DNA from: Azolla caroliniana
Lineage: Eukaryota; Plantae; Polypodiophyta
Assembly (NCBI GenBank): GCA_043228905.1
Contig: JBHGNT010000002.1
Location: 930,001 to 994,000, forward strand
Length of the DNA stretch: 64,000 nucleotides
Direction of reading: 5' to 3'
Shown: piece after piece, positions 1 to 64,000 of the stretch
Layout of the letters: each line of letters opens with the position of its first letter
Numbering within the stretch: the stretch's first letter is position 1
The notes under the pieces: generated by a model
Database searches by the model: none
The model's input: the letters and a program-made list of their open reading frames with translations, nothing else
Told to the model about the DNA's origin: nothing
Position numbers and translations under genes: made by a program

Positions 1-3000
1 TCAGCATGATGACTTTTGGAAGTTAATCACATTATCCGTGTCAAACTCACTCGGTATTTTGGAGGACACGATCTGTGAAGAATGGATTGGGACATCTTAT
101 CTGTATCAATGCCAAACTTTTGCCATGGAAATAATGGCATCAGAATTCTTTTTACAGAAATACAAAAAAGTTCAGCGACCAGTTCTTCAGCAAGGTTCAG
201 ATGACAATATAAAAGTGTCACAGACTGATTCTAGGATCAGAAAGAAGGGAAATGAGCTTACACTGCTTCAGTTAACAGAAGCAATTAATCCCACAAAACT
301 TAGGTTCTCAATCTGTGGATGCCGTTATGAGAAGAAGGTTGTCAAGGGAGCAAGAGTAAGCGTCTTATAATTCTTTCTATTTCTATTGTGAAAGTTTTAT
401 TTCTATGTCAATTTCTATTTATATGCTATCTATAGAAAAGAAGTTAATGTGCATAATAGTATCACCCTTTGATGCATGTGATTAATTTGTTTATTTGTGA
501 ATAGAATGTCTATCCAAATAAACATTCTCCACATGATCTGAAGATATCAGATTGTAAGTTTGTAGTCATTTCAACTGTTCAGTATTAACAGTAAATAACA
601 AATCCAGCTTTAATTCATATTATTTAATCAATGTACGTATTATGAAGCTCATGGATATCTTTTAGCATATATTTCAGGCAGAGATGCGGGCATTGATAGT
701 AAGCTTGTTGTTGAAGATTCTTACCAATGATGAACTTGGCCTTAGTGCTCCGCTCCTCAGATTTCTCCAACAGGCATTGAAAATGGTCATTTTCTCTTTG
801 AATTGTTTTATTTGTGGGTTTTTGTAAGTTTGGTATGAAGGTGGTCTTATCCACATCAATGGATATTCATCTATGTTGTTGGTTGACATTTATTTCTAGA
901 ATCAACTTTGCCATTGAGTTAGATTCTAAGAAAGACTATATCATTATAATTTGAACAGAACCTAGTTCCCAGGGCAGCTACCAAGTTTGGATATAATTAA
1001 TTTTGCTATTTTTTTCCTGACCTCCATGTAGCGTCTTTACATTTGAAGTGTGGTGGGAATGACATTCTGGAACCGTAACTTATCATGGCCACAATTTGAG
1101 ATCTTATACGTGAGAACTTTGATTGCAGGTTGTAGATCACACTGCCTTCCAAGGAATTTTGAGCAATTATTTATCTCATGGATATGGGTATGTTTCTTGA
1201 CTAAGGGAATTACACAACCAATTTCTTATTTTTGTGTTTCTTGATTAAAGAAATTAGGCAACTGATTTCTCTTTTTTTCAGATCTGGTAAAGAGCTACAA
1301 ATACTTGTAATGAATGACCTTTATTTTCATTTGCAAGGGGAGCTTGAGGCTGGTAGACATATTCCAGCTGGGGCATTTGAAGATCTGGTATCACTTCTTG
1401 ATACTATGGATATAGCTCCCTTTGTTTTCAATAGTAAAGAGAGACAGCATGAGAAGTTTCAACCTTTGGATGCTCGTTGTTTTCTCTATGATACTACACA
1501 ATTGAGGGAGCACTTGGGCCTTGAATGGTGGTCTCAAACACCCTTGCATATTGTGCAAACAGCAGAAAACACTCTTGATTTTCTGCAACAAGCAAACTCT
1601 ATGGCTTGTCTAGGAACATGTCAGGTCTTTACATTGGACGCTTTAAGCAGTGTGTTGTCTCTGTTTATTACTACTGAGGAAGAGGTAACCCTATTTCTAG
1701 CCTCTTTTTATGGACATTTGTATTTATGGATCATGATTTTGTTTGTTTATCGGACAGGTGGGGGTGGGGATAAAGGTTAAGTGGACTGCCAGTTTTATCA
1801 CAGAATTATGTAGTTGTATTTCTGAAACTATCAACCACTTAACTCCTGATAGTGATCCCACTCGATATGTTGAAAGCTTGATATCAGCACAATCACGCTT
1901 GCTTGATGTATTGATGAACTGGTTTGACATTTGCATGAAGGCCGAGTATGTAGAAGAAGAAGTAGAGAATATTTGTCCTAAGGTGATGAACACTTTTTTG
2001 GTAACAATGCGAACTATGAGGAATAGATACGTTTTTGCTGAATCTCCTGAAACGCAGCTGGTGAGAAGTGTCCTTGGTGCATGGCTTTCATGTCTAAACC
2101 TAATGCAAACAAAATTGCATGGGCTAACATTATGGGAGGTTGAAGCCAAGGAGTCTTTCCAAAAGAATGGTGTAGTTTCAGATGTTGAAATGTTGAGTAT
2201 GGAATTTTTACCAATGCTGTGCGCACTTATTGAGGACAAGCGTTGTATAAATATAACTATTGCAGCGATATGTGTTCTTATCAGAAATTTTGTTGCGCCA
2301 CAAATATGGCTTCAAGTATTTGAAACACATTCAACTATTCGATTTTCTTTAGGGCTGTTGCACACAGTAGATACAGATACTTCTTATGAAGTACTGAATT
2401 TCTTTTTGTGTCTTTGTCATTTTCGGAAAGGAACGGAGATGCTCCTGTCAGCTGGGTTCTTTTCTCATATCTTAAACTTTATGAAAAACCTCAAGGAAGA
2501 TGTTTCTGGCATTGGTGATATTAAGGAACCATTTCAAGTTCAGAAAACAAGGACAAGGAAGCGAGATTTGTGGTCTGTGTCTGCAGGAATTGTGTCTGCT
2601 ATTGTGAAAAATCTTGGGGATGATAATCGTAATACTGCAGTTGAGAATGCATTTGTGTTTTTTGAGACTTATAAGGAGTTTCTTATATCTGCACTGGAAT
2701 CGGTATACTTTTCGGACACAGATGGCATTAAAAGAGCAAAGTTTGGACACCGAGAAACAACAATTTCAGCGCTACAAGGAACACAACAGGCTATTCATCT
2801 ATTGGCAGCATTAGTGAGACATCGATCCCTATGGTGTAATGCAATGATTAGATCTAAATTAGATGTCAGACACAATTGTATCCACCTTCTTGCTTACATT
2901 GCTAGAGAAGGGCTTGTACGCAATCTTACAGGTGGTACAAGCACATTCTTACACTGTATCCCTTCGGGTAAACTAGAAGTTACTGCTCAAACAAAGGATT

Positions 3001-3937
3001 CTTTGATTGGCTCTACATCGGGCTGGTTTATGCTTGCTGCCAAAGCTGTTTCTTCAACTACCAAAAGCATTAGTCTTGGTTTAGAATGTCAGGGTTTGTT
3101 GACTACCAGATCTTCAATGGTATCAACAGAGTTTTCCGATTCTATAGCGCTACAAGTATATAAAATAGCTCTTTTACTGCTACAATTTCTGCTGAAAGAG
3201 GCACAGTATGCAGTGGCTGTGATTGATGAAGGAAACACATATAGTTCCAGAGTAATTCCAGAATTCCCAGCCCCAGAAATTCTCTATGGTTTGCAGGTAC
3301 TCTCATTACCACATATTTAAAGTTTACTACATCCTTTGTTAGTCACTGAGCATCTGGAAACCTAGTGACACGGAAATTAATTAAGATAAATTCGAAATAT
3401 GAACTCATCAATCTTGTTAAGATTACATTTGCTGCTTTTCAGGATCAAGCTATATCTGTAATTACAGATATTTGTTCTAGAAACGAAACAGAAAGAGGTC
3501 AATCTGAAAGACATCGAGCATGTACTCTGATGATAAATATATTGGACAGGGCATTGTTTCTTGAGATCTGTGTTTCGCGCATTTGTGCAATGGGACCATC
3601 ATCGGCAAGGTCGGATGATTTCATGAGAGAATTCAAGAGATTACTTGATGGTAAGAGCAGTAGAATGCTATTGTTAAGTAGTTTGTTCATGCTCAAAAAC
3701 TTCTGTTACATGTATGCATCAAGTATCATCTATATCACTTGGAACTGTGCATTGAAATATATATGGGATGTCTCTAGAATCGCATCAAGAATGTTTGGGT
3801 ATTTCTGTTCATGCATTCAACAATTTTTCTACATCATTTATTTTGTGTTTGCAGTTGTTGAAGGAAAAGAAATTTTCACTGCACGTATAAAGACAATGAA
3901 AGGTATTGCAGTATTGGCGTATCCAGGACTGAGTTGA
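1..3937 (+). CDS. NUP188: Nucleoporin NUP188-like gene, 3' part (multi-exon, 5' end outside window)
   Basis: Spliceable exons at about 1-354, 678-773, 1129-1187, 1282-1685, 1758-3296, 3443-3650 and 3854-3937, mostly with GT-AG borders. Peptides ELQILVMNDLYFHLQGEL, PEFPAPEILYGLQ|DQA, LFLEICVSRIC and AVLAYPGLS* resemble the C-terminus of plant Nup188 as I recall it. Confidence 0.8.
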
Positions 3938-3938
3938 C

Positions 3939-4187
3939 ATTGAAATGCCTACGTTAGCTAGCTCTGATTTACGTGTTTTACTGGCTAATCCAGTAAGGCG
4001 TAAGTTGTAAAATATTTCTTGTAATATTTTGATAGTTCAGATATTAATTTAGTGAATTTTTCATTGCACATATAAAGACACTGAAAGTTATTGCACTGAC
4101 TTTATATTGAAATGCCTACATTATCTCTGATTTACATGTTTTACTCGTGGATTTGGTAAAGTATTGAGTTGTAAAATATTTCTTGTC
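3939..4187 (+). repeat. Degenerate direct duplication (~80 bp core) in NUP188 3' UTR
   Basis: attgaaatgcctac...tctgatttac.tgttttact...agttgtaaaatatttcttgt occurs at ~3939-4022 and ~4106-4187. Confidence 0.6.
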
Positions 4188-5541
4188 ATATGGACAGTTC
4201 TTATAATTTGGTGTCCTGGAAAATCTCCTCGTGTATATTCTTGGCAATTCAAACGTAGTTCCATTTTGCTATGTTCCATTTTGAGCAAGATGGAATGGGA
4301 ATTGGCAATTCAAAAGTTGTTCCATTTCGTATATTGTTATTACAAGGTCTTAATTATAGTATCCTTCTGCCAATGTATATGATATATGTAAAATATCCAT
4401 GTTTTTTCAATTTTTTCGTCTACTTTTCATGGTTTCAAGAAATTGTATCGAAGAACAAATAAAACATGCCAGTCTTATGTTTTGCCATACAAGAAACAAA
4501 TTGCCATATTACATCGCTCAGCAGCAAATTATGTTTCTTCATGCTTGAACCAAATGTATTGCTGTGTTTTTTGCTACTGTTCGTTCATCAGCCCTCTTCA
4601 TGTAAGGAACATTGCTTGAATGTTTCTATGCTCCTGAATTGTAACTTTCTTTAGCTCATAAGGCTATAGCAATACCATGTAATTTCATTCATGAAGGTGT
4701 CCAGCAAATGTTTGATTATATTTCAAGTTTCACATCGTACCATTTAAATTTGGGTAATCAGTCATTGTGATCTTTCAATTTTGCTTTTGACTTGACCATT
4801 TTGCTGCGAAAGTCTTTACTATTGCAATCTTTACTAATACAAATCAACAATAAAGAAGTTAACTTCCTAAAAAGCAATTTATAAAACAAAAAGGCTATAC
4901 AAGTTGATTCTCCCAAAATAAAAACATTACGTCCTCATCTCCCAAAACATTACAGATTGAGGACCTAGCTTATCATACAAGATTTTACTACTACAATTTA
5001 ATATGACAATTATATGTAATGTCTTATCCAGCTGGCTTAACTGGTTTCCCGTTGATACATCAAATAACATGGAAATGCAACTACACTAAAATAGGCTTCC
5101 ATTGCCTCATAAAATAAGCTATACATCCAATTGTTTGTAATGCTAAGGTAGCGTTTTCCCATACGTTAATGGTAAGAAAATATCAGCTTTGCATTCTAAA
5201 TGAGGTCACAGCTTCTTGTACGTGTTAAGACATTGAAACCGAACCTGGCCAAAAACAATAGTATGAGCTGATGCAGCACATAAAATGAACATTGACAACA
5301 ATTTCATAGTAAAGAAAATGAAACCAGACAGCACCAGCACAACATTGCTTATATGCACAATAGCTGCATGTATGAAAATGGTGAAGCATATGCCATATAA
5401 CCTTTCAAAATATGAGAAAGCTGGGCCCGAGCCGTTGCAGTGCTCTAATGTAAGCCAAACCTAATAAACAAAACAGTTATGCCATCTCAAGAAGTTGTCA
5501 TATGCTACACGAGGACTAAGTCTGGCATTGGGTGAGAATAT

Positions 5542-8500
5542 CTATGAATTTTTCCGAGGACGTCCCCGTCCTCTCGTAGTGCCTTTCTTTTCAGTGGGTT
5601 TTGCCCCACCTTTCTTTGCATTACTAACTGATCCTCTTCCAAGGCCACGACCATGTCCTCGACCACGGGAGCCTTTTCCTCCTGTACGTGATGGTTGTTC
5701 TTCACTACCATCACTTGCATCACTATCAGCATCATCATCCTCCACTGCATCATCATCATTATCACTATCACCATCATCACTATCGTCAGTTTTCTTTATA
5801 TCTTTCTTCGTGGGTCTTCCTCGAGGCTTTTTTTTAGCAGGGGCTTCTGATGCTTTCTTGGGCCGCCCTCTGCGTTTCTTTTCACCATTTTCTGCACCCT
5901 TCTCCAGAGCATCACCATCTGAATCTTCTGCTGCTCCTTTCTGCATTAGACTGTTTTTAACTGCAAAGCATTCAAGCAGTGTCATAGGGATCTATTGAGA
6001 AGAACAATTTTCATAATGGTTAAATTGAGATGTGTTCAACAAAACTAGGGCATACCTTCAGGGAGCGGATTACCTTCAAAGACCTCAAGCTGTCAAAAGT
6101 CAGATCATAATTAGTCTAAGTCAATTCAAACTTCATGTTTTTCAGCAATAAACAGATAAAACCTTTTCAATTTGATCCTCGAATCCTTCTGTTTTCACGA
6201 CAATCAGTGAATGCCCAACCCCACAAGCAACACTAGCCACACAAACAGGAAGGTATTAAATATCAATTTCCGCCCACAACACTTGACTCAAAATACCCTC
6301 GCAAACATTTTTCAATAGCATTGATTAAATGTATCTTCTAGATGTAAATATGTACCTGAAAACATTCATGCCCTCTAAAGTGTCTACTTTCTTAGGATTA
6401 GCTGATGACCTGCCAAAAAACAGAAGAAGAAAATGTTGGCCAGAGCTCAAGTCTACTGGAATCAACATACGTGCAAGAAGGGTATAAGATCATATACTTT
6501 GGACCAGTGGGGCCGTAGCCAAGTTCACCATATAAGGCTTGTCCCCAACTTATGCAGGATGTCTCAGCACCAACAAATGTAGTCTTCTCGCCACAATCAA
6601 TACAATGAAGAGCCCACCCACTGTTTTCATGTGGGATACAAAGAAAAACCAGAATAATGAGAACAAAATATAGTTATTGACTATCAAGGAACAATTAACA
6701 TGAGAATATTCTCTGTGCTCACCTCATGTCATAAACAGGTTTAGGATACATCCAACTGTCTCCAGTTGTCTTCACCCTTCCCCACATGTATAGCTGCCCG
6801 CCTACACCCGTACATGCTGAATATGCAGAGCCAGCTGCAATAATTGCTGTGGGCGGTAACACATTTTGCCGCTGAAAATGCTCTATCGCACGTGGACTAA
6901 ACTCATCTTTCTGCTCTTTGTGGCCAAGCCTATAAGCCAATTTATACATCAAAATGAAATCAGAATATTCTTCTGTGTTCAGTAATTTACTTCCTTTCAT
7001 TGTAAAAAATCATTGCACAAAATCCTTCTTTCCACCTTCCAAAGCCTCCAAATCCCCACCTGTTGCCGGATTAACATGGGAAATACTAACATTAGGCTCC
7101 AATCCAAAAAGAAGGACAGGAAATCATAGAGCAAGAAGCTTAATGAAGGAGCATACGTGTAAACGAAGCCATTTGAATCAACAGCAACTGCAATATGTCA
7201 ACACAAATAATGCAATATGTCATTGGAAAGGACACAATATCTTAAGGACTTCTAGTAAAGTATCAGCCAGAAAGATACCAACCAGAGTGATTGTTTCCAC
7301 ATGCAACTTTGACAATAGTTTTTTCTGTAAGCGTTGCTATGGCTTTTGGTCGAGGCTGAGGCTCAAATACAATTTTCACAGAGCTATCCCTAGCATTGTA
7401 CTGGCAAGAATATTCAACATTATATTGAAATTTAGAACCAAGAAATTTCCTATATATGTCTATAAATAACCAATTCTGTAGTTAGTTTGAATGTGTTCTC
7501 ATGAAACGTGGTATAGAGACACCACAAATAAACAGCATAAATGCAACATTCCTTCACACTAATGATGAAAGGGGGTTGCTAGCATGGCCTTTATACCTAT
7601 AGAGGTTGGTTCCGCAACTTATCAGTCAGGCTACACGATAAAGTGCCATATTTTCCTGAGTACATAGCCCCCCCAGTTTCAAGTCTAAATCATTTATTTT
7701 TATATCAAGCAATTATTCACTCTTGTAGAGCTCCTAGAAAACATTTACCTCATTGTAGTTCGAATACATGAAGTTTAATTGAAACTCCGTTATGTTGCCC
7801 ATGCTTGACTTGTTTCATTGAAAGCTTAGAGCTTCAATTATTGTATACTTTAAACATTATGATTTTTTGGTGCTCGTAAATTTATATAATATGAAGCACA
7901 ACAACTGCATATAAAGACATAAATATACAAGGTTGAAAAGAATGAAACAGCAAACTGATGATGGTGAAGACTTCAAAAGTATAACATGAGAGTGGTCAAG
8001 AACTACAGTCAAAACTCCTATGAGCATTATTCTGAAAATATTAGCTAACATTCACCTGATTATCCGATCCATGGCCAAGTTGTCCATATTGAGGCAAGCC
8101 TGCACTTCTGCATTCAATATTACATTCAGTTTTCTTTAAATATTACCTATCTTCTTGACGAGAAATCACCAAATTCACAATGCACCGTACAAGATAGTTG
8201 CTCCTGGAATGGATGAAAGCCAAACAGTGAAATCTGAACCACATGCAACATGAGTTGCCTTGGTAACTGAACACTTCACTGGTAAGCTTTCTGCCTCTGT
8301 TATTGAACACTAGACTTCAATATCAGGACTATCGTCTATACTTAATCAGAGTTTAGGTTTAGAAAAGACCAAGATTGTACCGTTTTTTAAAGATCCAGAT
8401 CCAAGCTGTCCATGTTTGTTGCATCCAAAAGCTAAAGAATCACCCTCATCGGTTATTATTACAGAATGGTTCTTCCCAGCTCCTGCTTTTACAACTTTAT

Positions 8501-9932
8501 ACCTGCGTTAAACCACAATAAGAATTCCCATGGGACCACTAAACTCATTAATATACATATGCTAACAAACATTTACTCACTTCGCCAGAGACGCAACTAT
8601 CATTGGTAAGTCCCTCGTTCCAAAATCACCATGTCCTAATTGCCCCTTCTGCTAATTTAGACTGCATGAGTCATTATTTCCTAGTTTTCCACTCTAGAAA
8701 TGCCAGTATAAGCAACACGTTACCTCATTCCTTCCCCATGTAAAGCATCGGCCATCCACATCCAAAGCAATACAGTGACAAGACGCTGCAATTTAGCAAA
8801 CTTCCATTAAAATTTCTAACATGCCAAGAGGCAAAGATATGCTCTAAAAAGTTCAAGCATTTGAAGAAACAAATGGTTTAAGGTCATTTTCTCTATAAAA
8901 ATGAGACATTTACCTTCGGACTTGATGCTACTGTATACCATGCAAACCGACTGTCTAATGGAAAATTTTTATAAATACATCAACTAAAGAAAAAGTGAAA
9001 TATTTGGGAGACTCGCCACTTGTCTTGACCCTCACGTATGTATCATATCATTTTCACTGAATTTGTTCAAATTTTTTTACCCTTGTGAACTGTTTCTCTT
9101 TACTGATTTACCTAGTAGCATCAATTTCAGTTTGTATATGAAGGATAAAGTTGTAATAAATATGACCTTCAAGAAACATACACAACAATTTGAGCTGTAA
9201 GCTACTAACTCGCCACTATTGTTTTTTTTTAAGGACAATCCTGCCATTCAATCACGCACCACAATTTGGGAGCAGTATTCCAAACATCAACAAAATTTAT
9301 TTTCACAAACACGCATATATATATACATATGCATACATTTTTTCAGGGGACGAGGGAACTTCTTAAACAAAATGAAAGATAAGCTTTAGTTATAGCGTTA
9401 CTTGTAAGAGAGTTCTTAAACGTTATTGTTTTTCATATTGATGAATACATAGTTCATGTGACCATCAGGAATGCGATTGCAAGGAAGTAAGAGCCAAACC
9501 CTAACCCTAACATTAAAACCAGGCTGATCCCTAAAACCTAGCCCTAAGTTTTAAAGTTAAAACCAAGCTTTAAATACAACCGTAGCCCCCAAAACCAAAA
9601 TTCCGGACAAACCCCTATACAACCTAACTTCAAAGCCCTAAATAACCTAAACGTCGAAGACTGCGTTTGTGTGCAGGAAAAAGTGAACGAGAAGAAGACG
9701 AACATATATACATGCTTTAATCAGATAATTAGAGGGAAATGTCGGATAGCTGACCTGATCCAGAAGCTACGAAGGTAATCGGGACACCGACGAGGGGACG
9801 GAGGCGAGCAGGAGAGGGCAGCAATGCAAATCCCTCCAGAGACCTGCTTCGCCCGACCGAATCCCAACCTGTGCTCCCACACATGAGGACCTCACCCCAC
9901 TCCTTCTTCTCTTCTTCTTCTTCGCAAGCCAT
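5542..9932 (-). CDS. RCC1-repeat protein, RCC2-like, with acidic tract and AT-hook-like GRP motifs in the C-terminal tail
   Basis: Many short GT-AG exons give GEVLMCGSTGWD, HCIALDVDGRCFTWGRNE|KGQLGHG, SAGLPQYGQLGHGSDNQ, IVKVACGNNHS|VAVDSNGFVYT|WGFGGFG|RLGHKEQKDE and GQLYMWG. The last exon encodes KRRGRPKK, KPRGRPTK and RGRGRPRK. Confidence 0.88.
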
Positions 9933-10370
9933 GGCTGAAGAGACAAGCAGCTCCTTTACTTACACCGCACTGCTTACGTCTCCTTGTCCCTTGCCTGTGT
10001 CTTCTCGTCGACCTTGGAGCCGTTGCTCGTTCCTGCAGGTCTGTTTTTGCAGGCGATGGAGGGAGAGAGCTGCTATTTAAAACTTAGTTAGGGTTTTGAA
10101 ATATTAACGAGAAACGAGATCTGATAATATACATACATAACAGACACGCAAATGAAAAGCTTTTATTTGCTTTTTGCTGTTTTAAAACAAATCAATACAA
10201 CAGCAACACACTCACTCACAAGCAAGCAAGCAAACAAACAAACAAACACACGCTACACAAAAATAGACCAAAAAAAAAGGCGCGCAATAAGAAGAAGAAG
10301 AAGAGGTCAATTAACTTAAAAGGAAAATGATGTTATTATTATACATATATGTGCGTATGCATACATACAT

Positions 10371-10510
10371 ATATGTATATGTGATAGGGTTTTTCTTTCC
10401 TCGAGTAACTTTGGTGGCAACCGAAGCCTCCGATCGTATATATATGTATATGTATATATATGATACGGTTTTTATTTCCTAAGTACTTTGGTGGCAACCA
10501 CAACCTCCGA
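10371..10510. repeat. Short tandem duplication upstream of the RCC2-like gene
   Basis: Two copies of tatatgtatat..gata.ggttttt..ttcct..gta.ctttggtggcaacc...cctccga. Confidence 0.55.
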
Positions 10511-12104
10511 ATCTGAAAATCTGATCCTTATGGGGTTTGGATCGGCATTGACAATTTGACCATGAGAGAGAGAGAGAGAGAGAGAAGCTCTTCTATGAAG
10601 GTGGTAGGAAAGACACCCCCCCTCCCCCCATGCACCTGCTAGAAACTCCTTTCGTAGTTCATATGCAAATAATAATGTCCTGGCTGGATCGATTGATAAC
10701 TTTATCAACGAAGGACGACTTTCATCATTGTTGGAGCAAATAGAATGGATATCAAAACACGTTACGAACCGATTTATGTATGGCCCTTTCATGTTAGAAT
10801 AAAAATTATTCAATCGATCTTGTTTCCTATGTTATCATACGTTCACCGATTTCACCATAGATGGAATCAACAATTGTAACTTCACACCCTATTATATTAG
10901 TTTTAGCAGAACAACCCCCTCATTCTTTGCTAGCTACGTCATGTCTACCTAGCTAACATCCAACTTCAAAGAGTTATTCACAACCACAACCACTTAAATG
11001 CAAATATATATATGCCCTCCCCCTCTACATCCAACGCCTCCGCCTCCATCATTGTCCACACGTGACGCCACCCTCTAGATCATCCACTCGACCCATCACA
11101 CTTTGTCCTCCTCCGTCTCCATCAAATGACCACATCCTCCCACTACATTGCACCCTTGGTGTTGTGCATTCATTAGTTTGGGGGAATGTTAAGCATTTGT
11201 CACCTGAGACATGAGTGGTGAAAACTACGACACCAACAAAGTGCATGAAGGCTCAAGAAGACAACAGGAAAAAGGGGATAATGTAAATCTCAGTAGGAAG
11301 CTTTTAGCCAACAGGCAATAACCTAACTTGAAAGGAACCCAACCCCATTGTAAAAAGTTACATAGTCACCCTTTAGTAACCATTGTAGCTCTTCTCCATT
11401 TCTCCTGTGACTTAGTGTAATAGAGATCTCACTCACTCCCCTTAACCTTCCATTGGAGCTTAAGGGTAATTAGGGTTAATGAGCTATCACTAGTCGATCT
11501 TAATCACTTAACTATTGTATGCATACTAAAACATCTTTGATAATAAGTAGCGTTAAGTTATTTAACCTTCTTTTGTGACTATTTTCATTATCTTCTATTT
11601 ATTAATAAGGTTAGTTAAGCTAGTCGCTCAAGGGTGACCTACAACTATACACCAATCTCGAATCCTTGGCCCACTGATATTGAGGACATAAATGTCTCAA
11701 TCGATCTATAGGCATGACATGATGTTGAGCACTCATAAACTGCACAAAATTACCACAAAAAAAAACCTTTTAATTTCACAACATATTTTCTTATGCCAAC
11801 TTGTGAATCAAAAGTGAAGGTATATTCTACATACATCCAACCATGATGCAATGAACAATGTTAGAGAAGTCATGAAATCTTAACCATGAAGAGAGCCAAT
11901 TATGCAAGGTGACATGTCATCATATTCGTAATCCGAATGGGTGTGTAGAGTGGGATTGAGTTTGTAGTATTTGGATCCCTAGAGTTATGAAGTTTGTAAT
12001 AAGTTTGTCATGGTGATGTTTTCTTTTGTAATGAAAGACATTATTTATGAAAAATGAAGAGATATATATATATATAATGTCCATGGGAGACCAATTTGTG
12101 AACT

Positions 12105-14235
12105 ATTAGAATTAGAATTAGAATTTTTATCGTCCATAAAGAGGCCAATTTTGACCTATGGAACCAGAGTATACATGTGTTCTTGATATATGTCTCCTTC
12201 CTAAGAAGGGGTATTCATAGGTTGAAGCACAAAGTCTCTATGTGCTAATAAAAGCATACACATATGAGCTCAACCTTCTAGGTGGTGTCTTAAGTATGGA
12301 TCTTAAGTTATCACTCCGTCTTAGTATGTCAAGATATCTTGAATGAATTGCACTATATGTCGAGCATGTGAAGAGCAAGTGACATTCATCCTCTACCATG
12401 CCTTCATTGCATACTTTACATGTCTTCAAATTCGTTACATTTTGATACCATGATGCAACTTCAATACCTAACTTGTGAGATCGAGTGCGAAGTAGTGTAA
12501 GGGCTCTACGAGCATTGCTACTCATATTGGTAATGAGATAAGGTTGGATACGATCAATAGACATTCTTGCTTTATATTGAGACCAACATTCAGGGTTGAC
12601 ATTCGCAATGTAGTATTCTAGCTTTGTCCTCTTAGCATCCTCCCACTTCATCCTTAATGATTCCACCAACCTTTCCTCAATCATTACATATTGCATAGCA
12701 TTGCCTGAAAGCTCTAAAAGATCATCCACACCCCATCTTCTAAACCATTTCTTTATGTCAACAACCCAACCAGATGAGAGAATCTTACTTTTATGATTCT
12801 TTCGTAGCTTACATCCAACATCCCAAGAAAGATGTGGTAATTGATGATTCGGCATATTCTTGACTTTTGTAATGTATTTACATACTCTTTGGAGTGCCAA
12901 TAGTTCTATGGGTCGAACACCCGTTTCCAAGAGCATAACCTTGTAAGAGGTAGTGCATTTAACTCCTAATTGCCTCCTTAAAAACATCTTTTGAATTTTC
13001 TCAATCTCGTTCCATGCATTAAGAGAGATGGTGTCACCCCATACTTCTACTCCATAAAGCAATACTTGAGTTACCATGGCATTGAACAACATTAATTTTA
13101 CTTCCCATCCACAAGTATCACTTTGGTTGCATTGGTTCTCCAAAAGGTAATATGCTTTCCAACCGGCTTGAAGTCTAGAATCAAAGCATGCACTCCATTT
13201 ATTTGCGGCGGGTACATCAATACCAAGATATTTAAAGCTTTGAACAATTTGTATATGTTCACCTTTGTATGTGAGCATAGGGTAATGATGAGGTTGGATG
13301 GTTTGCACTACCATCATTTTTGTTTTCTCCACATTCACTGCTAGTCCACTAATATGGCAAAATTCTTCTAATACCCCAAGTAAATGTTGCATACCAACAA
13401 CATCATATGAGAAGAGTACCACATCATCTGCATATAAAAGCAATAAGATAACATGTTGCATCAAATTGGGGCCATTCAATCCTTCTTCTCTTGCAACCTT
13501 ATTCACCACTTCTTCTAATTTATCAATACATAAGCCAAAGAGTGTGGGTGATAGTGGACATCCTTGCTTGACCCCCGTGTTACTTAAAAAGCTCTTTGAG
13601 AATCCACTATCCATTTTTAGTTGGCATTTAACTTGTTCATATAGGCGTGCAACCGCAACTCGATACTCTAATGGCATGTCAATGTCTACCATTCGATTCC
13701 AAAGCTCACTTCGTGGTACGGTATCAAAAGCTTTCTTGAAATCAACAAAACAACAATAAAGTGTTTTTCCTTGTAGTCAACTCTCTTCCATGATTACTCT
13801 TAATGTGACCAAACGATCCATGGTGGAGTGTTTTGGTCTAAATCCGGCTTGCCCAAGTGCTCTTTTGCTTGTACTCTTAGCCCATGTGCTTATCTTTTGC
13901 TCCATAATAGTACTATGTAATTTAGCAATAGTTGAGCTCACCATTATTGTACGATAATTTGCTACTTGATTCTTATCGCCGCCTTTAAATATTGGTTTAA
14001 TCCAATTCATAAGCCAATCATTTGGAAATCCTTGTTTTATAGCTTGCTCTAAAATTGTCATTATCCAATGACGAGTGTGTGGCATTGTCCATTTTAAAAG
14101 CTCACTTGAGACGTAGTTTGAATCTGTTGCTTTCCCACTTGCCATCTTCTTTATTCCCTTATTGACATCATCAATATCGATACATGTAGTGCATGGAGTT
14201 TCAATTTTCTCAACCATAGGAGCCACACCTTCATA
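12105..14235 (-). mobile_element. 5'-truncated non-LTR retrotransposon (RTE/RTEX-like LINE), RT with one in-frame stop
   Basis: RT motifs QAGFR, KQGCPLSPTLF, YADD and FKYLG. C-terminal CKVC..EDECHLLFTC zinc knuckle. 3' tail is a (TTCTAA)n microsatellite at ~12105-12125. A stop at 13777 splits the ORF. Confidence 0.85.
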
Positions 14236-14778
14236 TGAGAGAGAGAGAGAGAGAGAGATTCATTACCATGTTTATCTATTGAAGATTAACTTAGAAGGTT
14301 TGGAATTTCACCTCTCACCAATGCAACAATTAGTACATGTCATGGCAAGACTCGAACCCATGACTTTATGCTACATGGGTCGAGCTCTTACCATTAGATT
14401 ATGAATTGTATTTTGTAGGATATTATTTTCATTTATACTTTATCATAGAAAATTGATGTATATTCCAGATCTCTCTGGAACATTCTAGAAGCTTCAGGAT
14501 TATTCCTAAAAACACTATAAAAGGAGGCACAAGGCATTGTTTTGAACCAAATTGGTTCAACGCCAGTCTTAAGCCTCTTAGCCGCTTGTACTTATCTTTT
14601 CACATAACATATAGTTGCTGTCATCATCTCTCTCTCTCTCTCATTCTCGCTATCTCTCTCTCTCTCCTCTTCTCACTTCCTCTCTCGGGAATCTTACGCA
14701 GTCCCGTCCTCTTAGTACTAATAGTACTGCTGTTCTTAGTACTAATTCCATCTCTGTTTTAGTACTATTCCTGACAGT

Positions 14779-14791
14779 TTGAACCAATTTG
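14779..14791 (+). promoter_or_regulatory. Self-priming primer-binding site (not a tRNA PBS)
   Basis: TTGAACCAATTTG, 2 nt after the 5' LTR, is the exact reverse complement of CAAATTGGTTCAA (14548-14560), about 32 nt downstream of TATAAAA (14516). No TGG-starting tRNA PBS is present. Confidence 0.8.
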
Positions 14792-14845
14792 TTCCTCTAG
14801 CCTACTTGTCACTCTCCCTCATCCTCCTACCCTTTTCCCTATACT

Positions 14846-16002
14846 ATGGCTACTGTTAGCGCCCAAGAATACCAATCCGTTTTCTCCGAGCTACAGTGCC
14901 TAAAAGAAAAGTTTGTTGCCCTGGAACAAGAAAACCAACGGCTGATAGGGGATCTGCAACAAATCGCTCTAGAAAAACAACAAACGCAACAACAACATGG
15001 GGAGTTAGCGTTACGGGTACAACAACTCGAAGCAGCGTTGCAACAACAAGGATCCAGTCCCCAAGGATTTCATAAAGAGCCCAAATTGGACTTCCTGTGA
15101 AATTTGATGGAACGCGTTCGCAATTCCGGGGATTCCTTAATCAGGTACGCTTAGTCATCCAGATGCATCCTTCCCGATATCCCACTGATGCATCTCGAGT
15201 CGGCCTAATAGGCACGCTACTTAGCGGCTCAGCCTTGGCATGGTTTGCTCCGCTTCTAGAAAAACAATCACCCTTACTTAATAACTTTGAAGATTTTATT
15301 GGTGAGTTTAAAGCCTGCTTTGGAGACACCGACAACATCAGGACGACGATCAACAAGATCCGGCGATTGCGTCAAGGCGATCGTCCAGCCTCTGCCTACG
15401 CGGCGGATTTCCGCCTACTTGCTTCAGATATACCCTGGGATGATCAAGCACTAATGGAGCAGTTTCGCTATGGCTTGCGAAACGATGTCAAAGATCTACT
15501 TCTAACTTTCCCCGAAGAACCAAAGTCTCTTACGGAGGCAATCAGTCGAGCAGTTCGATGTGAGAACCGCCTTTTTGAACGACGTTCAGAACGTCAATTA
15601 CAGATACCACGCTCTAGGCCAGAGCCCACTTACGCCGCAGTCGCGGCTAAACCGTTTGCACGAGACATACCTCAAGCAAATACTTCGACACCGATGGAGA
15701 TCGATACCATGCGTCGACGCGGCCCGTTATCGGAAGAAGAAAAGCAACGACGACGTGCCAATCGATTATGTCTTTATTGCGGTGGACCAGGACATATCGC
15801 CATCAATTGTCCCCATAGGCCAAGAAGACAGGTAAATCAAATCGTCGCCTGTACTAAACCCGAGTCAATTCTTCCCTTCGGAGTGTCTGATAGTATTAAT
15901 AGTACTAATAGAGTGTCAGATAGTATTCATAGTACTAATAGCCCAATTATCTCAAATAAATTTGAAATCCTTAGTCAATTAGATGAAGAGTTAAACGATT
16001 GA
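14846..16002 (+). pseudogene. gag: Gypsy gag (coiled coil, capsid, CCHC knuckle) with 1-bp deletion near 15085
   Basis: ORFs 14846-15100 and 15097-16002 form one ORF in copy B (44941-46098). CLYCGGPGHIAINC. Confidence 0.9.
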
Positions 16003-16044
16003 GTCCAGCCAAAATAGGAGCCATTTGGTTGGACAACAGCCCTA
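15990..16044 (+). promoter_or_regulatory. Putative -1 ribosomal frameshift signal (G_TTA_AAC plus H-type pseudoknot)
   Basis: pol is in the -1 frame. Heptamer 15990-15996, 6-nt spacer, stem GTCCAGCCAAA/TTTGGTTGGAC (16003-16013/16024-16034), and the loop TAGG(A)GC can pair with GCCCTA (16039-16044). Conserved in copy B. Confidence 0.78.
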
Positions 16045-19000
16045 GATCTGTACAGCCCATTAGTGGTTCCATTCCTTCCAAGCAAGTTAGCAATGTGTTC
16101 CTAGCCCAAGTCATTGTTAGTACTAAAAGTACTCCCCCAATACCCATCCTAGCACTTTTAGATTCCGGAGCTAATTCCTGTTTCATGGATCGAAATTTTG
16201 CCCAAGCTTCTCAGATATCCTTAAGAAAACTTCCTTGTCCCGCATCTGTAGTGGTCATTGATGGTCGTCCCATTGCTTCCGGGAATATTGTAGAAGAATC
16301 AGAACCCATTCAAGTTGTCCTAGGTAGTTTTGTGTGTATAATATCATTTAATATAATTAGTAGTCCAGAGCATCCCATTGTCCTAGGATTACCTTGGCTT
16401 GAATTACATAATCCAGCCATAGATTGGAGAACAAGAGAAGTCCGATATCGACCACCCCAAGAATCAACTCACCGAGTTTCGACCATTTCACTCCATCAAC
16501 TACGCGAAGAAGGACCCAAGGAGGCAATGTTCCTATTTGCCATATCAGTACATCCTTCTAGCACTATTAAGAAGGACTCCTCAATACAACTTCCGGCAAA
16601 ATATCATCCTTATGCCGATGTATTTGACAAGGTAAAAGCCGGTACCCTTCCTCATCACCGTCCCTATGACTATCCCATCGATTTACAACCAGGAACCGAG
16701 CCACCATGGGGACCAATTTACAACTTGTCACCCACCGAGTTAGAAGTCCTTCGAGCCTACATAGAGGAGAACTTGGCAAGCGGGTTCATCCGTCATTCGA
16801 AATCTCCGGCCGGTGCACCCATCTTCTTTGTCAAGAAGAAAGATGGCTCACTTCGTCTTGTCGTTGATTACCGCAGATTGAATAAAGTCACCATCCGGAA
16901 TAGGTATGCACTTCCTCTTATATCAAGTCTTTTAGAGTGAGTTAATGGTGCCAAGTTTTTTACTAAAATCGACCTACGAGGAGCGTATAATCTCGTGCGG
17001 ATCCGACCGGGAGATGAGTGGAAGACCGCTTTTCGCACACGGTATGGGCATTTCGAGTATACTGTTATGCCGTTTGGCCTAACCAATGCACCTGCAGTCT
17101 TCCAACACATGGCAAATGATATATTCAGAGACCTCTTGGATATCTGTTTGATCATTTATCTGGATGATTTGTTGATTTATTCGAAGACCCAGGAAGAGCA
17201 CGATTCTCATGTACTATTAGTACTAAAGCGACTCCGCGAGAATGGTCTTTATGCCAAGCTAGAGAAATGTAGCTTTGACTGCAAGCAAGTGGAATTTCTA
17301 GGCTACGTCATCTCCTCAAAGGGCATCGCCATGGATCCAGCTAAAATCCAAACTGTACTAGAGTGGCAAATTCCACGGTCGGTACGAGATGTACAATGTT
17401 TTCTAGGCTTTGCTAACTTCTACCGTAAGTTTATACAGGATTACTCGAAGATTATTTTACCTCTCACACAACTTACGAAGAAGGGCCAAGCATTTCTTTG
17501 GTCCATCGAAGCAGATATGGCTTTTCGGCATCTTAAGAAAGCCTTTACATCAGCACCGATTCTAGCTCATGTGGATACAAGCAAACCATTCATCATGGAG
17601 GCCGACGCATCAGATTTTGCCCTCGGTAGCATCCTTTCTCAACAAGGCGATAAAGAAGAGTTGCATCCGGTGGCTTTCCATTCGCGCAAATTCAATGTCG
17701 CAGAAATCAACTACGAAATACATGACAAGGAGTTATTAGCCATCGTGGATTCATTTGTACAATGGCGGCATTTCTTAGAGGGCTCTCCACATTAGGTCAT
17801 TGTCTTTAGCGATCATAAAAATCTTGCTTATTTTCAGAACGCTCGCGTACTAAATCGACAGCAAGCTCGGTGGGCGCAATTCCTCACGCGTTTCAACTTC
17901 GAAATCACATATCGACCGGGGAAGCAGCAAGGAAAAGCAGATGCACTATCACGGCGTTCATATCCTGCACCTCGTCCTGGTGACGCAACATTTGATAATC
18001 AAAAGCAAGTAATCTTGGGACCAACACGATTGCACACGACGCGGATTTTTCACACCCCGATGGATTCACGGATTACCGATGACATACGTGCAACCTTGAA
18101 GACGGATAGTTTTGCTCAAGACATCCTGGCGCACATTGATACTTCTCGGGCATCCTGTTCTCAGTCTCAACAACCAGGTATTGACTACCGACAATTCGAA
18201 TATCATGATGGTTTGTTATTCTTTAAAAAGCGCGTATATGTCCCTGATTGCTCCTGTCGCCTTCAAATCGTCCAACATTGTCACGACACCCATACGGCGG
18301 GACATTTCGGTAGTACCAAGACGTTGGAGTTAGTGCAACAATCTTTTTGGTGGCCCCACATGCGCCGTTTTGTCGACGACTACGTTCGGACCTGTGATGC
18401 TTGCTGCCGAGCAAAGATGCCACGACACCATCCATATGGCTTGTTGGAACCTTTACCAATTCCAAGTAAGCCATGGCAGTCTATTTGTCTTGATTTTATT
18501 ACAGATCTGCCGGTCTCGAAGGGGTTTGATGCTATCCTAACCGTCGTCGATCGATATACGAAGATGGCACATTTTGTGCCATGTACTAAAGCCATCACTA
18601 GCGAGGAAACCGCCGCTCTTGTTATGCGTGAGGTATTTCGGCATCATGGCCTACCAGACAGTATTATCAGTGACCGAGGCCCGCAATTTGTCTCCAAATT
18701 TTGGCAGCATCTCTTTAGGATGCTCAAGGTCTCCTGCAACCTCTCCTCCGGCTACCATCCTCAAACTGACGGACAGGCGGAACGAACAAACCAAACGTTG
18801 GAGCAATATCTCTGGTGTTTCCTGAGTTATCAACAGGACGATTGGGCCGAGATTCTCCACTTTGCGGAGTGTGCGTATAATAATGCTATTCACTCCTCGA
18901 CTCGGGTCTCCCCATTTCTCGCTTATACCGGTTTCCATCCTCGCTGGTCGGTGATCGACACTCCGGAGCTACCTACCAACCCTCGTGCCGAGGACCATTT

Positions 19001-19571
19001 GGAGAGGCTACGCAAGATCCAGATGGATCTCTCTACTCACCTTCGTCATGCTCAACACACACAGAAGACTTATGCGGATCGTCATCGGTTTCCCTCCTCT
19101 TTTGCCATCGGAGATCGAGTATGGCTCTTACGTCGTCACATCAAGACTACTCGACCGTGCGACAAGTTGGATTATCGACGACTCGGTCCTTTCCGTATTA
19201 CGGGGAAGATTAATGATGTCACCTTCCGCCTGGATCTCCCTCCGCAGCTTCAGATACATCCGGTTTTTCATTGTTCTCTTCTTGAACCTTATAAAGCAAA
19301 CACCATTCCCGATCGTGTGACACCACCGCCGCCCCCGCTGGAGTTGGACGCCGGCCCGGAATATGAAGTTGATGCCATCCTCGATTCCAAACTTGTTCGC
19401 AACAAACTTTATTACTTGGTCGATTGGCTTGGTTATAGTCCGAGCGAACGTACTTGGGAACCCGTCGAGAATGTTGCCAATGCACAAGATCTTCTTGCTG
19501 ATTTCCACCGAAAGTATCCGGACAAACCCCGTCCGCAATTAGCGCCGACTCGTTCTACTCGTCGTCTTTAA
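15999..19571 (+). pseudogene. pol: Gypsy pol (PR, RT, RNase H, integrase, chromodomain) with stops at 16938 and 17793
   Basis: LLDSGA, YLDD, ADASD..YEIHDKELLAIV, HHCC zinc finger, SDRGPQF, QTDGQAER and YLVDWLGYSPSERTWEP (chromodomain). All three ORF pieces are in one frame. Confidence 0.93.
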
Positions 19572-19991
19572 GGGGGAGATAGTGTCATGGCAAGACTCGA
19601 ACCCATGACTTTATGCTACATGGGTCGAGCTCTTACCATTAGATTATGAATTGTATTTTGTAGGATATTATTTTCATTTATACTTTATCATAGAAAATTG
19701 ATGTATATTCCAGATCTCTCTGGAACATTCTAGAAGCTTCAGGATTATTCCTAAAAACACTATAAAAGGAGGCACAAGGCATTGTTTTGAACCAAATTGG
19801 TTCAACGCCAGTCTTAAGCCTCTTAGCCGCTTGTACTTATCTTTTCACATAATATATAGCTGCTGTCATCATCTCTCTCTCTCTCTCATTCTCGCTATCT
19901 CTCTCTCTCTCCTCTTCTCACTTCCTCTCTCGGGAATCTTACGCAGTCTCGTCGTCTTAGTACTAATAGTACTGCTGTTCTTAGTACTAAT

Positions 19992-22900
19992 TGTTGGGGA
20001 CAAGGTCGTCAATGCGGAAGATCAAGAAGCATTCGATTGCTGTTGAATACCTGCGTATGACAGTTTCTAGGTCGTTGCACAGAGAGAGAGAGAGAGAGAG
20101 AGGCACAAAAGACTCTTTATTCCACAAAGCAATAATACAACACCCAACCTTACAAAAAGGTTACAAGGTCACTATATATAGTGACCGACTTAGGGCAACT
20201 ACCCTTTATGCTAATTACATAAATGGCCAAAACGGGATAGTGTGAATACGTCCATTATACACATGTATTCGACACTCCCCCGTAATGGGCGTATACATGG
20301 GTTATCTTAGATTACAGGTATAGACTTAGGTTCTCGGACATATCAGCTTTGTTCGAGTCGGCAGGGTCCGAAGGCAGAAGACCGAACTGGTCGGGTCGGA
20401 ACAGTTGAAGCCGATCATTAAGCAACTGATGTAAGTTGTCGGGAACCATCCTGCTCTGTGTCCGGCTCTAACCGGACTGGTTTGTCGTTACGCCCATCTG
20501 ATGCCGAAGAGACCGAAAACGGTCTGCCGAAAGACACTTGGTCATTCCATCTGCGACATTGTCGGTTGTGGATATTTTCTCTAGACCGATTTTCCCTGAA
20601 ATGACGCAGTCCCGAACGAAGTGATATCGAACATCGATATGTTTGGAGGCGTTGTGGTGAACCGGATTTTTCGACAAGGCAACAGCACCTTGACTGTCGC
20701 TGTAGACAACTGGAGCTGAGTCATGGTCGACTTGTCGAAACGTGTGCGCCAGCCGACCGAGCCACAAAGCTTCTTTTGCTGCGTCGGACGCAGCTACATA
20801 TTCTGCTTCGGTCGTTGAGGTCGCTGTGCACTCCTGAAGTTTCGACTTCCACGAGATTGCTCCATTGCCGAATTTGAAGCAGTATCCGGTTGTTGATTTC
20901 CGACTGTCTATACAGCCGGCGAAATCCGAGTCGGTGTAACCGACTACGCCTGAGGTTCGGTTCGGACCGAAAAGAATGCTGTGGTCTTTTGTGCCAGCCA
21001 GATATCTGAACACATGCTTGACTGCGTTCCAATGCGATCGGCCAGGATTGTGCATAAATCTGCTAACGACTCCTACGGCGTGAGAAATATCAGGCCGTGT
21101 CGCGACCATCAGGTACATAAGGGAGCCGACTGCCGGTGCATACGGTACCGACTTCATATCTTCCCCCTCCGAACCGGATGTCGGGCAGTCTCGCTGAGAG
21201 AGCCGAAGATTCATGGGGAGCGGGGTTGAAGCAGATTTGGCTGATTGCATGTTGAAGCGTTCCAAGACACGTCCGATATAGTCGGTCTGAGACAAAAAAA
21301 GATGTCGTTTATCGCGATGCCGACTGATCTTCATGCCAAGGATGTGTCGTGCCGGACCGAGGTCCTTCATGGCAAACTTCAACCGCAGTTGCCGAACGAG
21401 ATCGGCAAGTTCGCCCGCGTGGCGTCCAGAAATTAGCATGTCGTCCACGTAAATGATGAGGAAGATGGGTGATCCATCTTGAGCTGTGTTGGTGAAGAGA
21501 CAATGGTCCTCATCGCTTTTGGAGAAGCCGATCGATTGGATGAAGTCGTCGAACTTCTTGTACCATTGTCGTGGTGCCTGTTTGAGGCCGTATAGACTCT
21601 TCCTGAGTCGGCAGACTAGATGTTCTTGGCCAGTTGCCACGAAGCCTTTTGGCTGCTCCATATAAATTTCCTCTTCAAGATCACCATGGAGGAAGGCTGT
21701 TTTGACATCTAGCTGAATCAGCTCCAAGTTGTCGGCTGCCACTACGCCGAGTAGGAAACGAAGGGTTGTCATTTTCACCACTGGTGAAAAAATCTCGTCG
21801 AAGTCGACGCCATATTCTTGTCGGAAGCCCTTCGCAACTAATCTGGCCTTGTACTTTGGGGTGGTCGAATCATACGTCTCTTTTAGTCGATAAACCCACT
21901 TGCAAGGAAGAGCACGTCGGTTCCTAGGTAATTCGACCATATCCCAAGTCTTGTTTGCCCGGATGGAGTGCATTTCCGACTCCATCGCCAGATGCCAGGT
22001 GGTTGAATCGACAGATGTCGATGCTTCTTTGTAAGACGTCGGTTCGCCGGCGTCGGTGAAGAAAATTCCAGGAGAATACCTCTCCGGAGGTTGCGACAGT
22101 CTCTCGGATCGTCGAGGTATGATTGGACTGGTCGCATCGGGTATCGAGGTCGGATGGTCCGAAACCGAATCATTCGGCTGTGCCGAGTCAGAGTTGTCCG
22201 AGTCGGTAGTGTAAGGTTCAGCTACCCGTGAAGCTGACCGTGTGTTGAGAGCGGGGCCTTCTTGAAGGGTCGGCACATCGGAGAATGTTACCCTTCGGAC
22301 TTCGATCGGTTTTTCGACTGATGGATTCATAGCCGACTCGTTGAACACAACGTCCGAACTTCGAACGATTTGTCTGCGTTCGGGGTCCCAGAGTCGATAT
22401 CCCATTTCGCCGTCTGATCCATATCCAAGGAAAATGCATTTCCTGGACCGAGGTGCAAGTTTTCGGCGATCATCTTTCGGAATGAGGGCGTACGCCTCGC
22501 ATCCGAAGATCCTCAGCTTGTCGTAATTCGGCTTACTGCCGATCCATAGTTCCTGAGGAATTTGAAGTCCTAGAGGTCTACTTGGCGACATATTGATTAT
22601 GTGTACTGCCGTGAGTAGAGCCTCTGCCCAGAAGCCATCCGACAGTCGGGAGTGTTGGAGCATGGAAACTATCCATTCTTGGATTGTCCGATTCATTCGT
22701 TCTGCAATCCCGTTTTGCTCCGGACTGTGTGGTGCCGTAAATTCACGTCGGATGCCGCGTTGTCGGCAGAATTTGACGAATTCTTCGGATTTGAACTCTC
22801 CCCCATTGTCTGTCCGAAGGCATTTCAGCTTTCGGTCGGTTTGATTTTCTACCATAGCGAGCCAATCGGTGAAGATCGAGAAGACACGATCTTTGGTGCG

Positions 22901-25438
22901 AATTGGATAAGCCCACACCTTTCGAGTCGAATCGTCAATAAAACTGACGAAGTAGGAGGCACCGCCTAGAGACTGATGCAGCATTGGGCCACAGACGTCC
23001 GAATGGACTAAATCAAGAGGTCTCGTTTCTCTTGGTGCTGATGTCGGGTGTGATGCGGCTGCTTGTTTGCCATACTGGCAATGCTCGCAGAATTGATGGT
23101 CGGAGAAGGAGAGTTTGGGGATGTATCCGGCTCTAGATAGATGCGTGATGCCGGCCTGGCTAAGGTGTCCTAATCTTCTGTGCCATAGTGATGACACAGG
23201 AATATCCACCAAAAACAGGTTACCCTCTCTGAGCGTAACATGTAACGGATACAGGGAGTGTATCTTGGGTCCTCTAGCAAGCAGGAGGTTCCCCCTGTGG
23301 AGTGTCCACCCTCCCGAAGAAAAACCGGCACGAATGCCGTCTTCATCTAGTTGTCCGACTGAGATCAATGGCCTTGAGAGCTCGGGTACATGTCGGACAT
23401 TGTGAAGTACAAGTGTAGAGCCACCTGCAAGGTTGAGCTCTACTGTGCCGATTCCGATGATGTCACAGTGTTGTGAGTTGCCGACTCGAACTGAGTCGGA
23501 GTGACGGATCGTATATTGCCGAAATTGTGATCTATGAGGAGTCACGTGAAATGACGCGCCCGAATCCAAGAGCCATGTGCTCGATTCTTCAGTCGTGAGC
23601 AGAACTTCGGATCCGACTGGATTTTCGATTGACAGTATATTCGGGTCGTCCGGTAGTACATCAGCCGAGAAGTTGACGTAATTGATCTCCTCATGCCGGC
23701 CACTCTTCTTGTTGTTCTTGTGCTTGAGTGCGCGGCAGTCGGCTTTGATGTGTCCGGGTTTCTTGCAATAGTTGCAGATTCGGTTATCCCGTGACTGGCT
23801 CCGTCTTCCCTGATTGTTCGGCGGCCGTGAGGAATCTCGTCCTCGTATGTTCGATCGGTCTGTTGAACCTTGCACTACATAAGCGTCGTCTGTTGAGTCT
23901 TTGGCGAAAGACTTTCTCCGAGCTGCTTCGGTCAGGATTGCGCTCGTGACTTCGGAGTATTTAACAACCGTGGTTGACGCGTTGCACACGGTTGTGACGA
24001 AAGTTTCCCATGATGAGGGAAGGCTACTCATGAGTATCATTGCTCTGAGTTCATCCTCGATTGCCGTCCCCTGTGACGAGATTTGGGAGCTTATGCTTTC
24101 GTACTCATTGAGGTGTGCTTGAACCGAGTCGGATTCTTTCATCCGCAAGTTATAGAGGCGCCGGATCAGAAACATCTTTGTTGCGGCGACCTTCTTTTCG
24201 TAAGTGTCCGACAGTGTTTTCCACAGTTCGAATGCTGTCGTACACGATTGCACCGTAAAGTATACCGATTCCGATAGGTGCATCCGAATCGTGGCGCGGA
24301 CGATTCTGTCCAGCTTTTGCCACTCAATTGGTTTGTATCCTTCTGGAGGTTCTTCATTTTCGATGGGATCGATTTGCCCCTTGACTATGAGATAGTCCTG
24401 CATTTGTTCCTTCCAGAAGTTGAAGTTCGATCCATCGAACTTGCGTAGACTCATTTCTGACGAGCCGGATGTTGATGCCATCAAATTTGGTTTCGGTTGA
24501 CGGAGCTCGGTTCGGAGTTGACTACGAACCTTGTTGGAGTGCAGCCGGTTGGCTCACCCGATATCGTTCTAGTCGGATTTGAACCCGAGTCGGTTCGGCT
24601 TCGGAACTTGCTCGAAATGACTCCGGTAGCTTGAGGGACAGAACCGACTGGTCTTCCCGAATGTTGCCGAGTCGGAGTGAGCCCGGTTCGCTTCGGATAT
24701 ATATGCCGAATACCGATTATTGAAACCGATTATCTGGACCGATTCTGCTTCGGTTGACTGCAGCAACGAGAGAGACGGATCCAACTGATCCTCCCGAATG
24801 TCGATAAGCCAGATGAAGCACGAATTTGGGGTTGTTGTCTTAAGACCGATCTGCACCGAGTTGTTACAACGAGCAACGAGCAGCGTTTAATGACCTTTTC
24901 GGATGCCGTTTAACCGAATGGAGCACGATCGTGTCAATGATGCACAAGGGGATTTCACCTCGAGCGGTTACGATCACAAGGAACAGAGTACAACCTGATG
25001 GCTTACTCCAAGCAAGAGGATCTAACGCGATGAGGTGCAAACCTCGTTTTTGTTCTTCTTCTCTCTTTCTTCGAATGACGCGAGGAAACCGAATGCTGAG
25101 ACGACGGCCGACAGCGGATCGAAGGACCGACTACTGTGCAGGCTCTGATACCAGATGTTGGGGACAAGGTCGTCAATGCGGAAGATCAAGAAGCATTCGA
25201 TTGCTGTTGAATACCTGCGTATGACAGTTTCTAGGTCGTTGCACAGAGAGAGAGAGAGAGAGAGAGGCACAAAAGACTCTTTATTCCACAAAGCAATAAT
25301 ACAACACCCAACCTTACAAAAAGGTTACAAGGTCACTATATATAGTGACCGACTTAGGGCAACTACCCTTTATGCTAATTACATAAATGGCCAAAACGGG
25401 ATAGTGTGAATACGTCCATTATACACATGTATTCGACA
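19992..25438 (-). mobile_element. Ty1/Copia element 1, intact, nested in the Gypsy A 3' LTR
   Basis: LTRs 19992-20274 and 25156-25438 (283 bp, no differences seen). TSD CTAAT. tRNA-iMet PBS TGGTATCAGAGCC at 25141-25153. PPT next to the left LTR. Confidence 0.97.
20468..24484 (-). CDS. Copia gag-pol polyprotein (1338 aa, uninterrupted)
   Basis: CNYCKKPGHIKADC, WLLDSGAS, HSDVCGP..TDNGGEF..AERMNRT, QLDVKTAFL, YVDD, YTDSD..TEAEY, KHIDVRYHF; integrase precedes RT. Confidence 0.95.
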   Translation of the reverse strand: MMASTSGSSEMSLRKFDGSNFNFWKEQMQDYLIVKGQIDPIENEEPPEGYKPIEWQKLDRIVRATIRMHLSESVYFTVQSCTTAFELWKTLSDTYEKKVAATKMFLIRRLYNLRMKESDSVQAHLNEYESISSQISSQGTAIEDELRAMILMSSLPSSWETFVTTVCNASTTVVKYSEVTSAILTEAARRKSFAKDSTDDAYVVQGSTDRSNIRGRDSSRPPNNQGRRSQSRDNRICNYCKKPGHIKADCRALKHKNNKKSGRHEEINYVNFSADVLPDDPNILSIENPVGSEVLLTTEESSTWLLDSGASFHVTPHRSQFRQYTIRHSDSVRVGNSQHCDIIGIGTVELNLAGGSTLVLHNVRHVPELSRPLISVGQLDEDGIRAGFSSGGWTLHRGNLLLARGPKIHSLYPLHVTLREGNLFLVDIPVSSLWHRRLGHLSQAGITHLSRAGYIPKLSFSDHQFCEHCQYGKQAAASHPTSAPRETRPLDLVHSDVCGPMLHQSLGGASYFVSFIDDSTRKVWAYPIRTKDRVFSIFTDWLAMVENQTDRKLKCLRTDNGGEFKSEEFVKFCRQRGIRREFTAPHSPEQNGIAERMNRTIQEWIVSMLQHSRLSDGFWAEALLTAVHIINMSPSRPLGLQIPQELWIGSKPNYDKLRIFGCEAYALIPKDDRRKLAPRSRKCIFLGYGSDGEMGYRLWDPERRQIVRSSDVVFNESAMNPSVEKPIEVRRVTFSDVPTLQEGPALNTRSASRVAEPYTTDSDNSDSAQPNDSVSDHPTSIPDATSPIIPRRSERLSQPPERYSPGIFFTDAGEPTSYKEASTSVDSTTWHLAMESEMHSIRANKTWDMVELPRNRRALPCKWVYRLKETYDSTTPKYKARLVAKGFRQEYGVDFDEIFSPVVKMTTLRFLLGVVAADNLELIQLDVKTAFLHGDLEEEIYMEQPKGFVATGQEHLVCRLRKSLYGLKQAPRQWYKKFDDFIQSIGFSKSDEDHCLFTNTAQDGSPIFLIIYVDDMLISGRHAGELADLVRQLRLKFAMKDLGPARHILGMKISRHRDKRHLFLSQTDYIGRVLERFNMQSAKSASTPLPMNLRLSQRDCPTSGSEGEDMKSVPYAPAVGSLMYLMVATRPDISHAVGVVSRFMHNPGRSHWNAVKHVFRYLAGTKDHSILFGPNRTSGVVGYTDSDFAGCIDSRKSTTGYCFKFGNGAISWKSKLQECTATSTTEAEYVAASDAAKEALWLGRLAHTFRQVDHDSAPVVYSDSQGAVALSKNPVHHNASKHIDVRYHFVRDCVISGKIGLEKISTTDNVADGMTKCLSADRFRSLRHQMGVTTNQSG

Positions 25439-25479
25439 CTAATTCCATCTATGTTTTAGTACTATTCCTGACAGTACAT

Positions 25480-25915
25480 ATATCAACTAATTTAAGCATT
25501 GTGATTATTCCCACTACATGATTAACTCAATCTATTTATTGAGTAAATCAATGCAACTAGCCCATCGTGTGACCATATTACTGACCTACCAATCTATCTA
25601 TCCACTAATTGAAGCACTAAAATAAGTCCATCTATCCATTCGAGTAAAGCAACGAATCTATCTGAGTAAGGCACATTGCAATTAGTCCATCCATCCCTTC
25701 GCCATATATTGATCCATCCATCCATTTACCTATCTATCTATCTATCTATCGGGTACAACACTTCGATAAGTCCATTGAGCTATCTATCTATGCGAGTAAA
25801 GCAATCAATCTATCCAAGTAAAGCAATGCAATGCAATTTGTCCATTTGTCCTGCCATCTATCCATGTATCCGAGTAAAGAAATGCAAAATTAGTCCATCT
25901 ATGGCATATTATTAG
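25480..25915. repeat. Degenerate tandem/simple-repeat region (gagtaaagcaatgcaattagtccatc-like units, (TATC)n)
   Basis: Repeated gagtaaa..aatgcaa..agtccatc motifs and tatc runs upstream of the GTPase gene. Confidence 0.5.
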
Positions 25916-26262
25916 TGAAGGAGTGAGATTTGAACCCTTGATGCATGCATGGCATGGCAGAGCAGAGCAGAGCATGGGGGCGGGGGGGGGGGTGTTGATC
26001 GATAAGAATGGAAACATGTGTTCATAGTAGCAATCACCTTCCCTTTCAGGAAGAAAGAAAAGAAGAGGAGAGGAAGAAAGACAGACAGGTGACTGAAAGA
26101 AAGAAAGAAAAGGCAGACATGGAGGAAAGAAAGAGAGACAGGTGACGGAAGAGGAGTGGAAGAAGAAAGAGGAGGAAAGAAGAATCAAGAAGGAAGCGAA
26201 AGGAAGAAGGAGAAGAAAGAAGAGAAGAAGAGGTCTTCTGAGAGGCAGAAAGAGAGAAGAAG

Positions 26263-28923
26263 ATGACAGCAGAGCGATACCTGGAGCGGCAAGCAAAGCG
26301 AAGCCGAGTGACTATACCTACCCTCACACCATTAGACTTCCAAGACATACCTCTCCGAGATGCCCCCTCTGCCTTCCGAGCCCGTCTCCATGCCATCCTC
26401 CACCAAGAAGAAGAAACTCTAAACCTAGACAAAACCCTGTCCCATGACCGATCATCTCCGGTGCCTTCTTCACTGGGAAGGGTAGTGTTTAACAGCTTCA
26501 ATGCACCCAAGTTTGATACTTCCTTGGCCCCTCTCGGCCTCGACCACCCACATGCGGCCACCATCATCGGAAGCTCCCAACAAGGTAAGACCACATTGCT
26601 GAACTCTTTGCTGAATTTATTCGGTTTCCTTTACCCTCACCCAGTTTTTCCTGATATCAACCTCTTACCGACCCATACCCATGGCTCCGTGGGATTGCCT
26701 TTCCCACTCCGCCTTGAATATGGCCCGAAATATGAGATTTTTCTTCAAAGATGGAAAGCTTCAAACCTAGAGAATGTCATGTGTAAAGTGGTGGAACGCT
26801 TGCTTGCCGAAAATTCCGACTTTTTCAAAGATTTGGAGGTTGGTTTGGAAGAGGTGACATCTGGCTCTTTCCTAGAGTTTGTTGCAAAGCATCGCCACTC
26901 AGATGAAGAGTGCAGCACTAGGTCTATTCCTCATGAAAATGAGGGTTCCAATGATCACAATGACAATGAGGCTAGGTGTAGTACATCCTCCGAGAAGAGT
27001 TTAAACTATGCTGACAACTCTAGGTCTAGTACATCTTGTGGGAACCAGTGTTTAAATGATGATGAGGATAGGTTCTACTTTCCTAGTCAATCTGCAATAG
27101 AGCATCTGAATGCTGATGGGGGTGTTGAGCACCATGATTTCTCTTCAGTCGAAGAGCATGTCCACCAAGCCATCCAAGACTTCCTCGTCCACCTCGTCGA
27201 GGATTCTCGATGGTTCCATTATGAGAGAATCACTCTCAAATGCCCCTCACAGCTCCTGAAATACCTCAAATCAGAGATAGTTGACACTTACATCCTTGAC
27301 CTTCCCGGGGTTGGAATTGTCGATGATAACAACTTGCTTGTAGAAGAGCTAGTTCTCCGAGATATGATGGAAGCAGCCACTGTCATTATCCTTACTGGTG
27401 AGCGAAGTTTTACTCATGATGTCATACGGGTTCTCAAGAATTCAGTCTTTGAGAGGCTATTAGACCCTTCAGTGGTTCCAAGGCCGACCGTTGCTATCAC
27501 TAACTCACGGAATCTACGAGGTCTTAAGGAGGAGGAGATGGAACAATGGCGTTCAGCCACTTTGAATGGGAATTTAGGGTGGAATACAGAGTTAAAGGCA
27601 TTTGCAAATGATGCCTTCTCGGGAAGAAGACATCGAGAGATTGAAACCCTCGAACCAGATCTGTTTCCGAATGATTTGGAAGGCTTTCTTGATTCTAAAA
27701 AAGGGTCGTGTGAAAAAGGTGTGTCGAGGCTTGTTGGATACCTCTTAAGGTTACCTCAAGAGGCTTTAATAGCATTGGTGGGAGATGTATTGGACCGAGC
27801 AAGATCAGTAATGGGTATGGTTGACAAGCTATGGCAAACTGACAGTGTCACGTGGCAGGGATTGCGGTCGTGTAGATTGAAAAAAGAAATCAAACAACTT
27901 AGAGATGAAGAGTTCAAGAGGGATTTGGATGCTGAATTGACGATCACAGCTCAGAGGAATTTTTTCGGCTTCGAAATGGCGGTGACAGCTACATCATCCA
28001 AAGCGGGATTCAAATCCTTGGAGCCGCAGATGCATTATATGGAGGAACTTTTCCGGGAACAGAGATGCAAACTTTCTGATCGGCTCAAAATGATGAAACC
28101 TGGAAAAAGCAACCCAAAGCAAGAAATTACCAAAATGGTTAAGGAGTCTCTTCTTCAGATTGCCTCTCAGTGGGATGAAAATGTTGGAATGAAAGCATTT
28201 AGGCAGTTCTTATATCATGCTCAAGAGATAACCAAATCCTTATATAGGAGGTGGGCGAGAAAGCTTTTTCTTGGTGGGAAAAGGGGTTCTAAACAGGATG
28301 AGAAACAAGAAAGGGCATACCAGTTCATGGTCGACTACCTGATAGCATCTGCCACTGATGTGATAAGTGAAGATAATTTTAAGTATACTTTAACGCACAG
28401 CTTCCGCCAACATGCTTGGAACCTAGACCTTAAGGATTTTACGAAGATGGGGTTAAGAAAAGGCCGCTCAACATTGCTAGCCATTGGTCAAATAGAGGTT
28501 TCTATGCAAACCATATTGAAAAGCAAAGAAGTTTCTTTTAAGGAGTGCATGCAAGAGCACATGTCTCTACAATCTGCATCAATTCAAGAACTTGTCCGCC
28601 TTTTGAAACGAATCATATTTGTCACTTTTGAAGACTGTGAAAAGAATTTTGGATTGGTGATGAGTGCATTGGAGAATATTGCAAAAGGGAAACTAGCGAT
28701 TAATGATGATCCTGTTGTTATTTTGCGCAAAGATCTTGAAGCATTGGCAAAATGCATTGAGAAGTAAGTTCCTAGATTGTTTCAGTTGTGTTTACATATC
28801 GGTGTTTGTTTTTTGTGTGTTTCTGATTCCCTTGAATTATGCAGGTATCTTGGAAATCTCAAAAAAAAACGGGATATCTTTGGTGCCGAGGAGCTGAAAA
28901 AGGTTCTTCAAGCTCACTCTTAA
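26263..28923 (+). CDS. Divergent dynamin-superfamily large GTPase (NUGGC/SLIP-GC- or bacterial-dynamin-like), ~859 aa
   Basis: 2.5-kb exon with IIGSSQQGKTTLLNSLL (G1), NLLPT, ILDLPG (G3), VAITNSR (G4 position) and a long helical C-terminus. Predicted intron 28764-28844 (GTAAGT...TGCAG) adds YLGNLKKKRDIFGAEELKKVLQAHS*. Confidence 0.7.
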
Positions 28924-30764
28924 GTTCAAGTTTGAAGCATTGTCTATGTAATGCTGGAGACATATTTTCACACTGGTCTTTGGTGACATTGATATCAAAC
29001 GCTAGTGTGAAAGTATGTCAGTTCATGGCTCAATATTGGACATTGACTCAAGGTGCTTCACCCCTTGTGTATTTTTGTTTATATGTAACATGCTTAATTG
29101 TGGGTATGTTGACTCTTAATCTTATCGCTTGTCTAACATATTTTGGTTTACAATACATGTGAAAAGACTTTGAGGATATTTTTCACCCTTTTTTTTCATG
29201 TCATATGGCCGATTATGTATATGCTGATCTTTTTGAAGACATTCTTCAATTAGCCTGGCTCCATGTGTATTTTTGTTTGTTCTTAACATGTTCAAATTGA
29301 TTCTAAATCTGACCACTTTCGTAACATGTTATGACATGAAAACCTTTGGAGGATACCACTCTCTGTTGATACCATCTTCATTTCATAAGCTGATTTTTTG
29401 ATGATTTATTGTGAATTGTGCTTGTGCACGTCATATTATGTGCAAATCTGAACTTGCTGAAGTGACCTTAATGCAAAAGCCCAACAATATCTCTACTTCA
29501 GGTATAAGTTAATAGAGATGGCATTTTGAGTTTCAAATTTCCCATGCGACATATATGTGGTATGTATGAATGGTCCTTCACTCTCATAGGTGATTCCTAT
29601 TGGAGTGTATGGTTTTCATATTCATTAACCCTTGTGGCAATTGAAAAACAAATTGGAGCATTTTGTCTAATTTTATCTGCTGTAGAAGTAGTAGAGTAGG
29701 CACTTCATATCATTGAGGATGTAGAATGCATGTGTGCTATAGGACACAGGTGCAATTTGCATGACAACTTGGAGGCCTATTTTAATACATTGAAGTGCAA
29801 GCCTTGTAATCTCTTATTTTCTGACTATCGCATGTGGCAAACTGTATCACTATTGTTAATTTGTTACTACATTGATATTTCCATATGTGTTTATTCATGT
29901 CCAATAGAAAAGCGTAAAGCTAATGGCACAGTTTTTGTAAGCTACATGTAATGTATTACAATACATTGAGATATTCACCTTATCTCATGTTTCTTAGTGT
30001 GTTAAAATTTCCCGCACTGTGGCAATCCACATTTGACTACTGTGAAAATATTAATTACTATGCATTTCCATATACTTTTATGAGACTGATTAAAAGGAAG
30101 TGGCTTTGAAATCAAGAAGTCAATGGATCATTCATACTCTTGACTTATTTCATATGTTAGTGCATTGAATCATTATATGCTGGAATCACGTGAAATAATT
30201 TTCGAAATAAGATTGTTTTGGATTTAAATAAGTGCATTTAAAATTGTGTTTGCCACAAAAGACTACCTTAGCAAGTGGTTGTGTAAGGTTGTAAAAACGT
30301 GCCACCTTTGATGTTAAATAAAAAATCAACATGACAAATACTGTATATTTAGAGATTACAAATGACCCCTCTGATATAATGACAAAGCAATGATCTATGA
30401 AGAAACTATAAATATAGTAAGATAAACTGGATGAGCAGAGCTTAATGAGCAATGCAAGAGAAAAAAATTCATTAAAACAAAGCTGTAAAGCAAATCCATT
30501 TGCACACATACATGTGCTACTACTACCCCACAGCAACACAAAGCATTCTAGTTCCTTCATAAGAAATCAAATCACATCAAACTTTTGTGATCAGTTAAGT
30601 GGGTGGCAAGAAGCACATTATGTGGGTTCGTTGGGAGGTTAGACCAAAATGATACAAGAATATTATAAAACACATGCAATCCATTATCAAAACCTATGAT
30701 TTAGAGTCACCTATTTCATTGTTAGAAAATTACTCATAAATAAAACTTGTCAAAAACCAATCAA

Positions 30765-31060
30765 GATTTCGTGCAGTTAACTTATGATGCAATGGTACAA
30801 CATTCTTTTACATTTTGTCGTCATCAATCCAATGTTCCAATGTCTAATTCAGTGACTCAACAAGCTGTTTTCATAATTTTAAATTATGCATATTAAACAT
30901 AATCCAAAAACAATCAATATTCAATGTGGATTTCGTGCAGTTAACTTATGATGAAATAGTAAGACATTCTTTTGCATTTTGTCATCATCAATCCAATTTT
31001 CGAATGTCTAAATTCCAAGACTCACCTGGCTAGTTTTATAATTTTACATTATGCAAATTA
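30765..31060. repeat. ~165-bp tandem duplication downstream of the phosphatase-like gene
   Basis: gatttcgtgcagttaacttatgatg...cattctttt.cattttgtc.tcatcaatccaat occurs at ~30765 and ~30929. Confidence 0.7.
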
Positions 31061-31152
31061 AACCAAAAAATCTTTCTAATTTGCTGGGGTTTATGTACAA
31101 ATCAGTGTTCGAATGAAATCAGGTAATACATTCACACAGTGACGAGATACAT

Positions 31153-33945
31153 TCAGATCCTAACTGTAAGAATCTCACAATTATGCATTCTTTTACGTCT
31201 ACCACTCAGTTCCTGCATACAAATTTCAACATCTTATATGTATACTCTTACACTATCTCGCACACACACACATACACCCACATTTCATGTACTTATACTT
31301 TATCTAGTATGTATACTAAATGTAAATGTATAAATAAAACGTGGTTTAACAAGGACACAGAGAAAAAGCCTGGTCTTTTACATCCATCCCCAATGACAAT
31401 GAAAATTTAACTATATATGTCCCAACCCTCACATCTATCTATCATCCGAAAGGCACCAAGATCATATGTCAAAAAGAACAAAAGATGAGAAAAGAAAATG
31501 CACTAACATGAATAGGAAGTATATAAGAAGGTGTTCCCTACCTTGAAGAATGTAGAATGGCCAATGACAACAATTCTGGTTTCTGGTCTTGAAAGAAGAT
31601 ATTGACGAAATATACCAACTCGTTTTCTTAAGTGATCTGAAACACACACATACACACACACACGATGTTTAAATTCCAAATTTTACTTACATAGCATAGC
31701 TTCTTCATTAGCATGTTGCAAAACAATTACCCATGCTTTCTCTGCTCTGAAAGATTCCCTTCAAGGGGTCATTTGGAGCATGTTTTGGTGAGAACCACCA
31801 TGTCTCTTCAATTCCAATGAAGGATAGCATTGGGAAGTCTCTTGAAAGCATCTGAATGAGCAAACAAATGTATATATACAAAACGAAATGCTCATAATCT
31901 CTCAGATTATACACACTTACACTGATTGGTCTGCCCACATCTCCACTGTTGAAAACATGCTCTGAGTGAAGATCAGAAACCTCAATCGGACAAGCATTGG
32001 AGCTCTACAAGGAAAAGAAAACTGTTGTGATTGCCAAATAATCACAAGTCACACAATTTTCCTGCATACTATATATCCAAAGAGAGATTGTAAAATATTG
32101 CATATAGATTATAATTCAGAGTATTATAAATTTGGTACCATATCCAATGTGTTTTTCTAGTAGGCATGTGTTGATCCCACTATCTTAATTACAAATTTAA
32201 CCTAATAAACATGGTCAATAAGTTAAAACATGTCGAAGGCTATATCTTACTCTCCACCCAACAGTTTCTAACATCTTTGGCTTTAAAATGCTCGTTCTAA
32301 TGTTGAGCTGCAAGGTTACTTTTCACCATGATGAAACATTCAAAATCTCCAAAGCTATCAAAAGAAACTTAATATGATCATAAATATTGATCACGATATA
32401 TTGGGTACACTTTACATAGAAAAGACAGGTCAGTAGAGACACACGTTCATCATGATATTGGGAACACTTTACATAGAAAAAACAGGTCAATAGAGAGATT
32501 TAATGCCCAGGATTACTCACACACGATTAAAAAAAAACTACTTTACATACAGAGATTTGTTCAATAGAATATATTGAAATAAATTATTATTTCAAATTCA
32601 CCTGTGCCAGATCAACTGCATTTTGAAGTGTCTGTAATGCCCGCGTCAAAGGTGATACAATGATCTGCATATTTGGGAATCTTTCAGCATATACATCATT
32701 GCATTTTATCCCTTTGAAGGATTTTAATACGGAAATATGGTTCTTACATTTCTTTTTTATAAATTTCCTTTCATCATTTTTGGCCTCTCAATCAATAGAC
32801 ATGAGATGAACTTACCACTTGGGCTTCAAGGCAAAACACCTTACTTTTCAAAGCAATAGCCTGCATGTTTATATAATCAGTTGAAAATGCATGAAGATTA
32901 TGATAGAATCATCACAAGGTGCTGTAACCTGTTGGATGCCAGTTGGAGATATGATAACATCGAAAGGATGATTTCCTGGTTTCGTTCTGAAATAACCCTC
33001 AGTGTATGTAGTATGCCCATGACGAATCAGATGCACAATCTGCAAAAACTAATAGGCAATGAGTAAGGGGAATTAATCTAGAACCTGATCGTTCAAATAA
33101 ACCAGGTATTTATGCTTAAAATTATATACATGTTGAAGATGTGTCTTAATCTAAACGATGTTAGGTCTTATGGCGTTTCCATGTAATATTAAAGCCATTT
33201 ATTTCAGCTTCCTTTGATCATCTCTCATATATATAAATATGAAGAACTAAAACCATGTTTGAAATGCGTAAGATTTTGATGGTGTGGTAGACCATAGTAC
33301 TTCAGTAAGTTCTATGTGGGAACCATTTTTCCCTATCAAAATAGTTTATAAACCATAATGTTCAAGGATATGCATAATGCACTCCCTTTGGAACTAAAAT
33401 CAGAAGGAAAAAATTTAGAGTATATTGTAAGAACCACATTTCACTACGTTATAAAAAGATTCTTCCATCATAGAAATGCAATGATACATGCACTCCTTTT
33501 ATTGAATAAATATCACATAAATGATGATAGAATAAAAAGACATAAACGGACATAGACTCTGTAAGAAACAAATTTCTTACACCACAAAAATGGAACGATA
33601 TATACACTCCTTTTCGGGGATTAAATACCACATAAATGATGATAAAAAGGATGTGACCTTATGCAGGAAACAGATTTCCGCATATTAAAAAAACATTCTA
33701 GATCATATAAAAAGCATGCATTCCTTTTGGTGATTGAACATCACATAAAATGATGAGAAGAAGAAAAAGAGAGTGTACATACCTTCTTCTGTCTATTGAA
33801 TAAAGAAAACAACGGAGGTGGACGAAGCGAAAGATTCTGTTAAAAAAGGAGGGGAAAAGAAGATGAAGATGATGGATTTGTTCAATGTTCGGGGAAATGA
33901 TGAAAGAATCACCTGAACTCTGTTATCCGCTTCATCTTCCGCCAT
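31153..33945 (-). CDS. Histidine phosphatase / phosphoglycerate mutase-like protein (~205 aa, 9 exons)
   Basis: Phase-consistent GT-AG exons: 33945-33913, 33788-33783, 33039-32929, 32860-32816, 32664-32602, 32004-31921, 31851-31731, 31636-31542, 31212-31153. Motifs IVHLIRHG, IIVSPLTRALQT, SRES, IVVIGHS and MHNCE. Confidence 0.88.
33450..33765. repeat. Intronic degenerate tandem repeat (~110-120 bp, about 3 copies)
   Basis: Recurrent cactccttt...aa.a.cacataaatgatga blocks. Confidence 0.5.
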
Positions 33946-34449
33946 GGCTTGTCTCTCTCGATGGAAACTAAACTTCAAATCATTTCTGTCTCTCCATTAC
34001 TACAGGTGTACACAGACACACATACAACAACTTGTGTATGTGTATGACATATTCGCATTCGTGGGGGTTACCAAACGAATGTATACAAATACGTATACGA
34101 ATGCATGAAAAATATTCGTTAAAAAGAAAAAAGAAAAAAGAAAAAAAAGAGAGTTCATAAAGTCCATACCTTTTAGTCTCTTAGATATATCATATAAGTT
34201 ATAACAAAGAGGCCATTGACAATAAAAAGAGAATATTTTACTTCACATTCAAAAGGAAACTTAGACTAATAATATTTTTATAATAGATATAAAACTTAAA
34301 GAGTATTTGTTTTATTTTTAAAACAAACTAAATAAATAATAAACAAAAGGTTCATTAATTTCCCACTTTTTACTCTCCCACAAAATTTGATATTTTTATT
34401 CATCATTAAAAAGGGCACCTCACACTAATAATATTTTTATAATAGATAT

Positions 34450-37400
34450 GTAGGGACTTGGTGGGTCACATCATATGCTTGAGAAGCGAATTTTTAGGAA
34501 GGAATTTGAAGTTGTTAGCTTATGTAGGACAATTGATATTCTGCTCTTACAAGAGCATCACCTTGGACGAGAAAGGACATAACTTTTCAAAGACCTGTTT
34601 CCAAGGGATTGGCACACACGGTGGGCTCCAGCTCACGATGCGCTAGAGAGGAGAGGTGGTGTTTGTATTTCGGTGAGAAAATCACCGGATATCGCCATTT
34701 TGGATCATGGCATACTGATAAATGGAAGGGTCATGTTCTGCTATCTGGAATGGAGGAATGTGAAATTTGGGGTGTTGAATGTTTATGCACCAAATAGTAG
34801 CAGTGAGAGGACCTCATTTTGGAGTGATCTGGCAAACAAAATTCCCTCCTATGACAACAGGATAGTAGCAGGAGATTTCAACATTACTGAGAGAATCGAT
34901 GATTGTTTGGGGGCTCACTCGAACTTGTTATAGGGAGAGGAGCTTAAAGCATGGGGTTTCTTAATTGCTATGCTTGGAATAAGAGATTCTTGGTATTCTA
35001 GTATGGTGGTTGAGGAGAATTCCTTGTGGTTTTCACGATTTGGTTGGAAGGAGAGTGAAGCATGTCACTCTAGATTGGACTGCATCTATGTGAGCCCTAG
35101 AATTGAGGATTGGAGCGGTTGCACATCCATTCTAGCTGGCTTTACCTACTCTGATCACCTTCTAGTTTCCTTGACTCTCGATCCTATTCACAAGAAGAAG
35201 AGTGAGTGCAATTTGAGGATTCCTTCGAAGATTTTTGGTATACAGAAGGTTTAGGATGAAGTGATTAACATCTGGTCAGCATCACCATCATCCGACGACC
35301 CGATACAGGTATTGGAGGAAAAGATTATTAATTCTTCACATGCTCTTCAAAAAGCGGTTAGAGAGAAGCTGGTAAGGTGTCAATCCCAGCTACAACGCAT
35401 GAGGAACGCAATCATCTTAGCTCAAAAGCTTACGCAAGTGGACCCACAATGTTCTTGGGCGAAAGATAGACTTCAGGAAGCCACAAGGGTGTTGCAGGAG
35501 ATTAGGCAGCAATCCTCTTTAGAAAGTCGGCAACATGGTGGGTTGTTAAGGGAGATAAAGTTAAGAGGGAGTTTTTTCTTACCAAGGCTCCAAAACTGAA
35601 GGGAAAGTCTATTCTAAGTCTTAAGCGAGAGGATGATTCAGTGACAACTGACCAAGATGAAATCTTGCAAATGGCAACAAAGTATTACAGAGACCTTTTA
35701 GCTCCAACATTGACAGAAGCCCCACTGATTAACTTGATGCATCATGTAGTTGCATGCTTGAAGACCAGGATAGGAGAGGTAGCCAAAACATAATTGTCAA
35801 AGACCATAGAGAAGGAGGAGTTTGTATCGAGGCTAGATAGGATTCATATCAGGGCTTGCCTTGCAGTTGACAGCCTTCCCAAAGCCTTCTTCGTTGAATT
35901 CTGGGAGCATATTTTTCCTAGTTTGGAAGCTGAAATTTTCGCTAACATACTAGTGTAGAGAGTCAAGCCCTTCCTAGGAGATATCATCCAGACCAATCAA
36001 ACCGGTTTCATGGAGCATCGATCTATTATAGACAACGTGATATTGTTTTGGGAGGCTGTTGCAACAACGAGGGAGACCAAACAAAACTTAGCTTGTTTGA
36101 TGCTTGACTTCGAGAAAGCCTATGATCGAGTGCAATGGTATTTCCTTGAAGAAGTGATGAAGGTGATTGAGTTACCATGGGAATGGAGGTGTGCTGCTCA
36201 AGCCTTATATAGGAATGGCTCAAGTAAGGTGTTGATTGCAGGGAGGAAAGGAGCTACAATCTCTCTAACTAGATCCATTAGGCAAGGTTGTCCTCTCGCC
36301 CCCTTTCTATTCATCTTTATTAGTGAAGCAATGTCTGTCTTTTTGAATAGTCAGATGGCAAATTTACATGGTCTTTCAATCCCTAACACAAGGAAGTCCT
36401 TGCTCGACTCGGAGTCCATGGACGATACAATGCTATACCTTCAAGCTAATGAAGCGAATATGGGGAGGTCATAAATTGCTATCGATCTCTTTTGCAAAGC
36501 ATCGGGAGCCGCCATCAATTGGAATAAGTCCAAGGGTTTTTGGATTAGCTCAGAGGCAGAGCCGGTATGGAAACCAAATGTTGATTTAAGATGGAATGCA
36601 AAAGAGGAAGACACCAGATATCTGGGAATGTGGATTAGTGTAGATGTCGACAAAAGAATATAGTTGCAACAAATTCAAAGTAAAATTTGCAACAAAATCC
36701 GCATTTGGGCAGGGATGAATTTATCATTAGATGGCAGGATCATAATAGCTAAGCATGTGCTCTTGTCTATGCTGTGACAACGGCAACTAAACTATCATGG
36801 TCTACGTTTATTCTTCCCAAAAGTAAGGGGGGTTTAGGATTGATCGACCCTAGAGTAAAAAGTCAATCATTGTTGTGTAAGGTATTGGTAAGGAGCTTGC
36901 TGCTCGGAAATTAGTTATGGAAAACGTTGATGTTTAATATGAGCATCCTTTGGAGTCCACGACTAGGTGGGCATTGGAAGCCACATAAATCATGGCTATT
37001 TTGCATGGACTTAAAGCTTAGGAAATCTAATCGGTTGGCTGATCGCACATGTATGTCAATGATGAAGGTGTGGGGTATGCTTCGTGGGCATCTTAGCCGT
37101 ATAGGTCCACGTACTAATGCTGAATGGATGCACCAACCCCTATTGTGGAACAAGACCTTAAAGTCGACCGAGGGGAATATGCTTGGCCAGAGCAAGAGTA
37201 TGCCGTGGGCTATATTGCATGGTGTTGGGATTCAATCAATGGCAAATTGGATGCAGTTGTCCCCTAGTAATCGGGATAAACTATATGAAGACGCGGGAAA
37301 GTTCAGAAATGGTAGGAAGATGCTTGACCTAGTCGATAAAGTTGTTTACTCTGTTCCTATTAGTAATGGGGAAGAGCGCGAATGGTTCAGACAATGTGAT

Positions 37401-38800
37401 GATGCCAGAAAAGTTATCAATGCCAAGGCTATAGGAAAGAATGGGAAGATCATCCAGTTGGGATCAGTAGTTGTAAGTGCTCATTGGTCCTCGATTAGAA
37501 TTGTGGCACGAGGTGGTAAGAAATGGAAGGTGAATCCATTAGTCGATGAGGTTGAGGAGGATTGGATCTTGTATGTAGTCGAAGGCAAGCCACTTGAGTG
37601 TTTAGAATGGGATCCTACAGAATATACGTGGAGGGACGAACAAGGTAAATCACGTGGTTTCTTTGACTACTCAACTCAACTCACTTGGGGAGATATTTAT
37701 GCTTGCATCGTGAGAAGTGTGTTAAAAAATGGACCCATGTAGCTGTTGACTCGGTCTTCGTGGATAAAACCAAGAGTAGGATATGGAACTCAACCCTCCC
37801 CGAGAGGGTCAAGGTGTTTTTTTGGTTAATCACCCATCGAGCTATTCCAACCGGAGAGTGGTTGGGTAAAAGGGGTGGCATGAGTAATTGCAAGGCCTGT
37901 GGAGCGAGTGTGGAGGACATCACACATTGTTTATGGAGCTGCCCGCGAGCTTCCAACCAAAGAGTGGCTAGGGAAAAGGGGTGGCATGAGTAATTGCAAG
38001 GCCTGTGAGTGAGTGTGGAGGACATCCCACATTGTTTATGGAGCTGCTTGCGAGCCCAAGAAGTTTGGACGAGGAGCTTAAGAATTCTGGCTCGATGCGG
38101 GGTTGAAGTTCAGATATCAAGTGCAATAGTTGTTTGGTGCGCTATAGAATAGGTTGCATGGTTTCATGGGTGGAATGGAAATAATCCTTCTTTAAAGGTG
38201 GTGAATGGAACAATTCAACCTGGAGCTCAAGGAGGTTCATTCTTCATACAAGAGCGGTACGCAGATATTTGCTTTTTAGTGGTTGGCCTTACTGTTTGGC
38301 AAGTGTGGGTATCTAGGTGCAAGGAGTCGTTTACTGGGAAGCAAACCCCATCGGTTGAGAGTTTAATGATGATTTGGTTTAATTTGATTTCTACGATACA
38401 AGGAAAGTTTGACACCCTTTAGGGGCCCTCTGATGCGAGTGAAGAAGCTATATACCATACCGCTTTCTTCTTAAATGGAGAGGTTCTATGATGCTACAGA
38501 TTGTGGATGGCAATGCAAAGTGAACTTATCAGCCACCCAGGTGACTGTTTCCTCCTAGGGTACCAAACATAGAGGTAGGTGCTAAATTGTGAAGAGATTG
38601 GAGGGTGTCTTTGTTGAATGTGGGTTGTGTGAGGCTCATGTGGAGGGGAGTTTATCGAGTAATTCTGTGTTGAGGCTTTGTTGCTTCATTTATACATGAT
38701 GTTTTCTTGTAGCCATTGCAAAGTGGCTTGTAACATATGAGTTGTATATTATCCTATGTACTTTTTCTTAACTAATGGAAGTAGAAATTTTTTGGAAAAA
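34450..38800 (+). mobile_element. Decayed L1-like LINE (APE endonuclease, RT, zf-RVT) with poly(A) end
   Basis: LQEH, LNVYAPN, IVAGDFN, SRLDCIY, SDH, LDFEKAYDRV, SIRQGCPLAPFLF, RYLG and CKAC..EDITHCLWSC, with many stops and frameshifts. Ends in A9 at ~38796-38804. Inserted at AT|AAAA inside the second copy of a ~160-bp duplication (34265-34449 resumes at 38801). Confidence 0.88.
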
Positions 38801-38908
38801 AAAACTTAAAAGTATTTATTTTATTTTTTAATAAAACAACAAATAAATAAAAAGTAAGTAAATAAAATAATACAAAGGTTCATTGATTCCCCACTTTTTA
38901 TTCTTGAA

Positions 38909-39579
38909 TGTTACGGATGGTGAATACCACGAATATCACGCATGGGTCAATCTATGCATACAACATACACATACAAAGGCACATAAAACACACACACACA
39001 CACACACAAACTTACTTACTATGGTGTCCATGAAGAGCTACTTATTATGATGGTAATTGAAGAGCTACAACACCATTGCATATGGATGGAGATGGATGGG
39101 TTTGGTAATTCTCGGGTCTGGTAATGCTAGGAGGGAGGGTGTGGATGCCCCAATGCAAATGTCTATTCCAACGCGTCGGTATGATGGTAAATTACTATCA
39201 AGATCTCATTGTTGGTAAGAATTGGGCCTACTTGTTGTCGGTATGATGGTAAATTACAAGGGGAGTTACGTTAGAAAGAACGAAGAAGAGTGAGAATATA
39301 AAAGGACACAAAAATGAGAGGGGGAAAATTGTATATCCATTACATGCCCATAAGGGGTTTATATAATACATCCAATGTAACGGTTACATGACCGTTATAA
39401 ATAAGACCGTTACGCATTCTTATACACATTCACAATTATGTACATGTGTCCATACACATACTCATCCTCACACACTCATTTACTTTACACATACAATCAA
39501 CCACATCATTACACCTACCCTTATGCCTCCTTGTATATTTTTTATGGGTAACTCTACTTTCAGCCGTGGGACGCCTACA
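38909..39579 (-). mobile_element. Putative Gypsy-type solo LTR
   Basis: Termini TGTAGGCGTCCC...CCGTAACA on the minus strand, flanked by TGAA on both sides (4-bp direct repeat). Confidence 0.5.
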
Positions 39580-39749
39580 TGAAAACCGAATTTGATACCA
39601 TAGATTGACATATTCGTATTCGTCGGGTTTCCCATTCGAATGCAAACGAATACGAATACGAATGGGTGGTCAAGTATTTATTTAACCCAAAAAATGAAAA
39701 AGAGAACTCTCTCTTTTTTAATTTCCTAGGATAATAAAAAAGGAACTTG

Positions 39750-40573
39750 TTAATAAAAAGAGATAATAAAAGAGGGACTTGGGGACTTCATTATAAATGT
39801 GTCAATTTGTTCGCCTTCTTTCATTTGTAAATTCATTAATGCTCTTAATGAAAATATTTTAGTTGTCCCGTCAGATGGTTGATGAATCTTTCGCAAATAC
39901 TCCCATGTTTCATTTGTTGTGTGTAAGTTTCGAACATAATCGACTTGGTCGTCACTTAAGTGCATTATTATCTCCATTCTAGTGTCAAGGTCTCTGCTTT
40001 TCCACGTGCTCATCCTAGGTTCTTGTTCAGCCATTTTCATGGAACCATCTATTATATCGTTTAGATTATTACGCTCCATTATCAACTTCATCCATGTCTT
40101 CCACATCTTGTAATTGTGAGTAGTTAGTTTTTCAACTACATATTTTCTTACCATACTTGATGGATTTGTAGGATGGTGATTGTCTGATGTGGATGTGGAC
40201 AGGTTTTCTGATTCTTCTTCAAACTCAATCCAAGAACAAAATGTTTTTTGTTTTGATTGATGTCTCTAATTTTGCTCTGATACCATGTAAGAAATCAAGC
40301 AATAACACAAAAGATAGGAAGAAGATAACAGGGGGAGAGAGAGAGAGATCAAGAAACTAACAATTGTATTTCTCACACCACGTGAATAGTGGTTACAATG
40401 TGTATATAAGGAAGAAAGATATATTAACGTCTTCTAAGGCCAAAATTGGCCCATGAGACAATTAGTTTACAACAAAATGGGATATTTACCCATTCATCGA
40501 AAGTGAAAATAAAATAAAAATAAAAATAGAGCTTAAGCTAAATAGTTCTAGTAAAATAACAAACATGTTCTAC
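39750..40573 (-). mobile_element. Truncated Copia relic: 5' LTR, PBS and gag N-terminus
   Basis: LTR ~40286-40573 (TG..CA), iMet PBS (gctctgatacca, 40274-40285), gag VEKLTTHNYKMWK...LMNLQMKEGE, then abrupt truncation. Confidence 0.75.
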
Positions 40574-40934
40574 AATGAAATGGCCTTATACTAGGCCTAG
40601 TTTCATTTCCATCCAAGTCTCTTGAAAAGAAGCGGGAGGTCAAAGGGTTTCGATGTCGATGTGCCCCCCTTGTGGTCCTAATGTAGAAGGTACCCCAAAC
40701 ATAGCTTCTAGTCGGCGTACCTCACGTTTCCTTATCTTCTTAATCGTTTCTACTCCACGTCGAGTTGTTTTGAATCCCAACATCCGAGGCTATTTGATTG
40801 TTCTTTGCATTTATGCTTCCTCAAGAGAGAGGCCGAGTGGGGTAAGTGTATCCACATTCATCGTCTCCCCTTGTTCCTGAAAAATTACACTATTTACATG
40901 TTGATGAATATTAAAAGGGGTATGATTAACACAT

Positions 40935-43900
40935 TGTCAGGAATAGTACTAAAGCAGAGATGGAATTAGTACTAAGAAGAGTAGTACTATTAGTACTAAG
41001 AGGACGGGACTGCGTAAGATTCCCGAGAGAGAGGAAGTGAGAAGCGGAGAGAAAGAGAAATAGGATGATGACAACAGCTCTTATATTATATGAAAGATAA
41101 GTACAAATCGGCTAAGAGGCTTAAGACTGGTGTTGAACCAATTTGGTTCAAAACAATGCCTTGTGCCTCCTTTTATAGTGTTTTTAGGAATAATCCTGAA
41201 GCTTCTAGAATGTTCCAGAGAGATCTGGAATATACATCAATTTTCTATGATAAAGCATAAATGAAAATAATATCCTACAAAATACAATTCATAGTCTAAT
41301 GGTAAGAGCTCGACCCATGTAGCATAAGGTCATGGGTTTGAGTCTTGCCATATCATGACACTATCTCCTCCTTAAAGACGACGAGTGGAACGAGTCGGCG
41401 CTAATTGCGGACCAGGTTTGTCCGGATACTTTCGGTGGAAATCAGCAAGAAGATCTTGTGCATTGGCAACATGCTCGACGGGTTCCCAAGTACGTTCGCT
41501 CGGACTATAACCGAGCCAATCGACCAAGTAATAAAGTTTGTTGCGAACAAGTTTGGAATCGAGGATGGCAACAACTTCATACTCCGAGCCGACGTCCAAC
41601 TCTAGCGGGGGCGGCGGTGGTGTCACACGATCGGGAATGGTGTTTGCTTTATAAGGCTCAAGAAGAGAACAATGGAAAACCAGATGTATCTGAAGCTGCG
41701 GAGGGAGATCAAGGCGGAAGGTGACATCATTAATCTTCCCCGTAATACGGAAAGGACCGAGTCGTCGATAATCCAACTTGTCGCACGGTCGAGTAGTCTT
41801 GATGTGACGATGTAAGAGCCATACTCGATCTCCGATGGCAAAAGAGGAGGGAATCCGATGACGATTCACATACGTCTTCTGTGTGTGTTGAGCATGACGA
41901 AGGTGAGTAGAGAGATCCATCTGGATCTTGCGTAGCCTCTCCAAATGATCCTCGGCACGAGGGTTGGTAGGTAGCTCCGGAGTGTCGATCACCGACCAGC
42001 GAGGATGGAAACCGGTATAAGCGAAAAATGGGGAGACCCGAGTCGAGGAGTGAATAGCATTATTATACGCAAACTCCGCAAAGTGGAGAATCTCGGCCCA
42101 ATCGTCCTGTTGATAACTCAGGAAACACCGGAGATATTGCTCCAGCGTTTGGTTTGTTCGTTCCGCTTGTCCGTCGGTCTGAGGATGGTAGCCGGAGGAG
42201 AGGTTGCAGGAGACCTTGAGCATCTTGAAGAGATGCTGCCAAAATTTGGAGACAAATTGCGGGCCTCGGTCACTGATAATATTGTCTAGGAGGCCATGAT
42301 GCCGAAATACCTCACGCATAACAAGAGCGACGGTTTCCTCGCTAATGATGGCTTTAGTACATGGCACAAAATGTGCCATCTTCGTATATCGATCGACGAC
42401 GGTTAGGATAGCATCGAACCCCTTCGAGACCGGCAGATCTGTGATAAAATCAAGACAAATAGACTGCCATGTCTTACTTGGAATCGGTAAAGGTTCCAAC
42501 AAGCCATATGGATGGTGTCGTGGCATCTTTGCTCGGCAGCAAGCATCACAGGTCCGAACGTAGTCGTCGACAAAACGGCACATGTGGGGCCACCAAAAAG
42601 ATCGCTACACTAGCTCCAACGTCTTAGTACTACCGAAATGTCCCGTCGTATGGGTGTCGTGACAATGTTGGACGATTTGAAGGCGATAGGAGCAATCGGG
42701 GACATATACGCGCTTTTTAAAGAATAACAAACCATCATGATATTTGAATTGTCGGTAGTCAATACCTGGTTGTTGAGACTGAGAACAGGATGCCCGAGAA
42801 GTATCAATGTGCGCCAGGATGTCTTGAGCAAAACTATCCGTCTTCAAGGTTGCACGTATGTCATCGGTAATCCGTGAATCCATCGGGGTGTGAAAAATCC
42901 GCGTCGTGTGCAATCGTGTTGGTCCCAAGATTACTTGCTTTTGATTATCAAATGTTGCGTCACCAGGACGAGGTGCAAGATATGAACGCCGTGATAGTGC
43001 ATCTGCTTTTCCTTGCTGCTTCCCCGGTCGATATGTGATTTTGAAGTCGAAATGCGTGAGGAATTGCGCCCACCGAGCTTGCCGTCGATTTAGTAAGCGA
43101 GCGTTTTGAAAATAAGCAAGATTTTTATGATCGCTAAAGACAATGACCTAATGTGGAGAGCCCTCTAAGAAATGCCGCCATTGTACAAATGAATCCACGA
43201 TGGCTAATAACTCCTTGTCATGTATTTCGTAGTTGATTTTTGCGACATCGAATTTGCGCGAATGGAAAGCCACCGGATGCAACTCTTCTTTATCGCCTTG
43301 TTGAGAAAGGATGCTACCGAGGGCGAAATCTGATGCGTCGGCCTCCATGATGAATGGCTTGCTTGTATCCACATGAGCTAGAATCGGTGCTGATGTAAAG
43401 GCTTTCTTAAGATGCCGAAAAGCCATATCTGCTTCTATGGACCAAAGAAATGCTTGGCCCTTCTTCGTAAGTTGTGTGAGAGGTAAAATAATCTTCGAGT
43501 AATCCTGTATAAACTTACGGTAGAAGTTAGCAAAACCTAGAAAACATTGTACATCTCGTACCGACCGTGGAATTTGCCACTCTAGTACAGTTTGGATTTT
43601 AGCTGGATCCATGGCGATGCCCTTTGAGGAGATGACGTAGCCTAGAAATTCCACTTGCTTGCAGTCAAAGCTACATTTTTCTAGCTTGGCATAAAGACCA
43701 TTCTCGCGGAGTCGCTTTAGTACTAATAGTACATGAGAATCGTGCTCTTCCTGGGTCTTCGAATAAATCAACAGATCATCCAGATAAATGATCAAACAGA
43801 TATCCAAGAGGTCTCTGAATATATCATTTGCCATGTGTTGGAAGACTGTGGGTGCATTGGTTAGGCCAAACGGCATAACAGTATACTCGAAATGCCCATA

Positions 43901-46602
43901 CCGCGTGCGAAAGGCGGTCTTCCACTCATCTCCTGGTTGGATCCGCACGAGATTATACGCTCCTTGTAGGTCGATTTTAGTAAAAAACTTGGCACCATTA
44001 ACTCGCTCTAAAAGACTTGATATAAGAGGAAGTGCATACCTATTTCGGATGGTGACTTTATTCAATCCGCGGTAATCAACGACAAGACGAAGTGAGCCAT
44101 CTTTCTTCTTGACAAAGAAGATGGGTACACCGGCCGGAGATTTTGAATGGCGGATGAACTCGCTTGCCAAGTTCTCCTCTATGTAGGCTCGAAGGACTTC
44201 TAACTCGGTGGGTGACAAGTTGTAAATTGGTCCCCATGGTGGCTCGGTTCCTGGTTGTAAATCGATGGGACAGTCATAGGGACGGTGATGAGGAAGGGTA
44301 CCGGCTTTTACCTTGTCAAATACATCGGCATAAGGATGATATTTTGTTGGAAGTTGTACTGAGGAGTCCTTCTTAATAGTGTTGGAAGGATGTACTGATA
44401 TTGCAAATAGGAACATTGCCTCCTTGAGTCCTTCTTCGCGTAGTTGATGGAGTGAAATGGTCGAAACTTGGTGAGTTGATTCTTGGGGTGGTCGATATCG
44501 GACTTCTCTTGTTCTCCAATCTATGGCTGGATTATGTAATTCAAACCAAGGTAATCCTAGGACAATGGGATGCTCTGGACTACTAATTATATTAAATGAT
44601 ATTACACACACAAAACTACCTAGGACAACTTGAATGGGTTCTGATTCTTCTATAATATTCCCGGAAGCAATGGGACGACCATCAATGACTACTACAGATG
44701 CGGGACAAGGAAGTTTTCTTAAGGATATCTGAGAAGCTTGGGCAAAATTTCGATCCATGAAACAGGAATTAGCTCCGGAATCTAAAAGTGCTAGGACGGG
44801 TACTGGGGGAGTACTTTTAGTACTAACAATGACTTGGGCTAGGAACACATTGCTAACTTGCTTGGAAGGAATGGAACCACTAATGGGCTGTACAGATCTA
44901 GGGCTGCTGTCCAACCAAACGGCTCCTATTTTGGCTGGACTCAATCGTTTAACTCTTCATCTAATTGACTAAGGATTTCAAATTTATTTGAGATACTTGG
45001 GCTATTAGTACTATGAATACTATCAAACACTCTATTAATACTATTAATACTATCAGACACTCCTAAGGGAAGAATTGACTCGGGTTTAGTACAGGCTACA
45101 ATTTGATTTACCTGTCTTCTTGGCCTATGGGGACAATTGATTGCGATATGCCTTGGTCCACCGCAATAAAGACATAATCGATTTGCACGTCGTCGTTGCT
45201 TTTCTTCTTCCGATAACGGGCCGCGTCGACGCATGGTATCGATCTCCATCGGTGTCGAAGTATTTGCTTGAGGAATATCTCGTGCAAATGGTCTAGCCGC
45301 GACTGCGGCGTAAGTGGGCTCCGGCCTAGTGCGTGGTATCTGTAATTGACATTCCGAACGCCGTTCGAAGAGGCGGTTGTCACATCGAACCGCTCGACTG
45401 ATTGCCTCCGTAAGAGACTTTGGTTCTTTGGGGAAGGTTAGAAGTAGATCTTTGACATCATTTCGTAGGCCATAGCGAAACTGCTCCATTAGTGCTTGAT
45501 CATCCCAGGGTATGTCGGAAGCGAGTAGGCGGAAATCCGCCGCATAGGTAGAGGCTGGACGATCGCCTTGACACAATCGCCAGATCTTGTTGATCGCCGT
45601 CCTGATGCTGTCGGTGTCTCCAAAGCAGGCTTTGAACTCACTGATAAAATCTTCAAAGTTATTAAGCAAGGGTGATTGTTTTTCTAGAAGCGGAGTGAAC
45701 CATGCTAAGGCTGAGCCGCTAAGCAACGTGCCTATTAAGCCGACTCGGGATGCATCAGTGGGGTATCGAGAAGGATGCATTTGGAGGACTAATCGTACCT
45801 GATTAAGGAATCCCCTGAATTGCGATCGCGTTCCATCAAATTTTACAGGAAGTCCAATCTTTGGCTCTTTATGAAATCCTTGGGGACTTGATCCTTGTTG
45901 TTGCAATGCAGCTTCGAGTTGTTGCACCCGTAACGCTAACTCCCCATGTTGTTGCTGCGTTTGTTGCTTTTCTAGAGCGATTTGTTGCAGATCCCCTATC
46001 AGCCGTTGGTTTTCTTGTTCCAGGGCAACAAACTTTTCTTTTAGGCACTGTAACTCGGAGAACACGGATTGATATTCTTGGGCGCTAACAGTAGCCATAG
46101 TAGGGGAAAAAGGATAGGAGGATGAGGGAGAAGGACAAGTAGGCTGGATGAAAGAGGAAGGAAAATTGGTTCAAACTGTTAGGAATAGTACTAAAGCAGA
46201 GATGGAATTAGTACTAAGAAGAGTAGTACTATTAGTACTAAGAGGACGGGACTGCGTAAGATTCCCGAGAGAGAGGAAGTGAGAAGAGGAGAGAGAGAGA
46301 AATAGGATGATGACAGCAGCTCTTATATTATATGAAAGATAAGTACAAATCGGCTAAGAGGCTTAAGACTGGTGTTGAACCAATTTGGTTCAAAACAATG
46401 CCTTGTGCCTCCTTTTATAGTGTTTTTAGGAATAATCCTGAAGCTTCTAGAATGTTCCAGAGAGATCTGGAATATACATCAATTTTCTATGATAAAGCAT
46501 AAATGAAAATAATATCCTACAAAATACAATTCATAGTCTAATGGTAAGAGCTCGACCCATGTAGCATAAGGTCATGGGTTCGAGTCTTGCCATATCATGA
46601 CA
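40935..46602 (-). mobile_element. Ty3/Gypsy chromovirus copy B, same family as copy A, opposite orientation
   Basis: LTRs 40935-41360 and 46177-46602 (426 bp, about 5 differences). TSD CACAT/CACAG (1 mismatch). Intact gag 46098-44941. pol 44944-41372 with stops at 43148 and 42605. Inserted in the 3' end of an RTEX-like LINE ORF. Confidence 0.96.
46527..46602 (+). promoter_or_regulatory. tRNA-like Pol III A-box/B-box cassette at the U3 end of the Gypsy LTR (antisense to the element)
   Basis: TAGTCTAATGG (46534-46544) followed by TAAGAGC...AAGGTCATG and GGTTCGAGTC (46577-46586), with tRNA-like spacing. Homologous segments occur in all four LTRs. Confidence 0.62.
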
Positions 46603-47960
46603 CACAGTGTAGCTTATTCTCCCTATGTTGTTTTAGCTCTAAGATATACCTACCTCTCTTTATATCTGGGGTATCTAATAGTTTGGAGAGGGTGGGAGAG
46701 GGTCCTAATATGTCTTGGTATTCTGCCCTTATCTCGACATAGGTTGGACACTTGCATGTAAAGTGATACTCATCCTCTATCTCTATGTGACATAATCTAC
46801 ATAGCCTTTCCTCTCTAGGGACTCTAGTAGCCCGACCATTCTCAATCTCAAGTTGGTGAGATGATATCCTAAGTTGTCCAATTGCCACCCTTAGTGCATT
46901 TGATAAGAATGTATCTAGATATCTTGGTCGTGTAATAAAACCTAACTTAGACAAGTGCAAGAAGTGTTCCTTATAGTACAACATTTTAGATGGGAGTGGC
47001 TCTCGTGGGGTTATCCATGTATATCGGGTGTAAATTTGTCATATTTCTTGGCGTATTACTTTATTACGGTCTTCATGAGATATTAAAGTTTGATCAGTCC
47101 CATGGTTGTACTTAAGGGGAGGTAGGTTATTAATTTCTATGCCATTTGCAAGTAACCAACTCACTACAATGCTATACCAAGAGCTAGTGTCTCCAGACGC
47201 ATATAAGGATCGGAATGCCCAAAGGCTCGACGAGAGATCCTATCTTGTGGTTGGCTATGTATCTAATGAATAAAAACTACCACTTGGAAAAGTGCTTCTA
47301 CTAACATTAGGGGCAAACTAAACTATGCTCTAATAATGTCATGTGGTACTGTCGATTTGCTTCGGAGTTTATGTGATAACATCGTCACCAAAGGTCTCTC
47401 TAATTCTGTCCACATGAAAGATGGTAGACCTAGAGCCCATACTACTGATGCATACAGGAGGGAAGGGGTCACTAATGAGTCGAAGAGCCATCCCTTAGTC
47501 CGTGGCTCTTGAAAGTATGTCTGGTGGCATTGTCTCTCTAAGAGTGAGAGGGATGCATACCCTCTCGTTAGCCTATCTTTGGCTAGCTAGGTCATCGAGA
47601 ATTTACCTGAATGAGCACTAAAAGTGACTCCCAAGTATACATATGATCCAACTACCTCAATTGGTTTAGAGAGGATTAGGTGACATTTACTCCTTACTCA
47701 GGATGATATATAAAAGATAAGGACTTTAGTTTTCCCTAGATTCACTACCAGTCCTCATTGTGTGCAAAAGTCATCTAGGGCATTAAGATGCTTTTGTAGG
47801 TCGTGTTCAGACTCCGAGAGCAAGACGATGTCATGTGTGTAGAGTAAGAGACCAACTTGAGTACCCTGAATAGCTACTCCATTGCCTCCCTTACAAGCAA
47901 TAAAATCAGTGATCTCATCAATGTAGATCCCAAAAAGAGTTGGTGATAGGGGGCAACCCT
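46603..47960 (-). mobile_element. Decayed RTEX-like LINE, RT C-terminal half (continues to ~40810 past the Gypsy insertion)
   Basis: GCPLSPTLFGIYIDEI, YLG, QLRISSHQLEIENGR and CRLCHIEIEDEYHFTCKC. The ORF resumes in frame on the far side of Gypsy B. Confidence 0.8.
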
Positions 47961-47964
47961 ATTT

Positions 47965-49324
47965 TATGTTGACCGGCAAAGACTTACAAGCCGGATAAAG
48001 TCCAGAATGGGAAAGGGATATTTATTTTAGAACTATCTATAATTATTATATTTTGAGAAGCAAACGGACGGACCCGGATTCGGTATGCCGATCCGGATCC
48101 GGACCGGTTCGTAGCCGGTTGTCGATTGGCACCGGTGATCATCGCTGACAGTCTGAGCGCAACCATAGACTATGTAAAGGATGGCAAGAAGATGTGGACG
48201 ACGGTGGCGCAATGGCTCACTCTTTTAGCATCGCCGGTAGAGCCGATACAACAGAAGAAGTGGAGGAGACCGACTGAATCAACCCCCAACCAATCTTCAA
48301 AAAGGTAGCAACTCTTGGCTAAACAAGCGATCGGATGGAAAGTAGCCGGCTCCTCAAAGAAAGCGAAGGATCAGCCTAGTCGGAAGCGTACGATAGAGAA
48401 GGAGACACCACTGGAAACACCAGTGAGACCCTTAAAAATTAAGCTACATCAGCCCGAACAACAATCGGAACAACAACAGGAGCGAGACCCCTTGGCGGCA
48501 TTAATCAATAGCGGAACCCTAGCAGAGGAGCAGGAAGAAAAACCTGACGAGCCCCTATTACGTCGCAAATAGACATGCGACGAGGGCCACAAAGGGGAGG
48601 AATCAAGTCCGGTAAGGGACAATATACCAAAGCACCGCCCTGAGGAGCCGCAACCCAGGAAGGAGTCAGAACCAGTTCAACCAGAGCCGGTGTTAGAAGC
48701 ACCTGTGCGGCAAGAACCAGTGGAACCAGATGTTCAAAAACCGGTGATTGAATTGCCGGTGTCGCCGACGCAGTCGCAACAGCAAGAACAGGCACTACCG
48801 CCAACGACCCAGAATAGGTTCCCGGTGAGGGAGGAAGCCACACCACGACCAGAACCGACATGACAATAAAGCACCGACAGCCAATGGCTACGGTGGATAG
48901 GAGAACAAGTGGCCGAGGTGGTGTGCCAATAGAAGCAGACGAAAGAGCACACGTGGACCGGTTGCTCGCGACAACCGAAGAACTAGAGAAGGCCCGATCA
49001 AGAATCCAGAGCATGGAACAAGAAATGGAAAAGACCAGAAAAGAGGTGGCTAAGCTAGTGTAGTTCAAAACAGCGCTCGGCCACAACCGAGGAATAGGAT
49101 TACCTCACAGAAAACAGGAAATACGAAATGCACGAGGGCAATAGAGAGGAGGGTACACAGGATGTTTACGTGGAAAACCCTAAATGGGAAAAACCACGGG
49201 AGTCCTCAGACTCCAACTATCACTATGAACAGAGATGTACAATAGTGAAGCTACAAGGCAACAACCTTGAGTTCACTGTCTTCGCCACAGGCGGCGGTAA
49301 TACACAGAGGCAACGACCTCTTCG

Positions 49325-49358
<34 letters not shown>

Positions 49359-52300
49359 GGCTGCTCTCACTTCGCATAAAAAATGAGCAACAACATAAAA
49401 ACTGTTTGCCCTAAGTCATATTTATACACATATGACTTTCGGGCTATTTACAATTATAGCCTCAAGGGCCCTTGGCAAACATATTCACAAATATGTCCCC
49501 GCATCCGGATCTCTCTCCGGGTACATTCGTCATCCGGCTCCGTAACCGGGGTCTTCAGCATCCGGCTCCGTAGCCGGGGTCTTCGTCATCCGGCTCCGTA
49601 GCCAGGGTCTTCGTCATCCGGCTCCGTAGCCGGGGTCTTCGTCATCCGGCTCCGTAACCGCAACCGGGCTTGCCGTCATTCATCTCCGGACATCCCATCC
49701 GGAGGGACCGAAATCCCAACAAACTCCCCCTTCACTTCGGCATGGGATGTCTCTCCATTCCGATCCTCTTCCGGCATGCTTCCAGCTTGTCGGGTGTGAG
49801 CACTTTGGTCAGCATATCTGAGCCGTTCTCGTCCGTGTGGATCTTCGTCAGCACGAACTCCTGGTCTTCTATCCTTTCCCGGATCCAGTGGTATCTACGC
49901 TGGATGTGTTTCGTCCGGGAATGGTAGGCCGCGTTCTTCGCAAGGTGGATGGCACTCTGACTATCGCAGTAGAGTCGGTACTCCTCCTGCCGGATACCGA
50001 GCTCTCTGATGAAGTCCTTCATCCATATTATTTCCTTGCCGGCTTCAACAGCCGCCATGTACTCCGCCTCCGTGGTTGACAACGCAACCGTCTTCTGCAG
50101 CCTCGACTGCCACGAAACAGCTCCCCCTGCATACGTCATCACATACCCTGATGTGGACCGGCTGGTATCTGCATCAGCCGACATATCCGAATCGGTAAAG
50201 CCGTCGAGTTCGGGCTTACCGGAGCCGAATCGGAGGCACACGTTTGCCGTGCCCTTCAGGTATCGGAGTATCCACTTGACCGCGCTCCAGTGCTCTTTGC
50301 CGGGATTGCTCATGTACCGGCTCACCACTCCGACTGCATATCCGATGTCCGGTCTCGTACACACCATGGTGTACATCAAGCTCCCGACGGCTGAGGCATA
50401 CGGCACTTTCATCATATCCTCCTTTTCAGCCTTTGTCTTGGGACTTTGCTTGCTGGACAGCTTGCAGTTTGCCGGGAGGGTCGATCCGACCGGTCTTGCT
50501 TCCGACATGTTGAACCGTTTAAGCACCTTTGTCACGTACTTCTCCTGTGACAGCCACAACTGCTTCTTCTTCCGGTCCCGGATGATGTGCATCCCTAGTA
50601 TTTGCCTCGCCGGACCCAAGTCCTTCATTGAGAAGGTTCGGTGAAGAGCCTTCTTCAACACCCGTATCTTGACCTGGTCCCGTCCGACGATCAACATGTC
50701 GTCCACGTACAGGAGCATGGCACTTAACCACCTGCGGCTATGGGTGTCAAGCTTTGCTTCTTCAAAGCTCTCCGGCTCCCCCTCGTCGGTTAGCAGCACA
50801 TGCTCTGGTTCCGGAAATCTCCGGGGGGCCCTTCTCTCTCTTAGAGGATATCTCCGTTCCGGAGCTTCGGTAACCGGTTCTTCCGATTCTTCTTCATCCG
50901 AATCCATTTCGGGATCGGGGCCGATTCCGGTATCATTTTCATCTTCCTCGGCCGGTTCTGTTTCTTCACCGTCTTCGGCCGGATCCTCGAGTGCTAACCG
51001 GTCCCTTGCCGGTCGGGACTGCTCCTCGTAGAGTTTATCCTCACCGGTCGACTTGGAGCTCTTCATCTTCTTCTCCGACTCCCAGTCGGCGAGTGTCTTG
51101 TCCTCCATGAAGATGATATCTCGACTCCTGAAAATCTTCTTGTCGACCGGGTCCCATACTCGGTAGCCGAACTCGTCGTCGTCGTAACCGAGGAATATGC
51201 ATGGCCGGGTCTTTGGATCTAACTTTCCTCTCCGGTCCTTTGCCACATGCACGTATGCGAGACACCCGAACACCTTCAGATGCCGGTAGGACACTTCCTT
51301 ACCGGTCCACACTTTCTGCGGCGTGTCTCCGTCCAAAGGTACTGAGGGTGATCTATTTATCACATACGTCGCCGTCGACATTGCCTCAGCCCAAAAACCC
51401 TTGGGTAATTTCGCATGCGCCAACATACTCCGGACCCTCTCCATTATGGTCCGGTTCATCCTCTCGGCCAGCCCGTTCAGTTCCGGCGTCTTCGGCACAG
51501 TAAACTCGAGCCGGATTCCCTTCGAGCGACAGTACTCCTGGAACTGCCCCCGGTATTCCCCTCCGTTATCCGCTCGTATCGCTTTCAGCTTCTTGCCGGA
51601 TTCTCTTTCCACTCTCGCGTGGAGTTCTTTGAAGACGCACAACACTTGGTCCTTTGTCTTCAACGGTGCCGTCCACAGCTTCCGGCTGTGGTCATCAATG
51701 AATGTCACGAAGTACTGGGCTCCGCCATGTGACTTCGTTTCTACTTGACACACGTCAGTGTGCACCAGCTCCAATGGTGCGCTACGTCTCGTCGGTGGCC
51801 TTGAGTGGAAGGAGGTCCGGTTTTGCTTACCGGCCAGGCAATCGGTGCACTTCTGCAGATGCACATGCTTCACTGGAATGAGGTTGTCTTCTGCAAGCCT
51901 CTTCATCCCCTTCTCGCTCATGTGGCACAGTCTCTTGTGCCACAGCTCACCGGCAGTGTCGGCTGCCACGTTCAGCTCCTCCGGACATAGCCGGGAATTC
52001 ATCAGGTACAGTGTGTTGACCTTCCGGGCCCGAGCCACTATCAGGCTCCCTTTGCTGAACTTCATGACACCGTTCTGGATGCTACCCGTGTAGCCCTCAT
52101 CGTCTAGCCTCCCGGCTGAAATCAGGTTCAATCGAACCTCCGGAACGTGACGGACATCCTTCAGCAGCAGCTTGCATCCGGTTGATGTCATTAGCCACAC
52201 GTCTCCTATGCCGGCAATCCGGCATGTTCCTTCATTTCCCATCCGGACACAGCCGTGCTCACCGGCTGTGTAGGATGAGAAGTATTTCTTCTCCGGGGTC

Positions 52301-53577
52301 AGGTGGAACGACGCTCCGGAATCGACCACCCAGGTCATCTCTTCACCGGCAAGGTTCAGCTCCCTCTCTTCGGTAATGAGCATTATCTCTTCTTCACTTG
52401 CCGCGAGTGCCGTCGTTCCTTTCCGGTCCTGCCCTCGCCGATCCGGACCTCTCCGGTCCGTGGCTCCCCGGTATGCACCGTTTCTCTCTGGTGACTTCTT
52501 CGAATCGGTGTCGTGGGCTCCGTTGTCCTTTCGGTAATGCCGACAATTCTTCCGGAAGTGCCCCGGCTTCCCACAGTGGAAGCATGTGGGTCTTCCTCTT
52601 GACTGCGACCGGGTCCCCGACTTCTCCCGTCTTTGCGGACTCCGGTTCCGTTGTCTTCCCCGTTCCGATTCGGTAAGCAGCGCCTTCGAGTCGAAGGCCG
52701 GTTCTTTATCTCTCCGACGCGCTTCTTCGTTCAAAATACTCGTCTTTACCGTTTGTAGGGACAAGTTATCTTCGGTGCAGGAGGTGCTGAGAGTGACCAC
52801 CAAGTTCTCCCAGCTTTCCGGCAATGTACACATCAGAATGATGGCTTGCATTGCATCCTCCAACGGGAACTTGATCGCCGCAAGCTGGTTCACGAATCCC
52901 ATGAACGTGCTCACGTGTTCCACCATATTCTCGCCGTCCCGGTACTTGAGGTTCACTATCTTCCTCATCAGGGAGGTCCGGTTCAACGCATTCTTCCTCT
53001 CGTAGAGGCCCGACAGCTTCTTCCACATCTCATATGCGTTGGTGTCGTTCGCCACATGTTGTAGCACGCTTACATCGACATATTGCCGGATCGTCGCTAC
53101 GGCTTTCCGATTCAGGAGCTTCCACTCCGACTCTATTACTCCCTTGGGTATCTCGGCATTGTCGATCGGTTCGTACAGGTCTCGGACGATGAGAAGGTCT
53201 TCCATCTTTATCTTCCAATCGGCGTAGTTCTGTGAGTTCAACACCATCATGCCCAGAGGCCCACTACCGCCGCCTTCCATTTTCTGTGTTGCCGTTGCTC
53301 TGATACCAGATTGTAGTTCAAAACAGCGCTCGGCCACAACCGAGGAATAGGATTACCTCACAGAAAACAGGAAATACGAAATGCACGAGGGCAATAGAGA
53401 GGAGGGTACACAGGATGTTTACGTGGAAAACCCTAAATGGGAAAAACCACGGGAGTCCTCAGACTCCAACTATCACTATGAACAGAGATGTACAATAGTG
53501 AAGCTACAAGGCAACAACCTTGAGTTCACTGTCTTCGCCACAGGCGGCGGTAATACACAGAGGCAACGACCTCTTCG

Positions 53578-53609
<32 letters not shown>

Positions 53610-55169
53610 GGCTGCTCTCACTTCGCATAAAAAATGAGCAACAACATAAAAACTGTTTGCCCTAAGTCATATTTATACACATATGACTTTCGGGCTATTT
53701 ACAATTATAGCCTCAAGGGCCCTTGGCAAACATATTCACAAATATGTCCCCGCATCCGGATCTCTCTCCGGGTACATTCGTCATCCGGCTCCGTAACCGG
53801 GGTCTTCAGCATCCGGCTCCGTAGCCGGGGTATTCATCATCCGGCTCCGTAGCCGGGGTCTTCGTCATCCGGCTCCGTAGCCGCAACCGGGCTTGCCGTC
53901 ATTCATCTCCGGACATCCCATCCGGAGGGACCGAAATCCCAACAGCTAGTTATCGAAGGACCAAAACAATTAGAACCGGTGGCACCGGTGAGTGTTTAGA
54001 ATAATGAGACCCCGGTGACTGAAATAGTTCCGGATACGACCAAGGCACAGGAACAAGAACTCACCACACTGAAAGAAGAATTGGAAGAACAAGAGGCCTT
54101 AAGGGCTAAAGAACGTGAAGGGAAGAAGGCAGCGGAGGAAGAACAAAAGAAATTAGCCGAAAGCCTCCAATGAGTTGAAGAAAGCCTGCGAAAAGGTCAT
54201 CAAGCATATGACCGACTGAAGGAAGAAAAAGAAAAACTCCTACAGGAAAAGGACAAACTCCAGCGCTCGGCGGAAGTAGAGATCGAGCGACTAAAGGAAG
54301 AGCCCCGACAGCAAAAGGACCGAGAAGACCGTACTCGCCTTCTGATCAATCAAAGGCTGAATTAAAAAACGAACGACTTTAATAGGCTGCACCGGGATCA
54401 CAAACACTTGGATGCGGAACACAAGAAATTGATCACCGAAAGTGACCAACAACAGGAGAAGTTACGGGAACTTTGGGATGAGGTTAACCGTACAACGGCG
54501 GCCCTGGCGGAGGAACAGTCGAAGGGGGCAGAAGCAGCGAAAAGACTGGCGGAAGTGGCGAAAGAATGGATGGACCTGGCCCGGCAACACTCTGAGCCAA
54601 CGGAACGCGCTACAATGGCTCTGAACAAAGAGCAGAATAATTATTAGACACATCTCATGCATTACCGAAGCCAAGAAGTGGCAACCGCGAGCCTTATCAA
54701 ACAATTGAAAGACGAAAAACAAGCTGTAGAGAATAAGTCGAAGATGGGGCTCGGGCGAATCCGTGATTTGGTGCTGTCATGGTGAGACCGGACGAAGAGA
54801 CTGGTGGAAGACAGTTCGGTTCAATGGTGGTCTATATGGGCTAAGCAGGCAACAGAGTTACAATTGTTGAGAGCATATATGGAAAACTGGAGGAAGGACG
54901 ATGACGATTTCTATAAACTGGATGAAGAGAACATTGTAGCCATAAGGGAGGAATTGTCGGACGAATTCCTATCGTTAGTCAGGGACCAATTGGCAGCGGT
55001 GAGGCGATTGGTGGAACAGTTGGATGACAACCAGTTGGATACACAACTCCAGTTCAAACGGTATGAACAAGAACGGCGACTGCAAGAGGTAGCTAGAAGA
55101 AGTGTGACGATCAATATCAGTGACGAAGAGCAGTCTTCGGAGCAAGCGCCGAATGAAGCCGGAACCGGT
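47965..55169 (+). pseudogene. Degraded unknown ORF (Pro/Glu-rich then long coiled coil), probably a TE accessory ORF, split by Copia 2
   Basis: Stop-interrupted ORF pieces at 48126-49058 and 53950-55169 are joined across the GCTAG TSD. No recognisable domain. Confidence 0.45.
49059..53944 (-). mobile_element. Ty1/Copia element 2, non-autonomous (in-frame deletion of the RT N-terminal part)
   Basis: LTRs 49059-49721 and 53312-53944. TSD GCTAG. iMet PBS at ~53297-53308. ORF 53280-49732 is open but jumps WLSAM|LLYVDD, 175 aa shorter than element 3. Confidence 0.95.
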
Positions 55170-55757
55170 TTATGGGAAGCTACTAATTGTTGCTGAGTGA
55201 AGGATGTGTGTGAGTTTTGTAGTGAGCTTCTCTAAAGGCAAGGAAGAATCAAAAGAAGAGTGATGTGCTTGAACATGTCGGGAGTAGATGTCAGAGGGCT
55301 CATGTGTGAAATGTATTACGCTGTGATGGTTTGGTTGATTAGAGTTGGTGGCGTTGGAGGTGTCGCATTTTAGCTCAAAGTATAGGAAGCTATGGTTTGC
55401 ACCAATAGGGCATGGGGCCATCTGGATGGACTTAACCATGTGGGTAGCTTCAGGGCGTCCTATTAGGTAATCAACTGTGCTTTCCCCTCCATGTGGGAAA
55501 CATGTGAGCTCTTCCGATCCCGACCACTCGGCTAAACCATTATATATGATCATCTGGTGTCGACTTCCAAGTTCAAGCAGATGATGGCCAAAGCTTGTGG
55601 CGTCCACTCCTTGATCTTTTGATCTACGTGTTATGCCTATGGCTAAAGGGTTGACATTTACCATTTCTAGGTTTTTAGCCATCTGAAATATTGTGCATTG
55701 TCGGGATTGGGTTCTTGAAATCACCTACGAGGAAGAATTTCCCTTGAGAAGTGTGAA
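55170..55757 (-). mobile_element. LINE APE endonuclease fragment (RTEX-like; likely the 5' part of the 46603-47960 element)
   Basis: FLVGDF, GHHLLEL, TCFPHGGESTVDYLI, NH (SDH position). Confidence 0.7.
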
Positions 55758-55760
55758 TGT

Positions 55761-56212
55761 TGTTGGGATTACGGTCCCTCCGGATGGGATGGTCGGATGT
55801 CCGGAGCCGGATGATGAAGACCCNNNNNNNNNNNNNNNNNNNNNNNNNNNNNNNNNNNNNNNNNNNNNNNNNNNNNNNNNNNNNNNNNNNNNNNNNNNNN
55901 NNNNNNNNNNNNNNNNNNNNNNNAGAGAGAGAGAGAGAGAGAGAGACGAAGAGGTCGTTGCCTCTGTGTATTACCGCCGCCTGTGGCGAAGACAGTGAGC
56001 TCAAGGTTGTTGCCTTGTAGCTTCACCATTGTACATCTCTGTTTATAGTGATAGTTGGAGTTTGAGGACTCCCGTGGTTTTTTCCCATTTAGGGTTTTCC
56101 ACGTAAAACATCCTGTGCACCTTTCTCTCTGTTGTCTTCGTGCATTTTGTATTTCCTGTTTTCTGTGAGTTGATCCTATTCCTCGGTTGTGGCTGAGCAC
56201 CGTAGTACATCA
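55761..56212 (+). mobile_element. Solo LTR (or collapsed element) of the Copia 2/3 family, containing a 100-N assembly gap
   Basis: Reverse-complement homology to the 49059-49721 LTR. TG..CA ends. TSD AATGT (55756-55760 and 56213-56217). Ns at 55824-55923. Confidence 0.85.
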
Positions 56213-56214
56213 AA

Positions 56215-58116
56215 TGTTAATGTGCGGAAGCGTTAGACAGAACCGGCTCAACCAGATAGCAACAGAAAATGAGATGAAGGTTTAATGGAAAAGCTTTAAA
56301 ACATAGAGGAGACAGAGAGAACAGAACAAAAAACTATATTCAGAAAATTAACTCTAAGACTTTGTACATACAACATGCTAAACATCACTATTTATACAAG
56401 TCCATAAAGGACTGACAGAAGTACTGACAAGTACTTCAATGCTCACTCGTGCGATTGAAACTAACTACGAGACAATGATTACCTAGTAGTCTAGGCTACT
56501 ACTAGGCTTCCGGTTCCCGCTCAAATCTGGCTCTCCGATCCGGCTCAGGCTTATTCAACCGATCCGGATCCGGTTGAGCTTGCTCGCTCAACACTCCCCC
56601 TCAAGCTCAACTTGAGGTCGGATCGTGGTGTTAATGTCTGCGGCAATCGATTCTTCTACCTGGCTCCTTCGGGCGTTGCTCCGCCTCGCTCGCGTTCCTC
56701 GTTTGGTCTAGTCTTGTTTGCCACGACCCTTCTGGTTCTGCGCACCTCGACCTCCTCGGTCGGCTTGTCTAATCAATAGGCCCATTTCAGCTCCCTCGCT
56801 ACTGCGACTCCGACACTTGTCGACATCCGCTGCGTCCGTGTCCGCTTGGCCTTTAGTTGATCCGGGTTCACCAAATCTTGAACCGAATCGGTTTCCTTCG
56901 ATTCGTTCTAGCTCTTGTCCGAGTCGGTGTTCTCCAACTCAACTTCCGATTTCAAGCCCTTCACCACACTAGACCACTTTCGGGTGTTGGCCGTTTTCTT
57001 CCGGTCGGCTCTGTCCTTCTTGACTCTGCCGCCGCTGCCGCTTGTTCCAACCTTTTCGGATGTGCCGACTCCTTGTCCAGTGCCATCCGTTCCCTTTCCT
57101 TTTCTCCCCCTCAAGTGCAGCACGTCGAGATGCTGAACACCAAGCATTTCGGTGAAGTGCTGCAACGTGTCCGATCCGAGCGGTTTGATGACGATATCGG
57201 CAATTTGCCGATCTGTCGGAACATACCGAAGTTCTACTTCACCGCTCAAAACCCGCTCACGCAGAAAGTGATAATGGACTTCTATGTGCTTCGTTTGAGC
57301 ATGGAACATGGGTTCTTGGCGAGTTGAATGTTGCTCATGTTGTCACAATAGAGCAGGATCGAGGTCGGGACCTCAACCCGCAGGTCTTGCAGCAGTTGCC
57401 AAAGCCAGATGGCTTCACATGTGGCATTGGTAGCGCCCCGGTATTCAACCTTAGTGCTTGACAAAGCCACTGTTGGATGCTTTTTGCTGCTCCACGCAAC
57501 AAACGCGCTACCCAGAGAAAACATTTGTATATCCGACTAGTTCTTCGGTTATACCATGCCAGTATAACAGTCCCCGATCCTTTGTGCCGCTCACATACCG
57601 GAGTATTTGGTGTGCGTACTGAAGGTGCTCGACGGTCGGCTTCTCCATGAACTAGCTGATCACTCCGACCGGGTAACTGAGGTCGGGTCGAGTGATTGTC
57701 AAGTATATCAGGCTTTCGACGATTTGTCGGAACCGTTTCTCATCGCAGGCCGGTCCGGAGTTGGGACAGAGCTTCTGGTTCCGGTCCGGGGGTGTGGAGA
57801 CAGGTCGGCTCTCCGTCATATCAAACTTGTATAGCATATTCAACACATAGTGTCGTTGTGAGAGAAATATGCCGTCAGGGGTTCGGATCATCTCGATCCC
57901 AAGAAATAATGAAGGTCCCCTAGGTCCTTCATTTCAAATGCGTCTGACAACTGGGACTTTACTCGGCCGATTTCATTGAGTCCGGGTCCAATGATGACTA
58001 GATCATAAACATAAAGTAGGATGCAACCAAACCGTCCGGACCTTGCCGGATGAACAATTACGAGTCGGATATAGACGTCACAAACCCCATCTTACGCAAC
58101 CGGTGCGTGATCTTCG
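56215..58116 (-). mobile_element. Decayed Copia 3' part (RT, RNase H, PPT, 3' LTR 56215-56593)
   Basis: LSQRHYV, TRPDLSYPVGVIS, WSSKK..VALSSTKVEY and TKHIEVHYHFLRE, with frameshifts. PPT GAGGGGGAG next to the LTR. Confidence 0.85.
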
Positions 58117-58317
58117 TGATGGGAACTCAACGCTCCTTATGCACAACGCTCGGCCACAACCGAGCTTAGAATCATACATAGAAAACAGGAAACGGAAAAC
58201 ACGCGACACAAAGGAGAAGAAAAAATGTACACAGGATGTTTACGTGGAAAACCCAAACTAAGGGTAAAAAACCACAACAGCCCACAGGCTGCAAACTATC
58301 ACTATGTTGGAGTGTAC

Positions 58318-61300
58318 TGTCGCAATTCCGTGCTCGGCCACAACCGAGGAACAGGATCGATTCACAGAAAACGGGAAATACAACAATGCACGAAAAACAA
58401 TAGAGAGAAGGGTACACTGGATGTTTTTCGTGGAAAACCCTAAATGGGAAAAACCACGGGAGTGCAAGACTCCAACTATCACTATACGCGGGAATGTACA
58501 ATGGCGAGCTGTAAGGCGACGACCTTGAGCTCGCTGTCCTCGCCACAGGCGGCGGTATTACACAGAGGCGTCGACCTCTTCCTTCCTCTTTCTCTCTCAC
58601 TCTCTCTCGGCTGCTCTCACTTCGCTCCCTCTTAGTGGAAATGAGCAACAACAAAAACTGTTTGCCCTAAGTCATATTTATACACATATGACTTTCGGGC
58701 TATTTACAAATATAGCCTCAAGGGCCCTTGGCAAACATATTCACAGATATGTCCCCGCATCCGGATCTCTCTCCGGGTACATACGTCATCCGGCTCCGTA
58801 ACCGGGGTCTTCAGCATCCGGCTCCGTAACCGGGTACTCTTCATCCGGCTTCATGCCGGGTACTCTTCATCATACGGTTCCGTAACAGCCTCCGGGCTTG
58901 CCGTCATTCATCTCCGGACATCCCATCCGGAGGGACCGAAATCCCAACAAACTCCCCCTTCACTTCGGCATGGGATGTCTCTCCAACCCGATCCTCTTCC
59001 GGCATGCTTCCAACTTGTCGGGTGTGAGCACCTTGGTCAGCATATCCGACCCGTTCTCGTCCGTATGGATCTTCGTCAGCACGAACTCCTTGTCTTCTAT
59101 TCTTTCCCGGATCCAGTGGTATCTACGCTGGATGTGTTTCGTCCGGGAATGGTAGGCCGCGTTCTTCGCAAGGTGGATGGCACTCAGACTATCGCAGTAG
59201 AGTCGGTACTCCTCCTGCCGGATACCGAGCTCTCTAATGAAGTCCTTCATCCATATTATTTCCTTGCCGGCTTCAACAGCCGCCATGTACTCCGCCTCCG
59301 TGGTTGACAGCGCAACCGTCTTCTGCAGCCTCGACTGCCACGAAACAGCTCCACCTGCATACGTCATCACATACCCTGATGTGGACCGGCTGGTATCTGC
59401 ATCAGCCGACATATCCGAATCGGTAAAGCCGTCGAATTCGGGCTTACCGGAGCCGAATCGGAGGCACACGTTTGCCGTGCCCTTCAGGTATCGGAGTATC
59501 CACTTGACCGCGTTCCAGTGCTCTTTGCCGGGATTGCTCATGTACCGGCTCACCACTCCAACTGCATATCCTATGTCCGGTCTTGTACACACCATTGCGT
59601 ACATCAAGCTTCCGACGGCAGAGGCATATGGTACTTTCATCATGTCCTCCTTCTCAGCCTTTGTCTTGGGGCTTTGCTTGCTGGACAACTTGCAGTTTGC
59701 CGGGAGGGTTGACCCGACCGGTCTTGCTTCCGACATGTTGAACCGGTGAAGCACCTTTGTCACGTACTTCTCCTGTGACAGCCACAACTGCTTCTTCTTC
59801 CGGTCCCGGATGATGTGCATCCCTAGTATTTGCCTCGCCGGACCCAGGTCCTTCATTGAGAAGGTTCGGTGAAGCGCTTTCTTCAGCGCCCGTATCTTGA
59901 CCTGGTCCCGTCCGACGATCAACATGTCGTCCACGTACAGGAGGAGTATTAGAGAGTCTCCTCCTTCGAACTTCTTCACAAACACGCAGTGATCAGACTG
60001 CGTTTTGTGGTACCCTTCGTCGGTCATGAAGGAGTCGAACTTCCGGTACCATTGCCGGGGAGCTTGCTTCAGTCCGTAAAGGCTCTTCTTCAACCGGCAT
60101 ACCAGGTGCTCCTTCCCTTTCTTCTCGAATCCTTCCGGTTGCTGCATGTAGATCTCTTCTTCGAGGTCACCGTGAAGGAATGTCGTCTTCACGTCCATCT
60201 GTTCTACCTCGAGGTCCATGCTTGCCGCTATGCTCAGCACCGTCCGGATGGAGGTCATCTTCACTACCGGGGCAAATATCTCGTCGAAGTCGACGCCCTT
60301 CTTCTGCTGAAACCCCTTCACCACGATCCTGGCTTTGTATCTCGGGGGGTTTCCGGCATCTCCCGGTTTCAGCTTGAACACCCACTTGTTTCGAAGTGCC
60401 CGCTTTCCTTTCGGCAACTCCACAAGTTCATATGTGTGGTTCTCATGCAGGGAATCCATCTCGCCCTGCATGGCACTCAACCACCTGCGGCTCTGGGTGT
60501 CATGCTTTGCTTCTTCAAAGCTCTCCGGCTCCCCTTCGTCGGTTAGCAGCACGTGCTCTGGTTCCGGAAATCTCCGGGGGGCCCTTCTCTCTCTTAGAGG
60601 ATATCTCCGTTCCGGAGCTTCGGTAACCGGTTCTTCCGATTCTTCTTCATCCGAATCCATTCCGGGATCGGGGCCGGTTCCGGTATCATTTTCATCTTCT
60701 TCGGCCGGTTCTGTTTCTTCACCGTCTTCGGCCGGATCCTCGAGTGCTAACCGGTCTCTTGCCGGTCGGGACTGCTCCTCGTAGAGTTGATCCTCACCGG
60801 TCGACTTGGATCTCTTCATCTTCTTCTCCGACTCCCAGTCGGCAAGTGTCTTGTTCTCCATGAAGATGATATCACGACTCCGGAATATCTTCTTGTCGAC
60901 CGGGTCCCATACTCGGTAGCCGAACTCGTCATCGCCGTAACCGAGGAATATGCATGGCCGGGTCTTTGGATCTAGCTTTCCTCTCCGGTCCTTAGCCACA
61001 TGCACATATGCGAGGCACCCGAACACCTTCAGATGCCGGTAGGATACTTCCCTACCGGTCCACACTCTCTGCGGCGTGTCTCCGTCCAAAGGTACTGAGG
61101 GTGATCTATTTATCACGTATGTCGCCGTCGACATCGCCTCAGCCCAAAACCCCTTGGGTAATTTCGCATGCGCTAGCATACTCCGGACCCTCTCCATTAT
61201 GGTCCGGTTCATCCTCTCGGCCAGCCCGTTCAGTTCCGGCGTCTTCGGCACAGTAAACTCGAGCCGGATTCCCTTCGAGCGACAGTACTCCGCGAACTGC

Positions 61301-63696
61301 CCCCGGTATTCTCCTCCGTTATCCGCTCGTATCGCTTTCAGCTTCTTGCCGGATTCTCTTTCCACTCTCGCGTGGAGTTCTTTGAAGACGGACAACACTT
61401 GGTCCTTTGTCTTCAACGGTGCCGTCCACAGCTTCCGGCTGTGATCATCAATGAAAGTCACGAAGTACTGGGCTCCGCCATGTGACTTTGTTTCTACCTG
61501 ACACACATCAGTGTGCACCAACTCCAATGGTGCGCTACGTCTCGTCGGTGGCCTTGAGTGGAAGGAGGTTCGGTTCTGCTTACCGGCCAGGCAATCGGTG
61601 CACTTCTCCAGGTGCACATGCTTCACTGGAATAAGGTTGTCTTCTGCAAGCCTCTTCATCCCCTTCTCACTCATGTGGCACAGTCTTTTGTGCCACAGCT
61701 CACCGGCAGTGTCGGCTGCCACATTCAGCTCTTCCGGACATAACCAGGCATTCATAAGGTACAGTGTGTTGACTTTCCGGGCCCGAGCCACTATCAGGCT
61801 TCCCTTGCTGAACTTCATTACGCCGTTCCGGATGCTACCTGTGTAGCCTTCATCGTCTAGCCTCCCGGCCGAAATCAGGTTCAATCGAACCTCCGGAACG
61901 TGTCGGACATCCTTCAGCAGCATTTTGCATCCGGTCGGGGTTGTCAACCATACGTCTCCTATGCCGGCAATCCGGCACGTACCTTCATTTCCCATCCGAA
62001 CACAGCCATGTTCACCGGCTGTGTAGGATGAGAAGTATCTACTTTCCGGGGTCAGGTGGAACGACGCTCCGGAATCGACCACCCAGGTAGTCTCATCGCC
62101 GGCAATGTTTAGTTCACCTTCTTCGGTGATGAGCATGATCTCCTCTTCACTTGCCGCGAGTGCCGTCGTTCCTTTCCGGTCCTGCCCTCGCCGATCCGGA
62201 CCTCTCCGGTCCGTGGCTCCCCGGTATGCACCGTTTCTCTCCGGTGACTTCTTCGAATCGGTGTCGTCGGCTCCGTTGTCTTTTCGGTAATGCCGACAAT
62301 TCTTCCGGAAGTGTCCCGGCTTCCCACAGTGGAAGCATGTGGGTCTTCCTCTTGACTGCGACCGGGTCCCCGACTTCTCCCGTCTTTGCGGACTCCGGTT
62401 CCATTGTCTTCCCCGTTCCGATTCGGTAAGCAGCGCCTTCGAGTCGGAGACCGGTTCTTTATCTCTCCGATGCGCTTCTTCGTTCAAAATACTTGTCTTT
62501 ACCGTTTGTAGGGACAAGTTATCTTCGGTGCAGGAGGTGCTGAGAGTCACCACCAAGTTCTCCCAGCTGTCCGGCAATGTACACATCAGGATGATGGCTT
62601 GCATTGCATCCTCCAACGGGAACTTGATCGCCGCAAGCTGGTTCACGAATCCCATGAACGTGCTTACGTGTTCCACCATACTCTCGCCGTCCCGGTACTT
62701 GAGGTTCACTATCTTTCTCATCAGGGAGGTCCGGTTCAACGCATTCTTCCTCTCGTAGAGGCCCGACAGCTTCCTCCACATCTCATATGCGTTGGTGTCG
62801 TTCGCCACGTGTTGTAGAACGCTCACGTCGACGTATTGCCGAATGGTTGCAACGGCTTTCCGGTTCAGAAGCCTCCACTCCGTCTCAAGTACCCCCTTGG
62901 GTATTTCCGACCTGTCGATCGGTTCATACAGGTCCCGAACAATGAGCAAATCCTCCATCTTTATCTTCCAGTCGGCGTAGTTCTGCGCATTCAGCACCAT
63001 CATCCCCGGCTGCCCGCCGCTGCCGCCTTCCATTTTCTGTGTTACCATCGCTCTGATACCACTTTGTCGCAATTCCGTGCTCGGCCACAACCGAGGAACA
63101 GGATCGATTCACAGAAAATGGGAAATACAACAATGCACGAAAAACAATAGAGAGAAGGGTACACTGGATGTTTTTCGTGGAAAACCCTAAATGGGAAAAA
63201 CCACGGGAGTGCAAGACTCCAACTATCACTATACGCGGGAATGTACAATGGCGAGCTGTAAGGCGACGACCTTGAGCTCGCTGTCCTCGCCACAGGCGGC
63301 GGTATTACACAGAGGCGTCGACCTCTTCCTTCCTCTTTCTCTCTCACTCTCTCTCGGCTGCTCTCACTTCGCTCCCTCTTAGTGGAAATGAGCAACAACA
63401 AAAACTGTTTGCCCTAAGTCATATTTATACACATATGACTTTCGGGCTATTTACAAATATAGCCTCAAGGGCCCTTGGCAAACATATTCACAGATATGTC
63501 CCCGCATCCGGATCTCTCTCCGGGTACATACGTCATCCGGCTCCGTAACCGGGGTCTTCAGCATCCGGCTCCGTAACCGGGTACTCTTCATCCGGCTTCA
63601 TGCCGGGTACTCTTCATCATACGGTTCCGTAACAGCCTCCGGGCTTGCCGTCATTCATCTCCGGACATCCCATCCGGAGGGACCGAAATCCCAACA
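58318..63696 (-). mobile_element. Ty1/Copia element 3, intact
   Basis: LTRs 58318-58949 and 63065-63696 (632 bp, one C/T difference seen). TSD TGTAC. iMet PBS at 63050-63061. Confidence 0.97.
58960..63048 (-). CDS. Copia gag-pol polyprotein (uninterrupted)
   Basis: CFHCGKPGHFRKNC, WVVDSGAS, ADNGGEY, QMDVKTTFL, YVDD, FTDSD, TEAEY, KHIQRRYHW. Confidence 0.95.
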   Translation of the reverse strand: MVTQKMEGGSGGQPGMMVLNAQNYADWKIKMEDLLIVRDLYEPIDRSEIPKGVLETEWRLLNRKAVATIRQYVDVSVLQHVANDTNAYEMWRKLSGLYERKNALNRTSLMRKIVNLKYRDGESMVEHVSTFMGFVNQLAAIKFPLEDAMQAIILMCTLPDSWENLVVTLSTSCTEDNLSLQTVKTSILNEEAHRRDKEPVSDSKALLTESERGRQWNRSPQRREKSGTRSQSRGRPTCFHCGKPGHFRKNCRHYRKDNGADDTDSKKSPERNGAYRGATDRRGPDRRGQDRKGTTALAASEEEIMLITEEGELNIAGDETTWVVDSGASFHLTPESRYFSSYTAGEHGCVRMGNEGTCRIAGIGDVWLTTPTGCKMLLKDVRHVPEVRLNLISAGRLDDEGYTGSIRNGVMKFSKGSLIVARARKVNTLYLMNAWLCPEELNVAADTAGELWHKRLCHMSEKGMKRLAEDNLIPVKHVHLEKCTDCLAGKQNRTSFHSRPPTRRSAPLELVHTDVCQVETKSHGGAQYFVTFIDDHSRKLWTAPLKTKDQVLSVFKELHARVERESGKKLKAIRADNGGEYRGQFAEYCRSKGIRLEFTVPKTPELNGLAERMNRTIMERVRSMLAHAKLPKGFWAEAMSTATYVINRSPSVPLDGDTPQRVWTGREVSYRHLKVFGCLAYVHVAKDRRGKLDPKTRPCIFLGYGDDEFGYRVWDPVDKKIFRSRDIIFMENKTLADWESEKKMKRSKSTGEDQLYEEQSRPARDRLALEDPAEDGEETEPAEEDENDTGTGPDPGMDSDEEESEEPVTEAPERRYPLRERRAPRRFPEPEHVLLTDEGEPESFEEAKHDTQSRRWLSAMQGEMDSLHENHTYELVELPKGKRALRNKWVFKLKPGDAGNPPRYKARIVVKGFQQKKGVDFDEIFAPVVKMTSIRTVLSIAASMDLEVEQMDVKTTFLHGDLEEEIYMQQPEGFEKKGKEHLVCRLKKSLYGLKQAPRQWYRKFDSFMTDEGYHKTQSDHCVFVKKFEGGDSLILLLYVDDMLIVGRDQVKIRALKKALHRTFSMKDLGPARQILGMHIIRDRKKKQLWLSQEKYVTKVLHRFNMSEARPVGSTLPANCKLSSKQSPKTKAEKEDMMKVPYASAVGSLMYAMVCTRPDIGYAVGVVSRYMSNPGKEHWNAVKWILRYLKGTANVCLRFGSGKPEFDGFTDSDMSADADTSRSTSGYVMTYAGGAVSWQSRLQKTVALSTTEAEYMAAVEAGKEIIWMKDFIRELGIRQEEYRLYCDSLSAIHLAKNAAYHSRTKHIQRRYHWIRERIEDKEFVLTKIHTDENGSDMLTKVLTPDKLEACRKRIGLERHPMPK

Positions 63697-63738
63697 TGTA
63701 CAACAGTGAGTTCATGGAGGCAACGACCTCGTGCTCAC

Positions 63739-63769
<31 letters not shown>

Positions 63770-64000
63770 GTACACAGTTACGCACTCTCTTTCTCCTTCT
63801 GTACACAACAAGAAATGACAACAACACAATAAAAGTTTTCCCTAAGTCATATTTATCCTAATATGACTTTTCGGCTATTTACAAATATAACCACGATGGA
63901 CTGTCAGAAACATATTTACGAATATGTCTCTTCATCCGGTGAGCATTCCTCACGGGGTCTGCACCATCCGGCTCTGCGTAGCCGGGTACTCCTCATCCAG

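Follow-up and report, generated by a model that had tools for sequence, protein, structure and literature searches.

Plant dynamins have been catalogued from flowering plants as membrane-acting GTPases. MxB, a soluble dynamin, has a nuclear site. The animal and fungal NUGGC/SLIP-GC proteins are nuclear GTPases as well, as described for SLIP-GC (PMC12107551). On the bacterial side, SynDLP (Synechocystis KGK-clade; PDB 7zw6 and 9em9; ~800 aa) is a GTPase that binds lipids (PMC10104851), and the G4 motif is described as less conserved in bacterial dynamin-like proteins (DLPs) (PMC5827413). The superfamily also includes an ATPase, EHD (PMC5084822), whose switch, with the G4 Asp retained, follows a different path from the one discussed below. 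SpoIVA, a polymer-forming TRAFAC protein that derives from Era, carries K-to-S/T and D-to-K/H/N/R changes in G4 and prefers ATP about threefold, and Era with NSxR plus an SxE change is described to hydrolyse ATP (PMC7952092). TbMfnL belongs to a different family, has transmembrane segments and is reported to be absent from plants (bioRxiv 2023.06.28.546890). Here we describe a gene from the window, i.e. the whole 64,000-nt stretch of Azolla caroliniana DNA that was analysed, which belongs to a conserved and apparently undescribed family of seed-free land plants, derived from dynamins and with a nucleotide pocket that has been rebuilt. We read it as a conserved single-copy, two-exon seed-free-plant gene for a dynamin-type protein that likely uses ATP, is nuclear and assembles into a polymer; this reading as a whole has a probability of roughly 0.42.

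An ATG at position 26263 starts a plus-strand open frame of 834 codons with its stop at 28767. The stop-free frame covers 841 aa, compared to at most 194 aa for the longest one in 200 shuffles of positions 25001-30500. The preliminary description had reported an uninterrupted 834-codon frame. This frame is real and beyond chance, but it is not uninterrupted: its stop lies 4 nt into a spliced intron, and a second exon follows. The gene thus consists of two exons encoding a product of 859 aa (Table 1). In contigs of four out of seven sequencing runs (X2, X13, X6 and X7) the intron was spliced out; among the listed pieces of X1, X12 and X9, none spans the junction. The RNA nature of the runs is presumed, as no run is recorded as RNA, and the spliced joint together with the lack of cover outside ~26185-29300 fits transcripts. 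Position 28923, where exon 2 ends, is also the end coordinate that had been given in the preliminary description. The G domain contains an insert of ~52 aa, which was considered as a further intron. This was rejected, since the contigs read through it and a relative shows an in-frame indel; in the close relative L168 the insert is 32 codons shorter.

Table 1. Position of the gene, of its predicted domains and motifs, and of the adjoining element in the window. Residue numbers are given in brackets.
Feature	Position	Strand	Remarks
Copia element, young, intact	19985-25475	-	context; outer LTR ends ~0.8 kb before the ATG (end read by eye); gene not inside
Exon 1, coding	26263-28763	+	residues 1-834; codon 834 split by the intron
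K-R-S-R (12-15), putative monopartite nuclear localisation signal	26296-26307	+	sole K[KR]x[KR] in the 834-aa frame; function presumed
G1/P-loop (103-110), intact, dynamin-type third-position Ser105	26569-26592	+	
Switch I region (135-153): invariant Thr137, GLPFP; canonical G2 Thr position is Val143	26665-26721	+	
Lineage-specific G-domain insert, ~52 aa, predicted disordered	26911-27069	+	present in transcript-like contigs
G3 DLPG (346-349), intact, hydrophobic residue next as in dynamins	27298-27309	+	
G4 region T-N-S-R-N (413-417), no Lys, no Asp; SpoIVA-like N-S-x-polar	27499-27513	+	
Long helix behind the G domain (482-523), predicted as helix of the bundle-signalling element	27706-27831	+	from the model
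Helical stalk (~537-808), no transmembrane segment	27871-28686	+	from the model; MxB stalk match
Intron, 81 nt, GT..AG	28764-28844	+	holds the stop of the 834-codon frame; skipped in contigs of X2, X13, X6 and X7
Exon 2, coding, 79 nt	28845-28923	+	25 extra residues and stop; completes a C-terminal helix found in all relatives

The gene had been described as orphan-looking. This does not hold, as orthologues with 38-55% BLAST identity exist in seed-free plants. A search of proteins clustered at 90% yielded five proteins among 7,992 candidates scored, namely a Logan protein (55%) and proteins of Pteridium aquilinum (52%), Adiantum capillus-veneris (50%), Diphasiastrum complanatum (40%) and Riccia fluitans (38%), and a profile search of the clusters returned the same five. 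Eight hits were obtained with phmmer among 1.84 billion representatives, the new ones being from A. nelumboides, a second Logan protein and three pieces of one 4,758-bp Logan contig. Furthermore, a pattern scan of metagenomes confirmed one of 198 stretches, which is L168. Among the named hits, the nearest homologues are those of ferns, a lycophyte and a liverwort, not fungal, bacterial or animal ones, and no seed plant, bacterial, fungal or animal relative was among the named sequence hits of the phmmer search. For two of the seven full-length relatives, the cluster was represented by a fragment that concealed them, and any single species (mosses, hornworts, Marchantia, Ceratopteris) may therefore have the gene without appearing among the hits. 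Absence from flowering plants is better supported, since many genomes would need to be hidden simultaneously. Judged from these searches, the gene is apparently confined to seed-free plants and was apparently lost in seed plants.

In a midpoint-rooted tree of the eight full-length rows (excluding fragments, P0007 and P0016), Riccia and Diphasiastrum are followed by a six-row clade (94/99, drawn open) with the window protein, Pteridium and both Adiantum proteins. The gene tree has the species order, which places the window protein among the ferns. Comparison with run X13 gave a dN/dS of 0.27 (281 codons; 17.5 silent and 19.5 replacement changes; p 4e-4). Against L168 the value was 0.31 (271 codons; p 2e-4), with 0.15 in residues 96-213 and 0.69 in residues 1-95. 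The gene is under purifying selection with a dN/dS of ~0.3. It is an old, vertically inherited, spliced host gene, of which one copy has been kept since the split of liverworts and vascular plants.

The surroundings were described previously as an island of decayed transposable elements (TEs), and the gene as TE-carried, retroposed or horizontally acquired. Neither the decay nor a recent acquisition of this kind fits the locus. The gene lies outside every LTR pair of the window, between an RCC1-repeat gene and a multi-exon host gene. Upstream lie a LINE remnant, a Gypsy element and the Copia element, with the multi-exon RCC1-repeat gene on their far side. The adjoining Copia is intact, with LTRs of 99% identity and a 1361-aa polyprotein, and a further element has an intact frame of 1382 aa. 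The multi-exon host gene follows ~2.5 kb downstream, tail to tail; it has an RHG motif, which we take to be reminiscent of histidine phosphatases, and a Pfam search with two of its exons gave no match. The neighbourhood thus consists of ordinary genes with young TE insertions; the gene is old and the TEs are young. An orphan recently brought in by a TE, by retroposition or by horizontal transfer could account for the nearly intron-free coding region, for a GC3 of 45% compared to 32% in one neighbouring host frame and for the TEs on both sides. However, this origin is highly improbable given that the protein has one match in its own genome (G000), i.e. a single copy, that its intron is spliced, that it lies outside the LTR pairs, and that orthologues occur in three land-plant lineages in species order with no sequence donor found. 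A recent event is refuted; one that preceded land plants or fell close to their origin may have occurred.

Pfam Dynamin_N matched six of six members weakly, with the window protein below the cut-off (E 0.08) and the best member at E 8e-4. NCBIfam and PADLOC returned weak P-loop-level matches only. When PDB sequences were searched with the protein itself and then with a profile of six rows, no dynamin appeared and nothing scored below E 0.3. In the ESM Atlas, two members were placed among Dynamin_N clusters, SLIP-GC-like and bacterial, with scores of 0.96-0.97; all of the ten best named hits belong to one family or clan, and for the lycophyte protein, the model in the Atlas had TM-scores of 0.45-0.59 to Dynamin_N clusters. 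AlphaFold models of two members were poor (mean pLDDT 58 and 61, pTM ~0.4). The top Foldseek rows for both were all of the dynamin superfamily, at whole-chain TM-scores below 0.2. For model 1 and the second member, respectively, E values were 9.5e-9 and 3.7e-8 for SynDLP and 2.2e-8 and 6.1e-7 for BDLP, and the first eukaryotic match was Drp1 (3.5e-6 and 6.9e-5). In VIA, the G domain matched SynDLP (Z 11.8, rmsd 5.9 Å over 231 residues), Fzo1 (Z 10.4) and MFN2 (Z 10.2), and the stalk matched the MxB stalk (Z 9.2 and 9.8, rmsd ~4 Å over 181-187 residues), a match that is weak taken alone because such Z values are common for helical bundles. Further support for this fold is provided by profile-profile comparison, where 16 fetched dynamin-like G domains matched across G1-G4 (probability 88%, E 3e-6).

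The models, although of low confidence, have the architecture of a large N-terminal G domain followed by a helical bundle and stalk. Their plan comprises an N-terminal helix, a G domain with a large insert, a long helix, a four-helix stalk and a C-terminal helix that folds back; the C-terminal part is predicted to be all-helical, consistent with the stalk-like C-terminus noted earlier. Based on four partly independent prediction methods, a dynamin-superfamily fold is very probable, with SynDLP, BDLP and MxB as top matches. As previously proposed, this large NTPase would be distinct from plant DRP1-5, FZL and RHD3. The DRP1/3/5-like genes of the same genome have canonical motifs and are many-exon loci elsewhere. 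Concerning orthology to DRP1-5, FZL or RHD3, the protein matched only its own locus in its own genome, and no such protein was among the search hits.

The best fold match for both models, SynDLP, is of about the same length and also has a bundle and stalk. In both, the G domain is enlarged by an insert that separates G2 from G3; the G1-G3 spacing is 175 in three cyanobacterial proteins, presumably of the SynDLP-like clade, and 195-243 here. SynDLP differs in that identity is ~10-12% with no sequence match, and the SynDLP-like cyanobacterial proteins retain, unlike the family described here, the G2 Thr and an NRxD G4. BDLP of Nostoc and other bacterial DLPs, the second fold match, share a GK[ST]xxLN[AS]LL P-loop, an L-P before switch I, an xLxYG strand and DxPG; their membrane-inserting stalk-tip sequences and G4 Asp were not found in the family. 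With MxB, Drp1 and dynamin the family shares the stalk (as matched for MxB), the third P-loop Ser and a PLxL strand after switch I, and LGW and GVSxL motifs of a fungal dynamin align with it. The TRRP switch I, TKxD, PH domain and B insert of these proteins were not seen. NUGGC/SLIP-GC was the top Atlas feature match (0.96); the likeness extends to a similar size, solubility and a predicted nuclear location. In contrast, NUGGC/SLIP-GC gave no phmmer hit among the 1.84 billion representatives, and there was no hit to DUF7605 (PF24564) up to E 1. The stalk alone scored 0.85 (rank 29) against a DUF7605 cluster in the Atlas, with bacterial clusters scoring as high or higher; these comparisons were made via clusters and a profile. 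A DUF7605 search of the own genome gave no match, with the controls silent too.

Motif definitions were taken from PMC5827413 and PMC5084822. All motifs quoted in the preliminary description were found (G1 at 103-110, LLPT at 134-137, GLPFP at 144-148, RITLKCPSQLL, ILDLPG at 344-349 and TNSR at 413-416). The G1 motif GxxxxGK[ST] is intact in all ten members covering that region. Nine of these have the third-position Ser (Ser105), which is described to bind the catalytic cation in dynamins (PMC5084822). DxPG of G3 is present in eight of nine members (Ala in fragment P0011), and Val is the next residue in seven of eight full-length proteins. The intact G1 (Ser105 and Lys109) and G3 would quite likely bind NTP with Mg2+ and a monovalent cation.

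The altered G2 and G4 that had been noted for the window protein hold across the family. In an L-P anchored alignment to BDLP- and SynDLP-like proteins, the canonical G2 Thr was found at the aligned position in two of ten members. Thr137, six residues before this position, is invariant (10/10). There is an even chance that hydrolysis would be slow or re-wired, and the invariant Thr137 may stand in for the G2 Thr. In G4, N-S is present in nine of nine members and Asp in none, whichever register is used. By this absence the protein is classed, from its sequence, as dynamin-derived rather than as a canonical dynamin GTPase. The fourth G4 residue in the N register is N (5), K (2), H (1) or M (1), and eight of the nine members match the SpoIVA-type pattern N-[ST]-x-[KHNR] in this register. 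The register is assigned differently by the two sources: in model 1 the strand ends at N414 and a one-turn helix follows (pLDDT ~50), in favour of the N register, whereas the profile alignment places T413 at position 1, i.e. the T register. A strand end followed by a one-turn helix is the G4 geometry described in PMC7952092, and the G4 stretch of the model is at, near or below pLDDT 50. The SpoIVA-like reading needs the N register; Asp is absent in both. By analogy to SpoIVA, the change from NKxD to NSx(N/K/H/M) would probably drop guanine selectivity and make ATP the fuel. The analogy is limited to the N-S-x-polar G4 and the polymer-forming class, as SpoIVA retains the G2 Thr and needs an extra G5 change (SxE, with an acidic third position), for which the invariant PND at 469-471 is a candidate site here. 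If ATP is preferred, a GTP-to-ATP switch would have arisen independently within the dynamin superfamily, via the SpoIVA route, and would offer a direct test of how G4 chooses the base.

The losses in G2 and G4 would also fit a pseudo-NTPase scaffold, which binds nucleotide weakly or structurally without hydrolysis and serves as an adaptor with the shape of a dynamin or restrains a true DRP. Indeed, dynamin T65A is described to lose catalysis and retain binding, but Irga6, in which the G2 Thr is replaced, is still an enzyme according to the same source (PMC5084822). Moreover, Lys109, Asp346 and Gly349 are invariant in the eight full-length members, and overall invariance in these is 39% in residues 316-500, 35% in 96-160 and 14% in the stalk. 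The nucleotide lobe is thus the most constrained part, which argues against a dead site, and together with the nearly invariant Ser105 it makes the scaffold unlikely.

All eight full-length members carry a K[KR]x[KR] motif no more than 20 residues from one terminus, N-terminal in the six fern-clade proteins and C-terminal in those of the lycophyte and the liverwort; such a terminal motif has a chance of 2.5-4% per protein. It is unique in the scanned sequence for six of eight members. The pattern was picked after inspection, and the six N-terminal cases go back to a single inherited event, leaving two to three independent cases. In model 1 the N-terminal motif lies within a low-confidence helix. 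In contrast to transit peptides, the N-termini are acidic, and their conservation begins at Met1. On balance, the terminal basic signal slightly favours import of the protein into the nucleus. No transmembrane-like window (no hydrophobic window above 1.6) was found in any of the eight members, and no paddle, PH domain or transit peptide was seen in the models and sequences. The stalk tip may carry a basic membrane-binding loop. The protein could, alternatively, be a diverged cytoplasmic membrane-remodelling GTPase of organelles or the cell plate, with G2 and G4 compensated by other residues. The fold neighbours of known function are all membrane-acting GTPases, and the looser G4 of bacterial DLPs (PMC5827413) points the same way. 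This reading is nonetheless improbable, in view of the missing membrane and targeting elements, the missing Asp in both G4 registers, and a basic motif that switched ends yet was retained. In the preferred reading of a nuclear polymer, the protein would probably polymerise by its stalks, and pairing of the G domains would power a stroke of the bundle at some surface within the nucleus, be it the inner envelope, a pore or chromatin, by analogy to MxB/SynDLP-type soluble dynamins. If nuclear, the protein would offer a plant model for nuclear dynamin-like proteins such as SLIP-GC. As a single-copy gene in transformable ferns and liverworts, it makes both questions, that of ATP and that of the nucleus, easy to test.

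Immune genes usually show the pattern of an arms race. The gene had been suggested to encode an immunity-type large GTPase, for which no positive support was found. Such an Mx-, GBP- or SLIP-GC-like protein would act against viruses, microbes or retroelements. It could be reconciled with the MxB stalk match and the SLIP-GC-like clusters among the Atlas neighbours, and a nuclear site would suit MxB or SLIP-GC (for SLIP-GC, PMC12107551). One copy under steady purifying selection without expansion, in contrast, does not fit, and among PADLOC models none matched better than E 0.006 or was matched by more than two of 11 members. We regard an immune role as decidedly improbable.

Pattern scans confirmed none of 34 stretches in GTDB contigs and none of 63 in viral contigs, and tblastn against plasmids found none. 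In profile searches, six of 401 cyanobacterial genomes gave hits at E ≤0.01, all of 14-19 bits over 46-84 positions and five of them at or near the P-loop; in the other prokaryote genomes (0/5, 0/301 and 0/301, without a positive control) there was none. No close prokaryotic relative was thus found in profile searches of 1,008 genomes. Bacterial and eukaryotic kin could not be told apart when sub-profiles were scored against dynamins from cyanobacteria, from fungi and from the plant's own genome. Giant-virus dynamins fit the fold about equally (E 1.5e-7), and therefore no donor is claimed. A bacterial affinity is favoured by the fold scores and by the layout ahead of G3, a eukaryotic one by the PLxL strand together with the LGW and GVSxL motifs. 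The origin may be bacterial, SLIP-GC-like or a diverged plant DRP. More speculatively, and rather improbably, a bacterial SynDLP-like dynamin would have entered the ancestor of land plants and become, by a SpoIVA-type ATP switch and a nuclear signal, a motor polymer of the nucleus, remodelling nuclear envelope or chromatin during a process retained by spore-bearing plants but given up by seed plants, e.g. spore meiosis or shaping of the sperm nucleus. If true, it would be the first nuclear ATP-driven dynamin in plants.

In the full-text literature searched, i.e. main texts outside subscription journals, no mention of five accessions or locus tags of relatives was found. In the same literature no paper contained "dynamin superfamily" together with "NUGGC", and no such plant family is described there. 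The family falls below Pfam cut-offs, and every record met was either labelled hypothetical or had no name.

The G domain of the dynamin-like protein carries an insert of ~52 aa, versus ~20 aa in the close relative found by the metagenome pattern scan (L168:395-1231), while distant relatives are without it. The insert enlarges through in-frame indels inside one lineage. The most divergent relative is represented by three Logan pieces (P0011, P0012 and P0013; longest contig 4,758 bp in each case), which stand at 26-37% outside the core. Here, P-loop position 3 is Gly and G3 carries Ala. The pieces appear to be either an intron-split gene or a pseudogene. This lineage could give the age of the dynamin-like family.

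Long exons are not exclusive to the dynamin-like gene, since one host gene in the window also has a long frame, for which a Pfam search of that frame gave no match. The tail that closes the RCC1-repeat gene is acidic and basic, and it contains AT-hook-like GRP motifs. The RHG motif of the gene lying tail to tail with the dynamin-like gene is reminiscent of histidine phosphatase/phosphoglycerate mutase proteins.

Selected features of the window
Feature	Position	Strand	Frame
Host gene, long exons	1205-3937	+	527 codons
RCC1-repeat gene, multi-exon	5468-9935	-	
Gypsy copy	14336-19882	+	
Copia element	20468-24553	-	1361 aa
G-domain insert	26911-27069		
Multi-exon gene with RHG motif	31430-33950	-	
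Gypsy copy	40930-46599	-	
Copia element	58960-63108	-	1382 aa

Contig C735 of the searched assembly (G000; 16.6 kb) encodes an uninterrupted dynamin/Mx-like ORF of 658 aa (2515-4491, minus strand; within L002, C735:1-8000), adjoined by a deaminase-like ORF. By eye, the contig looks more fungal than plant. Contaminant or endophyte contigs are probably present in this assembly.

Two inverted copies of one Gypsy family, ~21 kb apart, lie either side of the dynamin-like gene region. They share 97% identity across 4.5 kb, and each has its own LTR pair (98-99% identity). Both Copia elements were inserted very recently, as their polyprotein frames are intact and their LTRs near-identical.
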